NCBI RefSeq assembly: GCF_963921235.1
Contig: NC_086108.1
Location: 80,850,001 to 80,914,000 of the forward strand
Length of the DNA stretch: 64,000 bases
Reading direction: 5' to 3'
Origin: Mobula hypostoma
Lineage: Eukaryota
Numbering within the stretch: the stretch's first letter is position 1; every line of letters starts with the position of its first letter. This document shows positions 1 through 64,000 of the stretch, piece by piece. Below the pieces are notes generated by a model. That model had not been told where the DNA came from. It saw nothing but the letters and a program-made list of their open reading frames with translations, and made no database searches. A program made the position numbers and the translations under genes.

Positions 1-560
1 GATCTTGGAATCTACACAAATAGATAAGATGGCCAACAAGGCCAATGGTATGTTTGTCTTCATTGGTCAGGGCACGGTATAAGAGTCAGGACATTATGTT
101 GCAGCTGCACTTGGAACATTGTGTGCAACTCTGCTCACTCCATTACAGGAAGACCTTGGGAGCGGTGGAAAAGAGTTTTACGTGGATGCTGTTTGGATTA
201 GAGGATATGAGCTAGAGGGAAAGATTGAACAACCTTGGCCTGCTTTCTGTGGAACACTGGAGACTGATAAAAATTTATAAGCAGTATTGATAGGGTAGAC
301 AGAAACTTTTCCCCAGTTACTGGAGGAAATGCATTAAGGTGAGAGAGGAAAAGTTTAAAGAAGATGTGATATGCACATTTTTTTTTACACAGAAAGTGGC
401 AGGTGCCTGGAACAGGGTTCCAGTAGTAATAATGCAAGTAGATACAATTGTGGTGATTAGGAGGCTGTTACACATGAATGTGGAGGGAATTGTGGGATAT
501 GGACTATGTACAGGCAGAAACAAATTAATTTAGTTCAGCTTTGGGTTCAGGCTGAAGGGC
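1..560 (+). mobile_element. Degenerate CR1 LINE 3' fragment
   Basis: Remnant of the CR1 ORF2 C-terminus (FFTQKVAGAWNRVP) followed by CR1-type 3' UTR (ggctgaagggccctgttg); many stops. Confidence 0.75.
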
Positions 561-1765
561 CCTGTTGTTGTGCCATACTGTTCTATGGTCATAGCAGAAC
601 GAGCGAGGGAATGGGCTCCAAGATTGTCACAGACTGCTCTGGAGATCTGGAAGAGATACATCATTTGACAGATGTTTCATGGTGGATCAGGCCATTTCTT
701 GCTTTTTCAGGATAATAGGCCATACAACTAAAGGAGTCAATGGGGAGAGACGAGTGATTCTGAATGTCCCAGTTCCCCAGGCCATTTCTGGAATGTCCCA
801 TGCTGTGGCCAGGAGCAAGTCTGGAACCATTTAAGATAACTGTATCCCCACACCCATTTCTCTTTACATAGCAAAACATTGGTGCCTTATGAAATCTGCT
901 AGAAGGCCTGTGGTGTCTTGAAGAGTTCAATACCTGCTTGCTAGAGAGCAAGATAGCCTGTGTTTCTAGTGCAGAAGTAGGGGCTAACTCTGCTTGCACA
1001 CTTTTGAATCCAACTAAGGTTAAGTGGCTGATGACTGATACCATAGTTTCCATCCCAGCGCAAGCAACAGGGACCCACTGATACGGCCAAGCAAGCTTGA
1101 CTCCTGCCATTGAGCAGACTGAAAAGGAGTCTGCAAACTGTCATAGAGGTGTAGAATACTGCAGATCAGGGCTGCATGCAGTTTGCATTGAAATGATCAA
1201 AGGAGAGCAAAAAAACAGAGAGGAAGGCCAGGTGAATTCTGTGAGAAATCTGCAGGTCACCAAAGACACATGCCAAGCTTTAAATTCTCTGAGAAATTAC
1301 CTAAGAAGCAGAGGAAGGATATTCATTTGGCCAGAGTAGCAAAAGATCAAAATAGTTTGTAATATTGCAGAAATTGAAAGCTCCATATCAGGTCTCTGTT
1401 CCGGTGGGCTGGAACATCTAACCCACCTCTTTCTCCAGGATATCTGGCTTTCTTCACAACCGTTCACCAAAGACCTCCATTTTCACATCCAATCCCAGAA
1501 CCCAGACTCGGGTGTTTCTACAGTGAATCCCATGAAACCAAATTGTTTACAAGCCTGCACTAGAGCAATGAAATGAAGTATACTAAGGGCTGTATAACAA
1601 TAAATAACACCAATAGTTACTAATACTCCACAGGCATGATTTAAGTGTTAAAAGAACAAACGTCTTTTTTGTTGACGTTGCTTTTCCCGGTATCAAAGAC
1701 AACGTGATTACAAAAACACTTTTTTTAACATTTAAATCAGGCCATCATATCATGCCAGCATCAAA

Positions 1766-2010
1766 TATAGAGCATAGAACACTACAGCACAAAAAACAGG
1801 CCATTCGGCCCTTCCAGTCTGTGCCAAAACGTTATTCTGCTCGTCCCATTGACCTGCATCCAGTCCATAACCCTCCAGACCTCTCCCATCCATGTATCTA
1901 CCCAATTTATTCTTAAAACTGAAGAGTGAGCCTGCATTTACTACGTCAGATGGCAGTTCGTTCCACACTCCCACCACTCTCCGAGTGAAGAAGTTCCGCC
2001 TAAACCTTTC
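1766..2010 (-). mobile_element. CR1 LINE 3' end, 5'-truncated
   Basis: ORF 1750..2079 contains RNFFTRRVVGVWNELPSDVVNAGSLFSFKNKLGRYMD; TTCTATG-like tail at about 1766. Confidence 0.85.
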
Positions 2011-2378
2011 CCGCCTAATTTCATTTTTTGGCCAATCACCCCAACCAAATAAATAACACATTTGGTTTGTCATTTGCAAAACTCGAATAGCTGCTTCTGT
2101 TGCTGTGTTCCGGGTGGCTCTGTATTCTACAGCAGGGCTTCCAAGTCATTTTAGATGAAGGAAGTGCGTTTGGAGATAGCCTTCATTTCAAACTCGGGGC
2201 TCATTCATCTTTCCCACTAATCAATAAGGCCGGAGTTATGTGACCAAAGAATAACTACAGGTCGGACTCTAGGTGTCCCCCTAGAGCAAGTATTGGCGAT
2301 GCGCTGAGGAGGGCAGAAGAGCGGGCAGTCCCGTTCAGGCGGCCTCACTGCGTTCTCTGAAGGCAGCGTGCTTCATAC

Positions 2379-2448
2379 CTGGTCACTTTCAAAGGAGTGC
2401 CAGAGAGGAGAGCGAGTGAGGGAACTACTGCGCTAAACGCTTTATATA
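2379..2448 (-). promoter_or_regulatory. TATA box, Inr and 39-nt non-coding first exon of an unidentified leftward gene
   Basis: Minus strand: TATATAAA 2448-2441, Inr-like TCACT with A at 2417 (31 nt from the first T), donor CAG|GTATGA at 2379/2378. Confidence 0.55.
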
Positions 2449-2602
2449 CCCTTCTTCTTCTCATCACCCGCCACAACTGATCAGGAAATGCATCGGAATA
2501 TTTAATACATTATATTGTTTTCCATCAGGATGCGAAGCCCGAACCAATGGAGTAAGAACTATTCTGTTTGTAACAAGAATGTTTTCTTCTAGACCTGCAG
2601 GA

Positions 2603-2630
2603 ATGGGAGAAACCGGGAGAAACACTAAAG
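2603..2630 (+). CDS. Candidate first coding exon of the LRR-TM gene (MGETGRNTK+G, phase 1)
   Basis: GGAATGG start context; donor AAG|GTAAGA at 2630/2631; phase matches the acceptor at 19628/19629 and reads in frame into the 403-aa ORF. Confidence 0.45.
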
Positions 2631-4349
2631 GTAAGAGAACTCCTATTTACAAAGAGTTATTCTCTCGCTTCTTAAATTCACTTCGGAATTTTATACGGTG
2701 AGGTAAAGTGGAGATGTTTTAGAAGAGATTTGCAGTATATACAAGACGTATACGTCGAGAATATAGGTCCTCGCCTTCCAGTGGGAAGAAGTCCTGAAAC
2801 TATTCAATTAAAACCCTAATGCAAGCATCTCATTGCGAGGTGCGGAGTTTCATGCATTATTTTAGCGAGATGTTAAAACTTGCAGGTAAATACCAGGGAT
2901 TTTCAGGCTGAAAGCACGTGAGCTCGGAAACTGTCAGCACAGGGAAATGTCCAAGCTCAGGGAGAGAAGTTTGGGAGAGTCCGTGGGATAAACGGAAACC
3001 AAGACGTAGCGTGGAATCGGTCGGTTAAATGTGAGCACATTTCATCCGGGGACAAGTAAGGAAAACTATATTATTTCACTTCGTCAATCTGAGTCAACGC
3101 CGAATCAGCACTAATGAACCGAAATGAATACATTGGTGGGGTAAGGAAGTCGATAGTTTACGGGAAATAAAACTTTTCTCTTGGTCCCTTGCGCTCCGAT
3201 GATTGTTTTGGTGGCACCATGCCAAAATATTTAGGGTTTATATAATAAATTATATTTTGTAAAGTTAGGACTGGAAATAGCCATGTTTACTGTGTAGTCC
3301 AGGAAACGGTTTGCCATTTCTTCTCCTTTGTGTGGGCTTCGATCTCTGCCCACATTGGCGCTGTTGTGAGGGATTTAAAACCAAGGGACGCGAAACTATG
3401 CGAAGGCTAGATTACCAACGCGAAAACGCTATCAAATTACTGTAAGGGCATTCGCTTTCATTCTGCATTCCAGTCTGATCCTCAAAACACGGTCTTAAAT
3501 ATGTTCATCTTCCAATAGTCTTGTAGTACAGTCTGAAATACACTGGCAAACCCGTGCACCTGCCTGTGCGTCCTTCTCCTTTGAGGTTTAAAACTGAGCG
3601 TTAGGCTGGTTAGAGCTGCTTTTAGAAATTAACCTGCGGGAGAGGGCTTGTTTATAATCTTACTCACTTCCCGCATTGGCCGTGTCATCGCAAGGGGGAG
3701 TGGTGTGTATTGACAACAATAGCTGCTCCCAGGGTGCCTCAGACCAGTCGCTTTAACGAACAAAACAAACGAAGCAACTTTCAGCTTGCATTCTCGAGAG
3801 GGGAAAACACCCAAAATAAAATCTTGAAGGGAAGGGAGGAACACTATTCACGGACTCGGGTAATTCCTGTTGAGGTTCTCCTTCAGCATCCACTGAATCT
3901 GGGAAACTGGTGGAAAGTGACTCGTCACTTTCCCAAGACTTTCCCTAGCAGCCACAGTGAGACTACAGGTCTTTACATAAGGAAGGACACTGTGGAATTA
4001 TGGGAAGATGAGAGAAGATTCACTGGTCGGTTGGAGGGATTGTTTCATGAGAAACACTCTAGTTCTGTACTAATTAGTACATGTTGCGCCTGTAGTAATT
4101 GGAATTTAGAATGAGTTATGGAGTTGTATAGCACAGAACAAGTTATTCTGCCCAGATCAACCAATGTGCCTTTCTGAGCTAGTTCTGTTTGCCTCCATTT
4201 GGTTCAAATCCCTCTAAACCTTCCTATCCATAAATCTGTACAAATGCCCTTTAAATTCTGCAACTGTACCCACATCCACTGCTTTGACTAGCAGCTTGTT
4301 CCATAAACGCACCATTATCTGCGTGACTTTTCATTTTTTCACTCTCACT

Positions 4350-4700
4350 TTCCACCAGTCTCCCAGCTTCAGTAGATGCTGAAGGAGAGCCTCATCTGGA
4401 ATTGTCCGAGTGCATTTTGGGCAGTAATGAAGGTCCTCCATCTCCCTCTGCCTAAACCATCACACACAGATATAGAAGGATTCTACATTGCTGTTTCGGT
4501 AACAATTTTGCTTTACCAGTCAAGATTGTTAGCCCTGAGCTGAACCCCCAAATGTGGTGGTCTGGTGGACCATTCTTAGTCGGCTTTGACCCTTTGACCT
4601 GTTTGGCATGGGCGACCATACCAAGAGCCAAAGCATAAAGGCCTGACTCCAGGCAACACAGCTCTCTGGGTCATTGAGGCACACAGGCCTCCAAACCCAA
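4350..4700 (-). mobile_element. Possible RTE-clade LINE 5' UTR remnant
   Basis: Minus strand ggtcgcccatgccaaacaggtc...gactaagaatggtcc...gggggttcagctcagggctaacaa resembles RTE 5' ends from memory; no ORF. Confidence 0.4.
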
Positions 4701-4780
4701 TGTGCTAGCTACTACTCTACCACTTAGAGTGTTCATTCAAGGAAAAGAATTCCTGGACTCTCAGTCTCTCCTTTCCATGT

Positions 4781-5631
4781 AGCTACACATGCCCTTACAC
4801 TTCCTCCCTTAGTGCTACACACGCCCTTACACTTCCTCCCTTACCACCATTCAGGGCCCCAAACAGTCCTTCCAGGTGAGGCAACACTTCACCTGTGAGT
4901 CGGCTGGGGTGATATACTGTGTCCGGTGCTCCCGATGTGTCCTTCTATATATTGGCGAGACCTGACGCAGACTGGGAGATCGCTTTGCTGAACACCTACG
5001 CTCTGTCCGCCAGAGAAAGCAGGATCTCCCAGTGGCCACACATTTTAATTCCACATCCCATTCCCATTCTGATATGTCTATCCACGGCCTCCTCTACTGT
5101 AAAGATGAAGCCACACTCAGGTTGGAGGAACAACACCTTATATTCCGTCTGGGTAGCCTCCAACCTGATGGCATGAACATCGACTTCTCTAACTTCCACT
5201 AATGCCCCACCTCCCTCTCGTACCCCATCTGTTACTTATTTTTATACACACATTCTTTCTCTCACTCTCCTTTTTCTCCCTCTGTCCCTCTGAATATACC
5301 CCTTGCCCATCCTCTGGGTCCCACCCCCCCCTTGTCTTTCTTCCCGGACCTCCTGTCCCATGATCCTCTCGTATCCCTTTTGCCTATCACCTGTCCAGCT
5401 CTTGGCTCCATCCCTCCCCCTCCTCTCTTCTCCTATCATTTTGGATCTCCCCCTCCCCCTCCAACTTTCAAATCCCTTACTCACTCTTCCTTCAGTTAGT
5501 CCTGACGAAGGGTCTCGGCCTGGAACATCAACTGCACCTCTTCCTAGAGATGTTGCCTGGCCTGCTGCGTTCACCAGCAACTTTTATGTGTGTTGCTTGA
5601 ATTTCCAGCATCTGCAGAATTCCTGTTGTTT
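4781..5631 (+). mobile_element. Penelope-like element 3' part (GIY-YIG endonuclease plus terminal repeat)
   Basis: FTCESAGVIYCVRCSRCVLLYIGET* ... PVATHFN ... LGSLQPDGMN with one premature TGA; pyrimidine-rich UTR; hammerhead remnant CTGACGA at 5502-5508. Confidence 0.9.
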
Positions 5632-5989
5632 GCGTCATTATAGAGCCTAATGGCTGAGGGTAAGAATGACTTCATATAGTGCTCTTTGGAGCAGCACAGT
5701 TGTCTTAGTCTATTACTAAGTGTTCCTTTGTTTAGCCAAGGTGGTATGCAGAGGGTGAGAAACACTGATGAAGACAAGCCTTCTTCATTATTTTCTGGGA
5801 ACTATGTACTTGTACCTTGAAGTCTCTCTGTTCATCACATTGCCCTGGGCCCTATAATTCACTGTGCATGTACTTGCATCACTTCACACTTATCTGAATT
5901 AAATTCCATCTGCCATTCCAATGCCCACTTTCTCAGTTGATCTAGATTCTGATGTAAAGTTAGATAACCTTCTTCGCTATAAAACCAAC

Positions 5990-7050
5990 ACCACTATTTT
6001 ACAATGCTTCCCTATGTTGTTATCCTGCATTCCCATCCACCTACATTCACAGCTCTCTACTCCCTCTACATTCCCAACTGTGTGAATAAATCCTGCACTA
6101 ACTCCATCTACAGTTTTGCAGGTGATACCACTATAATGGGCAATATCTCAAACAATTATGAGTCAGTGTAGAAGGAGGGAATAGAGAGCCTAGAAACAAC
6201 TACCTTTCCCTCAATGTCAGCAAAACAAAGGAGTTGGTTTGGATTTGGGCGACTGTCAGGAAGAACATAAGAAAAAGGAGCAGGAGTAGGCTATCTGGCC
6301 CATCAAGCCTGCTCCACTATTCAATAAGATCATGGCTGATCTAGCCATAGACTCATCTCTACCTACCTGCTTTTTCCCTGTAACCCTTAATTCCCCTGAA
6401 GGGGACAGTGCAGGTGTCTCTGTTTACATCAAGGCTGCTGAGGTCTTGAGAGTTAACAGTTTCAAGTCCATTGGAGGCTAGAGAAATTTGGAATGTCCTC
6501 TTTGACTCTCAACAATCTTATCAAAGTACCAAACATAGCATCCTATTGAGATGCATCGCAGCTTGGAATGGCAACTGCTGTGTACATCAGCACAAGAAAC
6601 TGCAGAGAATTGTGGACACAGCTCAGCGCATCATGGAAACCAGCCTCTCCTCCTTGGATTTTGTCCACATTTCACTGTCTCAGTTGATGAAAAATCCCAC
6701 CCACCATGGATAATCTCTTCTCCCCTCTCATTGGTCAGAAGATATTAAAACCTGAAAGCATGTACCACCAAGATCAAGGACAGCTTCTATTCCTTCATTA
6801 TAAATCCATTGAACAGTCCCCTGGTATGATAAGATGGACTCTTGACCTCACAATCTATCTCATTACTGTTGGCCTGCTCTGCACTTTCTCTACACTGTAA
6901 CACTTTATTCTGCACTCTGTTATTGTTTTACCTTTTACTATCTCAATGCACTGATATAATGAATTGATCCATATGGACAGTATTCAAGATAAGTTGTTCT
7001 CTGCACTTCAATACATGTGACAATAACAAATCAATCTCCAATTTCTAATT
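5990..7050 (+). mobile_element. Degenerate Rex1/Babar-like LINE, interrupted by a CR1 tail (about 6262-6397, -)
   Basis: FADDT-like and LNVSKTKEL remnants; CIAAWNGNC..KKLQRIVDTAQRI in ORF 6471..6713. Confidence 0.7.
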
Positions 7051-7054
7051 CAAA

Positions 7055-7610
7055 TTGACAATGCGGATGTTAAACAACAGGGGATTTAGCTGTGGTACAT
7101 TATTGGTTACAAGCCTTCAATTTGAAAAACAGCCTTCCACAACCATCACTGTCTCCTTCCATCAAACCCACGTGGTTTCCACCTGGGTCCCATTTGATCT
7201 CACCTTCCAGACCAGCCTACCATGCAGAACCTTGTCAAAAGCCTTGATGAACTTCACCTAGATAATATCTACCACCTTGCCCTCATCAATATTCATGATC
7301 ACCTCTTCAAAAATCTCAATCAAATTTGTGAGACATGACTTTCTATCTGCAAAGTCATGTTGACTATCTCTAATCAGCCCTTGCCTTTCCAAATGTAGAT
7401 AGATCCTGATTCTCGCAATCTTCTCCAGTAACTTTAATATCACCGATGTTAGGCCCCTGACTATAGTTCTCTGGCTTGTCCTTGCAGGTGTTCTTAAATA
7501 AAGGATTAACATTAACCACCCTCCAGTCTTCTAACAAAGACACAAAAATCTTGGCAAGGGCCCCAACAATTTCTCTCTTACTCCCCAAAACATCTTTGGA
7601 TACCTCTGGA
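7055..7610 (-). mobile_element. CR1 RT fragment; continues at about 5800-5995
   Basis: LERQGLIRDSQHDF..KSCLTNLIEIFEEV; EDWRVVNVNPLFK...KPENY. Confidence 0.85.
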
Positions 7611-9109
7611 CATGAGAAGTGATTTTATTGAAGCATTTCATATTTTAAGGAATATTGATAAAGAAGGGAGAGGATGCTTCTCCTGTTTGGGGAAATATAA
7701 CTCATTTAGGATAGAGATGGGAAATGCCTATCAGCAGTTCATGGACCTTTGGAATCCTCTTCCAAAGAGCTGTGGAGGCCTAGAGAGATTTCTGGATTTA
7801 TAAGGGCATCAAGGATATGGATTAGTTAAGAAAATGGAATTGAAGTAATCAATCAGGTGATCTTATTAAATGGCACTGAAGAACCTTACGGTCTATTGCT
7901 GCTTCTAATTCTTGATACTTTGTTAAATGTAGCTGTTGTTGTAATGTGAAAAAGTATCCTGCAACTGAATTTGTAACTAGTTCATTATTTTTATTGAGGT
8001 TTTGATCAGAAGGGGCCTGCATTACTACTGCTTCATCTGCAGTGTTGCATTATGGGATGTGTTGACAAGGATCTTGATGGTTCCCAGGAAATGAAACTGA
8101 GCTCCCCAAGTTTAAGTGTATTCCAAAGACTAAATTAGTGAGAAGGTCCTAAAATCCTGAAGACAGAAGAAATGCAAATTCTAACGCAGTGTCTCAAACA
8201 TAAATGTCAACATTTCCTCTCCCCTCACAAATACTGAACAACCCTTTTCCTCCAGCCATTTTCCCCCCTGAAGTCGTATATCCACTTACCTATGAAATTC
8301 TTTTAGAATTTACCTATGAAATTCTTTTAGAATTGGCTTTTTCTGCCAATGACTAAGTGCAGTGATCACGCGGTATCCCATCTTAGTGCTTTGAGATCTT
8401 TTAGTCAACACATGTAACTTACCTAGAATGAGGAACTCTGGCTGAAACGTGGATGTTCATTCAGAAGAATCAAGTCAGAACAACTGACTATTGCCTTTTC
8501 CCACACTTTGGTATCTACATGCTTTCCTGGTGACTTGTCTCCTAAGTAATGTAACGTCTTTGACTGTCTGAAGCAGTCTGAGATCATGGAATTAAGCCCA
8601 CTTAAGCCAAGCTGCTCTTGACAGGCAAGCACATTCACGCTGTAGCCCAGAAAGGACATCAACAACTCCATCAGTACAGCCAATTTAATCCTCACTCTGG
8701 AGCTAGCTGTTAGTTAGAAACTCAGAAACTAAAGTCCAAGTAAAATGTAAATCACAAAGTATACTCTTAACAAAAAAGATAAATGAAGACATCTAAATTT
8801 ATCTCAGTTCCTCATGTTTATAATATACAGGGCGTTTGCACTACTAATATGTTTGCATTTGTAACATCACCGCATCTAAAAGGCCAATTTGCTCTTTGCA
8901 ATAGATCAGACCAGATGACACATTCTGTTAGTGTCATTATCAACTTTAACTAAATGTGGTTACACTCTCACCCCTGAGTCAGACAGTTGTAGATTCAAGA
9001 CCCATCCCAGAGGAATCTATACAGCAGTGAAGTCAAGAACATAAAACTCTGGCCTGATTTTTATTCCAAAGTGGAACAATGTAAAGATCCCAGTGCACTG
9101 ACGGCTCAC

Positions 9110-10080
9110 CCATGGAGAGAATGGGTAGGCAGGGCTGTTTTCCCTGGAGAATAGGAAGCTGAGAGGGAACCTTATAATGGTTTATAAAATCATGAGGGCT
9201 GTGGATAAGGTGAATGGTCTCAGACTTTTTCCCAGGGTAGAGGAGTCTGCAGCTAGAGGCCATGGGTTTAAGGTGAGAGGGGAAAGAGTTAAAAGGGATG
9301 TTATAGCTGTATATTTTTTCAAGTTCAATTTGTAGTCATTCAACTGTACACATGTATACCGCCAAACGAAACAACGTTCCTCCGGACCAAGGTACATAAC
9401 ACAGTATATATAACTCACACACACAGTACATAAAATGGTATTAACACAAATAAATTTAACAATTAATAAGATGCGTTTTCGACACAAGTTAAAAAGTAAA
9501 CAGTAAAGGGCTACTGACACTTCATACGTGATGAGACCCTGATGCTGGCAGGGAGTTCGGTAGTCTTATAGCCTGGAGGAGGAAGCTGTTTCCCATCCTA
9601 TTAGTTCTTGTCCTAATGCTATGTTACCTCCTGCCTGATGATAGGGGTTCAAAGAGATTGTCGGATGGATGGGAGGGATCATTGATAATGCAAAGGGCCT
9701 TATCAAATACAGTGGTCCTGGTGAGTATCTCGGACGAGGGAAGAGAGACCTCAACGATCCTTTCAGGAGTCCTTGCAATCCTCTGTAGGGAGTTGTGGTC
9801 AGATGCCTTGCAATTTCCATGATGCTGCTGGTCAGGACACTCTCGATGGCTCACCTGTAAAAATTGGTTAGAACGGGGGTGGGGGGAGGGGATAGGGTTC
9901 ACTTAGGGCACTTAGTGGTTATATGGAATGAGCTACCAGAGGAAGTGGTAGAGGCAGGTACAATTATAAAGTTTAAAAGACATATGGGCAGCTACTTAAA
10001 TAGAAAAGGGTTTAGAAGCACATGTGCCAAGTTGGGCTGAAAGGTCTGCTTACGTGCTCTGTAACTCTATATCTCTAAGT
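9110..10080 (+). mobile_element. CR1 3' fragment containing an antisense Rex1/Babar-like insert (about 9320-9870)
   Basis: CR1 tail sequence resumes after 9900; insert translates as LQRIARTPERIVEVSLPS...INDPSHPS..LFEPLSSGRR. Confidence 0.75.
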
Positions 10081-13000
10081 ATAAATGGATCAATCAATTT
10101 TTGACTATTAAAGGAATCTAGGAATATGGAGTGATATTTAAAGGTCAGCATTGAACTCAGCATGGGGCTGAAATTCATACATAATTATGTTAAAGCATCT
10201 TGGTTTAACCAGTCTGTTAAAAGCTGCAATTTTTTTGCATCTGCTCTCAGATCCTGCAGGTGCTGTCCTCAGTAGCAGGGAGTTGGTGGACATGGGGTGG
10301 AGATAGATAGTAAATCAGCTGTGATCGAATGGCTGAGTAGACTGATTCTGATCCTATGTCATATGGTCTTACGTGTCAGGGAGTGTGGTTACAGGGAAAT
10401 TAAACGTGGGAATAGAATTGATAGGATTGCTCTGAGAGCTGTAATAGATCTGATGGGCTGAATAGCCCCATCCTACATCATCAGAAAATATGGACGAGTA
10501 TAATATGAAGCAAGGTGTGGGAAGTTGAACAGAGCATCTTAGGGAGAAGATTAGGAACAGGTCTTCTGGCTGTCATATAACCTTCATGATCCTAATATTA
10601 ATTAGGACCTGTTCCTAATATTAATGACTTGGAAACTGAAAAGTGGCAAAAAGCTTCAAATGCAAATAATTTAGAGAGGTAAAAAGTATTTAGGCAGTAA
10701 ATGTACAGTACTGTATTTTGTACACAACTCCCTATTTAGGCTTGCTCTTTAAAGGGGATCAAAATGTTTTCAACTTGTAAAATAACTGAATAATTATCTC
10801 CAACTAATACAGAATTTCTTGTTATTGCTTAACTGAGTTGTTCATAAAGTTTATTACAGGAAACTCATACTTCAATGCCTTTCTGGCACTCAGGAAAGGG
10901 TGTGGGTACAGATGGAATTCCTAATGGCACAGGGTTAAGATAAGGCAGTTTTTATTCAATGTGCTATTATTATCAGGACTCTTATCATGCTTCTACTAAA
11001 GTTGGACTTGATAAACTCCAACAATATGTTTTACAATAAAAGAAAGCATGTATTCTAGTTTCAGGAAAGTTCCAAAATAATTCATTTTATACTGACTGGC
11101 GTCAATGTGTGTTGACAGGACATATTTAATGGAAAATATTCCTTCTCTGTCGCACCCTCCTCAATAAAGCCACTAATGAATCCATAGCTGACGGTCTGAA
11201 GCAATTAATGAGTTAGGTGAGGAAAAATCATGCTGAGTTTTTTTTCCATATTGTAGTTAATCTTGTTAGCTAAAATGCAAGTTTTTTTTTAAGCTGAATG
11301 GTATCTTGTGGGTTTACTGTTGCCCTGTGGGAATATTTTTTTTTAATTGACCACAATGTCAACAATCTGAGCAAAAGCAGCACACACAAGACGCTGGAGG
11401 AACTGTGCAGGTTAGGCTGAGACTCTTCTTCAGGACTGAGCAAAAAGTGGCCATTGGGTGTGCTGGCAATGCGGCAGTGATTGGGACCAAAGTGAGATCT
11501 GGTGGCTGATTTAAAGTACCCCAGCCCTAAGAGATCCACAGGAAAGCATCTACAACCCAGAAACCTCAAACTCCTTCTCCAGTCATGCCCCCAGCTGTCA
11601 GCAATAATGTTGCTAACTTACAATCACATGGTATTTCCAATTGTATGATAATGTCAGCCAATAGTTGAATATCAATAACATTCAAATTTGGCTTGACAGC
11701 TAATATTTGCATTGCAGAATGCCGGGTGATGACTGTTTTGAAAGTGCCTGCCTTGACAAGTCATTGCGGAGTCCCACACGGTTAACTTTGTGTGTGCGGG
11801 GAATGGTGGTTACTATAGTGCACAATGACCATCGATCAGAAGGTAAATTAGACCAGACCAGATGATAAGGGAATGGGAGGCATTGCAATGATAAAGCCTG
11901 GGGAGGAGCAGAGAATCTGAAGTTGGCACAATGAATCACCAGAACGGAAGAGTACAGCGTGTCTAGCCAGCGACCAAGGGCAGCAGAGACTGGTTAGCTT
12001 TCAATTAGTCCCCGATAATCTGTCATGTAGCTGTTCCATACCCAAGATATGGCTCACTAGTTATGGTCAAATCATGGACACAGTCCTTCTATTCATAAAA
12101 AGATTGAGATGGTATTGTTAGGAGTCATTTTGGACATTTTTCAGGAATTATGGACTAAAGGGAGCAGCTAGTTAATTAAGAGTATACTAATAAACTCTTC
12201 TTGGGCACAGTTTGTCACTGAAATGTCGGTTAAAATCAAAGCTGTACCCAGCTGGTAGCCGGAGAAGAGTTTATTCATCATATACACCAGTAAAGTACTA
12301 GATCCTGTTTAAAAAGAAACTGTTCATAATTTAACTTCCACTGATACTTTAAGGCCATCGATACCAGTCATCATATGTGTAATATTCTCATTCTGTACCA
12401 TGGAAACTAAACAGGGGAAGACAAGTAATGTACGTTCATGTTAATCCTTGAAGCCTTCGTGCCTTCATGATGAGATCAGAGGGCAATATGCAACCATCAC
12501 CTGAGATAACACATCATTAAAGACATAACCATTCCACTTAATACACAGTTCAGGACATGTCTGTTTTGTCAGTTAATATTCCAGCCATTTCGATATTTAG
12601 GGAGCCATCTCATCAACATAACAAGAGAAGTATACTTGGATGTCTATCTTTTTTCCTAGAATCCCTTGGACTAGTCACTGTTATTTAAATATTGAAAAGG
12701 GTTCTACAAGTTGAGATGTACACCTATTGTAAAGATGTATTTCTGTAAAGTTACCTGTCTGCACTGAAAATGCTAAGTAGGAAATTATAGTCACTGAAGT
12801 TTCAGTTTGTTGCTTATTGTTCAGTATTTAAAAAGTATAAAATGCCAGTACGCGGTTGAAGGAGAGGAGAAATAGATTCTCCAGAAGACCAGCTTGCATG
12901 AGCTTTGGTCTCTAGTGGTTTTGTCACAGTCACGGCAGTACAATGGTTTTCACCTGCAATTTCCATAGTTTTTGAGCTGTAATCTGCACCGTGCTGAAGG

Positions 13001-14084
13001 ATGAGACAAGCACTATGTCACAGAAAGAAACAAATAACAAAGTTTTACTTTAAAGTAGAAAGTGATTGCAATCAGTACAAGTTGCTGGCATCATTAAATT
13101 AAATGCAATAGAATCTGTTCTACTGAAAGAGCGCTTTTGTCTAAAATATTAACTTTCAATCATTCAGTAGTTTTGTGCATGAACAGTGAAGTGTTCAGTA
13201 ATTTGAATGAATTAATTTTAAAATGCAAAACTATACTGCACCACATAAAAATGCTTTCATGTTGGTTGTCTATGTGTTCCAAAGTGCTTCAAATACCAGT
13301 TATTGTGGATTACAATGAATACTACTATATGGTCAAATGATGGTAGTCTGGAAAAGGGGAAGATAAAGACAGAAACAAGCCTGCTTTGATCTTGTATGGC
13401 AGTTGAACAGTTTAGAAGTGAGTTCTTCACAAAACTTTATATTAAAATTACACCTTCAAATGTTACCTTCCCTTTCATGCTAGGTTCCTTTGCTGAAAAG
13501 TTACCTGGCACCAAGGAGAGAATTAATAAACTTTGCAATATGTACCCATAAGGCCAGTGACTTCCTCTCCAGGTATATAAACTGGATTCACCATTAGCCT
13601 CAATAACTGATTTTCATTTAGATGGCAAGTATAAAACAGCGAGATATCCCAAGACATTTCACTGGAGCAGGCCAAACAAAAGTTTGACACCACGTTGCTT
13701 AAGGAGGTGTTAGGGCAGAAGCACAAGAGCTAGGATAAAGAGGAAGGTTTCAAGAAGCATATCAAAGGAGAAAAATGATGTGTGGAGACAGCAGAGTTTA
13801 GGAAGAACAGCACAATTCACCAGAAGACATGTTTTCCATGAGTGAGGAAATTCCATTTGGATACAATAAAGTAGTCTGATCGGGAGCATCTTTTTCTTGC
13901 TGGTCATTACGGTCGGTAATGTTGACCCCAATGCAGGGTCTTGACCTGAAATGTCAATTATCCCTTTCCCTCCATAGACGCTGCCTGACATGTTGAGGCG
14001 TTCAAGCAGCTTTTCATTTTTGCCCCGGATTACAGCATCTACGGTCTCAACGCAACTAATGTTTTGTTGTTTCCAGCCCCTTAG

Positions 14085-14510
14085 TATGAACATAGAATTT
14101 TCCAACTTCTGGTAATTCCCTCCCCCTCCCTTCCCCTATCCCTATTTCACTCTGCCCCCTCCCCCAGCTGCCTATCACCTCCCTCATGGTTCCGCCTCCT
14201 TCTACTACCCATTGTGTTTTCCCCTATTCCTCCTTCACCTTTCCTGTCTATCCCTTCCCTGTCTCCCCTCCCCCACCCCTTTATCTTTCCCCTTACTGGT
14301 TCTTCACCTGGAACCTTCCAGCCTTCTCCTTCCCACCCTCCCCCCACCTTCTTTATAGGGCCTCTGCCCCTTCCCCCTACAGTCCTGACGAAGGGTTCCG
14401 GCCTGAAACATCGAACAATCGTTTCCACGGATGCTGCCCGACCTGCTGAGTTCTTCCAGTGTGTTGTGAGTGCTGCTTTGACCCCAGCATCTGCAGAGTA
14501 TTTTGTGTAA
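14085..14510 (+). mobile_element. Penelope-like element 3' UTR/terminal repeat
   Basis: End of EN ORF, pyrimidine tract, CAGTC-CTGACGA-AGGGTTCCGGCCT-GAAACATC motif at 14380-14412. Confidence 0.8.
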
Positions 14511-15044
14511 TGTATTGTTGGGCTGCGGGGCTGGAGGGGATTATAGAGCTAGCAAGAAATGAAGGGATTTGAAAACCAGGAAGAGAATTTTAAAATCTCG
14601 GTGTTGCTTAAATATGTTAGGTTGGCAACAGTGGGGGATGTGCAAGTTGGATTCGATGTAAATTAGAACAATAGTGGTTGTTGACTTTTGGATGACTCAC
14701 ATCCAATCGAGGCTGGCTAGGAATGCCTTGGAATAGCTAAATGGTATCAAAGTAGTGCACGAGTGTTTCAGCAGCTAATGAGCTGATGTTGAAACTGAGG
14801 GGGCTGTTAAAGAAGTGAAAATGACCGGTGTTCAGTGGTGTCACAGGGGCCCAATTTTCAATGTTGACATTGGCTTAAAAAGGACCTCAGGTAGTGTTAT
14901 TAACAGGCCAAACCTGCTGAGGAGGCCAGGAGAAATTAAGATGTTTTTTGTCTTTTCTGGTGTTGAATATTTCAAAAATGGAATTTGGCCTCCTGTGGGT
15001 CCTAAAGCAACAAGCAACCAGTATGACCCATAATCAGTCAGCTG

Positions 15045-15860
15045 CATGCTTAGACCCCTGCACTACTCTGCATATGTACTTGAATGTGTGGCCAAGCACA
15101 GCTCTGATGCCATCTTCAAATTCACTCACAACCTGGCTGTTGGACAAATATCAGACGGCAATGAGTCAGCTTATTGGAGCAAGATAGGTCACCTGGGTGA
15201 GTGGTGCCATAACAAGAACCTCTCACTCAATGTCAGCAAAACTAAAGAGCTGATTCTTAACTTCAGGAAGGGAAAGGAGGACAGATATGTAGTGGTCTAC
15301 ATTGGGGGATATCAGTAATGGAGAAAGTCAGCATCCACAATTTCCTAGGTTATGAATGACCAGTCCTGGACCAATTATATTGATGCAATCGTAAGAAAAT
15401 GGCAGCAGAGTCTTGACTTGCTTAGGAGGTTAAGGAGGTTCAGCTTGCCCCCAAACAGTCTAGTAAACTTCTACAGATGTGTAGTGGAAAGTATTCTGAC
15501 TGGTTGTGTCAGGCACTGCAATTCAAATGCGCAGGAACGTAAGAAGCCACAAAGAATAGTTGTCTCTGCCCAATACTCCACGGACACATCCCTCCCTATC
15601 ATTGGAAGTACCTACAGGAGGCAACATTTATAATCAAACATTCCCACGACGTGGGCCATGTCATCTTCTCATAGCTATCATCAGATAGTAGATACAGAAG
15701 GCTGAAATGCCACACCACAGGTTCAAGAACAGCTACTCACTTCAGCCAATCATTTCTTGAGCCAACTGGCAAAACCCTAATCACTACAGTTTAGCAACAC
15801 AATAAGCACTTCAGTCATTTTGCACTAAAATGTACTTTGTTTTGTTCTAATTGTGTATAA
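15045..15860 (+). mobile_element. Rex1/Babar-like LINE 3' fragment
   Basis: WCHNKNLSLNVSKTKELILNFRK; LLRRLRRFSLPPNSLVNFYRCVVESILTGC. Confidence 0.8.
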
Positions 15861-15868
15861 TTTATAGG

Positions 15869-18800
15869 CCATAAGACTTCAAGACATAGGAGCAGAATTA
15901 GGCCATTTGGATTATCAAGTCTGCTCTGCCATTTTATCATGCTGATCCATGTTCCCTGTCAGCCCCAATCTCCTACCTTCTCCCCATGATCCCTTCATGC
16001 CCTGACCAAATAAGAATCTATCAACCTTGCCTTAAGTGTAAATACAGATTTGGCTTCCACAGCTGCCTGCGCCACTGATTCAGCACTCTCAGGCTAAAGG
16101 AATTCCTCCTCATCTCCATTCTAAAAGGATGCTCTTCTATTCTGAGGCTGTGTCCTCTGGTCTCAGACTCTCCCACCATAGAAAATATCCTTTCCACATC
16201 CACTCTATCAAGGCATTTCACTATTTGATAGGTTTCAATAAGGTCATCCCTCATTCTTCTGTATTATACAGACCCAAAGCCATCAAATAGAACATAGAAC
16301 ATAGAATAGTACAGCACAGTACAGGCCCTTCGGCCCACAATGTTGTGCCAACCCTCAAACCCTGCCTCCCATATAAGCCCCCACCTTAGATTCCTCCATA
16401 TACCTGTCTAGTAGTCTCTTAAACTTCACTAGTGTATCTGCCTCCACCACTGACTCAGGCAGTGCATTCCACGCACCAACCACTCTCTGAGTAAAAAACT
16501 TTCCTCTAATATCCCCCTTGAACTTCCCACCCCTTACCTTAAAGCCATGTCCTCTTGTATTGAGCAGTGGTGCCCTGGGGAAGAGGCGCTGGCTATCTAC
16601 TCTATCTATTCCTCTTATTATCTTGTACACCTCTATCATGTCTCCTCTCATCCTCCTTCTCTCCAAAGAGTAAAGCCCTAGCTCCCTTAATCTCTGATCA
16701 TAATGCATACTTTCTAAACCAGGCAGCATCCTGGTAAATCTTCTCTGTACTCTTTCCAATGCTTCCACATCCTTCCTATAGTGAGGTGACCAGAACTGGA
16801 CACGATACTCCAAGTGTGGCCTAACCATATGATAAGATGTTCAAATCTGGAATCATTTTCGTGAATCTCTTTTGAACCCTCTCCAGTTTCAGCATACCTT
16901 GTCTAAGATAAAGGGCCCAACACTGCTGACAATACTCCAAGTGAGGCCTCACCAGTGCTTTATAAAGGCTCGACCATTACATCCTTGCTTTTATATTCTA
17001 GTTCTCTTGAAATGAGTGCTAACATTGCATTTGCCTTCCTCACCACAGACTCGACCTGCAAATTAACCCTTAGGGAATTCTGCACAAGGACTCCCAAGTC
17101 CCATCTATACCCTCTTAATGACCTTTTTAGTTGCCTTCTGTTGGTATTTGAAAGCTTCCCAATTCTCTAACTTAGCACTAATTTTTGCTCAATTATATGC
17201 CCTCTTCTTGGCCTTTATGTTGGCTCTGACCTCTCTTGTTAGCCACGATTCTGTCATCTTGCCTTTAAAATACTTCTTCCTGTTTAGGATGTATATCTCC
17301 TGTGCCTTCTGAATTGCTTCCTGAAATTTCTGCCATTGCTGCTCTGCCATCATCCCTGCCAGTGTTCTTTTCCAATCAATTCTGGCCAACTCATTTCTCA
17401 TGCCTCTGTAATTCTCTTTACTCCACTGTAGTACCGATACATCTGACTTTAGCTTGTCCTTCTCAAATTTCAGGGTGAATTCGATCAAATGATGATCACA
17501 CTCCCCCAAGGGTTCTTTTACCTTAAACTTTCTAATCAATTCCAGGTCATTGCACATCATCCAATCCAGAATAGCTGATCCCCTAGTGGGCTCAACTATG
17601 AGCTGCTCTAAAAAGCCATCTCATTGGCATTCTAGAAATTCCCCCTCTTGGAATCCAGCACCAACCTAATTTTCCGAATCTACCTGTATATTGAAATCCC
17701 CCATGACTATTGTAACATTGCCCTTTTGGCATGCATTTTCTATCTCCCATTGCAATTTGTAGACCACATCCTTACTGCTGTTTGGGGGTTTGTAAATAAC
17801 TCCCATTGGGGTCTTTTTATCCTTGCAGTTCCTTAGCTCTATCCACAATGATTCAACACCTTCCAACCCTAAGTTACCTCTTTCTAATGATTTGATTTCA
17901 CTTTTTTTTACCAACAGAGCAATGCCACCCCCTCTGCTTTCCTGCCTGTCCTTTCAATACAATGTGTATCCTTGGACATTAAGCTCCCAGCTATAATCTT
18001 CTTTCAGCCATGATTCAGTGATGCCTACAACATCGTACATGCCAATCTGCAACTGTGCTACAAGTTCATCTACCTTATTCTATATCATATGCACAATCAA
18101 ATACAGTACAACACCTTCAGTCCTGTATTCACCCTTTTCAATTTTTTTCCTTCTTTTACATTGCAACCCATCCTGTTGGCTGCAATTTTGCCCTATCAAT
18201 AGCCTCTGCTTGCTAGGAGTCTCACTACACACTGCCTCTGTTTGTAAACCAACTACCTCATCTCCAGCACTATCACTCCGGTTCCCACCCCCTGCCAAAT
18301 TAGATTAAACCTACCCGAACAACTCTAGCCAACCCGCCCACAAGAATATTGGACCCCATTGGGTTCAGATCTAAGCTGTCCCTTTAGTACAGGTCATACC
18401 TTCCCCAGAAGAGATCCCAGTGATCCATAAATCTGAACCCCTGCCCCCTCTACCAGTTCCTCAGCTACACATTCACCTGCCAAATCATTCTCTATTCTTA
18501 CCCTCACTGGCATATGGCACAGGCAGCAATCCAGAGATTACTATTCTGGAGGTCCTGTTTCTCAGCTTTCTATCTAGCTCCCTAAAGTCTCTGTTCAGGA
18601 CCTCCTCACCTTGTCTACCTATGTCATTGATGCCAATATACACGAAGACTTTTGGCTGCTCACTCTCTCCTTTGAGAATGCCATGATTCAAGACATCCCT
18701 GATCCTGGCACCAGGGATGCAACATACCTTCCAGATGTCTCTATTGTACCCACAGAACCTCGTCTCTGTTCCTCTGACTAAGGAATCTCATATCAACATT

Positions 18801-19400
18801 GCAGTCCTTTTCACCTCTCTACTCTTCTGAGCCACAGCACAAGACTCGGTGCCAGAGACCTGGTCACTGTGGCTCCCCCCTGCTAGCTCATCCCCCTCAA
18901 TAGTATCTAAAGTTGTATACTCATTATTGAGGGGAACAGCCACAGGTAGACGCTGCATTGGCTATGCATTTCCACTCTTTCTCCTGACAGTCACCCACTT
19001 ACCTGTCTCCTGCGATCAAGGGGTGACTACCTCCTTGCATCTCCTGTCTATCACCTCCTCATTCTCCCATATGAGTTGAAGGTCATCAAGCTGCAGCTCC
19101 AGTTCCTTAATACATTCTCTCAGGAGCTGCAACTCGGTGTACCTGGTGCAGATGTGTTTATCTGGGAGACTGGACATCCCTCAGACTTCACACATTCCAC
19201 AAACTGTACAGAACACTGCCTCTGGAGCCATTCTCACTATCTACTATCCCTAACAGACGAGGAATGAACAGAGGGATAGAACAACTTACAAGATAATATA
19301 CCTCGCCCAAACCTGATGAGCCAAAGCCACTCTAAAGACTGGCACTCTCCAAAAGAATGGCTGCTCCACTTGCACATAGATTATTCTTAATGCCCCTTTC
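15869..19400 (-). mobile_element. Internally deleted CR1 LINE (ORF1 esterase-like, APE endonuclease, ORF2 C-terminus, tail)
   Basis: ILKGESEQPKVFVYIGINDIG..IVISGLLPVP (ORF1); ESLWIELRN..GVIYKPPNS..MGDFN (APE); MRDDLIETYQI; RT core missing at about 17100. Confidence 0.9.
16287..16827 (-). mobile_element. Young 5'-truncated CR1 nested in the older CR1
   Basis: Uninterrupted 157-aa ORF VRPHLEYRVQFWSPHYRKDVEALERVQRRFTRMLPGL...; (TTCTATG)n tail at about 16287-16308. Confidence 0.9.
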
Positions 19401-19645
19401 TAATGAATCTCTCTTTCTGATTGGTCACTCCTCAAACCAGAAAAACTGCTGTGAAACTCTGCCTTCAAAATCTTGACCTTATGTTTTCCTTGTGAATGCT
19501 GCTTATTTGTTGCTATTTGCCTGTGATTCTTTCCAATGGATTGTGCATATGACAATAAACTCGATTGGCTTTGTTTCTTTAACTGCGATTTTTCTGTCAT
19601 TTCACCCCGTCCTGTTGTGTTTCCTCAGATACCAAGTCATGGAAA

Positions 19646-20857
19646 ATGCTACTGCAGTGGATTCTACTTCTGGCATTAAGGGAAAGTCATGGGGCTGTGA
19701 ATGAATTCTGCAAATGTGATGTCAATCTTGACTTCAGGACATTCAACTCCAGCTATGCAAGACAACAATGCTGTTTAAATTTCACTGGGTCTTCCATTGG
19801 TGCCCTTCACTGGAATGCCTTCACTGACCTGACAGGACTAATGGTGCTCGACCTGTCAAGTTGTAACATATCTGACATCTTGGATACGGATGAAACTCTG
19901 AGCTCTCTGGAGATCTTATACCTGGACCACAATTATTTAGAGCGATTACCTTCTAATTTCCTAACAAATGCACCCAATTTAAAGGTCCTTCACCTCGAGG
20001 GAAACAATCTTCAAGAATTACCAAAGGACATTTTAGAGAAATCAGACCAGATTAAGGAGCTATACTTGGATTCCAATAATCTGATTTCTATTCCTCCTAG
20101 TGTCTTTAGACCAAGCCTTGAAAAATTGTCTCTTTTTAATAATACTTTGCAGTGTACATGTGCCTTGTATGATGCATTGACAAAATATAATTCAAGTGTC
20201 TTTGTATCGGAAAATGGGCCCACGTGCTTTACCTCTAAGCACACAAAAGGTCTGAATATCATAGATCTTCATCGCTCAGATATCTGCAGGTCCCACAGCC
20301 TTACTGCTCTCTTCATTTGCCTCCCTTTCATCTTGATTCTTGTTCTAGTGTTGGGTTACTTCTGCTGTAGAAGAAGGAGGGCTGATTTTAAAGGGATTAG
20401 ACAAGACAATCACATTTGTACTGTGGAGAAGTCTGGCTTTACAAACCTGGAGGACCATCACTACATAACATGCAGAACCCCAGAGCCAACTCCTACCCTT
20501 GCAGGACATGAGAACAGCATACTTGCCAGAAACCAGTTCATGTTACGTCCCTCAGTAGCACTGCTAGGGAGTAACCGTGACTTGTACGAGGAAGTGGAGA
20601 TAAAGCTTGGTAGTTCTGTTGACTCCATTGCAACTGCTGATGACATCTACCTTAACATGTCAACTAAGAAATCAGAAGAAGAAATAGTCGACGACGTCCA
20701 TATGCAACCAGAGCTGGCGAGTGTGACAGACGAGTTACAAGAGATGGATCGACAAAGGCTCTACATGAATAAATCAGCAAACTACTATAATCTAGTTCCT
20801 GGTATTGAACTAGATGACTCTGACCATGGTGAATATGAAAATATTGACTTATCTTAA
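19646..20857 (+). CDS. Type-I transmembrane leucine-rich-repeat protein with tyrosine-motif-rich tail (LRRC25-like architecture; orthology not established)
   Basis: 403-aa ORF; signal peptide MLLQWILLLALRESHG; 5 LxxLxLxxN/C repeats; LRRCT (LQCTC..C..C); TM about aa219-239; CCRRRR; preceded by a polypyrimidine tract and AG acceptor at 19627-19628. Confidence 0.93.
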   Translation: MLLQWILLLALRESHGAVNEFCKCDVNLDFRTFNSSYARQQCCLNFTGSSIGALHWNAFTDLTGLMVLDLSSCNISDILDTDETLSSLEILYLDHNYLERLPSNFLTNAPNLKVLHLEGNNLQELPKDILEKSDQIKELYLDSNNLISIPPSVFRPSLEKLSLFNNTLQCTCALYDALTKYNSSVFVSENGPTCFTSKHTKGLNIIDLHRSDICRSHSLTALFICLPFILILVLVLGYFCCRRRRADFKGIRQDNHICTVEKSGFTNLEDHHYITCRTPEPTPTLAGHENSILARNQFMLRPSVALLGSNRDLYEEVEIKLGSSVDSIATADDIYLNMSTKKSEEEIVDDVHMQPELASVTDELQEMDRQRLYMNKSANYYNLVPGIELDDSDHGEYENIDLS

Positions 20858-21716
20858 TGATATAGAATAATTAGTAAGACAAATTGTACAAAATCTAAAT
20901 TAAGATGGATGCAGTAAGGCAGACTGTAGAAAGGTGGTGAAGGTGAACTGAGAGAACTTGAAGAATAAGAAAAATAGAATACTTGATTGAAATGGAATCA
21001 ATAGGAGAAAATGCAGGCTAGCATTGGGGTTATGAAGCTCTGCTGTGTCAGTACTCTTCAACATATGGTATGTCAAGGCCAGGAACCCAGCTCAGCTAAA
21101 TTTAGCAATGTTATCCATCATCAGATTCTGATGTCGATAAACTCCTGGAGGAAATTGCAGAGGTAACTTAGTGGAATGAGAGGTGAGAGAGATCAGATCC
21201 AACTTGGTTCCAATAGTATCATTTGCTTTTCAAGAACAATCCACTATCAAAATAAGGGTCAATTCTTTAAAAAAAAATGTGCCTGTTAAAACATACTTCA
21301 AGCGTCCCATCTAGGAATGTTAAAATTTAGCACCAACTTGAGCCTACTACGAGTAGGAAATGGGTGAGTCTGGTTTAGACCCCCATTTTATGTACTAAAA
21401 TTAATGAAATTAACAGAGGATGACTTAGACTGGATGAAAATGTGCTTCCAATTCAAAACAATCTCTAACGTACCATATAAATAAAATCAAAACTCGAAAG
21501 TTTGATCAGACTTCCATATTTATTTTTAGCAGTTGAATGTTAAATTCAATTAATCAGACTGAAAAGACTGGTGATCTCTTGGTTTCACAATATCTAATCT
21601 TTCTCAATCTTCCTTGCTATACTGGATGGATGAGTGAGACAGCCAGTTTTACAGGTTCACTGAGAGTTTTAGAGTAGACTTGTGGCAGTTCTTGGATTTT
21701 ATTTTGTATGTTCATG

Positions 21717-21722
21717 AATAAA
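21717..21722 (+). terminator. Candidate polyadenylation signal of the LRR gene (alternative at 21480-21485)
   Basis: AATAAA followed about 20 nt later by GT-rich gttgtgatgtgg. Confidence 0.45.
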
Positions 21723-24417
21723 TGTATTTATAATTCATCCAAGTTGTGATGTGGAAGGGTGAGCCTGTCAGTCATATTGACCAACAAAGTGCTTAAGAGG
21801 GGGAAAGCAGAGGAGCTACTACAAGGCCTATTGCAGTCGTTTCCCTAATCCCCACTTATGTGCTGATAAGACACTCTTCCCAACACAGAGCAGGTGGGGA
21901 AACAAGCTGGCCCCCCCACAGCAACTCACTCCAGTGACCAGCCTTCCACCTGTGCCTGGCACAACCCACCCATGAACAGCTGTAAGGGGGTGATCGTAGA
22001 TCGCTAGGCTGGTCTGTAGGTCTATAGGTACAACTTTGAAGGATCTGTTGATGCCTCTGTTGGATCTCCCCAAGTTTATTTTGGTTGGTTGCAATCTCAC
22101 GGTAACATTCTGTGAATTCCCTGACATGCCAGCAGAAAACCTTCCTGGAACTCATCCAAGGCACTGAGGGAGGTGTGATGCTAGGAGCAACACATCCATC
22201 ACCTACATCTTGCCCTGGATATTGAATAAGAAATACTGCCACATCCTGTCTTGCACACTGGAAATGAGATTTCACCTGGAGATTACCTTGCAACCCAGAT
22301 GAAGCCTGCACTGTGTTGGGGTCATAGCAATATCTGAAAGCCCCTCCCCAACACTCTGAGAACAGGAAAGGTTAAACTCAGTCTTGGGAATCAGAAAGAT
22401 ATTCAAGTATAGGCTTGAGCCCAATTCTGACTTCACCATATCCACAAACCACTACAAGACTACTAAGGTGGTGAACTTTGCCTACTGTAATGCTTCTTAG
22501 CTGGGAGGTAACAAACTCAAATGTGGCATTCTAGTCCCATTCCTGTTGAGCTCAGTACTGATCAAAGTTTTAAATTGTTTTACCCTTTTCCATGGCAATT
22601 TTACACTCTGAACTATTCTTAGGGAATATTTCTTAGGATTATTTCAAGTAACAAGTCATGCTAACTTGGTACTTTTGAGATACCATTACTTGACTCCACA
22701 ACTGTGGTGTGGGAAAATGAGCACACTGTCAATTCTCTTGCAGCTGCATCAAACAACAGTGGAAAAGCCTACTTAATGTTGGATTGTAATATGGAAGTGC
22801 TACACTTGTATAAAGCTCGAATTGCTGTAAATAATTTGTTCCTTAATGTTTGCATAAACCAATAGTTTTTTATGATTTTTAAGCAGGCCTTTTATAATTA
22901 CATTATAGCCAGCTTTAATAATTACTCTAAACATAGTACATTTGTCCTTTCCAATGCATTTTGTGGCCTTTGGGCGTTAAAGGATTATTTCATATATTAA
23001 AACAATGGTCATAATCAAGTGTCCAACCTCAAGGACATCCTTGCTGTATCAATTGCACAAAGATATATAATATTAATAACTCAAAGTCCTACCATTTGGA
23101 TCCTTCCAGAGTTAAAAGGAAAGAAAACATTTAAACAACTGTAATTTCAGTTTGATATGTCTTTCAATCTGTTGTTGTTTTTCATTTAAGAATGTGATCC
23201 ATGGACAACCTGAGCAGTACAATCTAGAGGGTAAGCCTCAGTCTATTTGAGGGTCAGTCTATCTTTTGTGGGATTTCATGCTGCTAATGCTGGGACAGAA
23301 AATGTTTCTGTCTGAAATAAAGGGAAAATGTTCTATATTCAGCCCTTTGGGAACAAAAACTGTGCCTTTTAATATTAATGTAATGGTAACTAAGATTAAA
23401 ATAGCTCTATTTAATCTACCTTTTTCCTGAGTCACAAATTCATTGTTGCACACATCATAGAAGTGTTATGTTTGAAATATTATTTCAATACCAACAAACT
23501 TCCAGCTGTGTTTTTCATATTTCCTTTCAGACTTATGAAGAATGATTTTATAAATAGAACAATTTGAAGAGATTATTTCCCGCCTTGCTCTTCTGCAGCC
23601 ATCAGTGATTAGTGCCTGTTGATAATAATGGCCCCATTCTCCTAGTTAACCACAGAGTAGCAGCTCTTTGGCAAAAGTCAGTCGAAAGATAAGCAAAGAG
23701 CAAAAATCCTCTTAGAATTCAACCTTCTCTGAAATCTGGTGCACACAAACCAGTTCAAAGTCTGTGACATGTGGTAGCTGTGCCTTCCATGGTTCTTATT
23801 TTGTCCGGTCAACACACGGAATTCTGGAAAGCCTGTGAATCTTTTGGAACTCAAAACTGAAATACACAACAGAAAAACACCTTAATTTGAATCCTGATTG
23901 ATGGTAGAAAGATTGGGTAGGGTTGCATCAGTATACATAGGGTGTGAGAGTTCTGTATAATTATAATCAATATTAAAATGTTGTTCTGGAACAGCAAATT
24001 AAACATATTATTTGGCTTTATTTCTCCTCTGAGTTTAATTATCCCATCCTAGGAATCTATCTGGCAAAACTTCATTTTGCTTTTTTTTTAACTCAAGTGT
24101 GTCCTTCCTCCAGTAGGGAAACAAACATATGCGCACTTTTCCATCTAATCTCACCAGGCCCCATAAAATTGCAATAAGATATTGGTCTTTAGACTAAAAT
24201 TAAAGCCTTTGCAGATGTTGAAATTTTGATTTTAAAACAGGAAAATCCTTAGATCGCCTGCAGTAAGGTCACTAATGTGAAATGATAATGTTTTCCCTCT
24301 GCCCTGATATCTTCTAATGCCCTGTTGCATATTTCCACCATTGTGTGGTTTTACTTCAGTCATTTATTATTTTTGAACCTGTGTCTTCTCTTCCTGTAGC
24401 TGTAATTTAGTTTGCTG

Positions 24418-27400
24418 TCAGATTTCCCCTTAAACTTCTCACCTTTCACCATAATCCAGGATCTCTAGTTGTAGACCCAGCCAAACTCAGTGGAGAAAGC
24501 AGCTTGCATTTACCCTATCTATACCCTCTATCATGTCTATTTGATAGATGTATACCTCTATCAAATCTTCTCTCAATCTTCTACGCTCCAAGGAATAAAA
24601 TCCTAACCTGTTTAAACTTTCCATATAACTCAGATCTTCTAGAATCAGCAACATTGTTGCAAATTTTCTTTATACTCTTTCAGCCTTATTTACATTTTTG
24701 AAGTAGGTAGGTGACCAGAACTACACACACAATACTCCAAGTTAGGTCTCACCAACATCTTATACAACTTCAACATAACATCCCATCTTCTGTACCCAAT
24801 ACATTGATTTATGAAGACCAATGAGCAAAAAGCTTTCTTAATGATCCTACCTACCTGTGATGCCACTTTCAATGAACTATGGGCCTATATTTCCAGATCC
24901 GTTTGTTCTACAGACTACTCAGTGCCTTACCGTTCACCAGTTAAGTCCTACCTTGGTTTAGTCCCCCTAATGTGCAAAACCTTACATTTGTCTGCATTAA
25001 ATTCCAACTGCCATTTTTTAGCCATTTTTCCAGCTGATCCAGATCCCGTTGCAAGCCATGATAGCCTTCCTCGCTCTCAGTTGTGGTGTAATCCACAAAT
25101 TTGCTGATCCAGTTAACCACAATATCAACCAGATCATTGATGTAGATAACAAACAACAATGGACCCAGCACTGATCTCTAGGGCACTCCACAAGTCAAAG
25201 GCCTCCAGTCAGAGCGGCAACCATCTACTAACACTCTCTGGCTTCTCCTGCAGAGCCAACGTCTAATCAAATGTATTACCTCATCTTGAAAACCAAGCAA
25301 CTGAACCTTCTTGACCAACCTTACATCCGGGACCTTGTCAAATGCCTCACTAAAGTCCCCATAGACAACATCCATTGCTTTGCCTTCATTAACTTTCCTG
25401 GTAACTTCCATGAAAAACTCAATAAAATTGGTTAGACATGATCTACAATGCATGAAGCTGAGCTAGCTGTCCGTAATCAATCCATGTGTTTCAAAATACT
25501 TATATATCTGCTCTCTCAAAATACCTTCCAATAACTTTACCACCACTGACGTCAGGCTCACTGGCCTATAGTTTCCTGGTCTATTTTTGGAGCCTTTCTT
25601 GAACAATGGAACAAAATTAGTTATCCTCCAATCCTCTGGTACCGTGCCTGCTGCCAAGGAAGATCTAAATACCTTTGTTAGCACCCTGGCAATTTCTGCA
25701 CTTATCTCACATAGGATCCGAGGGAAAACCTTATCAGGCCCTGGGGATTTATTCACCAGAATTTGCCTCTGGACAGCAAACGCTTCCTCCTCGGTAATCT
25801 GTATAGGGTCCAAGAAGTTGTTGTCACTTTGCCTCACTTCTATAGATTCAGTGTCTTTCTCCTGAGTAAATAGAGATGCAAAAAAAAAATTTAAGATCTC
25901 CCTCATCTCTTTTGGTTCCACAAATGGATTACAATTCTGATCTTCCAGAGGACCAATTTTGTCACTTGCAATCCTTTTGCTCTTAACAAATCCATAAAGC
26001 TCCTTAGGATTCTCCTTTACCTTGTCTGCTAGAGCAAACTAAAGCCTTTTTGCAGCCTTCCTGATTTCTTTCTTAAGTGTTCTCTTGCATTTCTTGTACT
26101 CCGTAAGCACCTCATTTGTTCCTACCTGCCTACAGCTGCTATACACCCCTTTTTTCCTAACTGGGGCCTCAATATCTCTTGAAAACCAAAGTTTCCTATT
26201 TTTGTTATCTTTACCTTTCATTCTGAAAGACACCTACAGGCCTTGTACTCTCAAAATTTCACTTTTGAAGGCCTCCCACTTACCAAGTACATCTTTGCCA
26301 GAAAACAGCCCGTCACAATCCACACTTGCCAGATCCTTTCGAGATAATCAGAATTGGTCTTTCTTCAATTTAGAATCTTAACTTAAGGACCAGACCTATA
26401 TATTTGCAGATTTACTTTGAAACTAATGGCATTGTGATCACTGGATGCAAAGTGTTCCCCTACACAAACTTCTGCTACCTCTCCTGTTTCATTCCCTAAT
26501 CACACATTCATTGGGACTTCCATGTACTGATTAAGGTAACTTTCTTGAACAAATTTAACAAACTCCATCCCATCTAGTTCTTTTACAGTATGGAAGTCCC
26601 AGTCTATATGTGGAAACTTAAAGTCACCTACTATAACAATCTATGTTTTTGCAACAGTCTGCAATCGCTCTACGAATTTGTTCCCCTAAATCCCTCAGAC
26701 TGCTGGGTGATCTCTAATATAGCCCCATTAACATGGTCATACTTTTCTTATTTCTCTGTTCCACCTATAAAGCCTCACTAAATGAGTTCTCCAGTCTCTC
26801 CTGACTGAGCACTGCTGTGACATTTTCCCTGACTAGTAATGCCATCCCTCCTCCTTTAATCCCTCCCGCTCTGTTATGTCAAAAACAACAGAACCCGGGA
26901 ATATTGAGCTATCAGTACTGTCCCTCTTGCAGCCCAGTCTCACTACCAGCCCCGACTAGGAGTTGAGGATGCCATCGTCTACCTGCTGAACCGTGTCTAC
27001 ACCCACCTGGACAAGCCAGCGAGCACTGTGAGGGTCATGTTTTTTGAATTCTCTCAGTGCGTTCAACACCATCCGCCCTGCTCTGCTGGGGGAGAAGCTG
27101 ACAGCGATGCAGGTGGATGCTTCCCTGGTGTCATGGATTCTTGATTACCTGACTAGCAGACCACAGTACGTGTGCTTGCAACGCTGTGTGTCCGACAGAG
27201 TGATCAGCAGCACTGGGGCTCCACAGGGGACTGTCTTGTCTCCCTTTCTCTTCACCATTTACACCTCGGACTTCAACTACTGCACAGAATCTTGTCACCT
27301 TCAGAAGTTTTCGGATGACTCTGCCATAGTTGGATGCATCAGCAAGGGAGATGAGGCTGAGCACAGGGCTATGGTAGGAAACTTTGTCACATGGTGTGAG

Positions 27401-28330
27401 CAGAATTATCTGCAGCTTAATGTGAAAACGACTAAGGAGCTGGTGGTAGACCTGAGGTGACCCCTGTTTCCATCCAGGGGGTCAGTGTGGACATGGTGGA
27501 GGATTACAAATACCTGGGGATACAAATTGACAATAAACTGGACTGGTCAAAGAACACTGAGGCTGTCTACAAGAAGGGCCAGAGCCATCTCTATTTCCTG
27601 AGGAGTCTGAGGTCCTTTAACATCTGCCGGATGATACTGAGGATGTTCTACGAGTCTGTGGTGGCCAGTGCTATCATGTTTGCTGTTGTGTGCTGGGGCA
27701 GCAGGCTGAGGGTAGCAGACACCAACAGAATCAACAAACTCATTCGTAAGGCCAGTGATGTTGTGGGGATGGAACTGGACTCTCTGACGGTGGTGTCTGA
27801 AAAGAGGATGCTGTCCAAGTTGCATGCCATCTTGGACAATGTCTCCCAACCACTACATAGTGTACTGGGTGGGCACAGGAGTACATTCAGCCAGAGACTC
27901 ATTCCACTGAGATGCAACACAGAGCGTCATAGGAAGTCATTCCTGCCTGTGGCCATCAAACTTTACAACTCCTCTCTTGGAGGGTCAGACACCCTGAGCC
28001 AATAGGCTGGTCCTGGACTTATTTCCTGGCATAATTTACGTATTACTATTTAACTATTTATGGTTTTATTACTATTTATTACTTATGGTGCAACTGTAAC
28101 GAAAACCAATTTCCCCCGGGATCAATAAAGTATGACTATGACTATGACTATGACTAAGACTAATGGCTACCATTTCATAATTCCAGGTGTTGATCATGCC
28201 CTGAGCTGATCTGTCTTTTCTACGACACTTCTTGCATAGAAATATACACAGCTCAGGACATTAGTCGCACCATGCTCAATCTTTTGGTTCCTGACTTTGT
28301 CTGAGGGTCTTAACAGCATGTCTTCACAAC
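24418..28330 (-). mobile_element. Degenerate CR1 ORF2 (endonuclease plus RT), split by a Rex1 insertion
   Basis: KSPGPDKVFPRIL; EDWRITNFVPLFKKG..PGNYRPVSLTS; DFSEAFDKVP; LGPLLFVIYINDL; frameshifted. Confidence 0.92.
26946..28156 (+). mobile_element. Young 5'-truncated Rex1/Babar LINE
   Basis: SAFNTI..GAPQGTVLSPFLFTIYTSD..KFSDDSAIVG..LNVKTTKEL; YKYLG; frameshift near 27457; AATAAA plus (TATGAC)n tail; possible ACTA duplication. Confidence 0.92.
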
Positions 28331-30875
28331 CTCTCCATGACTCTGATTGTCATCTCCACTGCTCTGAGCAAATATAAAAAAGAAAGAACAATAGACTGTG
28401 TTTTGCGGGAGGAGGTGAACTCTACCTAGAGCATTTTTGCCCTCTCTCATTCAGGTGAGCTAACAACCACGGCTGACAAGCCCCATGCCAAATAATGAAT
28501 ATTAAAACAAATACTGGCCAATAGATAAATGTGTTTGAGACCTGTGACATGTATATTGTGCTTATTTCACTGAAAATATGAGAAAATACTTCAACATACT
28601 GCCTGCAAAGCTTCTAATATTCCCAAAAGATGTGTGTGCAGATAAATCTGAATTGACTCTCAATTAGTGGGCTGGGCATCCTTGATCCAGGGGGTCTTTC
28701 ATGTCTTAAGTTCAAGGTCAGAGCTGAAACTGTCTTCCCTTGAAAGTGATGATGAAGCAAAATACATTTCCTCTAATAGTATTCTATATTTTAATAATGT
28801 CATTCCACTTATTCGGCAAAAATGGAAAAGGATCAATAGAGAAATGAAACAATGGAAAATGAGTCATTGCAGTAATTGATTAATGAATGATAATATGTCT
28901 TCTATACTATACACACTGATCACACCTCAACTCCTATTTGACATTCATTGGCTTAATGATAATGGAATGTACAGTAATTATCTTATAATCATGTTCTCTT
29001 TGATGGCAGAGGAATAATTAAAATAGTTTACTTCAGACTGTTTTGATTATTTCCTTTTCATTCATGGATACCATGAGGACAAAACAAGTATGAAGAAACT
29101 TCTCAACAAAAAAAAGGGTAAGCAGGAAACAGATGCAACTATCTGGGCAGAAAGAAAAAAATTCCAGTACGTGGTTATGAGAATGCAATGGCCAATTGCC
29201 AATGGTTTGGAAAAAGTAAAATGGAAAATCACTTCAGAACAGATTTTGCCATTAGGAGAGAGACTATGAATTCAATAAAAATAAATTTAGAATTGATATA
29301 AAGAATGATCTCACAAGGAATTGATTCCCAACATAAAGTCAAAGATCTTTGTGAAAGTCCCTCAAAAATGTAGGATTTAATGCTAAAGACTGGTAATTTG
29401 GAGTCCAATTGCATTTCTTGGCTTTAATTAACATAGGACATGGTCCCAGGCTGTGTAGTTCATTAAATAATGACCCAAGTTTTATGGTTCATGGTAAATG
29501 AAAATCTGTCTCTATTTCATTTGGTTACTGCACCATTCAATCACTTGGTGGGTGTTTGCACGGCAACGTACTCAATGATGTTCTCCACAAGGAAGCTGGG
29601 ACCTATACAAACTTTATAAACAACACAACTTCCTAAAAATTCAGCTGCATAGCCCTTTTGATCACTAAATATAATTAAGACGCTATAATGTGCAGAGAAG
29701 ATACTGAAATATCCTTTTGAACAGTCCCATGTATGTACAAAGCAATCAAAGCACATAGAGATAAGGTAAGGAAACTTTAAAAGAGAGAGAGACTGATGTG
29801 GTTAAAAGAGAGAGCATCTGTGACTAAAAGATAATTTTTTAAAAATTAATTGACTTTATAATCTCCAACAGAAATGAAGATTTGGAAGACTGAGGCACAA
29901 CAGGTGTTAAGTTATTTTTAAGCGTCAGAGTGTTTGCCTGAGCAATGTAGACCTATCATGTCCTTAAAGAAGAAACCTGTACAATTTGCACAAACTGGCT
30001 CTAGATATTCTTGTGTTTTATGAACCTACAGTGAATAAACATTTCCTTCTCATGCCTTTGATGTGCCTACTTTAGGCAAGGTGCAGAGTAGATAAAATCA
30101 AACTGACACTTCCAGATTTTGTGTTTAATTGCATATGTAAATGAAAAAAACTGTGCAAATTCTTTCTTACTCAATGTCTATGTCACTCTGTTGGATGGAA
30201 TGAAGATTTTCCAGGATGTTTCTGTGGTAATATTGGTATTTTATTGTCATAAACAGGTTCTTCTAGATGTTCCCAGCATCGTGTGTAAGAATGCCAATTT
30301 CCCTATTAACCAATCAATCATTAAATATCGATGAATGTAAGTTCTTTTACCGTTGGCCAAATAGAAAGTAGTTTAATCTCTATATGAGGTTGTTTCTTGA
30401 TTTAACTCATCGATTGTTTGTGGGCAATCCTATTTTCCCTCCATGAAAGTGCTGAAGTACCAGTCAACGATTAGCATGAATCAGGCTAATTTCCTGTTGA
30501 TGTGGCAACAACACAATATATTAATGGACAACATACACAAAATGTTGGAGAAACTCAAGAGGTCAAGCAGCATCAATGAAAATGAATAAGTTGAGACCCT
30601 CCTTCAGGACTGAGAAGGAAGGGAGAAGGCTGCAGAATAAAAAGTCGGGGGAACAGGGGTGTATCTATGGCAAATAGCACCTATCACAATTGCGCTCCTG
30701 TCCAAACACCTGACACCCATCTTTTGGATAACTTTACCATAATATAACCATATAACAATTACAGCACGGAAACAGGCCATCTCAGCCCTTCTAGTCCGTG
30801 CTGAAAATATCAGCTCAAAAATACAAGTCAAGCTCATTAATCTTTTAATTAACAAATTATGGCACTACATGAAAA

Positions 30876-33489
30876 TTATAACTGCACTTTCCTTGCTTTT
30901 ACTGATGCAAATTGGTCTATGATGTGATCAAAGTCAGTTTTTTCAGTTTCTTCTCTGTCTACACTCAGCAGAGCAAGATCACAGAGTCTGCCTTGACCCA
31001 TGGAGGCTCTCAAATACGAAAGTATTAGTTTTAACTTGCTGAATGATCTCTCACAACTGGTTAGCATTATCTGAATAGCAATGTGAAGATTGGGGAAGAT
31101 GCTCTCATCTCCATACCGAACAATAAATTCAAGAAGCTCTTCAGGTCTTGATATTTTCATGTTGACCCGCCCTGATAGCAACATTCTGCAACCCAAAATT
31201 TCTTCATATAGCTGCTGTCCATCAACATCAGAGCTGTACAATTTGCCCAAATTTTCGCACTTCTTCTTTAGGTCATTAGTGTTGGTGCCATAACACAGTC
31301 CTTCGACATCAAGAAGGAACCCAAACTTGGCGTCAGTGTTGTGCAAGTGAGTGAACCTTTCGTCCATTTCTCTGTGAAGACGGTCGAGTGTTCCCTTCAT
31401 GACTCTTTCCACTTGTTCCTTAGCTGTTAACCCGGCATCTCTTGAGTTCTCATCAGCCATTCGTTTCTTTCGTCTCTGACATCTTTCAACTTTAATATTC
31501 CATTCTTGACAGAGACCAAATCCTTCTTCGAGTGACTCACTGACCAACACTTCTCTTTCATCATAAAAATTATCTCAGAGGGTTTTCAAATCCAGGACAG
31601 TATCGTGGAAGTTCATGCTATGATCCTGCAGCCTCTTGTGAATACAGTCAATGTGAATGAGTAATTTGTTCCAAAATCCTAGCAAAATCAGAAAATCGTA
31701 ACTCAACATGCGGTTGTACAGCTGCCTTGCATCACTTCTTGTTTCATTGTCTATCATGTCCTGGAGAACTTGAAGTATCTCCTCAAGGTACTTGTTGATA
31801 GGCTTCACTGCTTCTGTCCTTGCACTCCACCTGGTTTCGGACTCTGACTTAACAACCACAGGTACAGCGTTTTTGAGTTTTTCCCAGTGCTGTGTAGAAC
31901 GAGAGAAAAACACGTAGAGAGCTTCAATGGTTCCAAAAAATGTGACAATTATTCTATCCTGCTTGGCTGCATGTACATCCACCAAGTTGAGTGAGTGATT
32001 GAATAAATACTGTCAGGTTGTTTTTCTCACTTACTCTTTGATGAACACCACTTCTGTATCCAGCTATCACAGCAGCGTTGTCATAGCACTGTGACCGACA
32101 ATCTTGTAGCTCCATTTCGTCCTTCTCTAGCTGTTTCAAGATGTCTTCAGCCAAGCTCTCAACATCCTTCTGGCTTATCTGGATAAAACCAAGGAAGGAC
32201 TCTCTAACACGGACTGTTTTCCTCTTGAAATCAACTTCCACATACCTCACTACTTCTGACGTCTGCTCACAGTGTGCCTGATCAGGAGTTGAGTCGAACA
32301 TGAGACCATAGTACTTGGCTTTACGAATGCTTCTCAGAAACTCTGGCAAACAGTGGATGCCATCATGTGAATGAATTCATTCTGGACACCCCGATGAAAG
32401 GTATGATGTGGATCCAGGATGACTTTCCAAATGAGTGAGGTGTTCTTTTATGACAGGGTCAAAGATGGCCAGTAGTTTCAGTAAGCCAAGGAAATTTCCC
32501 ACATTGGAGTCATCGTCTAGCTGAAGTGACTCCCTGTGTCCTCGCAAAGCCAGGTTCTGAGTCACAAGGAATTTTATGCGGTGAAGGAATCTCGTCGAGA
32601 TATCACATCACTTCTGCTTTTCCTTCTCAATCTGTGACTGAAATACCACGTCAATAACTCCTCTGTTTCCAGCTAAATTTCGTTCCATTTCTTTCCACTG
32701 TGTGAAGCATTCCCGATGATTCTTGGCATTTTCATGAACACTAATCCTTTCAGGTGCTTTCCACTGGTTGAATCCACTTTCCTGCTCCAATGAGGATTGA
32801 TGGTCTGACTGGGAATAGAGAAGACAACAGATACAAAATGCAGAATTTTTAGAAGGGGAATAGACCAGCCATGAGTGAGTCACTACCTCACCACGACCAT
32901 TTCCCAATTTCCTCTTGAACCAAGTTTGGTTCATTGAGTGGTTATTTGTTGGTAGGGAAAGCTCCTCATTGTTCTGGAAATACTTCAAACCCAGCTTTAT
33001 TGTTTCTGTTCTCAACACGTCAGGCAGAATTGCTTTTCCAGTATCCTTGTCGAACTTCAGAAGTCCAATGTCATGCTGTTCAATCACTTCTGGTATGCCA
33101 GTTCGCGGCTCTTTGACATCATCGTCAGGTTCAATCTCGTCAGGTAAAATCTCGTCAATAAACTCAATATCACCACCACCACTATCGTCCACGTTCTCTG
33201 TGGCAGCCTCACTCTTAATCTCACCATACTCAGATTTATCTGACTTGACTTCCTCCTCGGCTTGTGATGCATTTGTACTTGATCCACCTTCGGATTCTAA
33301 CAAACTTGTAGCAGGTGCAGGCGACTCCATGGAACATGTCGAACTACTTGTTCCGGGCTTTTCAAAGAAGGGCAAGAAGAACTTGGTCGACTCCTTGGCT
33401 TCCTCTACCTCCAACTTTCGTCTCTTCCATCCTTCAGCTCCTCTTTCCTTCTTCTTCGTGAAGAAACGTTTCATGGCCTTCTCACACAA
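30876..33489 (-). pseudogene. Frameshifted hAT-superfamily transposase (ZMYM1-like/TTF zinc finger type)
   Basis: Collinear ORFs: WLVYSPSKNSAFCICC; NLALRGHRE..GNFLGLL; MFDSTPD; QCYDNAAV; SETRW; SCERSFSKLKLILSYLRASMGQGRLCDLALL (hAT dimerisation domain). Confidence 0.92.
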
Positions 33490-34261
33490 TGCTCTGACGT
33501 AAGGCCATCCTAGTGCTTCTCAACCATGATAATCAAAGACAGACCATACATCTGAAGAAAATTCCTTTTTTCACTATCTGAGGATGGCTTGTCTGACTTT
33601 AATAGAAACTGCTCAGTTGTTGGGAAAGGCCAAGGGCTGGAGCAGAAGGAATCTGATACAAGAGGAGAGTGAATCATAGGAGAAAGGAAAGGAGGAGAGC
33701 TCAGGGGGAAGTGATAGGCAGGCAGGTGAGAAGAGGTAAAAAGTTAGAGAAGGGAATAGCGGAAGTCAGGAGGGAGGCAAATGCTTTTACTGAAAGGAGA
33801 AATCGATATTCATACCATGAGGTTTGGAGACTACCTAGATGGAATATAAGGTTTTGCTCCTCCACCATGAGGGTGGCCTCATCACGGCACAATATATTAA
33901 TGGGGTAATTTCTAAACAATAAAAAATCTCAACGATTCAGTATATTGAGCTATACTGTCCATAATGGGGAAAGTGGACTTGATCCAGACAATATATCAAT
34001 TGTAGCATTGGCATACATTGAAAAGGTTAGGAGTGTTTTTTATGGAAGAATGATTGGTCTATACCAGTTGTCTGTCTCAATGTACTGTGATCACTGGCTG
34101 TTTGATTGGCACCCACCTTCCAGTGCCCTTGGACCACATTCAGCACCAGAGTCAATCAAGCCATTAATTCAAAAAAACTCCCCACCCTGTGACTGCCATA
34201 GGGAGAGCGCTTTAACTTCACACGTCCCAGTGCAAATCTTAACAGACACTGCATAAACGGA

Positions 34262-34810
34262 GAGGCCACTTTATAAGGTACCTCCTGTACCTAATAAAGT
34301 GTCACTGAGTGTATGTTCATCGTCTTCTGTTGCTGTAGCCCTTCCACTTCAAGGTTTAAAGTGTTGTGAGTTCAGAGATGCTCTTCTGCACCCCACTGTT
34401 GTAACACATAGCTATTTGTGTTTTGTTGCCTTCTGTAGCTTTGAACCAATCTGGCCATTCTCCTCTGACCTCTCTCATTAACAAGGTGGTTTTACCCACA
34501 AAACTGCCACTCACTGGGTGTTCTTTTTTTGTGTTTTTTGTAACATTCTCTGTAATCTCTAGAGACTGCTGTATGCAAAACTCCCAGCATTTCTGCAGTT
34601 TCTGAGATACTCAAATCACCCCATCTGGAACCAACAATCACTCCACAGTCAAAGTCACCTAGATCACATTTCGTCCCCATTCTGATGTTTGGTCTGAACT
34701 TCTAGACCATATCTACATGCTTTTATGCATTGAGCTGCTGCCACATGATTGGCTGATTAGATATTTTCATTAACGAGCAGGTGTACCTCATAAAGTGGCA
34801 GCTGAGTGTA
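34262..34810 (-). mobile_element. Internally deleted Tc1-like DNA transposon
   Basis: MGTKCDLGDFDCGVIVGSRWGDLSISETAEMLG resembles a Tc1 N-terminal HTH; inverted termini ggccactttataaggtac / gtacctcataaagtggcagctgagtgta. Confidence 0.8.
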
Positions 34811-35269
34811 CGTCTCATCTCTGCACATGATTTGGTCACAAAACATCGCAGTGCCGTCCTTAATGAATCTGTGTTCCAAACTGTCAGATATTTCGGGGAG
34901 ATGTGAGTGAGAATTAGCACCTTTTGTGACAAATATCTGGTGCTTCAAAAGAGAACTACAACTACTTATTTTTAGAGTGCGGATTTTATATAGCTTTTCA
35001 TGTCTATGAATGAAAACTAAATTGAGATTTGCTTTAGAGTCTAGCCTTTGTAGTTATAGATCAAGTGACCATGATATTGACCTTTCTGCAATTAGTGGAG
35101 GAGGTCTCAGTGTGGGCTGATAATTAGACCCTTAAACGATTTAAAGAGCGATACCAATCTGAGTTATTTTTATATAATGCATGATAGTGACCTTTCTTGG
35201 AAATATGAGAGAACGCACTGTCATATTTCAGTAAGGCTTTCTTTGTGCAACTGGAAGATTGATTTTATT

Positions 35270-36085
35270 CTGCAGATGATATGAAGACTGGTCATGTTGC
35301 AGATAGCACAGATGACTGGCAAAGAATACAGCAGGATATAGATGAGTTGCAGGTTTGAGTGAGAAATTTCAGACAGAGGTTAACGCGGCCAAGTGTGAAG
35401 AGTTGCACCTTAGTAGGTCAAATTCCATATGTAGGACCTTTAACAGTGTTGATGAGCAGAGGGATCTTGGGGTCCAAGTTCATAGCTCCCTGAAAGTGGC
35501 TGCACAGGTTAATAGGGTGGTTGAGAAAGCATGTGGCACGTTGCCTTTCGTAGTCAGGGCAGTGAGTTCAAAAATCAGGAAGTTATGTTGCTACTTTATA
35601 AAACTCTATTTCGGCTGCATCTGAAGTATTGCATACAGTTCTGGTCACCCCATTATAGGAAGGATGTGGAGTCTTTGGAGAGGGTTCAGAAAAGCTTCAA
35701 CAGGATGCTGCCTGGATTAGAGGGCATGTGCTATAACGAGAAGTTGGTCAAACTTGGGTTGTTTTCTGTGGAGCAGCATGGACTAAGGGGAAATCTGACA
35801 GAGATTTACAAGACCTTGAGAGATATAGGTACAGACAGTCTCTGTTTCCCAGAGTTGAAATGTCTAATACCAGATGGCATGCATTTAAAGTGAGGGGGAG
35901 CGACTAATTTTAAAGGAGATGTTGGAGACAAGTTTGCTACACAGAGAGTGGTGGGTGCCTGTAATGGACTGCCTGGGGTGGTGGTAGAGGTGGATACATT
36001 AGGGACACAAGAGAAGCTTACATAGGTACATGAAGGTGAGGAAAATGGAAGCATATAGACATAACGGATTAGTTTAGTTGGCTAT
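35270..36085 (+). mobile_element. CR1 ORF2 3' fragment
   Basis: LLYKTLFRLHLKYCIQFWSPHYRKDVESLERVQK. Confidence 0.88.
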
Positions 36086-36094
36086 TTGATTATA

Positions 36095-37480
36095 CCTCTT
36101 CTCACCTTGTCTCCTGTAAAAATGCTATTCCCTTTTCTCAGTTCCTTCGTCTCCACTGCACTTGTTCCCAGGATGAGGTTTTCCTTTCCAGGACATCAGA
36201 GATGTCCTCCTTCTTCAAAGAATGGGGTTTCCCTTCCTTCACCATTGATGCTGCCCTCTCCTGCATCTCCTCCATTTCCCAAACATCCGTGCTCACCCCC
36301 ATCTTCCGACTGCCTTAATAGTGATAGAGTTCGTCTTGTCCTTAGCTACCACCCATGAGTCTCCACCTCCAATACATCATCCTCCGCAACTTCTGCAATC
36401 TCCAAAAGGATCCTACCATCAAACATATCTTTACCTCCCCTCCCTCCACTTTCTGCAGGAATCACTCCCTCAGTGATTTACTTGACCATTTGTCCCTCCC
36501 CACTAATCTCCCTTCTGACAATTAACCCTGCAAGTGGCCAAAATGCTACAACTACCCATTAACCTCCTCCCTCACCTCCATTCAGTGCCCCATACAGTCT
36601 TTCCAGGTGAGGCAACATTTCACATGCTGGGGTCATCCATTGTGTCCGCTGATCCCAGTGGAGCCTCCTCTACTTTGGTGAAATCCATCATAAATTAGGG
36701 GACCACTTCATCAAGCACCTCTGCTCCACCTGCCTAAAGCAAACTCCCTGGTGGCCAAACATTTTAATACTTCCCATTTCCATTCCGATATGTTGGTCCA
36801 CGGTTGTGCTAAGATAAGGCCACCTTCAGGGTGGAGGAGTAACACCTTATATTCCGTCTGAGTAGCCTCCAACCTGATGGCAGGAATATCGATTTGTCCT
36901 TCCAGTAAAAACTGTTCCTTCCCCCTCCCCTCTTCTCTATTCCCACCCTGGCCTCTTACCTCTTTTCACTTGCCTATCCCATCCCCTGGGTCATCTCTTC
37001 CTTCCCTTTCTCCTATCAGATTCCCTCCTCTCCAGCCCTTTATCTTTCCTACCCATCAGGCTTCACTTTTTTCCCCTCCTTCCATCTTTTTATTTTGGCA
37101 TCTCCCCCTTCACCATTTCCCACCCCCCATCCCTCTCTCATGTTATCTCCTTGCCCACCCATCACCTCCCTCTGCTGCTCGTTCCCCCTCCTTCTTCTTT
37201 CTTCCATGGCCTTCTGTCTCTTTCACTAATCAACTTCCTAGCTCTTTGCTTCATCCCTCCCCCTCCAGGTTTCACCTATCGCCTGGTGTTTCTCTCTCCC
37301 CTCCCCCCACCTTTCAAATCTACTCCTCAGCTTTTCTTCTCCAGTCCTGCTGAAGGGTTTCGGCCCAAAGCATCCACAGTACTTTTTTTCCATAGATGCT
37401 GCTTCACCTACTGAGTTTCTCCTGCATTTCGTGTGTGTTGCTCTGGATTTCCAGTATCTGCAAACTTTCTCGTGTTTATC
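36095..37480 (+). mobile_element. Degenerate Penelope-like element (RT C-terminus, GIY-YIG remnant, terminal repeat)
   Basis: CKNAIPFSQFLRL; EN remnant similar to 4860-5200; mutated hammerhead at about 37342-37375. Confidence 0.85.
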
Positions 37481-38136
37481 ATTTGAGTAGTAATTTATTT
37501 GATTCAGCATAATATTGTGGGGCGAACAGCCTGTTCCAGTGCTGTACTGTTTCTATATTCTATGTTCATTACAGCAGGCTATCCAAAAATGTACCCACCT
37601 GCTTCATGCAGGCTTCAATTATACCAGTGCCTATGAAGGACATGGTAACCTCCCTCATTGACTATCGACCAGAAGCATTTACATCCGCTGTGATGAAGTT
37701 CATTGAGAGGTTGGTGATCAATCTTTGATCAAGCTCCTGCCTGAGGAGTGACTTGGATCTGCTCCAATTTGCCTTCTGGCACAAAGGTCCATGGCAGATT
37801 CTATTTTACTGGCTCTTCACTCAACCCTGAAATATTTGGACAGCAAAGCTGTATACATCAGGATGCTCTTTATCGACTACAGCTCAGGATTGAATACCAA
37901 TACCTCAAAACTAATCAGTAAGCTCCAAGACCACGGCTTCAATTCCTCCTGTGTTTCTTGGATTTACTGAGTATGCTCGCAAGAAAACAGATCTCATGGT
38001 TATATATGGTGACATATATGTACTTTGATAATAAATTAACTTTCAGCTTTGAAGTTCTAGAAATCTGACAGTGAAAGGGGACAGAACTTCTGACCTTTAA
38101 ATACTACTCCTTGGAGGAGAGAACAAACAGGAATGA

Positions 38137-38660
38137 GACCATAAGACGTTGAAGTAGAATTAGGTCATTTGGCCCATCGTGTCTTCTCTGCCATTCCATC
38201 ATGGCTGATTTATTATCCCTCTCAATGCTGTTCTCCTGCCTTCTCCCCGTAATCTTTGACACTCTTACTAATCAAGAACCTCTCCACCTTCACTTTAAAT
38301 ATACCCAATAACTTGGACTCCACAACCATCTCTGGCTAAAGAAATTTCTCCTCATCTCTGTTCAAAAGGGACGTCTCTCAATTTTGAAGCTGTGCCCTGT
38401 AATCCTTGACTCCCCCACTAAAGGAAACACCCGCTCCACATCCAGTTTATCTAGGCCTTTCAATTTTTGATAGGTTTCACTGAGATCCCCCTGGTTCTTC
38501 TAAACTCCAGTGAATACAGGCTCAGAGCCAACAAACACTCCTCATACATTAACCATTTCTTTCCCGAGATCATTCTTGCGAACGTCCTCTGACCCTTTCC
38601 CAATGGCACTACATCCTTTCCTAGATAAGGTGCCCAAAAATGCTTCCCCAACTCATCAAG
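38137..38660 (-). mobile_element. CR1 3' fragment
   Basis: FWAPYLGKDVV..RTFARMI..YEECLLALSLYSLEFRR; tail at about 38137. Confidence 0.8.
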
Positions 38661-39659
38661 AAAATAACACACAAAATGTTGGAGGAACTCAGCAGGCCAG
38701 GCAGCAACTATGGAAAAAAAAAGCATCAAGGAAGTCTCCTTTTTGCCGGTAAGGGTTTTGTTATTGGGTCTCACCATATATAACCTCCATCCCATAAACT
38801 TGAATCCTCTCAGCAATGGCTGGGGAATTCAACAGAATTAAAGCCTTGTACTGGTAGTTTGTTACATTAAGCAGGATATTCCTGTTCCAGAACATTATCT
38901 TTTTGCAAGCCACATCAAATGAATACTTGATAGCTCCTTTTCTCCAGCCAAACTGTAAGTGTCAGCTCCAGCAGGGAACTGGTAAAATAGAGTACTCATG
39001 GAGAAAACAAAGCAAGTGTTGCCTTGTACTTAGATGCAAATATATAACAGTTAAGCAACAGGATTTGTAATTAAGTGGTCTTTTTAGTGACTTGCTGTGT
39101 CTGCATGCCAACTTCCTGTGATTCCTGTGTACCACCTCTTTTAATCTCTTACCATTAAAAAGAAACACCCTGCAATTGTATATGATCACCAAAATGGATG
39201 ACGTCATATTTGCCACTTTACATTCAATCTGCCATGTCCTTGCTCACTCACTTAACTTGTCTATATCCCATCAAATTCTCTCTACGTCCTCTCCAGAACA
39301 CTTACAGACCCTGTTCCCTGTAGCATCAGCAACCTGGACATACAGTATTATAATTAATCCCTTCATCTAAAGTTTGGTATAGATTGTAAACAGGTGGGCC
39401 CCAGCACCTATCCCTGTGACATACAGTGCCTCTAGTCACAGCCTACCAACCTATGGTATTCCTATACCATAAAAACATGCCAGTGCATATAGTTTACATT
39501 TAAAGCTCTTTGAAACAGCCCAGCAGCCAACTTAACTCACAATGGTCACAGAAAGCCCATCAATGCTTAGCGGACCGGGGGGACACAAGAAACAAGCTAC
39601 AAATTCAGTCCACGTTGTCTGATTCTCTGAAATTATAAAGGTAATTTTAAAATATATTA

Positions 39660-39970
39660 TTTAGAGATGCAGAATGGAATAGGGTCTTCTGGTCCACCAA
39701 GCTGTGCCACTCAGCAACCCATTTACTTAACCTGAGCTTAATCACAGGGCAGCTTACAATGACCAACTAACCTACTAACCGGTATGTCTTTGGACTCTGG
39801 GAGGAAACCGGAGCACCCGGAGGAAACCCACATGCTCATGGGAAGAATGTACAAATTTTCTTACAGAAGATGCCAGAATTGAACTCACAACTCTGAAGAC
39901 CTGATCTGTACTAGCACTAAGCTAACCACTGTGATGCTTAGAGCAGCAGTTAACACGGCACTGTTACAGC
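39660..39970 (-). mobile_element. HE1/V-SINE-like SINE
   Basis: Core gggtttcctccgggtgctccggtttcctcc..agtccaaagac on the minus strand; related to 52515-52785. Confidence 0.7.
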
Positions 39971-41539
39971 TCATATTAGCATCCAAATACCATACAAACT
40001 GTATTCAAAGATGTTTAATTTAATACTTTTATCTGTAATACTAGAGCAATTGTGCCACTGACATCTTACGGAGACTTATAATCGCTATAAGTTAGAGGGA
40101 ATGACCAAATCAATTCTTAATGTACCTCTGGGATGTTATGCTGCAGAGGTAGAAGACATTGATGATGCTGCATATGGAATTCTTGTTCAGTTTTGATCAC
40201 CATAGGTCACCAAGCTGGAGAGATTGCGGAGGAGATTTACAAAGTTGCGGAGATTTGAGGGATTGAGTTATGGAGAAAGAAAGCAGGTTAGCATTGTTTA
40301 AATTGGAGCACAGAAGAGGTACGTAAAATATAGAGTGATCTACAGGTACATAAATTCATAAAGGGTATTGATAAGATCAATACTGGGTTGAGGAATCAAG
40401 AACTAGAGGGCACAAGTTTAAGATGAGAGGGGGGAGATTTAATAGGACCCTGAGGTGCAACATTTTTACCAAAGAATGGTCAGTATGTGGAACAAACTGT
40501 CAAAGGAAGTGGTTGAGGCAGGTACATTAATAGCATTTAAAAGATAGTTGGACAAGTACAAGAGTAAGAAAGGTTTAGAAGGATATGGACCAACTATGGA
40601 CATTGGGACTAGAATAGATGGAAACCTTGGTTGGCACGAACAGTTGGGCTATAGAGCCCATTTCCATGAAGTATATCTTCTTTCTGGTTTCTGCTTTTGA
40701 ATATACTGTACCCTTAATCTATCCCAGTATATTTCCTTGGTTTTATGTCCTTCAGATTTTTTAATAGCCTTCAACCCATCCATTTATTTGTTCTGCTAGG
40801 AAGCAACTCAAAGAGCACTTAACAGATTTGTCAAACGTGAAATTGTTTTCATTAATCAATGCTGAGTCACCCAATCTTAATATTATTTTTTTCAGTGTCC
40901 TCCTTTAACTTCCTTAATAGTAGATTCCAGCTTCTCCCTTATTACTGATGTCAGTCTCACTGGTCTATGGTCCCTTGTTTTTTCTTTCCCCCCCTCCTTA
41001 TGTAGGAGGGTTTATTTACTATCTTCCAGTGGCTCTGTGTATATCAGTGTCAGTGAGCTAATATTATATTTCTTTCAGAGGTCTTGAACAGACGGCACTC
41101 TGAATTAAATACTCTAGGGATTTACATATGACAAAAACAGCTCTCCATACACCTGTTTCTGTTCAAACAGTATCATGGTTTGATTATTAATTGTTAGGCA
41201 GTGATGCTTTCTTCGGTAAAATGAACTAGAATCTGGTGTAGAGTTTGCTAAGGTTGTGTGTGTTTTAAAATTAAAACAATTCTGATACTTGGTATGGCTA
41301 GATAATGTATATAGTATAAATCATTTAAACTTTACTTTGCCAAAATAATGAAAATGCATTACAGTGATGCATTGTTTTCAGAAACATCGAGAAATTGTGG
41401 AAAAAAAAGAAAAGATAAGGAACGTGGGAGGAGCTTGGGTCATGCAAGTGCTAGCATGGCCCAGATGGGCTGAGTAGCCTTTTACTGTGCTGGATATCCT
41501 ACGTTAAGCTTTTTGGTGCTGCCCTTTATGAGTTAGTGT

Positions 41540-44330
41540 CATAGAGTCATAGAAAATTACAGCACAGAGACAGGCCCTTCGGCCCATCTACATGCCGACT
41601 CATTTAAGCTGCCTTGTCCCATCAACCTACAGCCGGGCCATACCCTCCATTTCCCTCCCATCCATGTACCTATCCAAACTTCTCTTAAATGTTGAAATCA
41701 AAATCACATCCACCACTTGCACTGGCAGCTCATTCCACAGTCCTACCACCCTGAGTGAAGAAGTTTTCCCTCATATTCCCTTTAAGCATTCCACCTTTCA
41801 CCCTTAGCCTATGACCTCCAGTTGTAGTCTTGTATGGGGGGTGGGTGGTTACTGCACAGGACCGGAAGAAGGTACAGAAATTTGTAAAATTAGTCAGCTC
41901 AGTCTTGGGTACTAGCCTCCGTAGTATCCAAGTTATCTTCAAGGGGTGGTACTTCAGAAAGGTGATGTCTAATATTAAGGAGGGCCATCACCCAGGACAT
42001 GCCCTCTTCTCATTGTTACCCTCAAGAAGGAGGAAGGAGGTACAGAGCCTGAAGGCACACACTCAGCAATTCAGGAACAATTTCTTCCCCTCTGCCATAC
42101 GATTCCTAAATAGACATTGAACCCGTGAACACCACCTCACTTTTTTAATATATATTATTTCTGTTTTTGCACTATTTTTATACTACTTAATATATGTACA
42201 TATACTTACTTTGATTGATTTATTTATGTATTCTTATCTCTGTATTATTGCTGATGCTAAGTTAACACATTTCATGACGTGTGCCGGTGATAATAAATCT
42301 GATTCTGATTCTGTGACGCTGCTTTTAAGAAATTGTGGACCTGTATTCCTAGATCCCTTTGTTCTACCACACTCCTCAATGCACTACCACTCACTATGTA
42401 ATACCTACCCTGGCTGGTCCTCCCAAACTGCAGCATCTCACACTTGTCTGCATTAAATTCCATTTGCCATTTTTCAGTCCATTTTTCCAGCTGATCCAGA
42501 TCCTGCTGCAAGCTTTGATAGTCTTCTTCACTGTCCACTACACCCCCAATCTTGGTGCCATCCACAAATTTGCTGATCCAGTTAACTACATTATCATCCA
42601 GATCGTTGATCTAGATGACAAACAACAATGGGCCCAGCAACAGTCTCTGAAGCACTCCTCTAGTCACAGGCCTCCAGTCAGAGAGGCAGCCATCTACAAT
42701 CACTCTCTGGTTTCTCCCACAATGCCAAAGTCTAATTCAATTTACTACCTCATCTTGAAAGCCAAGCAACTGAACCGACTTGACCAATCTCCGATGTGTG
42801 ACCTTGTCAAATGTCTTGCCTTCATCAACTTTCCTAGTAACATCCTCAAAAAACTCTATAGAATTGGTTAGACACAACCCACTGATTTCAGGCTCACCAT
42901 CCTATTATATCTTGGCTTACTCTTAGAGCCTTTCCTAAACAGTGGAATAACATTGTCTGTTCTCTAATCCTCTGGTACCTCACCTGTGGCTAAAGATGAT
43001 TTAAATATCTCTGCTAGGGTCCTGACAATTTCTGCACTTGCCTCCCACACAGTCCAAGGGAACACCTTATCAGACCCTGGGGATTTGTCCACTCTAATTT
43101 TTCTCATGATAGCAAACACCTCCTCCTCTGTGATCTATACAGGGTCCAAGACCTTGCTGCTGTTTTGCCTCACTTCTATAGCTTCTGTGTCCATCTCCCG
43201 AGTAAATACAGATAAAAAAAAGTCCATCTAAGTTCTCCCCATCCCTTTTGGCTCCATGCATAGATTGTCATTCTGATCTTCTAGAGGACCAATTTTGACC
43301 CTTGTCCAATTTTGTCTTTTCCATAGATGCTGCCTGGCCTGCTGAGTTCCTTCTTATACTCCTCAGGTACCTCATTTGGTCCTACCTGCTTACATCTGCA
43401 ATGCACCTCCTTTTTCTCCTTAACCAGGGCCTCAATATCTTTCAAAACCCAAGATTCCAAAAAGCTGTTATCCTTGTCTTTTATTCTGACAGGCACATAC
43501 AAACTTTGTACTCTCAAAATTTCACTTTTGAAGGCCTCCCACTTACTAAGTACACTTTTGCCAGAAGATAGCCTGTCCCAAACCACACTTGCCAGATCCT
43601 TTCTGACACCATCAAAATTGGCCCATCTCCAATTTAGAATCTCAATCCAGGCCTCTCCTTCTTCATAAATACCTTGAAATTAATGGCATTATGATCACTA
43701 GAATCAAAATGTTCACCTCCTGTCCTGTCTCATTCCCTGTTAGGGGATCAAATATTGCATACTCTCTCATTGGGATTTCTATGCACTGATTAGAGAAACT
43801 GTCCTGAACACATTCGACAAACTCCATCCCATCTGATCCTTTTACAATATGGGAGTCCCAGTCAATATGTGGAAAGTTAACATCGCCTACTATAACAACC
43901 TTATGTTTCTTATAACAGTCTGCAATCTCTCTCCAAATTTGTTCCCATAATCCCACAGACTGTCGAGCAGTCTATAATATCGCCCCATTAACATGATCGT
44001 ACCTTTCTTATTCCTTAGTTCCACCCGTAAAGCCTCACTAGACAAGTTCTCCAGTCACTCCTCACTGAGCACTGTCATGACATTTTCCCTAACTGGTAAT
44101 GCCACCTCTCCCCCTTTAATCCCTCCTACCACGACTAAAACAGAGAAACCCCAGAATGTTAAGCTGCCAGTCCCTCCCCTCCTGTAAGCAAGTCTCACCA
44201 ATGGCTACAATATCATAATTCCATGTGTTGATCCATGCCCTCAGCTCATCTGCCTTTCCTACAAAATCTTCTTGCGTTGAAATATACGCAGCTCAGAACA
44301 AAAGCTCCAGCAAGTTCAACCCTTTGAATC
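41540..44330 (-). mobile_element. Degenerate CR1 ORF2 with a Rex1/Babar-like insert (about 41830-42313, +)
   Basis: VIVGDVNFPHIDW; TKIGGVVDSEEDYQSLQQDLDQLEKW..WQMEFNADKC; insert has HPGHALFSLLPS..NNFFPSAIRFLN and a (TCTGAT)n tail. Confidence 0.88.
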
Positions 44331-47300
44331 CTAATTTTGTTTATTTTAACAACATCTGTCTCCACTATCTGTTCTGGCTTATCTGGCTCCCATCCCACTC
44401 CAACTCTAGTTTAAAGCACCCCCCGCCACCCCGTGTAGCACTAGCGAACTTTCCTGTTTGGACTCCAAAATGAAATTCTTGTGCCTTTATTGGCAATAAC
44501 AAGACACACTGAGCTGAACTGGGTCCACAGGCCATATTTCTTGTTGTCACATATATCAAGGTAGAATGGCAAACCTGCCTTACCTACCAATCATGCAGAT
44601 CAATTCACGATAACAGTGCACTGAGAGAGTACAAAATAGATCATAACACAGTACCTTTCTTACATCTCCATTAGAACCCATCTTGTTTCAATAATATCTG
44701 CTATTTACTTTCCGTCTGCAAAAGCCACCCACACATATGAGGGTCTAGTGCGAAGGGCTGATCCAACTGAATCTCTCTCTAAGTGCCATCGAGGCAGTAC
44801 TTTTGTTATTAGAAACATCTAAGAAATTTTAAGATTGCTTTCAGTAATATGAAAAAAGTTACAAAAAAGAATTTATAATAAGAAATAATAAAACATAATA
44901 AAAAAGAAAGTTATGTAAAACACAACTAAGAGAACTTGCTTTACTTTCCTTTCCCCATTTAGTCTACGTTTAAATGAATGGACATTCCAATTCTTGGAAA
45001 CTGAAATGTCCATTCCAGGGGATCTATAGCATAAGCAGGCTCCTGGTTAAGCACCCTGGGGAGGAGGCCAGCGCCAGAGAGAAGTGAGGTATGAGATAGT
45101 GTCTGTAGCTTAGCAAGTGCCCCACATACACTTGGCCCAGTTGATCTGGTGACTGTCTCTGAGCATTGGAAGTGCTGGCCACAGCAGCTTGATTTGGTCT
45201 CTTCTTGCAGTTGGAAAATAAACAGCAGATATGATTGAACGAAGAGTAAGAAAGTATTGTGTTATGGTTTACTACATACTACCTTAATGCACTGTTATAA
45301 TGAATTGGTCTGTATGAATGGTAGGTAAGATAGGTTTTCCATTGTACCTCGGTACATGTAACAACAATAAACCGATTTACCAATTGACCGGATAACTGGA
45401 CAGTAATAGCAAACCACATTTCTGTTAGTTTTTGGCATCATGTCATAAATCTTAGAACCAACTTACAAATAATCATATTTTGCAAGCAATTCTTCATTAG
45501 ACTTCAAAAAAAATTGAGCAGGAATGAATTTCAGTGGCAGGGAGATGTGAGACATGAGGCAGGGAGAAGATTGATCACACTGCGGGCAGGCAGGTGAGAG
45601 TTAATGCTCCCTCAGGATTATGAAGAAAAATTGAGGAGGCATGTATTCTCCTTCACTTCCACACAATTCCAGCATAATTGATTTAGCAAACTGAATCCTT
45701 TCTGTAGGTTTTCTGAATTCTATCGCTTTATTTCCCTCTCTGAAGACCTGACATTTTACCTCAGTATTCACAGTGCAACATCTGTTCACGCAATAGACCT
45801 CATACTCTGTGAGTGACTTCATTGAGACCACAGAACATAGATCAATACAACACAGGAACGGGCCCTTTGGTGAAACATATCTACATCAAAACAAAACTAA
45901 TTCCATCATGTGGTCTTTTTCCAACTATTCCCTGCCTGTTTTTGTATCTCTCTAAATGCCTCTTAAATGTTACTATCATGTCTGCTTCCGCCATCTTCAC
46001 TGGCAACATATTTCAGGCACCTACTATTCTCTGTGTAAAAAAACTGTGGCCTTCTCACTTTACAGCCATACCTTCTAGCAGTTGATACTTAAACCCTGGG
46101 GAAAAGACTATCTATTTATCTGTGTCACTCATAATTATATATACTTCTATCAAGTCGTCTCTCAGCCTCCAACACTCCAAAGAAAAATATTCAAGTTTGT
46201 CCTACCTCTCTTTATGGCAAATACTCAAATCAGTGCATAATTTGTCCAGAATTCACCTTAATTCTGGGGACTATCTCACCCATCTTACCCTCTTCCCCCA
46301 CCCTCATTACCTGCCCACCACTTCCTTCTGGTTCCCCAACTCCTTCTCTTTATTCCACAGTCCACCGTCCTTTTCTGTTAGGTTCCCTCTTCATCAGCCC
46401 TTTACTTCTTCCACATATCACCACCCAGCTCCTCACACTCTCCCCGCCCTCAAACATTTACCTTACTCCTCCCCAAGTCTCTCCTATCACCTGCTAAGTG
46501 GTCCTCCTCACACTCCACCCCCCCCCCCACCCATCTTCTTATTCTGGCTTCTGTACCCTTCCTTTCCATTCCTGATGAAGGGCAATTGTTAATTCCCCTC
46601 CATCGATGCTGCCTGACCTGCAGAGTTTCTCCAGCATTTAGTGTGTGTTGCTCAAGATTTCCAGCATCTGCAGAATCTCTGTGTCACAGGATTATTGAAA
46701 GTATTTGCAGCCAATTTATGTTAAAAACACACAGTCTCTATGGTGAAAGAGATTTAGATAGGGAAGGCATTGAAAAATACAGTCCTAACATGGACAAATG
46801 AAATTAGTATAAATTGGCAAGAAGGTGTAGTGGGCTGAAGGACCCATTTCTGTGCTTTACAATACTGACACTTTGACTCTGTGAATCCTGGGGACTAATG
46901 GAATTAATTGTATGCAGCAGGCCCCCATAACTGCACTGTGCAAAGAACCATATGACTTGCTTTTAAGGTTTTGTTTTCAGACTTGTGTATAGACCAGAAG
47001 AATGTGAAGAAGAACTACTTTGTTCCCAGAGTGGAACAATTGAACCTTCTATGTGCTCTGAGAGAGCAAAGAGGCCACAGCTTAACATCTCATCTGAAAA
47101 TCCACTCCAGTAGTGTTGTACAGATCCTAGCACATCATTTGTACTCATATTTAAGTATCACCTTGCGCAAACTCAGGACATCCCAAAATACTTTATAGCC
47201 AAGAGGTACTTTTGTTGCACTATGATTTGAAATACAAAGAAAATTGCAAACAATTTATGCACAGAAGATCACACAATTAGTAATATGTTGACCAACAGAT

Positions 47301-47714
47301 AACTGTTTTGCTTTTGTGGTATTCACTGAGAGTTAATATTGGTTTGGGAGCAGTTAATAACCCTCAGCCAGCAGGATCCTGGACCAGAGGGGTAACTTCA
47401 CTCATCCCATTACCACAACCTATGGACTAAGTCCCTTCATCTCAAGTTCTTGACACTTATTGCTTATTTATTAATTATTATTATTGGTAATAGTAGTAGT
47501 AGCAGTATTTCATTTTTAATTTTCTTTTAGTTGGTGCAGTCTTGCTTCGATTCTTTTATAGTTATTGGATTTGTTAAGTGTGCTCATAAGAAAATGAATC
47601 TCAGTGTAGTATATAGTGATATATATGTACTTTGATAATAAATTTACTTTGAACTTTGACCATTTGCCCAACTACTAGGTGTAAAAGTAGTCACCATGGC
47701 AACGGCAGAAATCA

Positions 47715-49010
47715 GGAAACAATCTCAAAAACAGAATCAGGTTTATTAACCTATTTGGTGTGAAAGTTGTTGTTTGCAGCAGCAGGACAGTATAAAGACA
47801 TAAAATTACTATAAAGTACAAAGTAAATAAATTGTGCAAAAAAAAGGGAACAATGAGATAGTGTTCATGGGTATATGGGCTGTTCAGAAATCGGGTGGTG
47901 AGGGGAAGAAGCTGTCCCTGTCTCATTCTGCCTGTTACATTAAGGGTCTTTGGACCCCTGTACCTTCTTCCTGATGGCAGTAACAAGAAAAGACCATGTA
48001 TCAGATGGTGATGGTCATTAATGACAGATGCTGCTTTCTTCAGATATCACCTCTGGAAAACTCCTTGATGGTGGGGTGGCTATGCTCTTGGTAGAGCCAG
48101 CTAAATCTACAACCCTCCGCAACCTCTTGCGTTCCTGTGCATTGGAACATTCATACCAGGCTATGATGCAACCAGTTAGATGGCTCTCCACCGTATATCT
48201 GTAGAAATTTGTATGAGTCTTTGGTGACACACCATGTCGCCTCAAACACTTAATGAAGCAGAACTGCTTGGCATGTCTTTTGCATTTGCATCAGTTGTGT
48301 TGGGCCTAGGATAGATCCTTTGAGATGGTGATGCCCAGGCACTTGAAACTGCTCTCTGTTTCCACCACTGACTCCTCAGTGAGGACTGGTGTGTGCTCAC
48401 CCAACTTCTCCTTAGGACTGTATTAGATCGATTGTGTGTGCATGCCACTGATTGATTTTGCAGTGAATTGACAGGGCCTCCTGTGAGCAGGTGGCATTCT
48501 CTTTTTGTGCGGGATTTCGAGTGCACGTTTTCATCTTGGTGGGCCTGGTTCTTCACTCCAGCACTGTAAATTGCCCAGCATGTACTATGGTTAACATGGC
48601 TCAGCAAAACATTTAATCATACTGTTCCATTAACATTCTTGCTCTGCGTATACGTAACACCCTTCATGCAGTTTACAATCAATTCCTTGGTCTTGCTGAT
48701 GTTGAGTGTGAGGCTATTGATGCATTCCCATATACCTTCTCTTACACAGACATGAGCGTAGAGAGAGTAGATCAGTGGCCTAAACATGTATGCATAAGGG
48801 GCATTTGTGTTGATTGTCAGAGAGGACAAGACGTATTGATTTGCATCAGCTGTGGTTTCCTGATGAGGAAGTCAAGGATGCTGTTGCAGAGAGAGCAACA
48901 GAGGCCCAGCTTTTGAAGTTTGGTGATTAATACTGAGGATAATGATGTTGAATGTCAAGCTATAATCAATAAACAGCAGCCCGATGTATGTTCTGCTGTT
49001 GTCCAGGTGC
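47715..49010 (-). mobile_element. Degenerate Rex1/Babar-like LINE
   Basis: LTLNISKTKELIV; TNFYRYTVESHLTGCIIAWY; LLPSGRRYR. Confidence 0.75.
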
Positions 49011-49344
49011 TCCAAAGCAGATTGGAAAATCTGTTGTGGCAATCTTCAAAATAGGTGCAAAATCTTCAAAATGTTGTAATTTTCAGAGTAGGTGATCTTT
49101 TAAGCCCCCCTGAGAGGGTAGAATGGACCGCAATTTGACAATCTCATCCAGAAAACGGCATCAAGAATTGTGCAGCGCCCTCCGTGAAGCAGCAACTTCA
49201 CTATTTCTGTCACATCTCTAGAGCTGGAGTCAAACCCCAAACCATCTGAATCAGAGAAGAAAAAGCACTGAGCCATCAATAGCACACTTGTGGAATGAGG
49301 AAGAGTGGAGCTCCCAATCAAGCCAGCAGAGTACTTTTAAGATA

Positions 49345-49980
49345 ACAAACTTATTATCAGAGTGCATACGTGACACCACATACAACCCTGAGATTCCCCT
49401 TCCTGCAAGCATATTTTGCAAATCTATAGAACAGTAACTGTAAACAGGATCAATGAACAACAAACTATGCAAATTCAAATATAAATAAATAGCAATAAAT
49501 AACGAGAGCATGAAATAACAAGATAAAGAGTCCTTAAAGTGAGACCATCAGTTGTGGGAACATCAGAAATAGAATGAGTGTAGTTATTCTCTTTTGCCTA
49601 ATGGTTGAGGAGTAGTAACTGTTCTCAAACCTGGTGGCGCAAGTCCTGAGGCTCTTGTACCTTCTACCTGATGGCAGCAGTGAGAAAAGAGCGTGGCCTG
49701 GGTGGTGAGGATCTTTAATGATGGATGCTGCTTTTCTACAGAAATGTTTCATGTAGACGTGCTCAAAGGTTGGGAGGGCTTTACTCATGATGTACTGGGC
49801 CGAATCTACTAACCTCTGTAGAATTTTCTGTTCAAAGACATTGGTGGTCCCTTACCAGGCCATAATGCGGCCAGTCAGCCCACTTCCCACCACACATCTA
49901 CAGAAGTTTGTCAAGATTTTTGATGACATGCCGGATCTCCACAGACTCCAAAGGAAGTAGGGACACTGTCATGCTTTCTT
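49345..49980 (-). mobile_element. Rex1/Babar-like 3' fragment
   Basis: RKAASIIKDPHHPGHALFSLLPSGRRYKSLR. Confidence 0.8.
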
Positions 49981-50739
49981 TTCTGTTAAAACTTCTACAA
50001 GCAGCACTGAAAGCCTCTTGCAGAATGCATTTTTGCAATTGCAATTTGACTATAAAATGCAGGTACACAAATTTTGAAAGTGGACAATGTAAAAGAGCCA
50101 GTGCATCAGTCTATGGGTTGAACTCATGGAGAAAAGGGAATTGACATGTTGTACAGATTGGAACAAGATCTAAAAAATAATATTCAGCCAACCTCGAACA
50201 GATTGGAGATTATGAACTTCTGCTTTCCTTGTGTAACCTCATTGTCTTCACATGGTCACAATTGATCTATTCAGGGGCAGCAAGATGTTATTGTTTAAAC
50301 ACTTGTTTTGTTTGAATAAACAAGAATTCCATTTGCTTCACACAATAAGCTCTCTGACAGTCAGAATGCAGCATCACAGCCGTACTGATAGCTCAGCGTC
50401 TTTATGCAATTGCACTCATATTTTGTTCCCTTATCTACACACGAACATCCACAAGGTACCTCAAAGATGGGCTACCAGATAAAGTTTGACATCAGAATGG
50501 GGTGAGTGGAAGGCTTGGGACACATCAGAGCCAAGGGTCCAAGGCAGCTGAAATGCCTTGTGAAGAAACCTAAGCACATATAGGAGATTAGAGAAGCGAG
50601 AATATGGGAATTGCTGACTAGGCAGTCATCTTGAGGAGCACCACAGTGGCTATCTCAAACTTTTAACTCACCTTCTGACTCCCACAGAAACCCATCTGTC
50701 TTCACCTTCACCCTTGCTAAAGGTCACCTCCCTCACTGT

Positions 50740-50892
50740 GCAACACACATAAAATGCTGGAGGAACTCAGTAGTTTAGGCAGCATCTTTGGGGCGACTGA
50801 TGAAGGGTCTCGGCCCAAAACACCGACTATTTATTCCCCTCCACAGCTGCTACCTTACCTGCTGAGTTCTTCCAACATTTTCAGTGTGTTGC
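50740..50892. repeat. Fold-back of PLE terminal sequence with a central hammerhead remnant
   Basis: About 48-nt imperfect inverted arms (gcaacacac..aaaatgctggaggaactcag / ctgagttcttccaacatttt..gtgtgttgc) around CTGATGA-AGGGTCTCGGCCC. Confidence 0.8.
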
Positions 50893-52180
50893 TCACTATT
50901 TTCAACATTTTCTGGTGTGTTGCTCACGATTTCCAACATTTTCTGTGCACCCGTCTCATTGTGATTCCCTGGTCCAATTATTGCTCCCCACGTACCCCTC
51001 ACAAACCCTTGATACTTTCCTCTGCAACCGTAAGAGATGTAACACATATCCCTTCTCCTCCTCCGTAATCACTGCCCAGGAACCTAAGCTTCCCTTCCAG
51101 CTGAGGCAGAGAACACCTGCATCCATCTGACCTAGTCTCGTGCATTGGTGCTCTTGATGGGGCCTCCCCCATGCATAGACTAAGCAACTGTTCTGCGGAG
51201 CACTTGTGCGCTGCCTGCAAAGGACACTACCAGTTGTATGTCATTTTAACTCTTCTACCCACTCCCAGATCAACATGGATGTTGGCAGCCTTCGCCAATG
51301 CGACAGAAAGGCCAAATGCCAGTCAGAGGAACCACATCTCATATTCCATCACAGTAGCTTGTAGCCTAATTGTGTGAATATTGAATCAGTCCAGCTTCAG
51401 ATAGACCTATGCCATCTGTTGTTCTCTTCTTCCACACGTCCACTTGTCCACCTAGTTTTATCTCCCTTTGTTCACCTCTTCTACCCCTCTCTCCTTACTT
51501 GGTTCTAACTGCATATCATCCTCTCCTCATTTAGATTCACCTATCCCACCTCAGCCCCTTCTCTTGCTGCTATGTACTGGCAGATTTTCCAGTTCCTCCT
51601 CCACGCTGGGATAGAAAACTCTCCAGGGGTGCGCCAGCAGAGATGTCCCAAAACTGAAATGGCTGACCACCACCAGTGACACCTCTCCAGAGACTTTAGC
51701 AGGAAAGTTTCTTTGGAAGCGGTTAAATCAAAGTCCTGTCTGCCTTCTCAAAATGCAGGACTTATAAAAGAATAAGAATGGTACCCTGATCAATATTTTT
51801 CCCTCAGCCACTATCACTAAAACAGATTACCAGATTGCCTTTGTGGTGGGACGTTCCATCGTGTAAATTCATCGCTGCGTTTCCCTGTATTTTAATGTCA
51901 TTTCTGGTGTGTTATGGGAGAGTCCAGGCTCTATGAAAGAGATTATATACATGCAGATCATAAACACAAGAAATTCTAGAAATCCGGAGTAACACATACA
52001 AGATTATGGAGGAACTCAGCAGGTCACGCAGCATCTATAGAGAGAAACAAACAGTCGATGTTTTGGCTGGAGACCCTTCATCAGGAAATAAATGCAAATT
52101 CTTTAATTATATGTGAATGTAGCATGTAAAATGGATGTGTGGAGGGAAGCCTACAATTGCTCTTGGGGGGGGGTAGGGGA

Positions 52181-52223
52181 AAGAGGGGAGAGGGGGAGAG
52201 GGAGAGGGAGAGAGAGGAGAGAA

Positions 52224-52257
<34 letters not shown>
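52181..52257. repeat. (GA)n / polypurine microsatellite
   Basis: Directly visible. Confidence 0.95.
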
Positions 52258-52514
52258 CTTTTGCAGTATTTCTTTAAGTCATTAACACAGGCTCAAGTGG
52301 AGCACTACAACCTGCTGCCACCACTCATTGCATAACCTGATTATGCTTCGATAATTAACTTAGAGGCCTTATAAACAGGGACTTTACACAATTGAACAAA
52401 TCTCAGGAGGTCCTAGATGGCCTGGAATGCAATTTGGTGTTGAAAGATTTGTAGTGAGAAACAATTCAATGTGCCAACATGAGCAACAATGAGAAGGGAA
52501 GATTTTTTTAAAAA

Positions 52515-52785
52515 GGTACAGCACAGAACCCGCCCTTCCGGTGCAACAGGCCACACCGCCCGGCAGCTCACCAATTTAACCCTAGCCTAGTCACAGGATG
52601 ATTTACAATGACCAATTAACCTACCAACTGGCACGTCTTTGGAATGAGAGGAAAACTGGAGCACCCAGGGGAAAGCCACACGCTCGTGGGCAGGACGTAC
52701 AAACATCTTACAGACGCAGTCTGAACTGAACTCTGAACTCCAAGCTGTAACAGCATTGCACTAACCACAACACGACCGTAGCGCC
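52515..52785 (-). mobile_element. HE1/V-SINE-like SINE
   Basis: tRNA-like head (gtggttagtgcaatgc..gagttca) and gggtgctccagttttcc..tccaaagacgt core on the minus strand. Confidence 0.7.
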
Positions 52786-54096
52786 CAGAAAACAGAAAAT
52801 ACCTAACAGACAGCAACTGTGCCAAGGGAAAAAGAACAGTTGTTTCACATCTGAACAGACAGAAATGTTAACTCTCTGGGAGGGTGATGCCTGGATGGCT
52901 GAGTATCTCCAGAATTTCCTTTTTTTGTTGGATTTCCGGGAGGGGTGATTGCAATGAAAGGAATCCAGTTAATTATCCCCGCCTGCTGAAGGTTTAATGA
53001 TTTGTGTGTAAGGGGTGAGCTACAGTTCAGGGATTAAAAAAGCAGGTGATCACATGCTGAAAATACCTTTCCAATAATGCCTCTGCAGTGCCTGATTAAC
53101 TTTTACAGCTAGTGAAACAAATGTGTTATGATACATAGGTGGAAAGGAATTTTTGTGACATATATTTGTTTTGAAGGGTGGTGGCTATTTCACACCCTTT
53201 AAAATGAAGGAATATTTCATTTTCAGCCCTGGTACCAACATTATGGCTAAATTGAAGGCATAATAAATATTCTGCATAGGTCAAGTAAAGTGGGCCGTCC
53301 ACGAGAACTCTCAAACTGAAAGCTAACGCTGACACTGCAGCCAGGAAGCCAATAACCTAATATCAAATGAACACCGCTCCTTTATGGCAGCAATCTAAAT
53401 GGTCCCGAAAGAAGGACGAAGGTAGGTAGAGAGCGTAGACGGTTAGGTCTCGAGAAGACTGGAACAAAAGGAGGGAGTTAATACCACCACAATGAAACAT
53501 TAATTGGCTGCCAAGTGCATACTTGTGAGTATGATTTCCAAACCCGTTCTACAGCCTGCCTGCAAGTGTGGGCAGACCCCACAGCAGAGTCCGTGCTTGT
53601 GACAGTAGGTGACATAACTGAAAGATCACCTCATACTTTGGGTCTTTTAATCAATGCCTCCAGAGTAAGGAATGAGAGACAAAATATCGACACATAACTG
53701 AAAAGAGATTCAGAACTCAAAGTCAAACGAAACAGGAATCGAGACATGATTGGTTTGGTGCCAATTTCTCCATTAATCAGTGTGATACAAGCAGGACCAC
53801 AAAGCTCAAGCCAATGCCTGTGGAGGAACAATAAGCAAAGAGAAAGTGAACTGCAATTTTCCAATAATTAAAACTGTGCTCTGCAGCAACCTGCTCGTCA
53901 ATAGAAAAAACAATGGCCTGGATCTAACTCAAAGATCTCGGTCAGGGCCACACCAGCTCACTAGTCAAATTTCACAATGCATTTGAATGTTGGGCAAGCA
54001 TGAACAAGTTGATCAGCACAATTTGTTCAGAGGTTTGGTTTAAGATTAAATTACAGATTTTTAACACTTTCCAGAAGAGTCCTGGATTGAACTGGC

Positions 54097-54628
54097 AACA
54101 ACAGGAATTCTGCAGATGCTGGAAATTCAAGCAACACACATCAAAGTTGCTGGTGAACGCAGCAGGCCAGGCAGCATCTATAGGAAGAGGCGCAGTCGAC
54201 GTTTCAGGCCGAGACCCTTCGTCAGGACTAACTGAAGGAAGAGTGAGTAAGGGATTTGAAAGCTGGAGGGGGAGGGGGAGATCCAAAATGATAGGAGAAG
54301 ACAGGAGGGGGAGGGATGGAGCCGAGAGCTGGACAGGTGATAGGCAAAAGGGGATACGAGAGGATCATGGGACAGGAGGTCCAGGGAGAAAGACGGGGGG
54401 GGTGACCCAGAGGATGGGCAAGAGGTATATTCAGAGGGATAGAGGGAGAAAAAGGAGAGTGAGAGAAAGAATGTGTGCATAAAAAAGAGTAACAGATGGG
54501 GTACGAGGGGGAGGTGGGGCCTAGCGGAAGTTAGAGAAGTCAATGTTCATGCCATCAGGTTGGAGGCTACCCATACGGAATATAAGGTGTTGTTCCTCCA
54601 ACCTGAGTGTGGCTTCATCTTTACAGTA
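54097..54628 (-). mobile_element. Young Penelope-like 3' fragment, nearly identical to 5096-5631
   Basis: By-eye alignment shows few differences; carries an intact hammerhead motif. Confidence 0.9.
54193..54230 (-). ncRNA. Minimal type-I hammerhead ribozyme motif
   Basis: UAGUC-CUGACGA-AGGGUCUCGGCCU-GAAAC-GUC^GACUG: all core nucleotides present, stem I UAGUC/GACUG, short stem II, palindromic ACGU stem III. Confidence 0.75.
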
Positions 54629-55050
54629 TTGACTTTATTTCTTACATCCTTCACATACATTAGCAGTAAAAATCTTTACGTTATCTCACTGTCTAAATGA
54701 GCAATGTGCAATCATAGTAATTTATAATAAATAGAACAGACAATGTAACATAGAAATACATTCAAATCAGTGTGATTAATCAGTCTGATGGCCTGGTGGA
54801 AGAAGCTGTCCTGGAGCCTGTTAGTCCTGTCTTTTATGCTGCGGTATTGTTTCCCGGATGGTAGCAAATGGAATAGATTGTGGTTGGGGTGACTCAGGTC
54901 TCCAATGATCCTTCGGGCCTTTTTCTCACACCTGTCTTTGTAAATGTCCTGAATCATGGGAAGTTCACAACTATAGATGTGCTGGGCTGTCTGCACCACT
55001 CTCTGCAGAATCCTGCAATTAAGGGAAGAACAGTTCCTATACTAGGCAAT
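54629..55050 (-). mobile_element. Rex1/Babar-like 3' fragment
   Basis: KARRIIGDLSHPNHNLFHLLPSGKQYRSIK..RLQDSFFHQAIRLIN. Confidence 0.82.
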
Positions 55051-55439
55051 ATTGCCCTGAGTAATTAGGTTTCCTCCACTCCTAATTTGACAAAATGGCC
55101 CTAACCAATACAATGAATGGCATTTCCTGTAACAGTGGCCATGGTTCTGATACAGAATCTTCACCTGAAGCATCAGCCACCCCTCTGCCCACACAGATGA
55201 TGCTTGACTCAGTTCTTCCAGCAGTTTGTTTAGTGCACCTGGGTGGCTACCATTTCCTCCCTTTTCATCAATTTGGAATTCTTCCAAGAACAAATCCATG
55301 TTATTCGCCTCACACATCTTTATGCTGTCCCCTAAGCATCAAAGAGATACCACGAACTTCTACACATTGACTCTCTACCTTCGCCTCAGGCTCCTACCTT
55401 GACCTGACACATTAAATCTTTCCAGAGATGCTGATAATC

Positions 55440-56105
55440 TCCAGCCTTCTCCAGGTATCCCTTCATGCCCTGACTAATCAAGAATCTATCAACCCCTGCG
55501 TTAAATATACATAATGACATGACCTCCACAGCTGCCTGTGGCAATGAATTGCACAGATTCACCACTATTTGGCTAAAAAAAAAATCCTTCTCATTCCTGT
55601 TCTAAATGAACGCCCCACTATGCTGAGGTTGGGCCCTCTGGTCCTAAACTCCCCCACTATAGGAAACAACCTCCCCACATCCACTCTACCTAGAACTTCA
55701 ACATTGAATAGGTTTCAATGAGGTCCCTCCTCATTCTTCTAAATCCCAATGAGTACAGGCCTAGAGCCATCAAACGCTCCTCACATGATAAGCTCTTCAT
55801 TTTCAGAATCATTCTTGTGAACCTCTTTTGAACCCTTTCTAATGTCAGCACATGCTTTTTAAGATAAGGAGCCCAAAACTGCTCACTATACTCCAAGTGA
55901 TGCCTCACCAGTGCTTTATAAAGCTTGGACATTACATCCTTGCTTTTATATTCTAGTCCTCTCAAAATGAATGCTAACATCGCATTTGCCTTTCTCACCA
56001 CCAATCCAACCTACAAATTAACTCTTAGGGAATCCTGCATGAGGACTCCTAAGTCCCTTTGCACCTCAGATTTTTGAATTTTCACACCATTTAGAAAATA
56101 GTCTA
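55440..56105 (-). mobile_element. CR1 3' fragment
   Basis: KANAMLAFILRGLEYKSKDV..LYKALVRHHLEY..QFWAPYL. Confidence 0.88.
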
Positions 56106-56326
56106 CCCAGAGTGAAGGTGGCTAATGTTCCTCAAACGATTGGCTATTGACGCAACCTGAACTCCATGCTCACCTCAATAAGGGCCAATTAAATCAATTA
56201 CTTCTGTCCTCATGTTCATCCTAGGAAACTTCACATTATCACACTGACATACAAAATACATATTCTAGCTAGTCTTTTTGGTCAGAGTGGTTATACAGGC
56301 CAGGAAAGATGGCATGGTGTCACAGT

Positions 56327-57179
56327 TGTGACGAGAATACACATAGATTAAGATGTAGCTGGCCTGTGCTGGCACCAGTGGGATCAGCAGTTGGTCTGCC
56401 ACCTGTCTTCAGGAGAGAGAGATATAAGGAAAACAATGGAGCAGCATTTGGAGATGTTAATGAAGGGGAAGGAGAGCTGGCAAGATCGGCTCCCCCTTTG
56501 AACCCTGAACTGTTTGAAGTGATGGACAGGCAATACCCCAGCAGGGGGATAAAAAAGGACAGGTTTGCTAAGGCAGGACACACACGACACCCGAGGTAAC
56601 GAGACCCTGGAAGCGGTGCGTCTCTCACAAGTCGGTGGGAAGTTTTGGAAGGCCGGTTGTGGGACCAGGCCATAGATGCACAGGGTGGAAAGGCACGATT
56701 GGCGGGAACCTGGTATGTGTCCACCCTTGCCTGGGTGCCGGGTTCACCGCAGAGAAACGATCGTATCTGGAAATGGAGGGGTCACAGTCGTTGACCTCAG
56801 ATGACATCACAAAGGACTCGCCCGAAAGCTGACTGCGAAGGTCTGTGTGTGGAAACCGTTTGAATATTCATTCGTTTTGCTCTCTCTCTCCTTCCCTCCA
56901 CTGTCTGTGAACTGAACTGAACTAAATTGAACTGAACTTTGCGTCACTTGGAAACTGGTCATTTACCCCTAGCCAACGATAGAGCTTGATTGATCCTGTT
57001 ATCTTAATTCTGTGTACATGTGTGTTTATCATTGCTGAACTGTTGCATTTATTATCCTTTTGATTAGAGTACTGTGTTGCTTGTTTCTTTAATAAAACTT
57101 TCTTAGTTCTAGTAATCCAGACTCCAACTGAGTGATCCATTTCTGCTGGTTTGGCAACCCAGTTACGGGGTACGTAACA
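56327..57179 (+). mobile_element. Solo LTR (853 bp, Gypsy-like) with 4-bp TSD
   Basis: TGTGACG...CGTAACA termini; CAGT at 56323-56326 and 57180-57183; GATAAAA near 56548; AATAAA at 57091. Confidence 0.88.
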
Positions 57180-57611
57180 CAGTTGTTAGCTCCACTATCT
57201 CACAGCTTCTGTGTCCTGGGTTCATTTTGACCAAGGCTGCTGTCTGTGTGGTGTTTGCATGATATCTCTGAGAAGATGTGGGTGCTCAAAACACTCTGGT
57301 TTCTTCCCACATCCCAAACATGTTGTGGTAGGTGAATTAATGACTGTACAATTACTTCTTAATTCAGGTTAGTGATAAACAGAGACAGAGTGGAGCGACG
57401 AACATGGAAAAGAGACTATATGTTGCAGAGGTACAGGGAAATAAGGAAAGGGAATCGGACTGTTGGGATTGACCCCCAGAACCCCATTAGACAAATGACC
57501 CCCCCTCTGGGACATATAAACTGTAAGGTGTGAGATTGTGGAGTCAGCAGATCTGAGCTAGGACAATGGAAAGATAAAGGAGAAAAACAAAAGAAGCTGT
57601 TGGGTGACCAA

Positions 57612-58395
57612 TCACAAACAAGAGAAAATCTGCAGGTGCTGGAAATCCAAGCAACACACACAATATGCTGGAGGAACTCGGCTGGCCAGATAGCATCTCG
57701 GAAAAGAGTACAGTCGATGTTTCGGGCCAGGACCCCTCATCAGGACTGGAGAATAAAGATGAGAAGTCAGCATAAAAAGGTGAGGGGGAGGCGGGAAGAG
57801 GAAATACCAGGTGGTAGGTGTTAGGTGAAACTGGAAAAGGGAAGGGGTGAAGTAAAGAGCTGGTAAGTCGATTGGTGAAAGAGATAAAAGCCTGGAAAAG
57901 GGGGAATCTGATCGGAGAGGATAGAAGGCAATGGAAGAAAGGGAAGTGGGGAGCACCAGGGGGAGGTGATGGATAGGTAAGGAGATAAGGTGAGGGAGAG
58001 AAATGGGAATGTGGAATGGGAAATGGTGAAGGAGGGTGAAGTCCATGACCAGAAGTTTGAGAAATGGATGCTCATGCCATCAGGTTGGAGGCTACCCAGA
58101 CGGAATATAAAGTGTTGCTTCTCCAAACCCGAGTGTAGCCTCATTGCAGCAGTAGAGGAAGCCATGGACTGACATATTGGTAAGGGAACGGGAAGTAGAA
58201 TTAAATGGGTGGCCACTGGGCAGTCTTGCTTTTTCTGGCATAGGTGCTTGGAGAAGTGGCCTTCCAATCTACATCAGGTCTCACCAATATACAGGAGCCT
58301 CATCGGGAACAACAGACACAGTATATGACCCCAACAGACTCACAGGTGAAGTGTTGCCACTTGGAAGAACTGTTTGGGGCTCTGAATGGTAATAA
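57612..58395 (-). mobile_element. Penelope-like element 3' part (left arm of inverted pair)
   Basis: PVATH..KQHFIFRLGSLQPDGMS; hammerhead motif at 57711-57748. Confidence 0.88.
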
Positions 58396-58419
58396 AGGAG
58401 GAAGTGTAGGGGCTCCCTA

Positions 58420-59255
58420 TGTGACTCCCTTGTCCATTCATCCATCCTCACTGATATCCCTCCTGGCACTTATCCTTGCAAGTGGAACAAGTGCTACACC
58501 TTCCCCTACACCTCCTCCCCCCCAGTACTATTCAGGGCTTCATACAGTCCTTCCAGGTGAGGCGACACTTCACCTGTGCATCTGTAAGGGTCATATACTG
58601 TGACTGGTGCTCCCGGTGTGGCCTCTTGTATATCGGTGAGGCCCGACGTAGATTGGGAGACAGCTACGCCGAGCACTTATGCTCCATCCGCCAGAAAAAG
58701 TGGGATCTCCCAGTGGCCACCCATTTTAATTGCACTTCCCATTGCCATTCCGACATGTCAGTCCATGGCCTCCTCTACTGTCGCGATGATGCCACACGCA
58801 GGTTGGAGGAGCAACACCTTGTATTTCATTTGGGTAGCCTCCAGCCTGATGGCATGAACACCAATTTCTCGAACTTCTGTTAATGCCCCTCCTCCCCTTC
58901 ACCATTCCCCTCTCTCACCTTATCTTCTGATCTGCCCATCACCTCCCCTGATGCTTCCCCCCTTCCCTTTTCCATGGCCTTCTGCCCTCTCTTATCAGAC
59001 TCCCCCTTCTCCAGCCCTTTATCTCTTTCACCAATCGAATTCCCAGCTCTTTAGTTCAGTCCTCCCCCTCTCCCAGTTTCATCCATCACCCACCACCTGG
59101 CATCTCTTCCTCCCCTCCCTCCATCATATTAATCTGACTTCTCATCTTTTTTTCTCAGTCCTGCTGAAGGGTCTAGGCCTGAAATGTCGACTGTACTCTT
59201 TTCCATAGATGCTGCCTGGCCTGCTGAGTTCCTCCAGCATTTTGTGTGTGTTGCT
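58420..59255 (+). mobile_element. Penelope-like element 3' part with open GIY-YIG ORF (right arm)
   Basis: ORF 58476..58883: FTCASVRVIYCDWCSRCGLLYIGE..EH..PVATHFN..EEQHLVFHLGSLQPDGMN. Confidence 0.9.
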
Positions 59256-60088
59256 AGGTGACCATTTAAGTTTACGGGCCAGCACTGTCATGGACGTGTA
59301 CGCTTGGAAATGAATCAGGCTCTCCTAAACAAATGATCTTTCTCTTTATCTGAGAATAAACAGTCTGAGGGCAATGATGGCATCTTGTTCTCCCACATAA
59401 AAGTGAACTTCAATGAGATTCCTGCCTCAGTACCTTGGCATTACTGAGACTGACCGCGTAACATCGTTTATTACCTGGTGACAGCTTTCAAACAATAATG
59501 TACTGTAAAGTTAAATTGCTTGAAAAGAAATGTCATTTTTCAAGGCAACATGGCTGCCATGTGTATATGTGTCAGTAACTGTAAATAACAACAGCCATGC
59601 GGGTATAACAGAGCGTATAAATCAAATGGTTTCTCACAATATCAAAACATGAAGGGCTGTCTGAAGTGGTTTATGACTGTCAGCAGGATCCTGTGGTTGG
59701 ATTTGAGGCCTTAAACATCTATTACATATTAACCGCAAATTTCAAACAGAAAATGCAGTTCTCATCCCAGAGCTGTCCGCAGGGATATTACTGGCAAAGC
59801 AGGTCAAATATGTTGACTGGCTGTGTGGTTGTGACCAAATTTTATTTGTTGCCATGAGGGAAATGTGCTGGCGACCAGTAACAATGAGAAAACACATGAT
59901 TACTCTGCAAGCAGAATAAGCACATTCTGGTGGTAAAGTTGTTGTGTGAGAAAATAGCTATCATTGGTATGATTCCTTCTCCTTGGCATCAACACAGAGT
60001 GTTTGATTTCCTGAGGAATTTAAATGAGGAAAATAATTGTATTGAAATGGAAAACCCCTAAAATTTTGTGGTATGTTCTGTGATTATT

Positions 60089-61379
60089 ATAGACAATAGA
60101 CAATAGGTGCAGGAGTAGGCCATTCGGCCCTTTGAGCCAGCACCACCATTCACTGTGATCATGGCTGATCATCCACAATCAGTACCCCATTCCTGCCTTC
60201 TCCCCATTTCCCTTGACTCCGCTATCTTTAAGAGCTCTATCTAACTCTTTCTTGAAAGCATCCAAAAAATTGGCCTCCACTTGGTCTTCTGAGGCAGAGC
60301 ATTCCACAGATCCACAACCCTCTGTGTGAAAAAGTTTTTCCTCAACTCCGTTATAAATGGCCTACCCCTTATTCTTAAACTGTGGCCTCTGGTTCTGGAC
60401 TCCCCCAACATCGGGAACATGTTTCCTGCCTCTAGCGTGTCCAATCCCTTAATAATCTTATATGTTTCAATCAGATCACCCTCATCCTTCTAAATTCCAG
60501 TGTATACAAGCCCAGTCACTCCAATCTTTTAACATATGACAGTCCTGCCATCCCGGGAATTAACCTCATGAACCTCCGCTGCACTCCCTCCATAGCAAGA
60601 ATGCCACCCCACCCCCTCTGCCCACCTGTCTGTCCTTTCGATAGGACATATACCCTTGAATATTCATTGCCCACCCCTGGTCCTCTTGCAGCCATGTCTC
60701 TGTTATTCCTACATCATACTTACCAATTTCCAACTGAGCCTCAAGCTCATCCACTTTATTTCTTATACTTCGTGCATTTGTATATCATGCTTTTAATCCA
60801 TTACTCCCCTCACCTTTCACATCGATTCCTATTGCACTGGCCATACTCTCCGATCCCTTCCTGAGCTTTCTGCCCCGTTAATTCTGTTGTCTTTCTTAAC
60901 TTTTCTTATTCTCTCTTTCCCTTTAACTCCATCCTTATATTTCCAGTTCATCTCCTCCCCCCACTACTTAGTTTAACCACACCTGTGTAGCAAACCTGCC
61001 TGCCAGAATGCTGGTCCCCCGCATGTTAAGGTGCAACCCGTCCCTTTTATACAATTCACCCTTACCCCAAAACAAATCCCAGTGGTCTAAGAATCTAAAT
61101 CCTTGCTCCCTGCACCAGCTCCTCAGCCACACATTCAGATCCCCTATCTCCCTGTTCTTGCCCACTCCAGCACGAGGAACTGGAAGCAAACCGGAGATAA
61201 CCACCCTGGAAGTCCTGCTTTTCAGCCTTCTTCCGAGTTCTCTGAAGTCACGCTGCAGAATTTCTTTCCTCTTCTTCCCCACGTCATTTGTGCCGACATG
61301 CACCACCACTTCCGGATGTTCACCTTCACTCTTGAGGATGCCCTGCAATCGGTCCATGACATCCTGGATCCTGGCACCA
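60089..61379 (-). mobile_element. CR1 with ORF1 esterase-like domain and a large internal ORF2 deletion
   Basis: GARIQDV..PEVVVHVGTNDVG..VVISGLLPVP..YKRDGLHLN (SGNH-like); VGITETWL..RKDR..GGGVA joins near 60600 to the ORF2 C-terminus and tail. Confidence 0.9.
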
Positions 61380-61592
61380 TTATCACATTTATCACGTGAA
61401 AGCAGCAACTTCACACCTTTCTTCATGTGTGAATGCTTAGCCGCTGCTAAATATTATTCAAAATTTCCAAAGGATCAGGCCTACTGTAACATTAATTTCC
61501 AGATCTTAACGTTTGTGTGTTTATGTGTTAATACAAGTTGCTAATTAACTTAGTCTAATTGCAGCAGGCGGAGTTAATAATAGTATTAGTAT

Positions 61593-61730
61593 TACGAGGT
61601 TGAGTTGCTAGCTCGACGCTCAACCCAGCACAGATGGAAAACATGCGAGGGCCCCGGCTGGATTCGAACTCTGGAGCCTTCGGCTGGTGGCGTAGTGGCA
61701 TCAGCGCCGGACTTCGGAGCGAAGGCTAAA
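61593..61730 (-). mobile_element. tRNA-derived SINE-like repeat
   Basis: B-box-like GAGTTCGAATCC on the minus strand; CpG-rich; no full cloverleaf. Confidence 0.5.
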
Positions 61731-62087
61731 TAGTGCAGTGCTATATTTTTTTTGATGAGATGCAATCCAATTTCAATTTTATCTGGAGGCAATTGTTGCA
61801 ACGCTTGCTTCCAGGTTAAATCATACCAACTGCAAAACTGGACCGGGCTGTTCTGCTTGCAATTGACTTTAGTGGCTGACCCCAACAGGTATGGTAACCC
61901 AAGTTAATTACTATTCATGCAACACCCATTTCCACCTTACAGACGTAAGGGGACCTCAGAAGCTCCACATTACAAATGTCAGACTCACACCAACATTCAC
62001 CTTGCACCAGTTGGAGGCATTTCTTCCCATTTAAGGGTACACCCTGCTGACATTGGGAGAGTTGACCAGACATTTGTCTAGACTCCA

Positions 62088-62500
62088 CAGCCCTGATGAA
62101 GGGTCTCAGCCTGAAATGTCAACCGTTTATTCATTTCCATAGATGCTGCCTGACCTGCTGAGTTCCTTCAGCATTTTGTGTGTCTTGCTTTGTATTTCCA
62201 GCATCTGGAGAATCTCTTGTGTTTATGATTTGACATGATTTTAAGGTGATTGGAGGAAAGTATAGGGGCGATGTCAAAGGTAGCTTTCTTCTAACACAGA
62301 GTGTGGATATGTGCAATGCACTGCTGGGGGTGATGGTGGAGGCAGATTCATTGGGGACATTTAAAAGACTCTTAGATAGGCATATGAGTGAAAGAAAAAT
62401 GGAGGAATATGTGGGAGGGAAGGGTTAGATCGATCTTGGAGTAGGTTAAAAGGACAGCACAACATTGTGGGCTGAAGGGCCTGTACTGTTCTGTGCTCTA
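62088..62500 (+). mobile_element. PLE terminal fragment (62088-62225) followed by a CR1 3' end
   Basis: CTGATGA-AGGGTCTCAGCCT-GAAATGTC; then GGKYRGDVKG..VEADSLGTFKRLLDRHM. Confidence 0.8.
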
Positions 62501-63822
62501 GGCATCTTCACAGCTGACTGGATGCTTCCCGAACACCTTACAAAATCCACACAGTATACTAGCTATCTGCTAATATCTTTACACATGTAACAGCTCATTT
62601 GTGGAAGCTCTTTATGGGCAGAACTGGGACAGTGGGTCCAGGTCCTAGTTCAGGCAGGCAGGAGTTAATTCTAGCCCTGGTCAGCCTCTCAGAACACTTC
62701 ATCTCAGTTGAAGTGAGTGCTGCTGGGCAATAGTCTTTGGGGCAATTCTATCCCTGTTATTCTTTCCTGTAATACCATGTGCTCATATCTTCTTAAGCAG
62801 CCTCATGTGTGGCACTTTGGTAAACACCTTCTGAAAATCCAAGTAGGCAACACCCACTGATTCTTCTTTGTCTATCCCATCTGTTATTTCCTCCAAGAAT
62901 TCCAGCAGATTTGTCCAGCAAGATTTTTCATCAAAGAAGCTATGCCGACTTTATTTTATCTTGTGCCTCCAAGTATCCTGAAATCTCATCCTCAATAATG
63001 GACTCCAACATCTTCCCAACCACTAAAGTCAGGCTAACTGGCCTATCATTTTTTTTCTGCCTCTGTCCTTTCTCAGTATGGTTTACTCACGGGCTTCCTG
63101 TGTTACAAATGATTTGACTGATAGAAATCTGACTTCAGGCAAATTACCCCAGAATTAACTATTAGCTGCGTGAGGGAGCTGAGTGTATATAAGTTATACA
63201 GTGCTACTTCCTCATTACAACCCCAAAACTGCTCCCTTGGCTGCGGTTTGGACAGGTGCTTTATAAAAGCAAGATTCTCTTTTAAAAGTCAAACAACAAA
63301 GTTGTGTGGTGAGCTGGTGCTCTGGGGTGGAGAGACGGTAAAGTTGTAATGAGGAAATAGAGTTAGTTCATACACATGAAGTTCCCTCAGATTTTTTAGA
63401 GGAAGGAGGGGTGTTGGTTGATAATACAATTACTGCTCCTGCAATGATTGTGTAACTGTCTGAGAGAAGAAGCAACAGATCTGTTTGATATCACATACAA
63501 AGGCAGTACCTTGACGAGTGTGACACTCCCTAAGGTTTGGGCTAACAGCCTGGTACATTGTGGGCAGAGCTCAGGAGCGGCATCTCAACCCATAACCTCT
63601 TTGATTCAGGGGTAACATCAGTGGGCAGCGCTGGCACAGCTGGTAGTGCAGCTGCCTCACCAGTCCAGTCACCTAGACTTGACCCTTACCTCCAGAGATA
63701 TCTACACGGAGTTAAAAAGTCAAAGGTTGAGTTGATTTTCATATGCACAAGTGCGTGTGTGCTCAGCAGCAAAGAAGTGCTCACCTTCAGCAGCATCATG
63801 GACGTTAGAGGAACAACGTGTG

Positions 63823-64000
63823 CGGCACCGTAGCATAGCGGTTAGCACCTCGCTTTACAGCACCAGACAGCGATCAGCGAAAGGGGTTCGATTCTCGCTG
63901 TTGCCTGTGAGAAGTTTGTACATCCTCTCCATGCACGAGAGTTTCCTCTGAATCCTCTGGTTTCCTCTGAATCCTCTGGTTTCCTCCCACATTCTAACGA
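63823..64000 (+). mobile_element. HE1/V-SINE-like SINE running off the window end
   Basis: A-box-like tagcatagcggttagc, B-box GGTTCGATTC, core ggtttcctcccacat; internal 19-bp duplication. Confidence 0.75.

Follow-up and report, generated by a model that had tools for sequence, protein, structure and literature searches.

Gene structure and transcript

The window, that is the whole stretch of 64,000 nucleotides of Mobula hypostoma DNA that was analysed, contains on its plus strand an open reading frame (19646-20857) encoding 403 amino acids. The first-pass annotation had described this frame; it exists at that length, but the ATG at 19646 is internal and the true start lies in an upstream exon (Table 1). 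A splice joint linking position 2630 to position 19629 was found in contigs of 4/4 sequencing runs, whose RNA nature was only guessed and whose records give no tissue of origin. The joint is a precise GT..AG junction and therefore reflects a spliced transcript. Exon 1 contributes the first 9 codons, counted from 2603, plus one base. The protein thereby gains 15 N-terminal residues from ATG 2603 (418 aa) or 23 from ATG 2579 (426 aa), and the 426-aa form is 99% identical to a Mobula birostris protein of 426 aa (P0002). The 3' ends of the transcript contigs fall at 23380-23386. Throughout the text, residues are numbered in the 403-aa frame beginning at 19646.

A 20-codon upstream ORF (2530-2592) overlaps ATG 2579 out of frame, and its stop precedes ATG 2603. 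Initiation of the 418-aa form may be favoured by this ORF. Transposon-derived ORFs were also observed in the window, at 30876-33474 on the minus strand, which we take to be hAT-like transposase pieces, and at 16355-17560, 25463-25906, 27493-28005 and 60968-61426, presumably LINE-like fragments.

Table 1. Features of the ray gene, of the neighbouring bestrophin remnants and of the ray LRRC25-like gene. Positions refer to the window unless another locus is named.
Feature	Position	Strand	Remarks
Exon 1	2318..2630	+	in-frame ATGs 2579 and 2603; 5' end at least 2318
Intron	2631..19628	+	16,998 bases, GT..AG, phase 1; 4/4 runs, 2 studies
Exon 2	19629..23385	+	remaining CDS to stop at 20857, then 3' UTR of ~2.5 kb
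Signal-peptide core (predicted)	19649..19693	+	LLQWILLLAL...SHG; weakly hydrophobic
N-terminal cap	19709..19774	+	invariant C22, C24, C42, C43 (CxC-x17-CC)
LRR strands	19772..20137	+	six concave-face strands: one degenerate, five LRRs
LRR C-terminal cap	20138..20287	+	C170, C172, C194, C214
Transmembrane helix	20300..20362	+	aa 219-239
Juxtamembrane C240-C241 and RRRR (R242-R245)	20363..20380	+	
Y273ITC	20462..20473	+	Tyr lost in most ray-finned fishes, retained in lobe-finned vertebrates and in cartilaginous fishes
Conserved block 1	20549..20602	+	PSxxLLGSxRD[LI]Y314EEVEI
Y335LNM	20648..20659	+	lineage-specific
Conserved block 2	20720..20773	+	SV...DR...Y373; YxxQ (bony vertebrates) or YMxK (cartilaginous fishes)
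Conserved block 3	20777..20854	+	Y380Y[NS]LVP-x-I-x-L-x-DSD-x2-EY397E[NS][VI]DL
Bestrophin exon-1 remnant	L009:8463-8579, C50 span 80,922,463-80,929,295	+	no intact start
Second bestrophin remnant	L010:5134-5295, C50 span 80,922,463-80,929,295	+	two stops
Ray LRRC25-like gene	L071:2810-3594 and about C73:27,609,960-27,610,105		two coding exons, the second predicted; 309 aa

Ectodomain, membrane segment and fold

The domain layout first proposed for the protein, a small LRR ectodomain followed by a transmembrane segment and a long tail, was borne out by Pfam and AlphaFold. Solely LRR families were found above the Pfam cut-off, in agreement with the annotated lack of TIR and kinase domains; the TIR of Toll-like receptors was also missing from the structure model and from the PDB profile search. 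The names 'toll-like receptor 3' or '8' borne by some orthologues are automatic labels.

The fold obtained from the single sequence was poor (pLDDT 39). Using an alignment of 78 sequences, AlphaFold returned a confident LRR ectodomain of six concave strands with caps (pLDDT 80-98) and a helix at 217-246, followed by a tail of low confidence, mostly with pLDDT near or under 50. The signal-peptide region appears in the model as a helix at 2-13, with a peak hydropathy of only 0.64. A glycosylation sequon at N45, within the LRR strand region, is conserved. C240-C241 and R242-R245 were located where the first-pass annotation had placed them. C240 is kept in 227/234 orthologues and at least two cysteines occur in the juxtamembrane stretch in 228/234, so that the LAT/PAG-like cysteines proposed earlier are a conserved character; they are predicted to be palmitoylated.

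Solved LRR ectodomains (glycoprotein Ib alpha, LRRTM2, Slitrk1, 5T4, Slit2 D2, VLRs) likewise form a capped extracellular solenoid. Foldseek comparisons with solved LRR ectodomains gave E values of about 1e-8 to 1e-6 at 18-32% identity, with no clear best match. This fold match is generic, whereas the CxC-x17-CC cap and the tail are specific to the family of the ray gene.

Orthologues and genomic neighbourhood

On sequence grounds, the ray gene, present in a single copy, is orthologous to si:ch211-106k21.5 (ENSDARG00000086052), a zebrafish gene not yet characterised. A homologue search gave 175 matches, the best 120 of which are full-length relatives from sharks, a chimaera, coelacanth, lungfish, amphibians, reptiles, birds and ray-finned fishes. 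Among these best 120 of 175, several are named si:ch211-106k21.5 and the others carry inconsistent automatic names. Identity to the records of that name is 86% for Pristis and 45% for Latimeria, and the tail profile gave matches as well. Chicken XP_004936975.1 and Xenopus LOC101732938 are further uncharacterised orthologues, and the full-length profile, searched over proteins of 107-762 aa, gave teleost orthologues only among its best 120 of 506 matches. A FastTree phylogeny of 86 listed sequences mirrors the species tree, 13/13 unnamed rows falling within named non-mammalian clades. Searched against the ray genome, the tail matched itself alone at E<0.01. The ray protein thus shares with the other si:ch211-106k21.5 orthologues full-length homology, the same tail blocks and a species-congruent tree; it differs from them by extra Grb2-type asparagines and the YLNM motif, and by lacking YxxQ and T/V at -2 of Y380.

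Homology, phylogeny and synteny all led to an uncharacterised orthologue and to no characterised counterpart of this tail. The receptor had been called uncharacterised from the outset, and this description stands: the gene is annotated, and no paper on it was found in the literature searched. Queries with the gene name, the clone, orthologue identifiers, ENSDARG00000086052, BEST4/PLK3 synteny and mammalian loss gave no main-text match.

On C50, the contig of the ray gene, a PLK2/3-type gene lies on the opposite strand ~35-45 kb before exon 1. Two decayed bestrophin exons are found downstream on the same strand, with RPS8 farther away. By their labels we take the neighbours to be PLK3 and BEST4, and the locus presumably corresponds to human 1p34. 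Adjacency to best4 is backed by catshark, lizard and goose annotations, with three records filed under best4 (P0009, P0014, P0031) and one fusion model (P0112); this suggests shared exons or read-through with BEST4 where BEST4 is intact. The position beside BEST4, examined as a mark of orthogroup membership, holds in the ray. Other exons of the neighbouring bestrophin were not found, and intact bestrophins of the ray were found solely on C45 and C81. We assume from its position that the decayed gene is BEST4, and loss of BEST4 in devil rays is possible.

No mammalian name was seen among the best 120 of 175 matches to the ray query, the best 120 of 122 to a turtle tail or the best 120 of 506 to the full-length profile, in searches run without a mammalian positive control. 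Against 1.84 billion representatives, the tail profile gave 21 matches, 17 of them under non-mammalian names. Among the tail-profile matches, P0123, with no visible species, groups with Conger, P0129 is a bird-like fragment, and P0133 was rejected as unrelated low-complexity sequence. Section 10 of PMC2235866, the section consulted for mouse and human LRR-only singletons, lists no protein of such size and build. Gene loss in mammals appears likely from these searches.

Conservation and motifs of the tail

The tail (aa 246-403) consists of 158 residues, with 7 tyrosines, 19.6% D/E and 8.2% K/R. It contains no Pfam domain, a profile search against the PDB matched only a transmembrane segment (E 2.3), and a search of the Atlas with the tail alone gave no usable match. 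The unstructured prediction and the lack of a Pfam or PDB domain are as expected for a tail made of linear motifs. Six motifs had been listed beforehand (Y273ITC, Y314EEV, Y335LNM, Y373MNK, Y380YNL and Y397ENI). All are real and at the positions given, but the list had missed YxxQ at Y373, [TSVIL]xYY[NS]L at Y380 and the fixed 7- and 17-residue spacings described below. Four YxN motifs were reached in 0.024% of 100,000 shuffles of the ray tail (P=0.00024, with the motif chosen post hoc).

Conservation was evaluated with 234 proteins, one per match among those listed in the homologue and profile searches, cluster-member lists being left out, as were the unrelated P0133 and P0002, which is almost identical to the query. 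This set comprises 11 cartilaginous fishes, 120 ray-finned fishes and 103 lobe-finned vertebrates including tetrapods, with unnamed rows placed by assumption. The alignment of orthologous tails shows that the tyrosine motifs are not lost: Y314 is kept in 228 proteins, Y373 in 231, Y380 and Y381 in 232 each and Y397 in 224, which amounts to 96-99% for these five residues. Mean identity reaches 0.81-0.82 in tail blocks 299-322 and 356-403, as compared to 0.54 in the ectodomain; that of the tail linkers is 0.38 (246-298) and 0.33 (323-355). Spacing is fixed within the distal part, with 7 residues from Y373 to Y380 in 219/234 and 17 from Y380 to Y397 in 216/234, whereas the distance between Y314 and Y373 varies from 39 to 75 residues.

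The sequences around these tyrosines are in part family-wide and in part lineage-specific. At Y314, [LI]Y[EQ][EQK][VI] is found in 226/234, and the terminal YE[NSTK][VI] in 215/234. At Y373, YxxQ occurs in 203/223 bony vertebrates and in 0/11 cartilaginous fishes, all 11 of which, the ray included, have K at +3. At Y380, [TSVIL]xYY[NS]L is present in 216/223 bony vertebrates (TxYYxL in 183, VxYYxL in 30) and in 2/11 cartilaginous fishes, the ray not being one of them; 9/11 cartilaginous fishes have A at -2, as does the ray. YxNM is found in 6/11 cartilaginous fishes; among the 223 bony vertebrates, none has YxNM and 2 have YxxM. Tails carry 3-5 YxN in all 11 cartilaginous fishes and 0-2 in ray-finned fishes, 49/120 of which have none; across the family the Grb2-type asparagine positions drift to S/T. 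The LAT/CD28-style character first ascribed to the tail does not hold in this respect, as its Grb2 YxN and YxNM sites are not conserved throughout the family.

Two other candidate motifs were discarded. A JAK box-1 motif is not supported, with PxP or PxxP at most 30 aa from the transmembrane segment in only 42/234, and there is no conserved PDZ-type C terminus, the ends being different (VDLS, IDLH).

Relation to LRRC25

LRRC25 (MAPA), a myeloid type I LRR protein, has like the ray protein a small LRR head, a single transmembrane segment and a multi-tyrosine tail. It is described as a protein of ~300 aa with 2 LRR, an LRRCT and a transmembrane segment (Table 1 of PMC2235866, consulted in part). 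Human LRRC25 has 305 aa, a YENM motif and an ITIM-within-ITAM (PMC6107485, in part) and flanks GDF15 (PMC7299427, in part). The ray gene does not match this build, with 418-426 aa and 5-6 repeats, and the place beside a GDF15-like gene is held by another ray gene (C73, 47 kb apart). The latter encodes a protein with few LRRs, a transmembrane segment and a YENV site, its tail being split over two exons. From sequence and position we infer that this C73 gene is LRRC25; the gene studied here is accordingly not LRRC25, a separate LRRC25-like gene being predicted in the same genome. An LRRC25-type gene is thus present in cartilaginous fishes.

The first-pass annotation had proposed a receptor related to, and longer than, LRRC25. 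The greater length is clear, and kinship of the ectodomains is plausible: the LRRC25-like ectodomain is colinear with the family profile, LDW and LxxCxISxI included (hhalign probability 98.1, E 8.4e-14), an LRRC25 cluster is, apart from the family itself, the named Atlas family that scores highest (0.95; 184/256 features), and C50 and C73 each bear JUN-family and SSBP genes. A close kinship is disfavoured by segment scores, in which the LRRC25-like protein ranks 2nd to 4th of 7 ray LRR proteins, and by a reciprocal genome search with it, which retrieved only itself and not the ray gene. Kinship of the tails is undetectable, since equally high scores were reached in 75/400 and 239/1000 shuffles, and in 341/2000 for the profile score. 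A resemblance of the two tails in a Y-7-YxN pattern was not significant. The LRRC25-like protein of the ray also differs by its fewer LRRs and its own locus. Overall, we consider the odds of paralogy with LRRC25 to be about even.

On C73, between 25.7 and 27.7 Mb, a kelch/BTB (KEAP1-like) gene lies immediately upstream of the SSBP gene, ISYNA1 is located at 25.93 Mb, the LRRC25/GDF15-like pair at 27.6 Mb, and between them, at 26.49 Mb, is a JUN-family gene. No LRRC25 was found in the interval of C73 preceding the SSBP gene (25.53-25.93 Mb), and a PGPEP1 family search gave nothing. We take the gene order of human 19p13.11 to differ from that of C73.

Expression of the zebrafish orthologue

The ray protein had been proposed to be a leukocyte receptor. 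This is not borne out by zebrafish data, as the orthologue has no match in thymus/marrow or blood marker tables. ENSDARG00000086052 is missing from 18 supplementary files of PMC9365674, in which single cells of thymus and kidney marrow were studied, and from 3 files of a blood-cell study (PMC5725498), control terms being found in both. The gene had no match in the supplements of PMC8517238 and PMC10948150, searched without a positive control, or in the available part of the TPM table in the supplement of PMC6499218. These zebrafish tables are marker and module lists rather than expression tables, so that strong leukocyte-specific expression is weakly disfavoured. The sole match was obtained in PMC5690287, a time course of whole embryos, in the list of PC6 genes; its authors, in the part consulted, tie PC6 to a spike at 3-4.3 hours. 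This listing, which gives neither the sign nor the size of the gene's own expression, is a lead only.

Proposed function of the receptor

We propose, with a probability of about 0.6, that the gene encodes an orphan non-catalytic LRR receptor, the tail tyrosines of which, once phosphorylated by Src-family kinases, would serve as docking sites for SH2 proteins. The docking role of the tail is well supported by the 96-99% conservation of its five tyrosines. In such a mechanism, the LRR solenoid would bind a ligand and the receptor would cluster, the palmitoylated cysteines setting it near Src-family kinases, and the tyrosines in acidic context would become phosphorylated. Src and Nck SH2 domains prefer pYEE[VI]; [LI]-pY314-EEV may thus bind a Src-family or Nck-type SH2 domain, thereby sustaining phosphorylation. 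The distal pair, T/V-x-pY380-Y-[NS]-L and E-pY397-E-[NS]-[VI], would act as one ITSM/ITIM-like module, most likely recruiting SHP-1/SHP-2. In bony vertebrates, pY373xxQ may add STAT3. In cartilaginous fishes, the same sites would be tuned to Grb2 by N at +2, some species gaining a PI3K/Grb2 YxNM. The working mode would be that of BTLA, PD-1 or LRRC25 and not that of a LAT-type adaptor: below the LRR head, the tail would serve as a docking site that can be switched.

Several details qualify this scheme. The ITSM consensus (TxYxx[VI]) has V/I at +3, and known SHP-2 two-site receptors have a tyrosine spacing longer than 17 residues; here, +3 of Y380 is L. The ray fits neither the ITSM (A at -2 of Y380) nor YxxQ (K at +3 of Y373). 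Since it lacks T/V at -2 and Q at +3 and leans to Grb2, the signalling output may not be the same in all lineages. At 18-26 aa, the conserved blocks exceed what an SH2 motif needs, and another partner may lie behind them. Tails of this type usually operate in haematopoietic cells, a setting not supported by the zebrafish thymus, marrow and blood marker tables, from which the gene is missing. As for the signalling background, the ITIM ([SIVL]xYxx[IVL]) and ITAM consensus and PI3K binding by YENM are given in PMC6107485, STAT3 binding by YXXQ and SHP-2 recruitment by the PD-1 ITSM in PMC7851441, and the combination of Grb2 sites with ITIM/ITSM in BTLA in PMC12765318 (each source in part). BTLA and PD-1 have, as here, a non-catalytic tail with Grb2-type sites and a distal ITIM/ITSM-like pair (excerpt of PMC12765318). 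They differ by carrying an Ig head, whereas the ray gene has an LRR head, a spacing of 17, L at +3 and no T/V at -2; no homology is claimed, BTLA being by analogy the closest working parallel.

A more specific history is possible but doubtful. The gene would have arisen together with LRRC25 in the genome duplications of early vertebrates, as its lost sister. Its Y-7-YY-17-Y module, neither an ITAM nor a classical ITIM-ITSM, would have been kept for ~450 million years in every major jawed lineage but mammals, and its tuning would have shifted from Grb2/PI3K, as in sharks, to STAT3/SHP, as in bony vertebrates.

An activating receptor coupled to Syk/ZAP-70, in effect the proposed docking receptor with another output, appears unlikely. 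The stretch YY[NS]L-x13-YE[NS][VI] would then be a stretched ITAM, of the form known in Fc-gamma-RIIA, or, in a variant of this reading, the acidic DSD-x2-EYExV would be a hemITAM as in CLEC-2. Indeed, YY.L-x13-Y..[VI] is shared by 216/234 orthologues from each of the three groups (11/11 in cartilaginous fishes), both tyrosines are preceded by acidic residues, and the LRRC25 tail itself is an ITAM-with-ITIM (PMC6107485, in part). However, the ray tail does not match the consensus YxxI/L-x7/8-YxxI/L, its spacer being 13 residues against 7/8 (same source, in part), or 12 if counted from Y381, with V then at +3. No match to thrombocyte or leukocyte markers was seen in the zebrafish tables.

A trafficking or clearance receptor is improbable as well. 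The tyrosines would then act unphosphorylated as Yxx-hydrophobic sorting signals for the AP-2/AP-1 mu subunits, and the DSD cluster would be a kinase-regulated sorting signal. YEEV, YYNL, YNLV and YENI fit Yxx-hydrophobic, and the tail has 5 such motifs, a number reached in 0.8% of shuffles; S309, S359 and S392 are invariant in acidic contexts and L306-L307 is conserved. However, Y373 is kept in 231/234 although its +3 residue is Q or K, a protein usually needs no more than one or two sorting signals, and acidity at positions -1 to -3 is in keeping with tyrosine-kinase sites.

We regard as quite improbable the model of the first-pass annotation, in which a LAT/CD28-like leukocyte platform for Grb2/Gads and PI3K would be the core function. 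LAT, LAT2/NTAL and PAG1 resemble the ray protein by their juxtamembrane cysteines, acidic disordered tail, several tyrosines and terminal YEN[VI]; the excess of YxN in the ray tail, the 3-5 YxN of every cartilaginous fish, the YxNM of six of them and the conserved cysteines speak for this model. However, transmembrane adaptors of the LAT/NTAL/PAG type have an ectodomain of few residues, whereas that of the ray protein is a 200-aa LRR domain, and the Grb2 asparagines are not conserved family-wide. The CD28 family has an Ig-V ectodomain and a conserved YxNM; here the head is made of LRRs and YxNM occurs in 6/234. With YxNM lacking and YxxM nearly so in bony vertebrates, many ray-finned fishes devoid of YxN and no leukocyte marker match, this model would be valid at most for sharks and rays.

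Finally, an annotation by-product, such as an isoform of BEST4 or an LRR remnant without function, as the best4-filed records and the fusion model might suggest, is refuted almost beyond doubt by conservation across jawed vertebrates and by an independent transcript, the ray gene being intact and spliced while the adjoining bestrophin has decayed.

We therefore return to the non-catalytic receptor with an SH2-docking tail. Its kind is already known, since LRRC25 likewise combines a tyrosine tail with an LRR ectodomain; what is new is the distal tyrosine module of fixed spacing, its lineage-specific tuning and the apparent absence from mammals. Conservation is higher in the tail blocks than in the LRR head and therefore points to fixed intracellular partners from sharks to chickens, with SH2-site specificity shifting between lineages on fixed tyrosines. 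The gene is experimentally tractable: it has one main coding exon, its zebrafish orthologue is named, and the five tyrosines are defined. If the lost-sister reading is true, the pathway would be present in zebrafish and chicken and missing from mice and humans. If SH2 docking is true, zebrafish and chicken would possess a receptor pathway invisible to mouse- and human-centred surveys.
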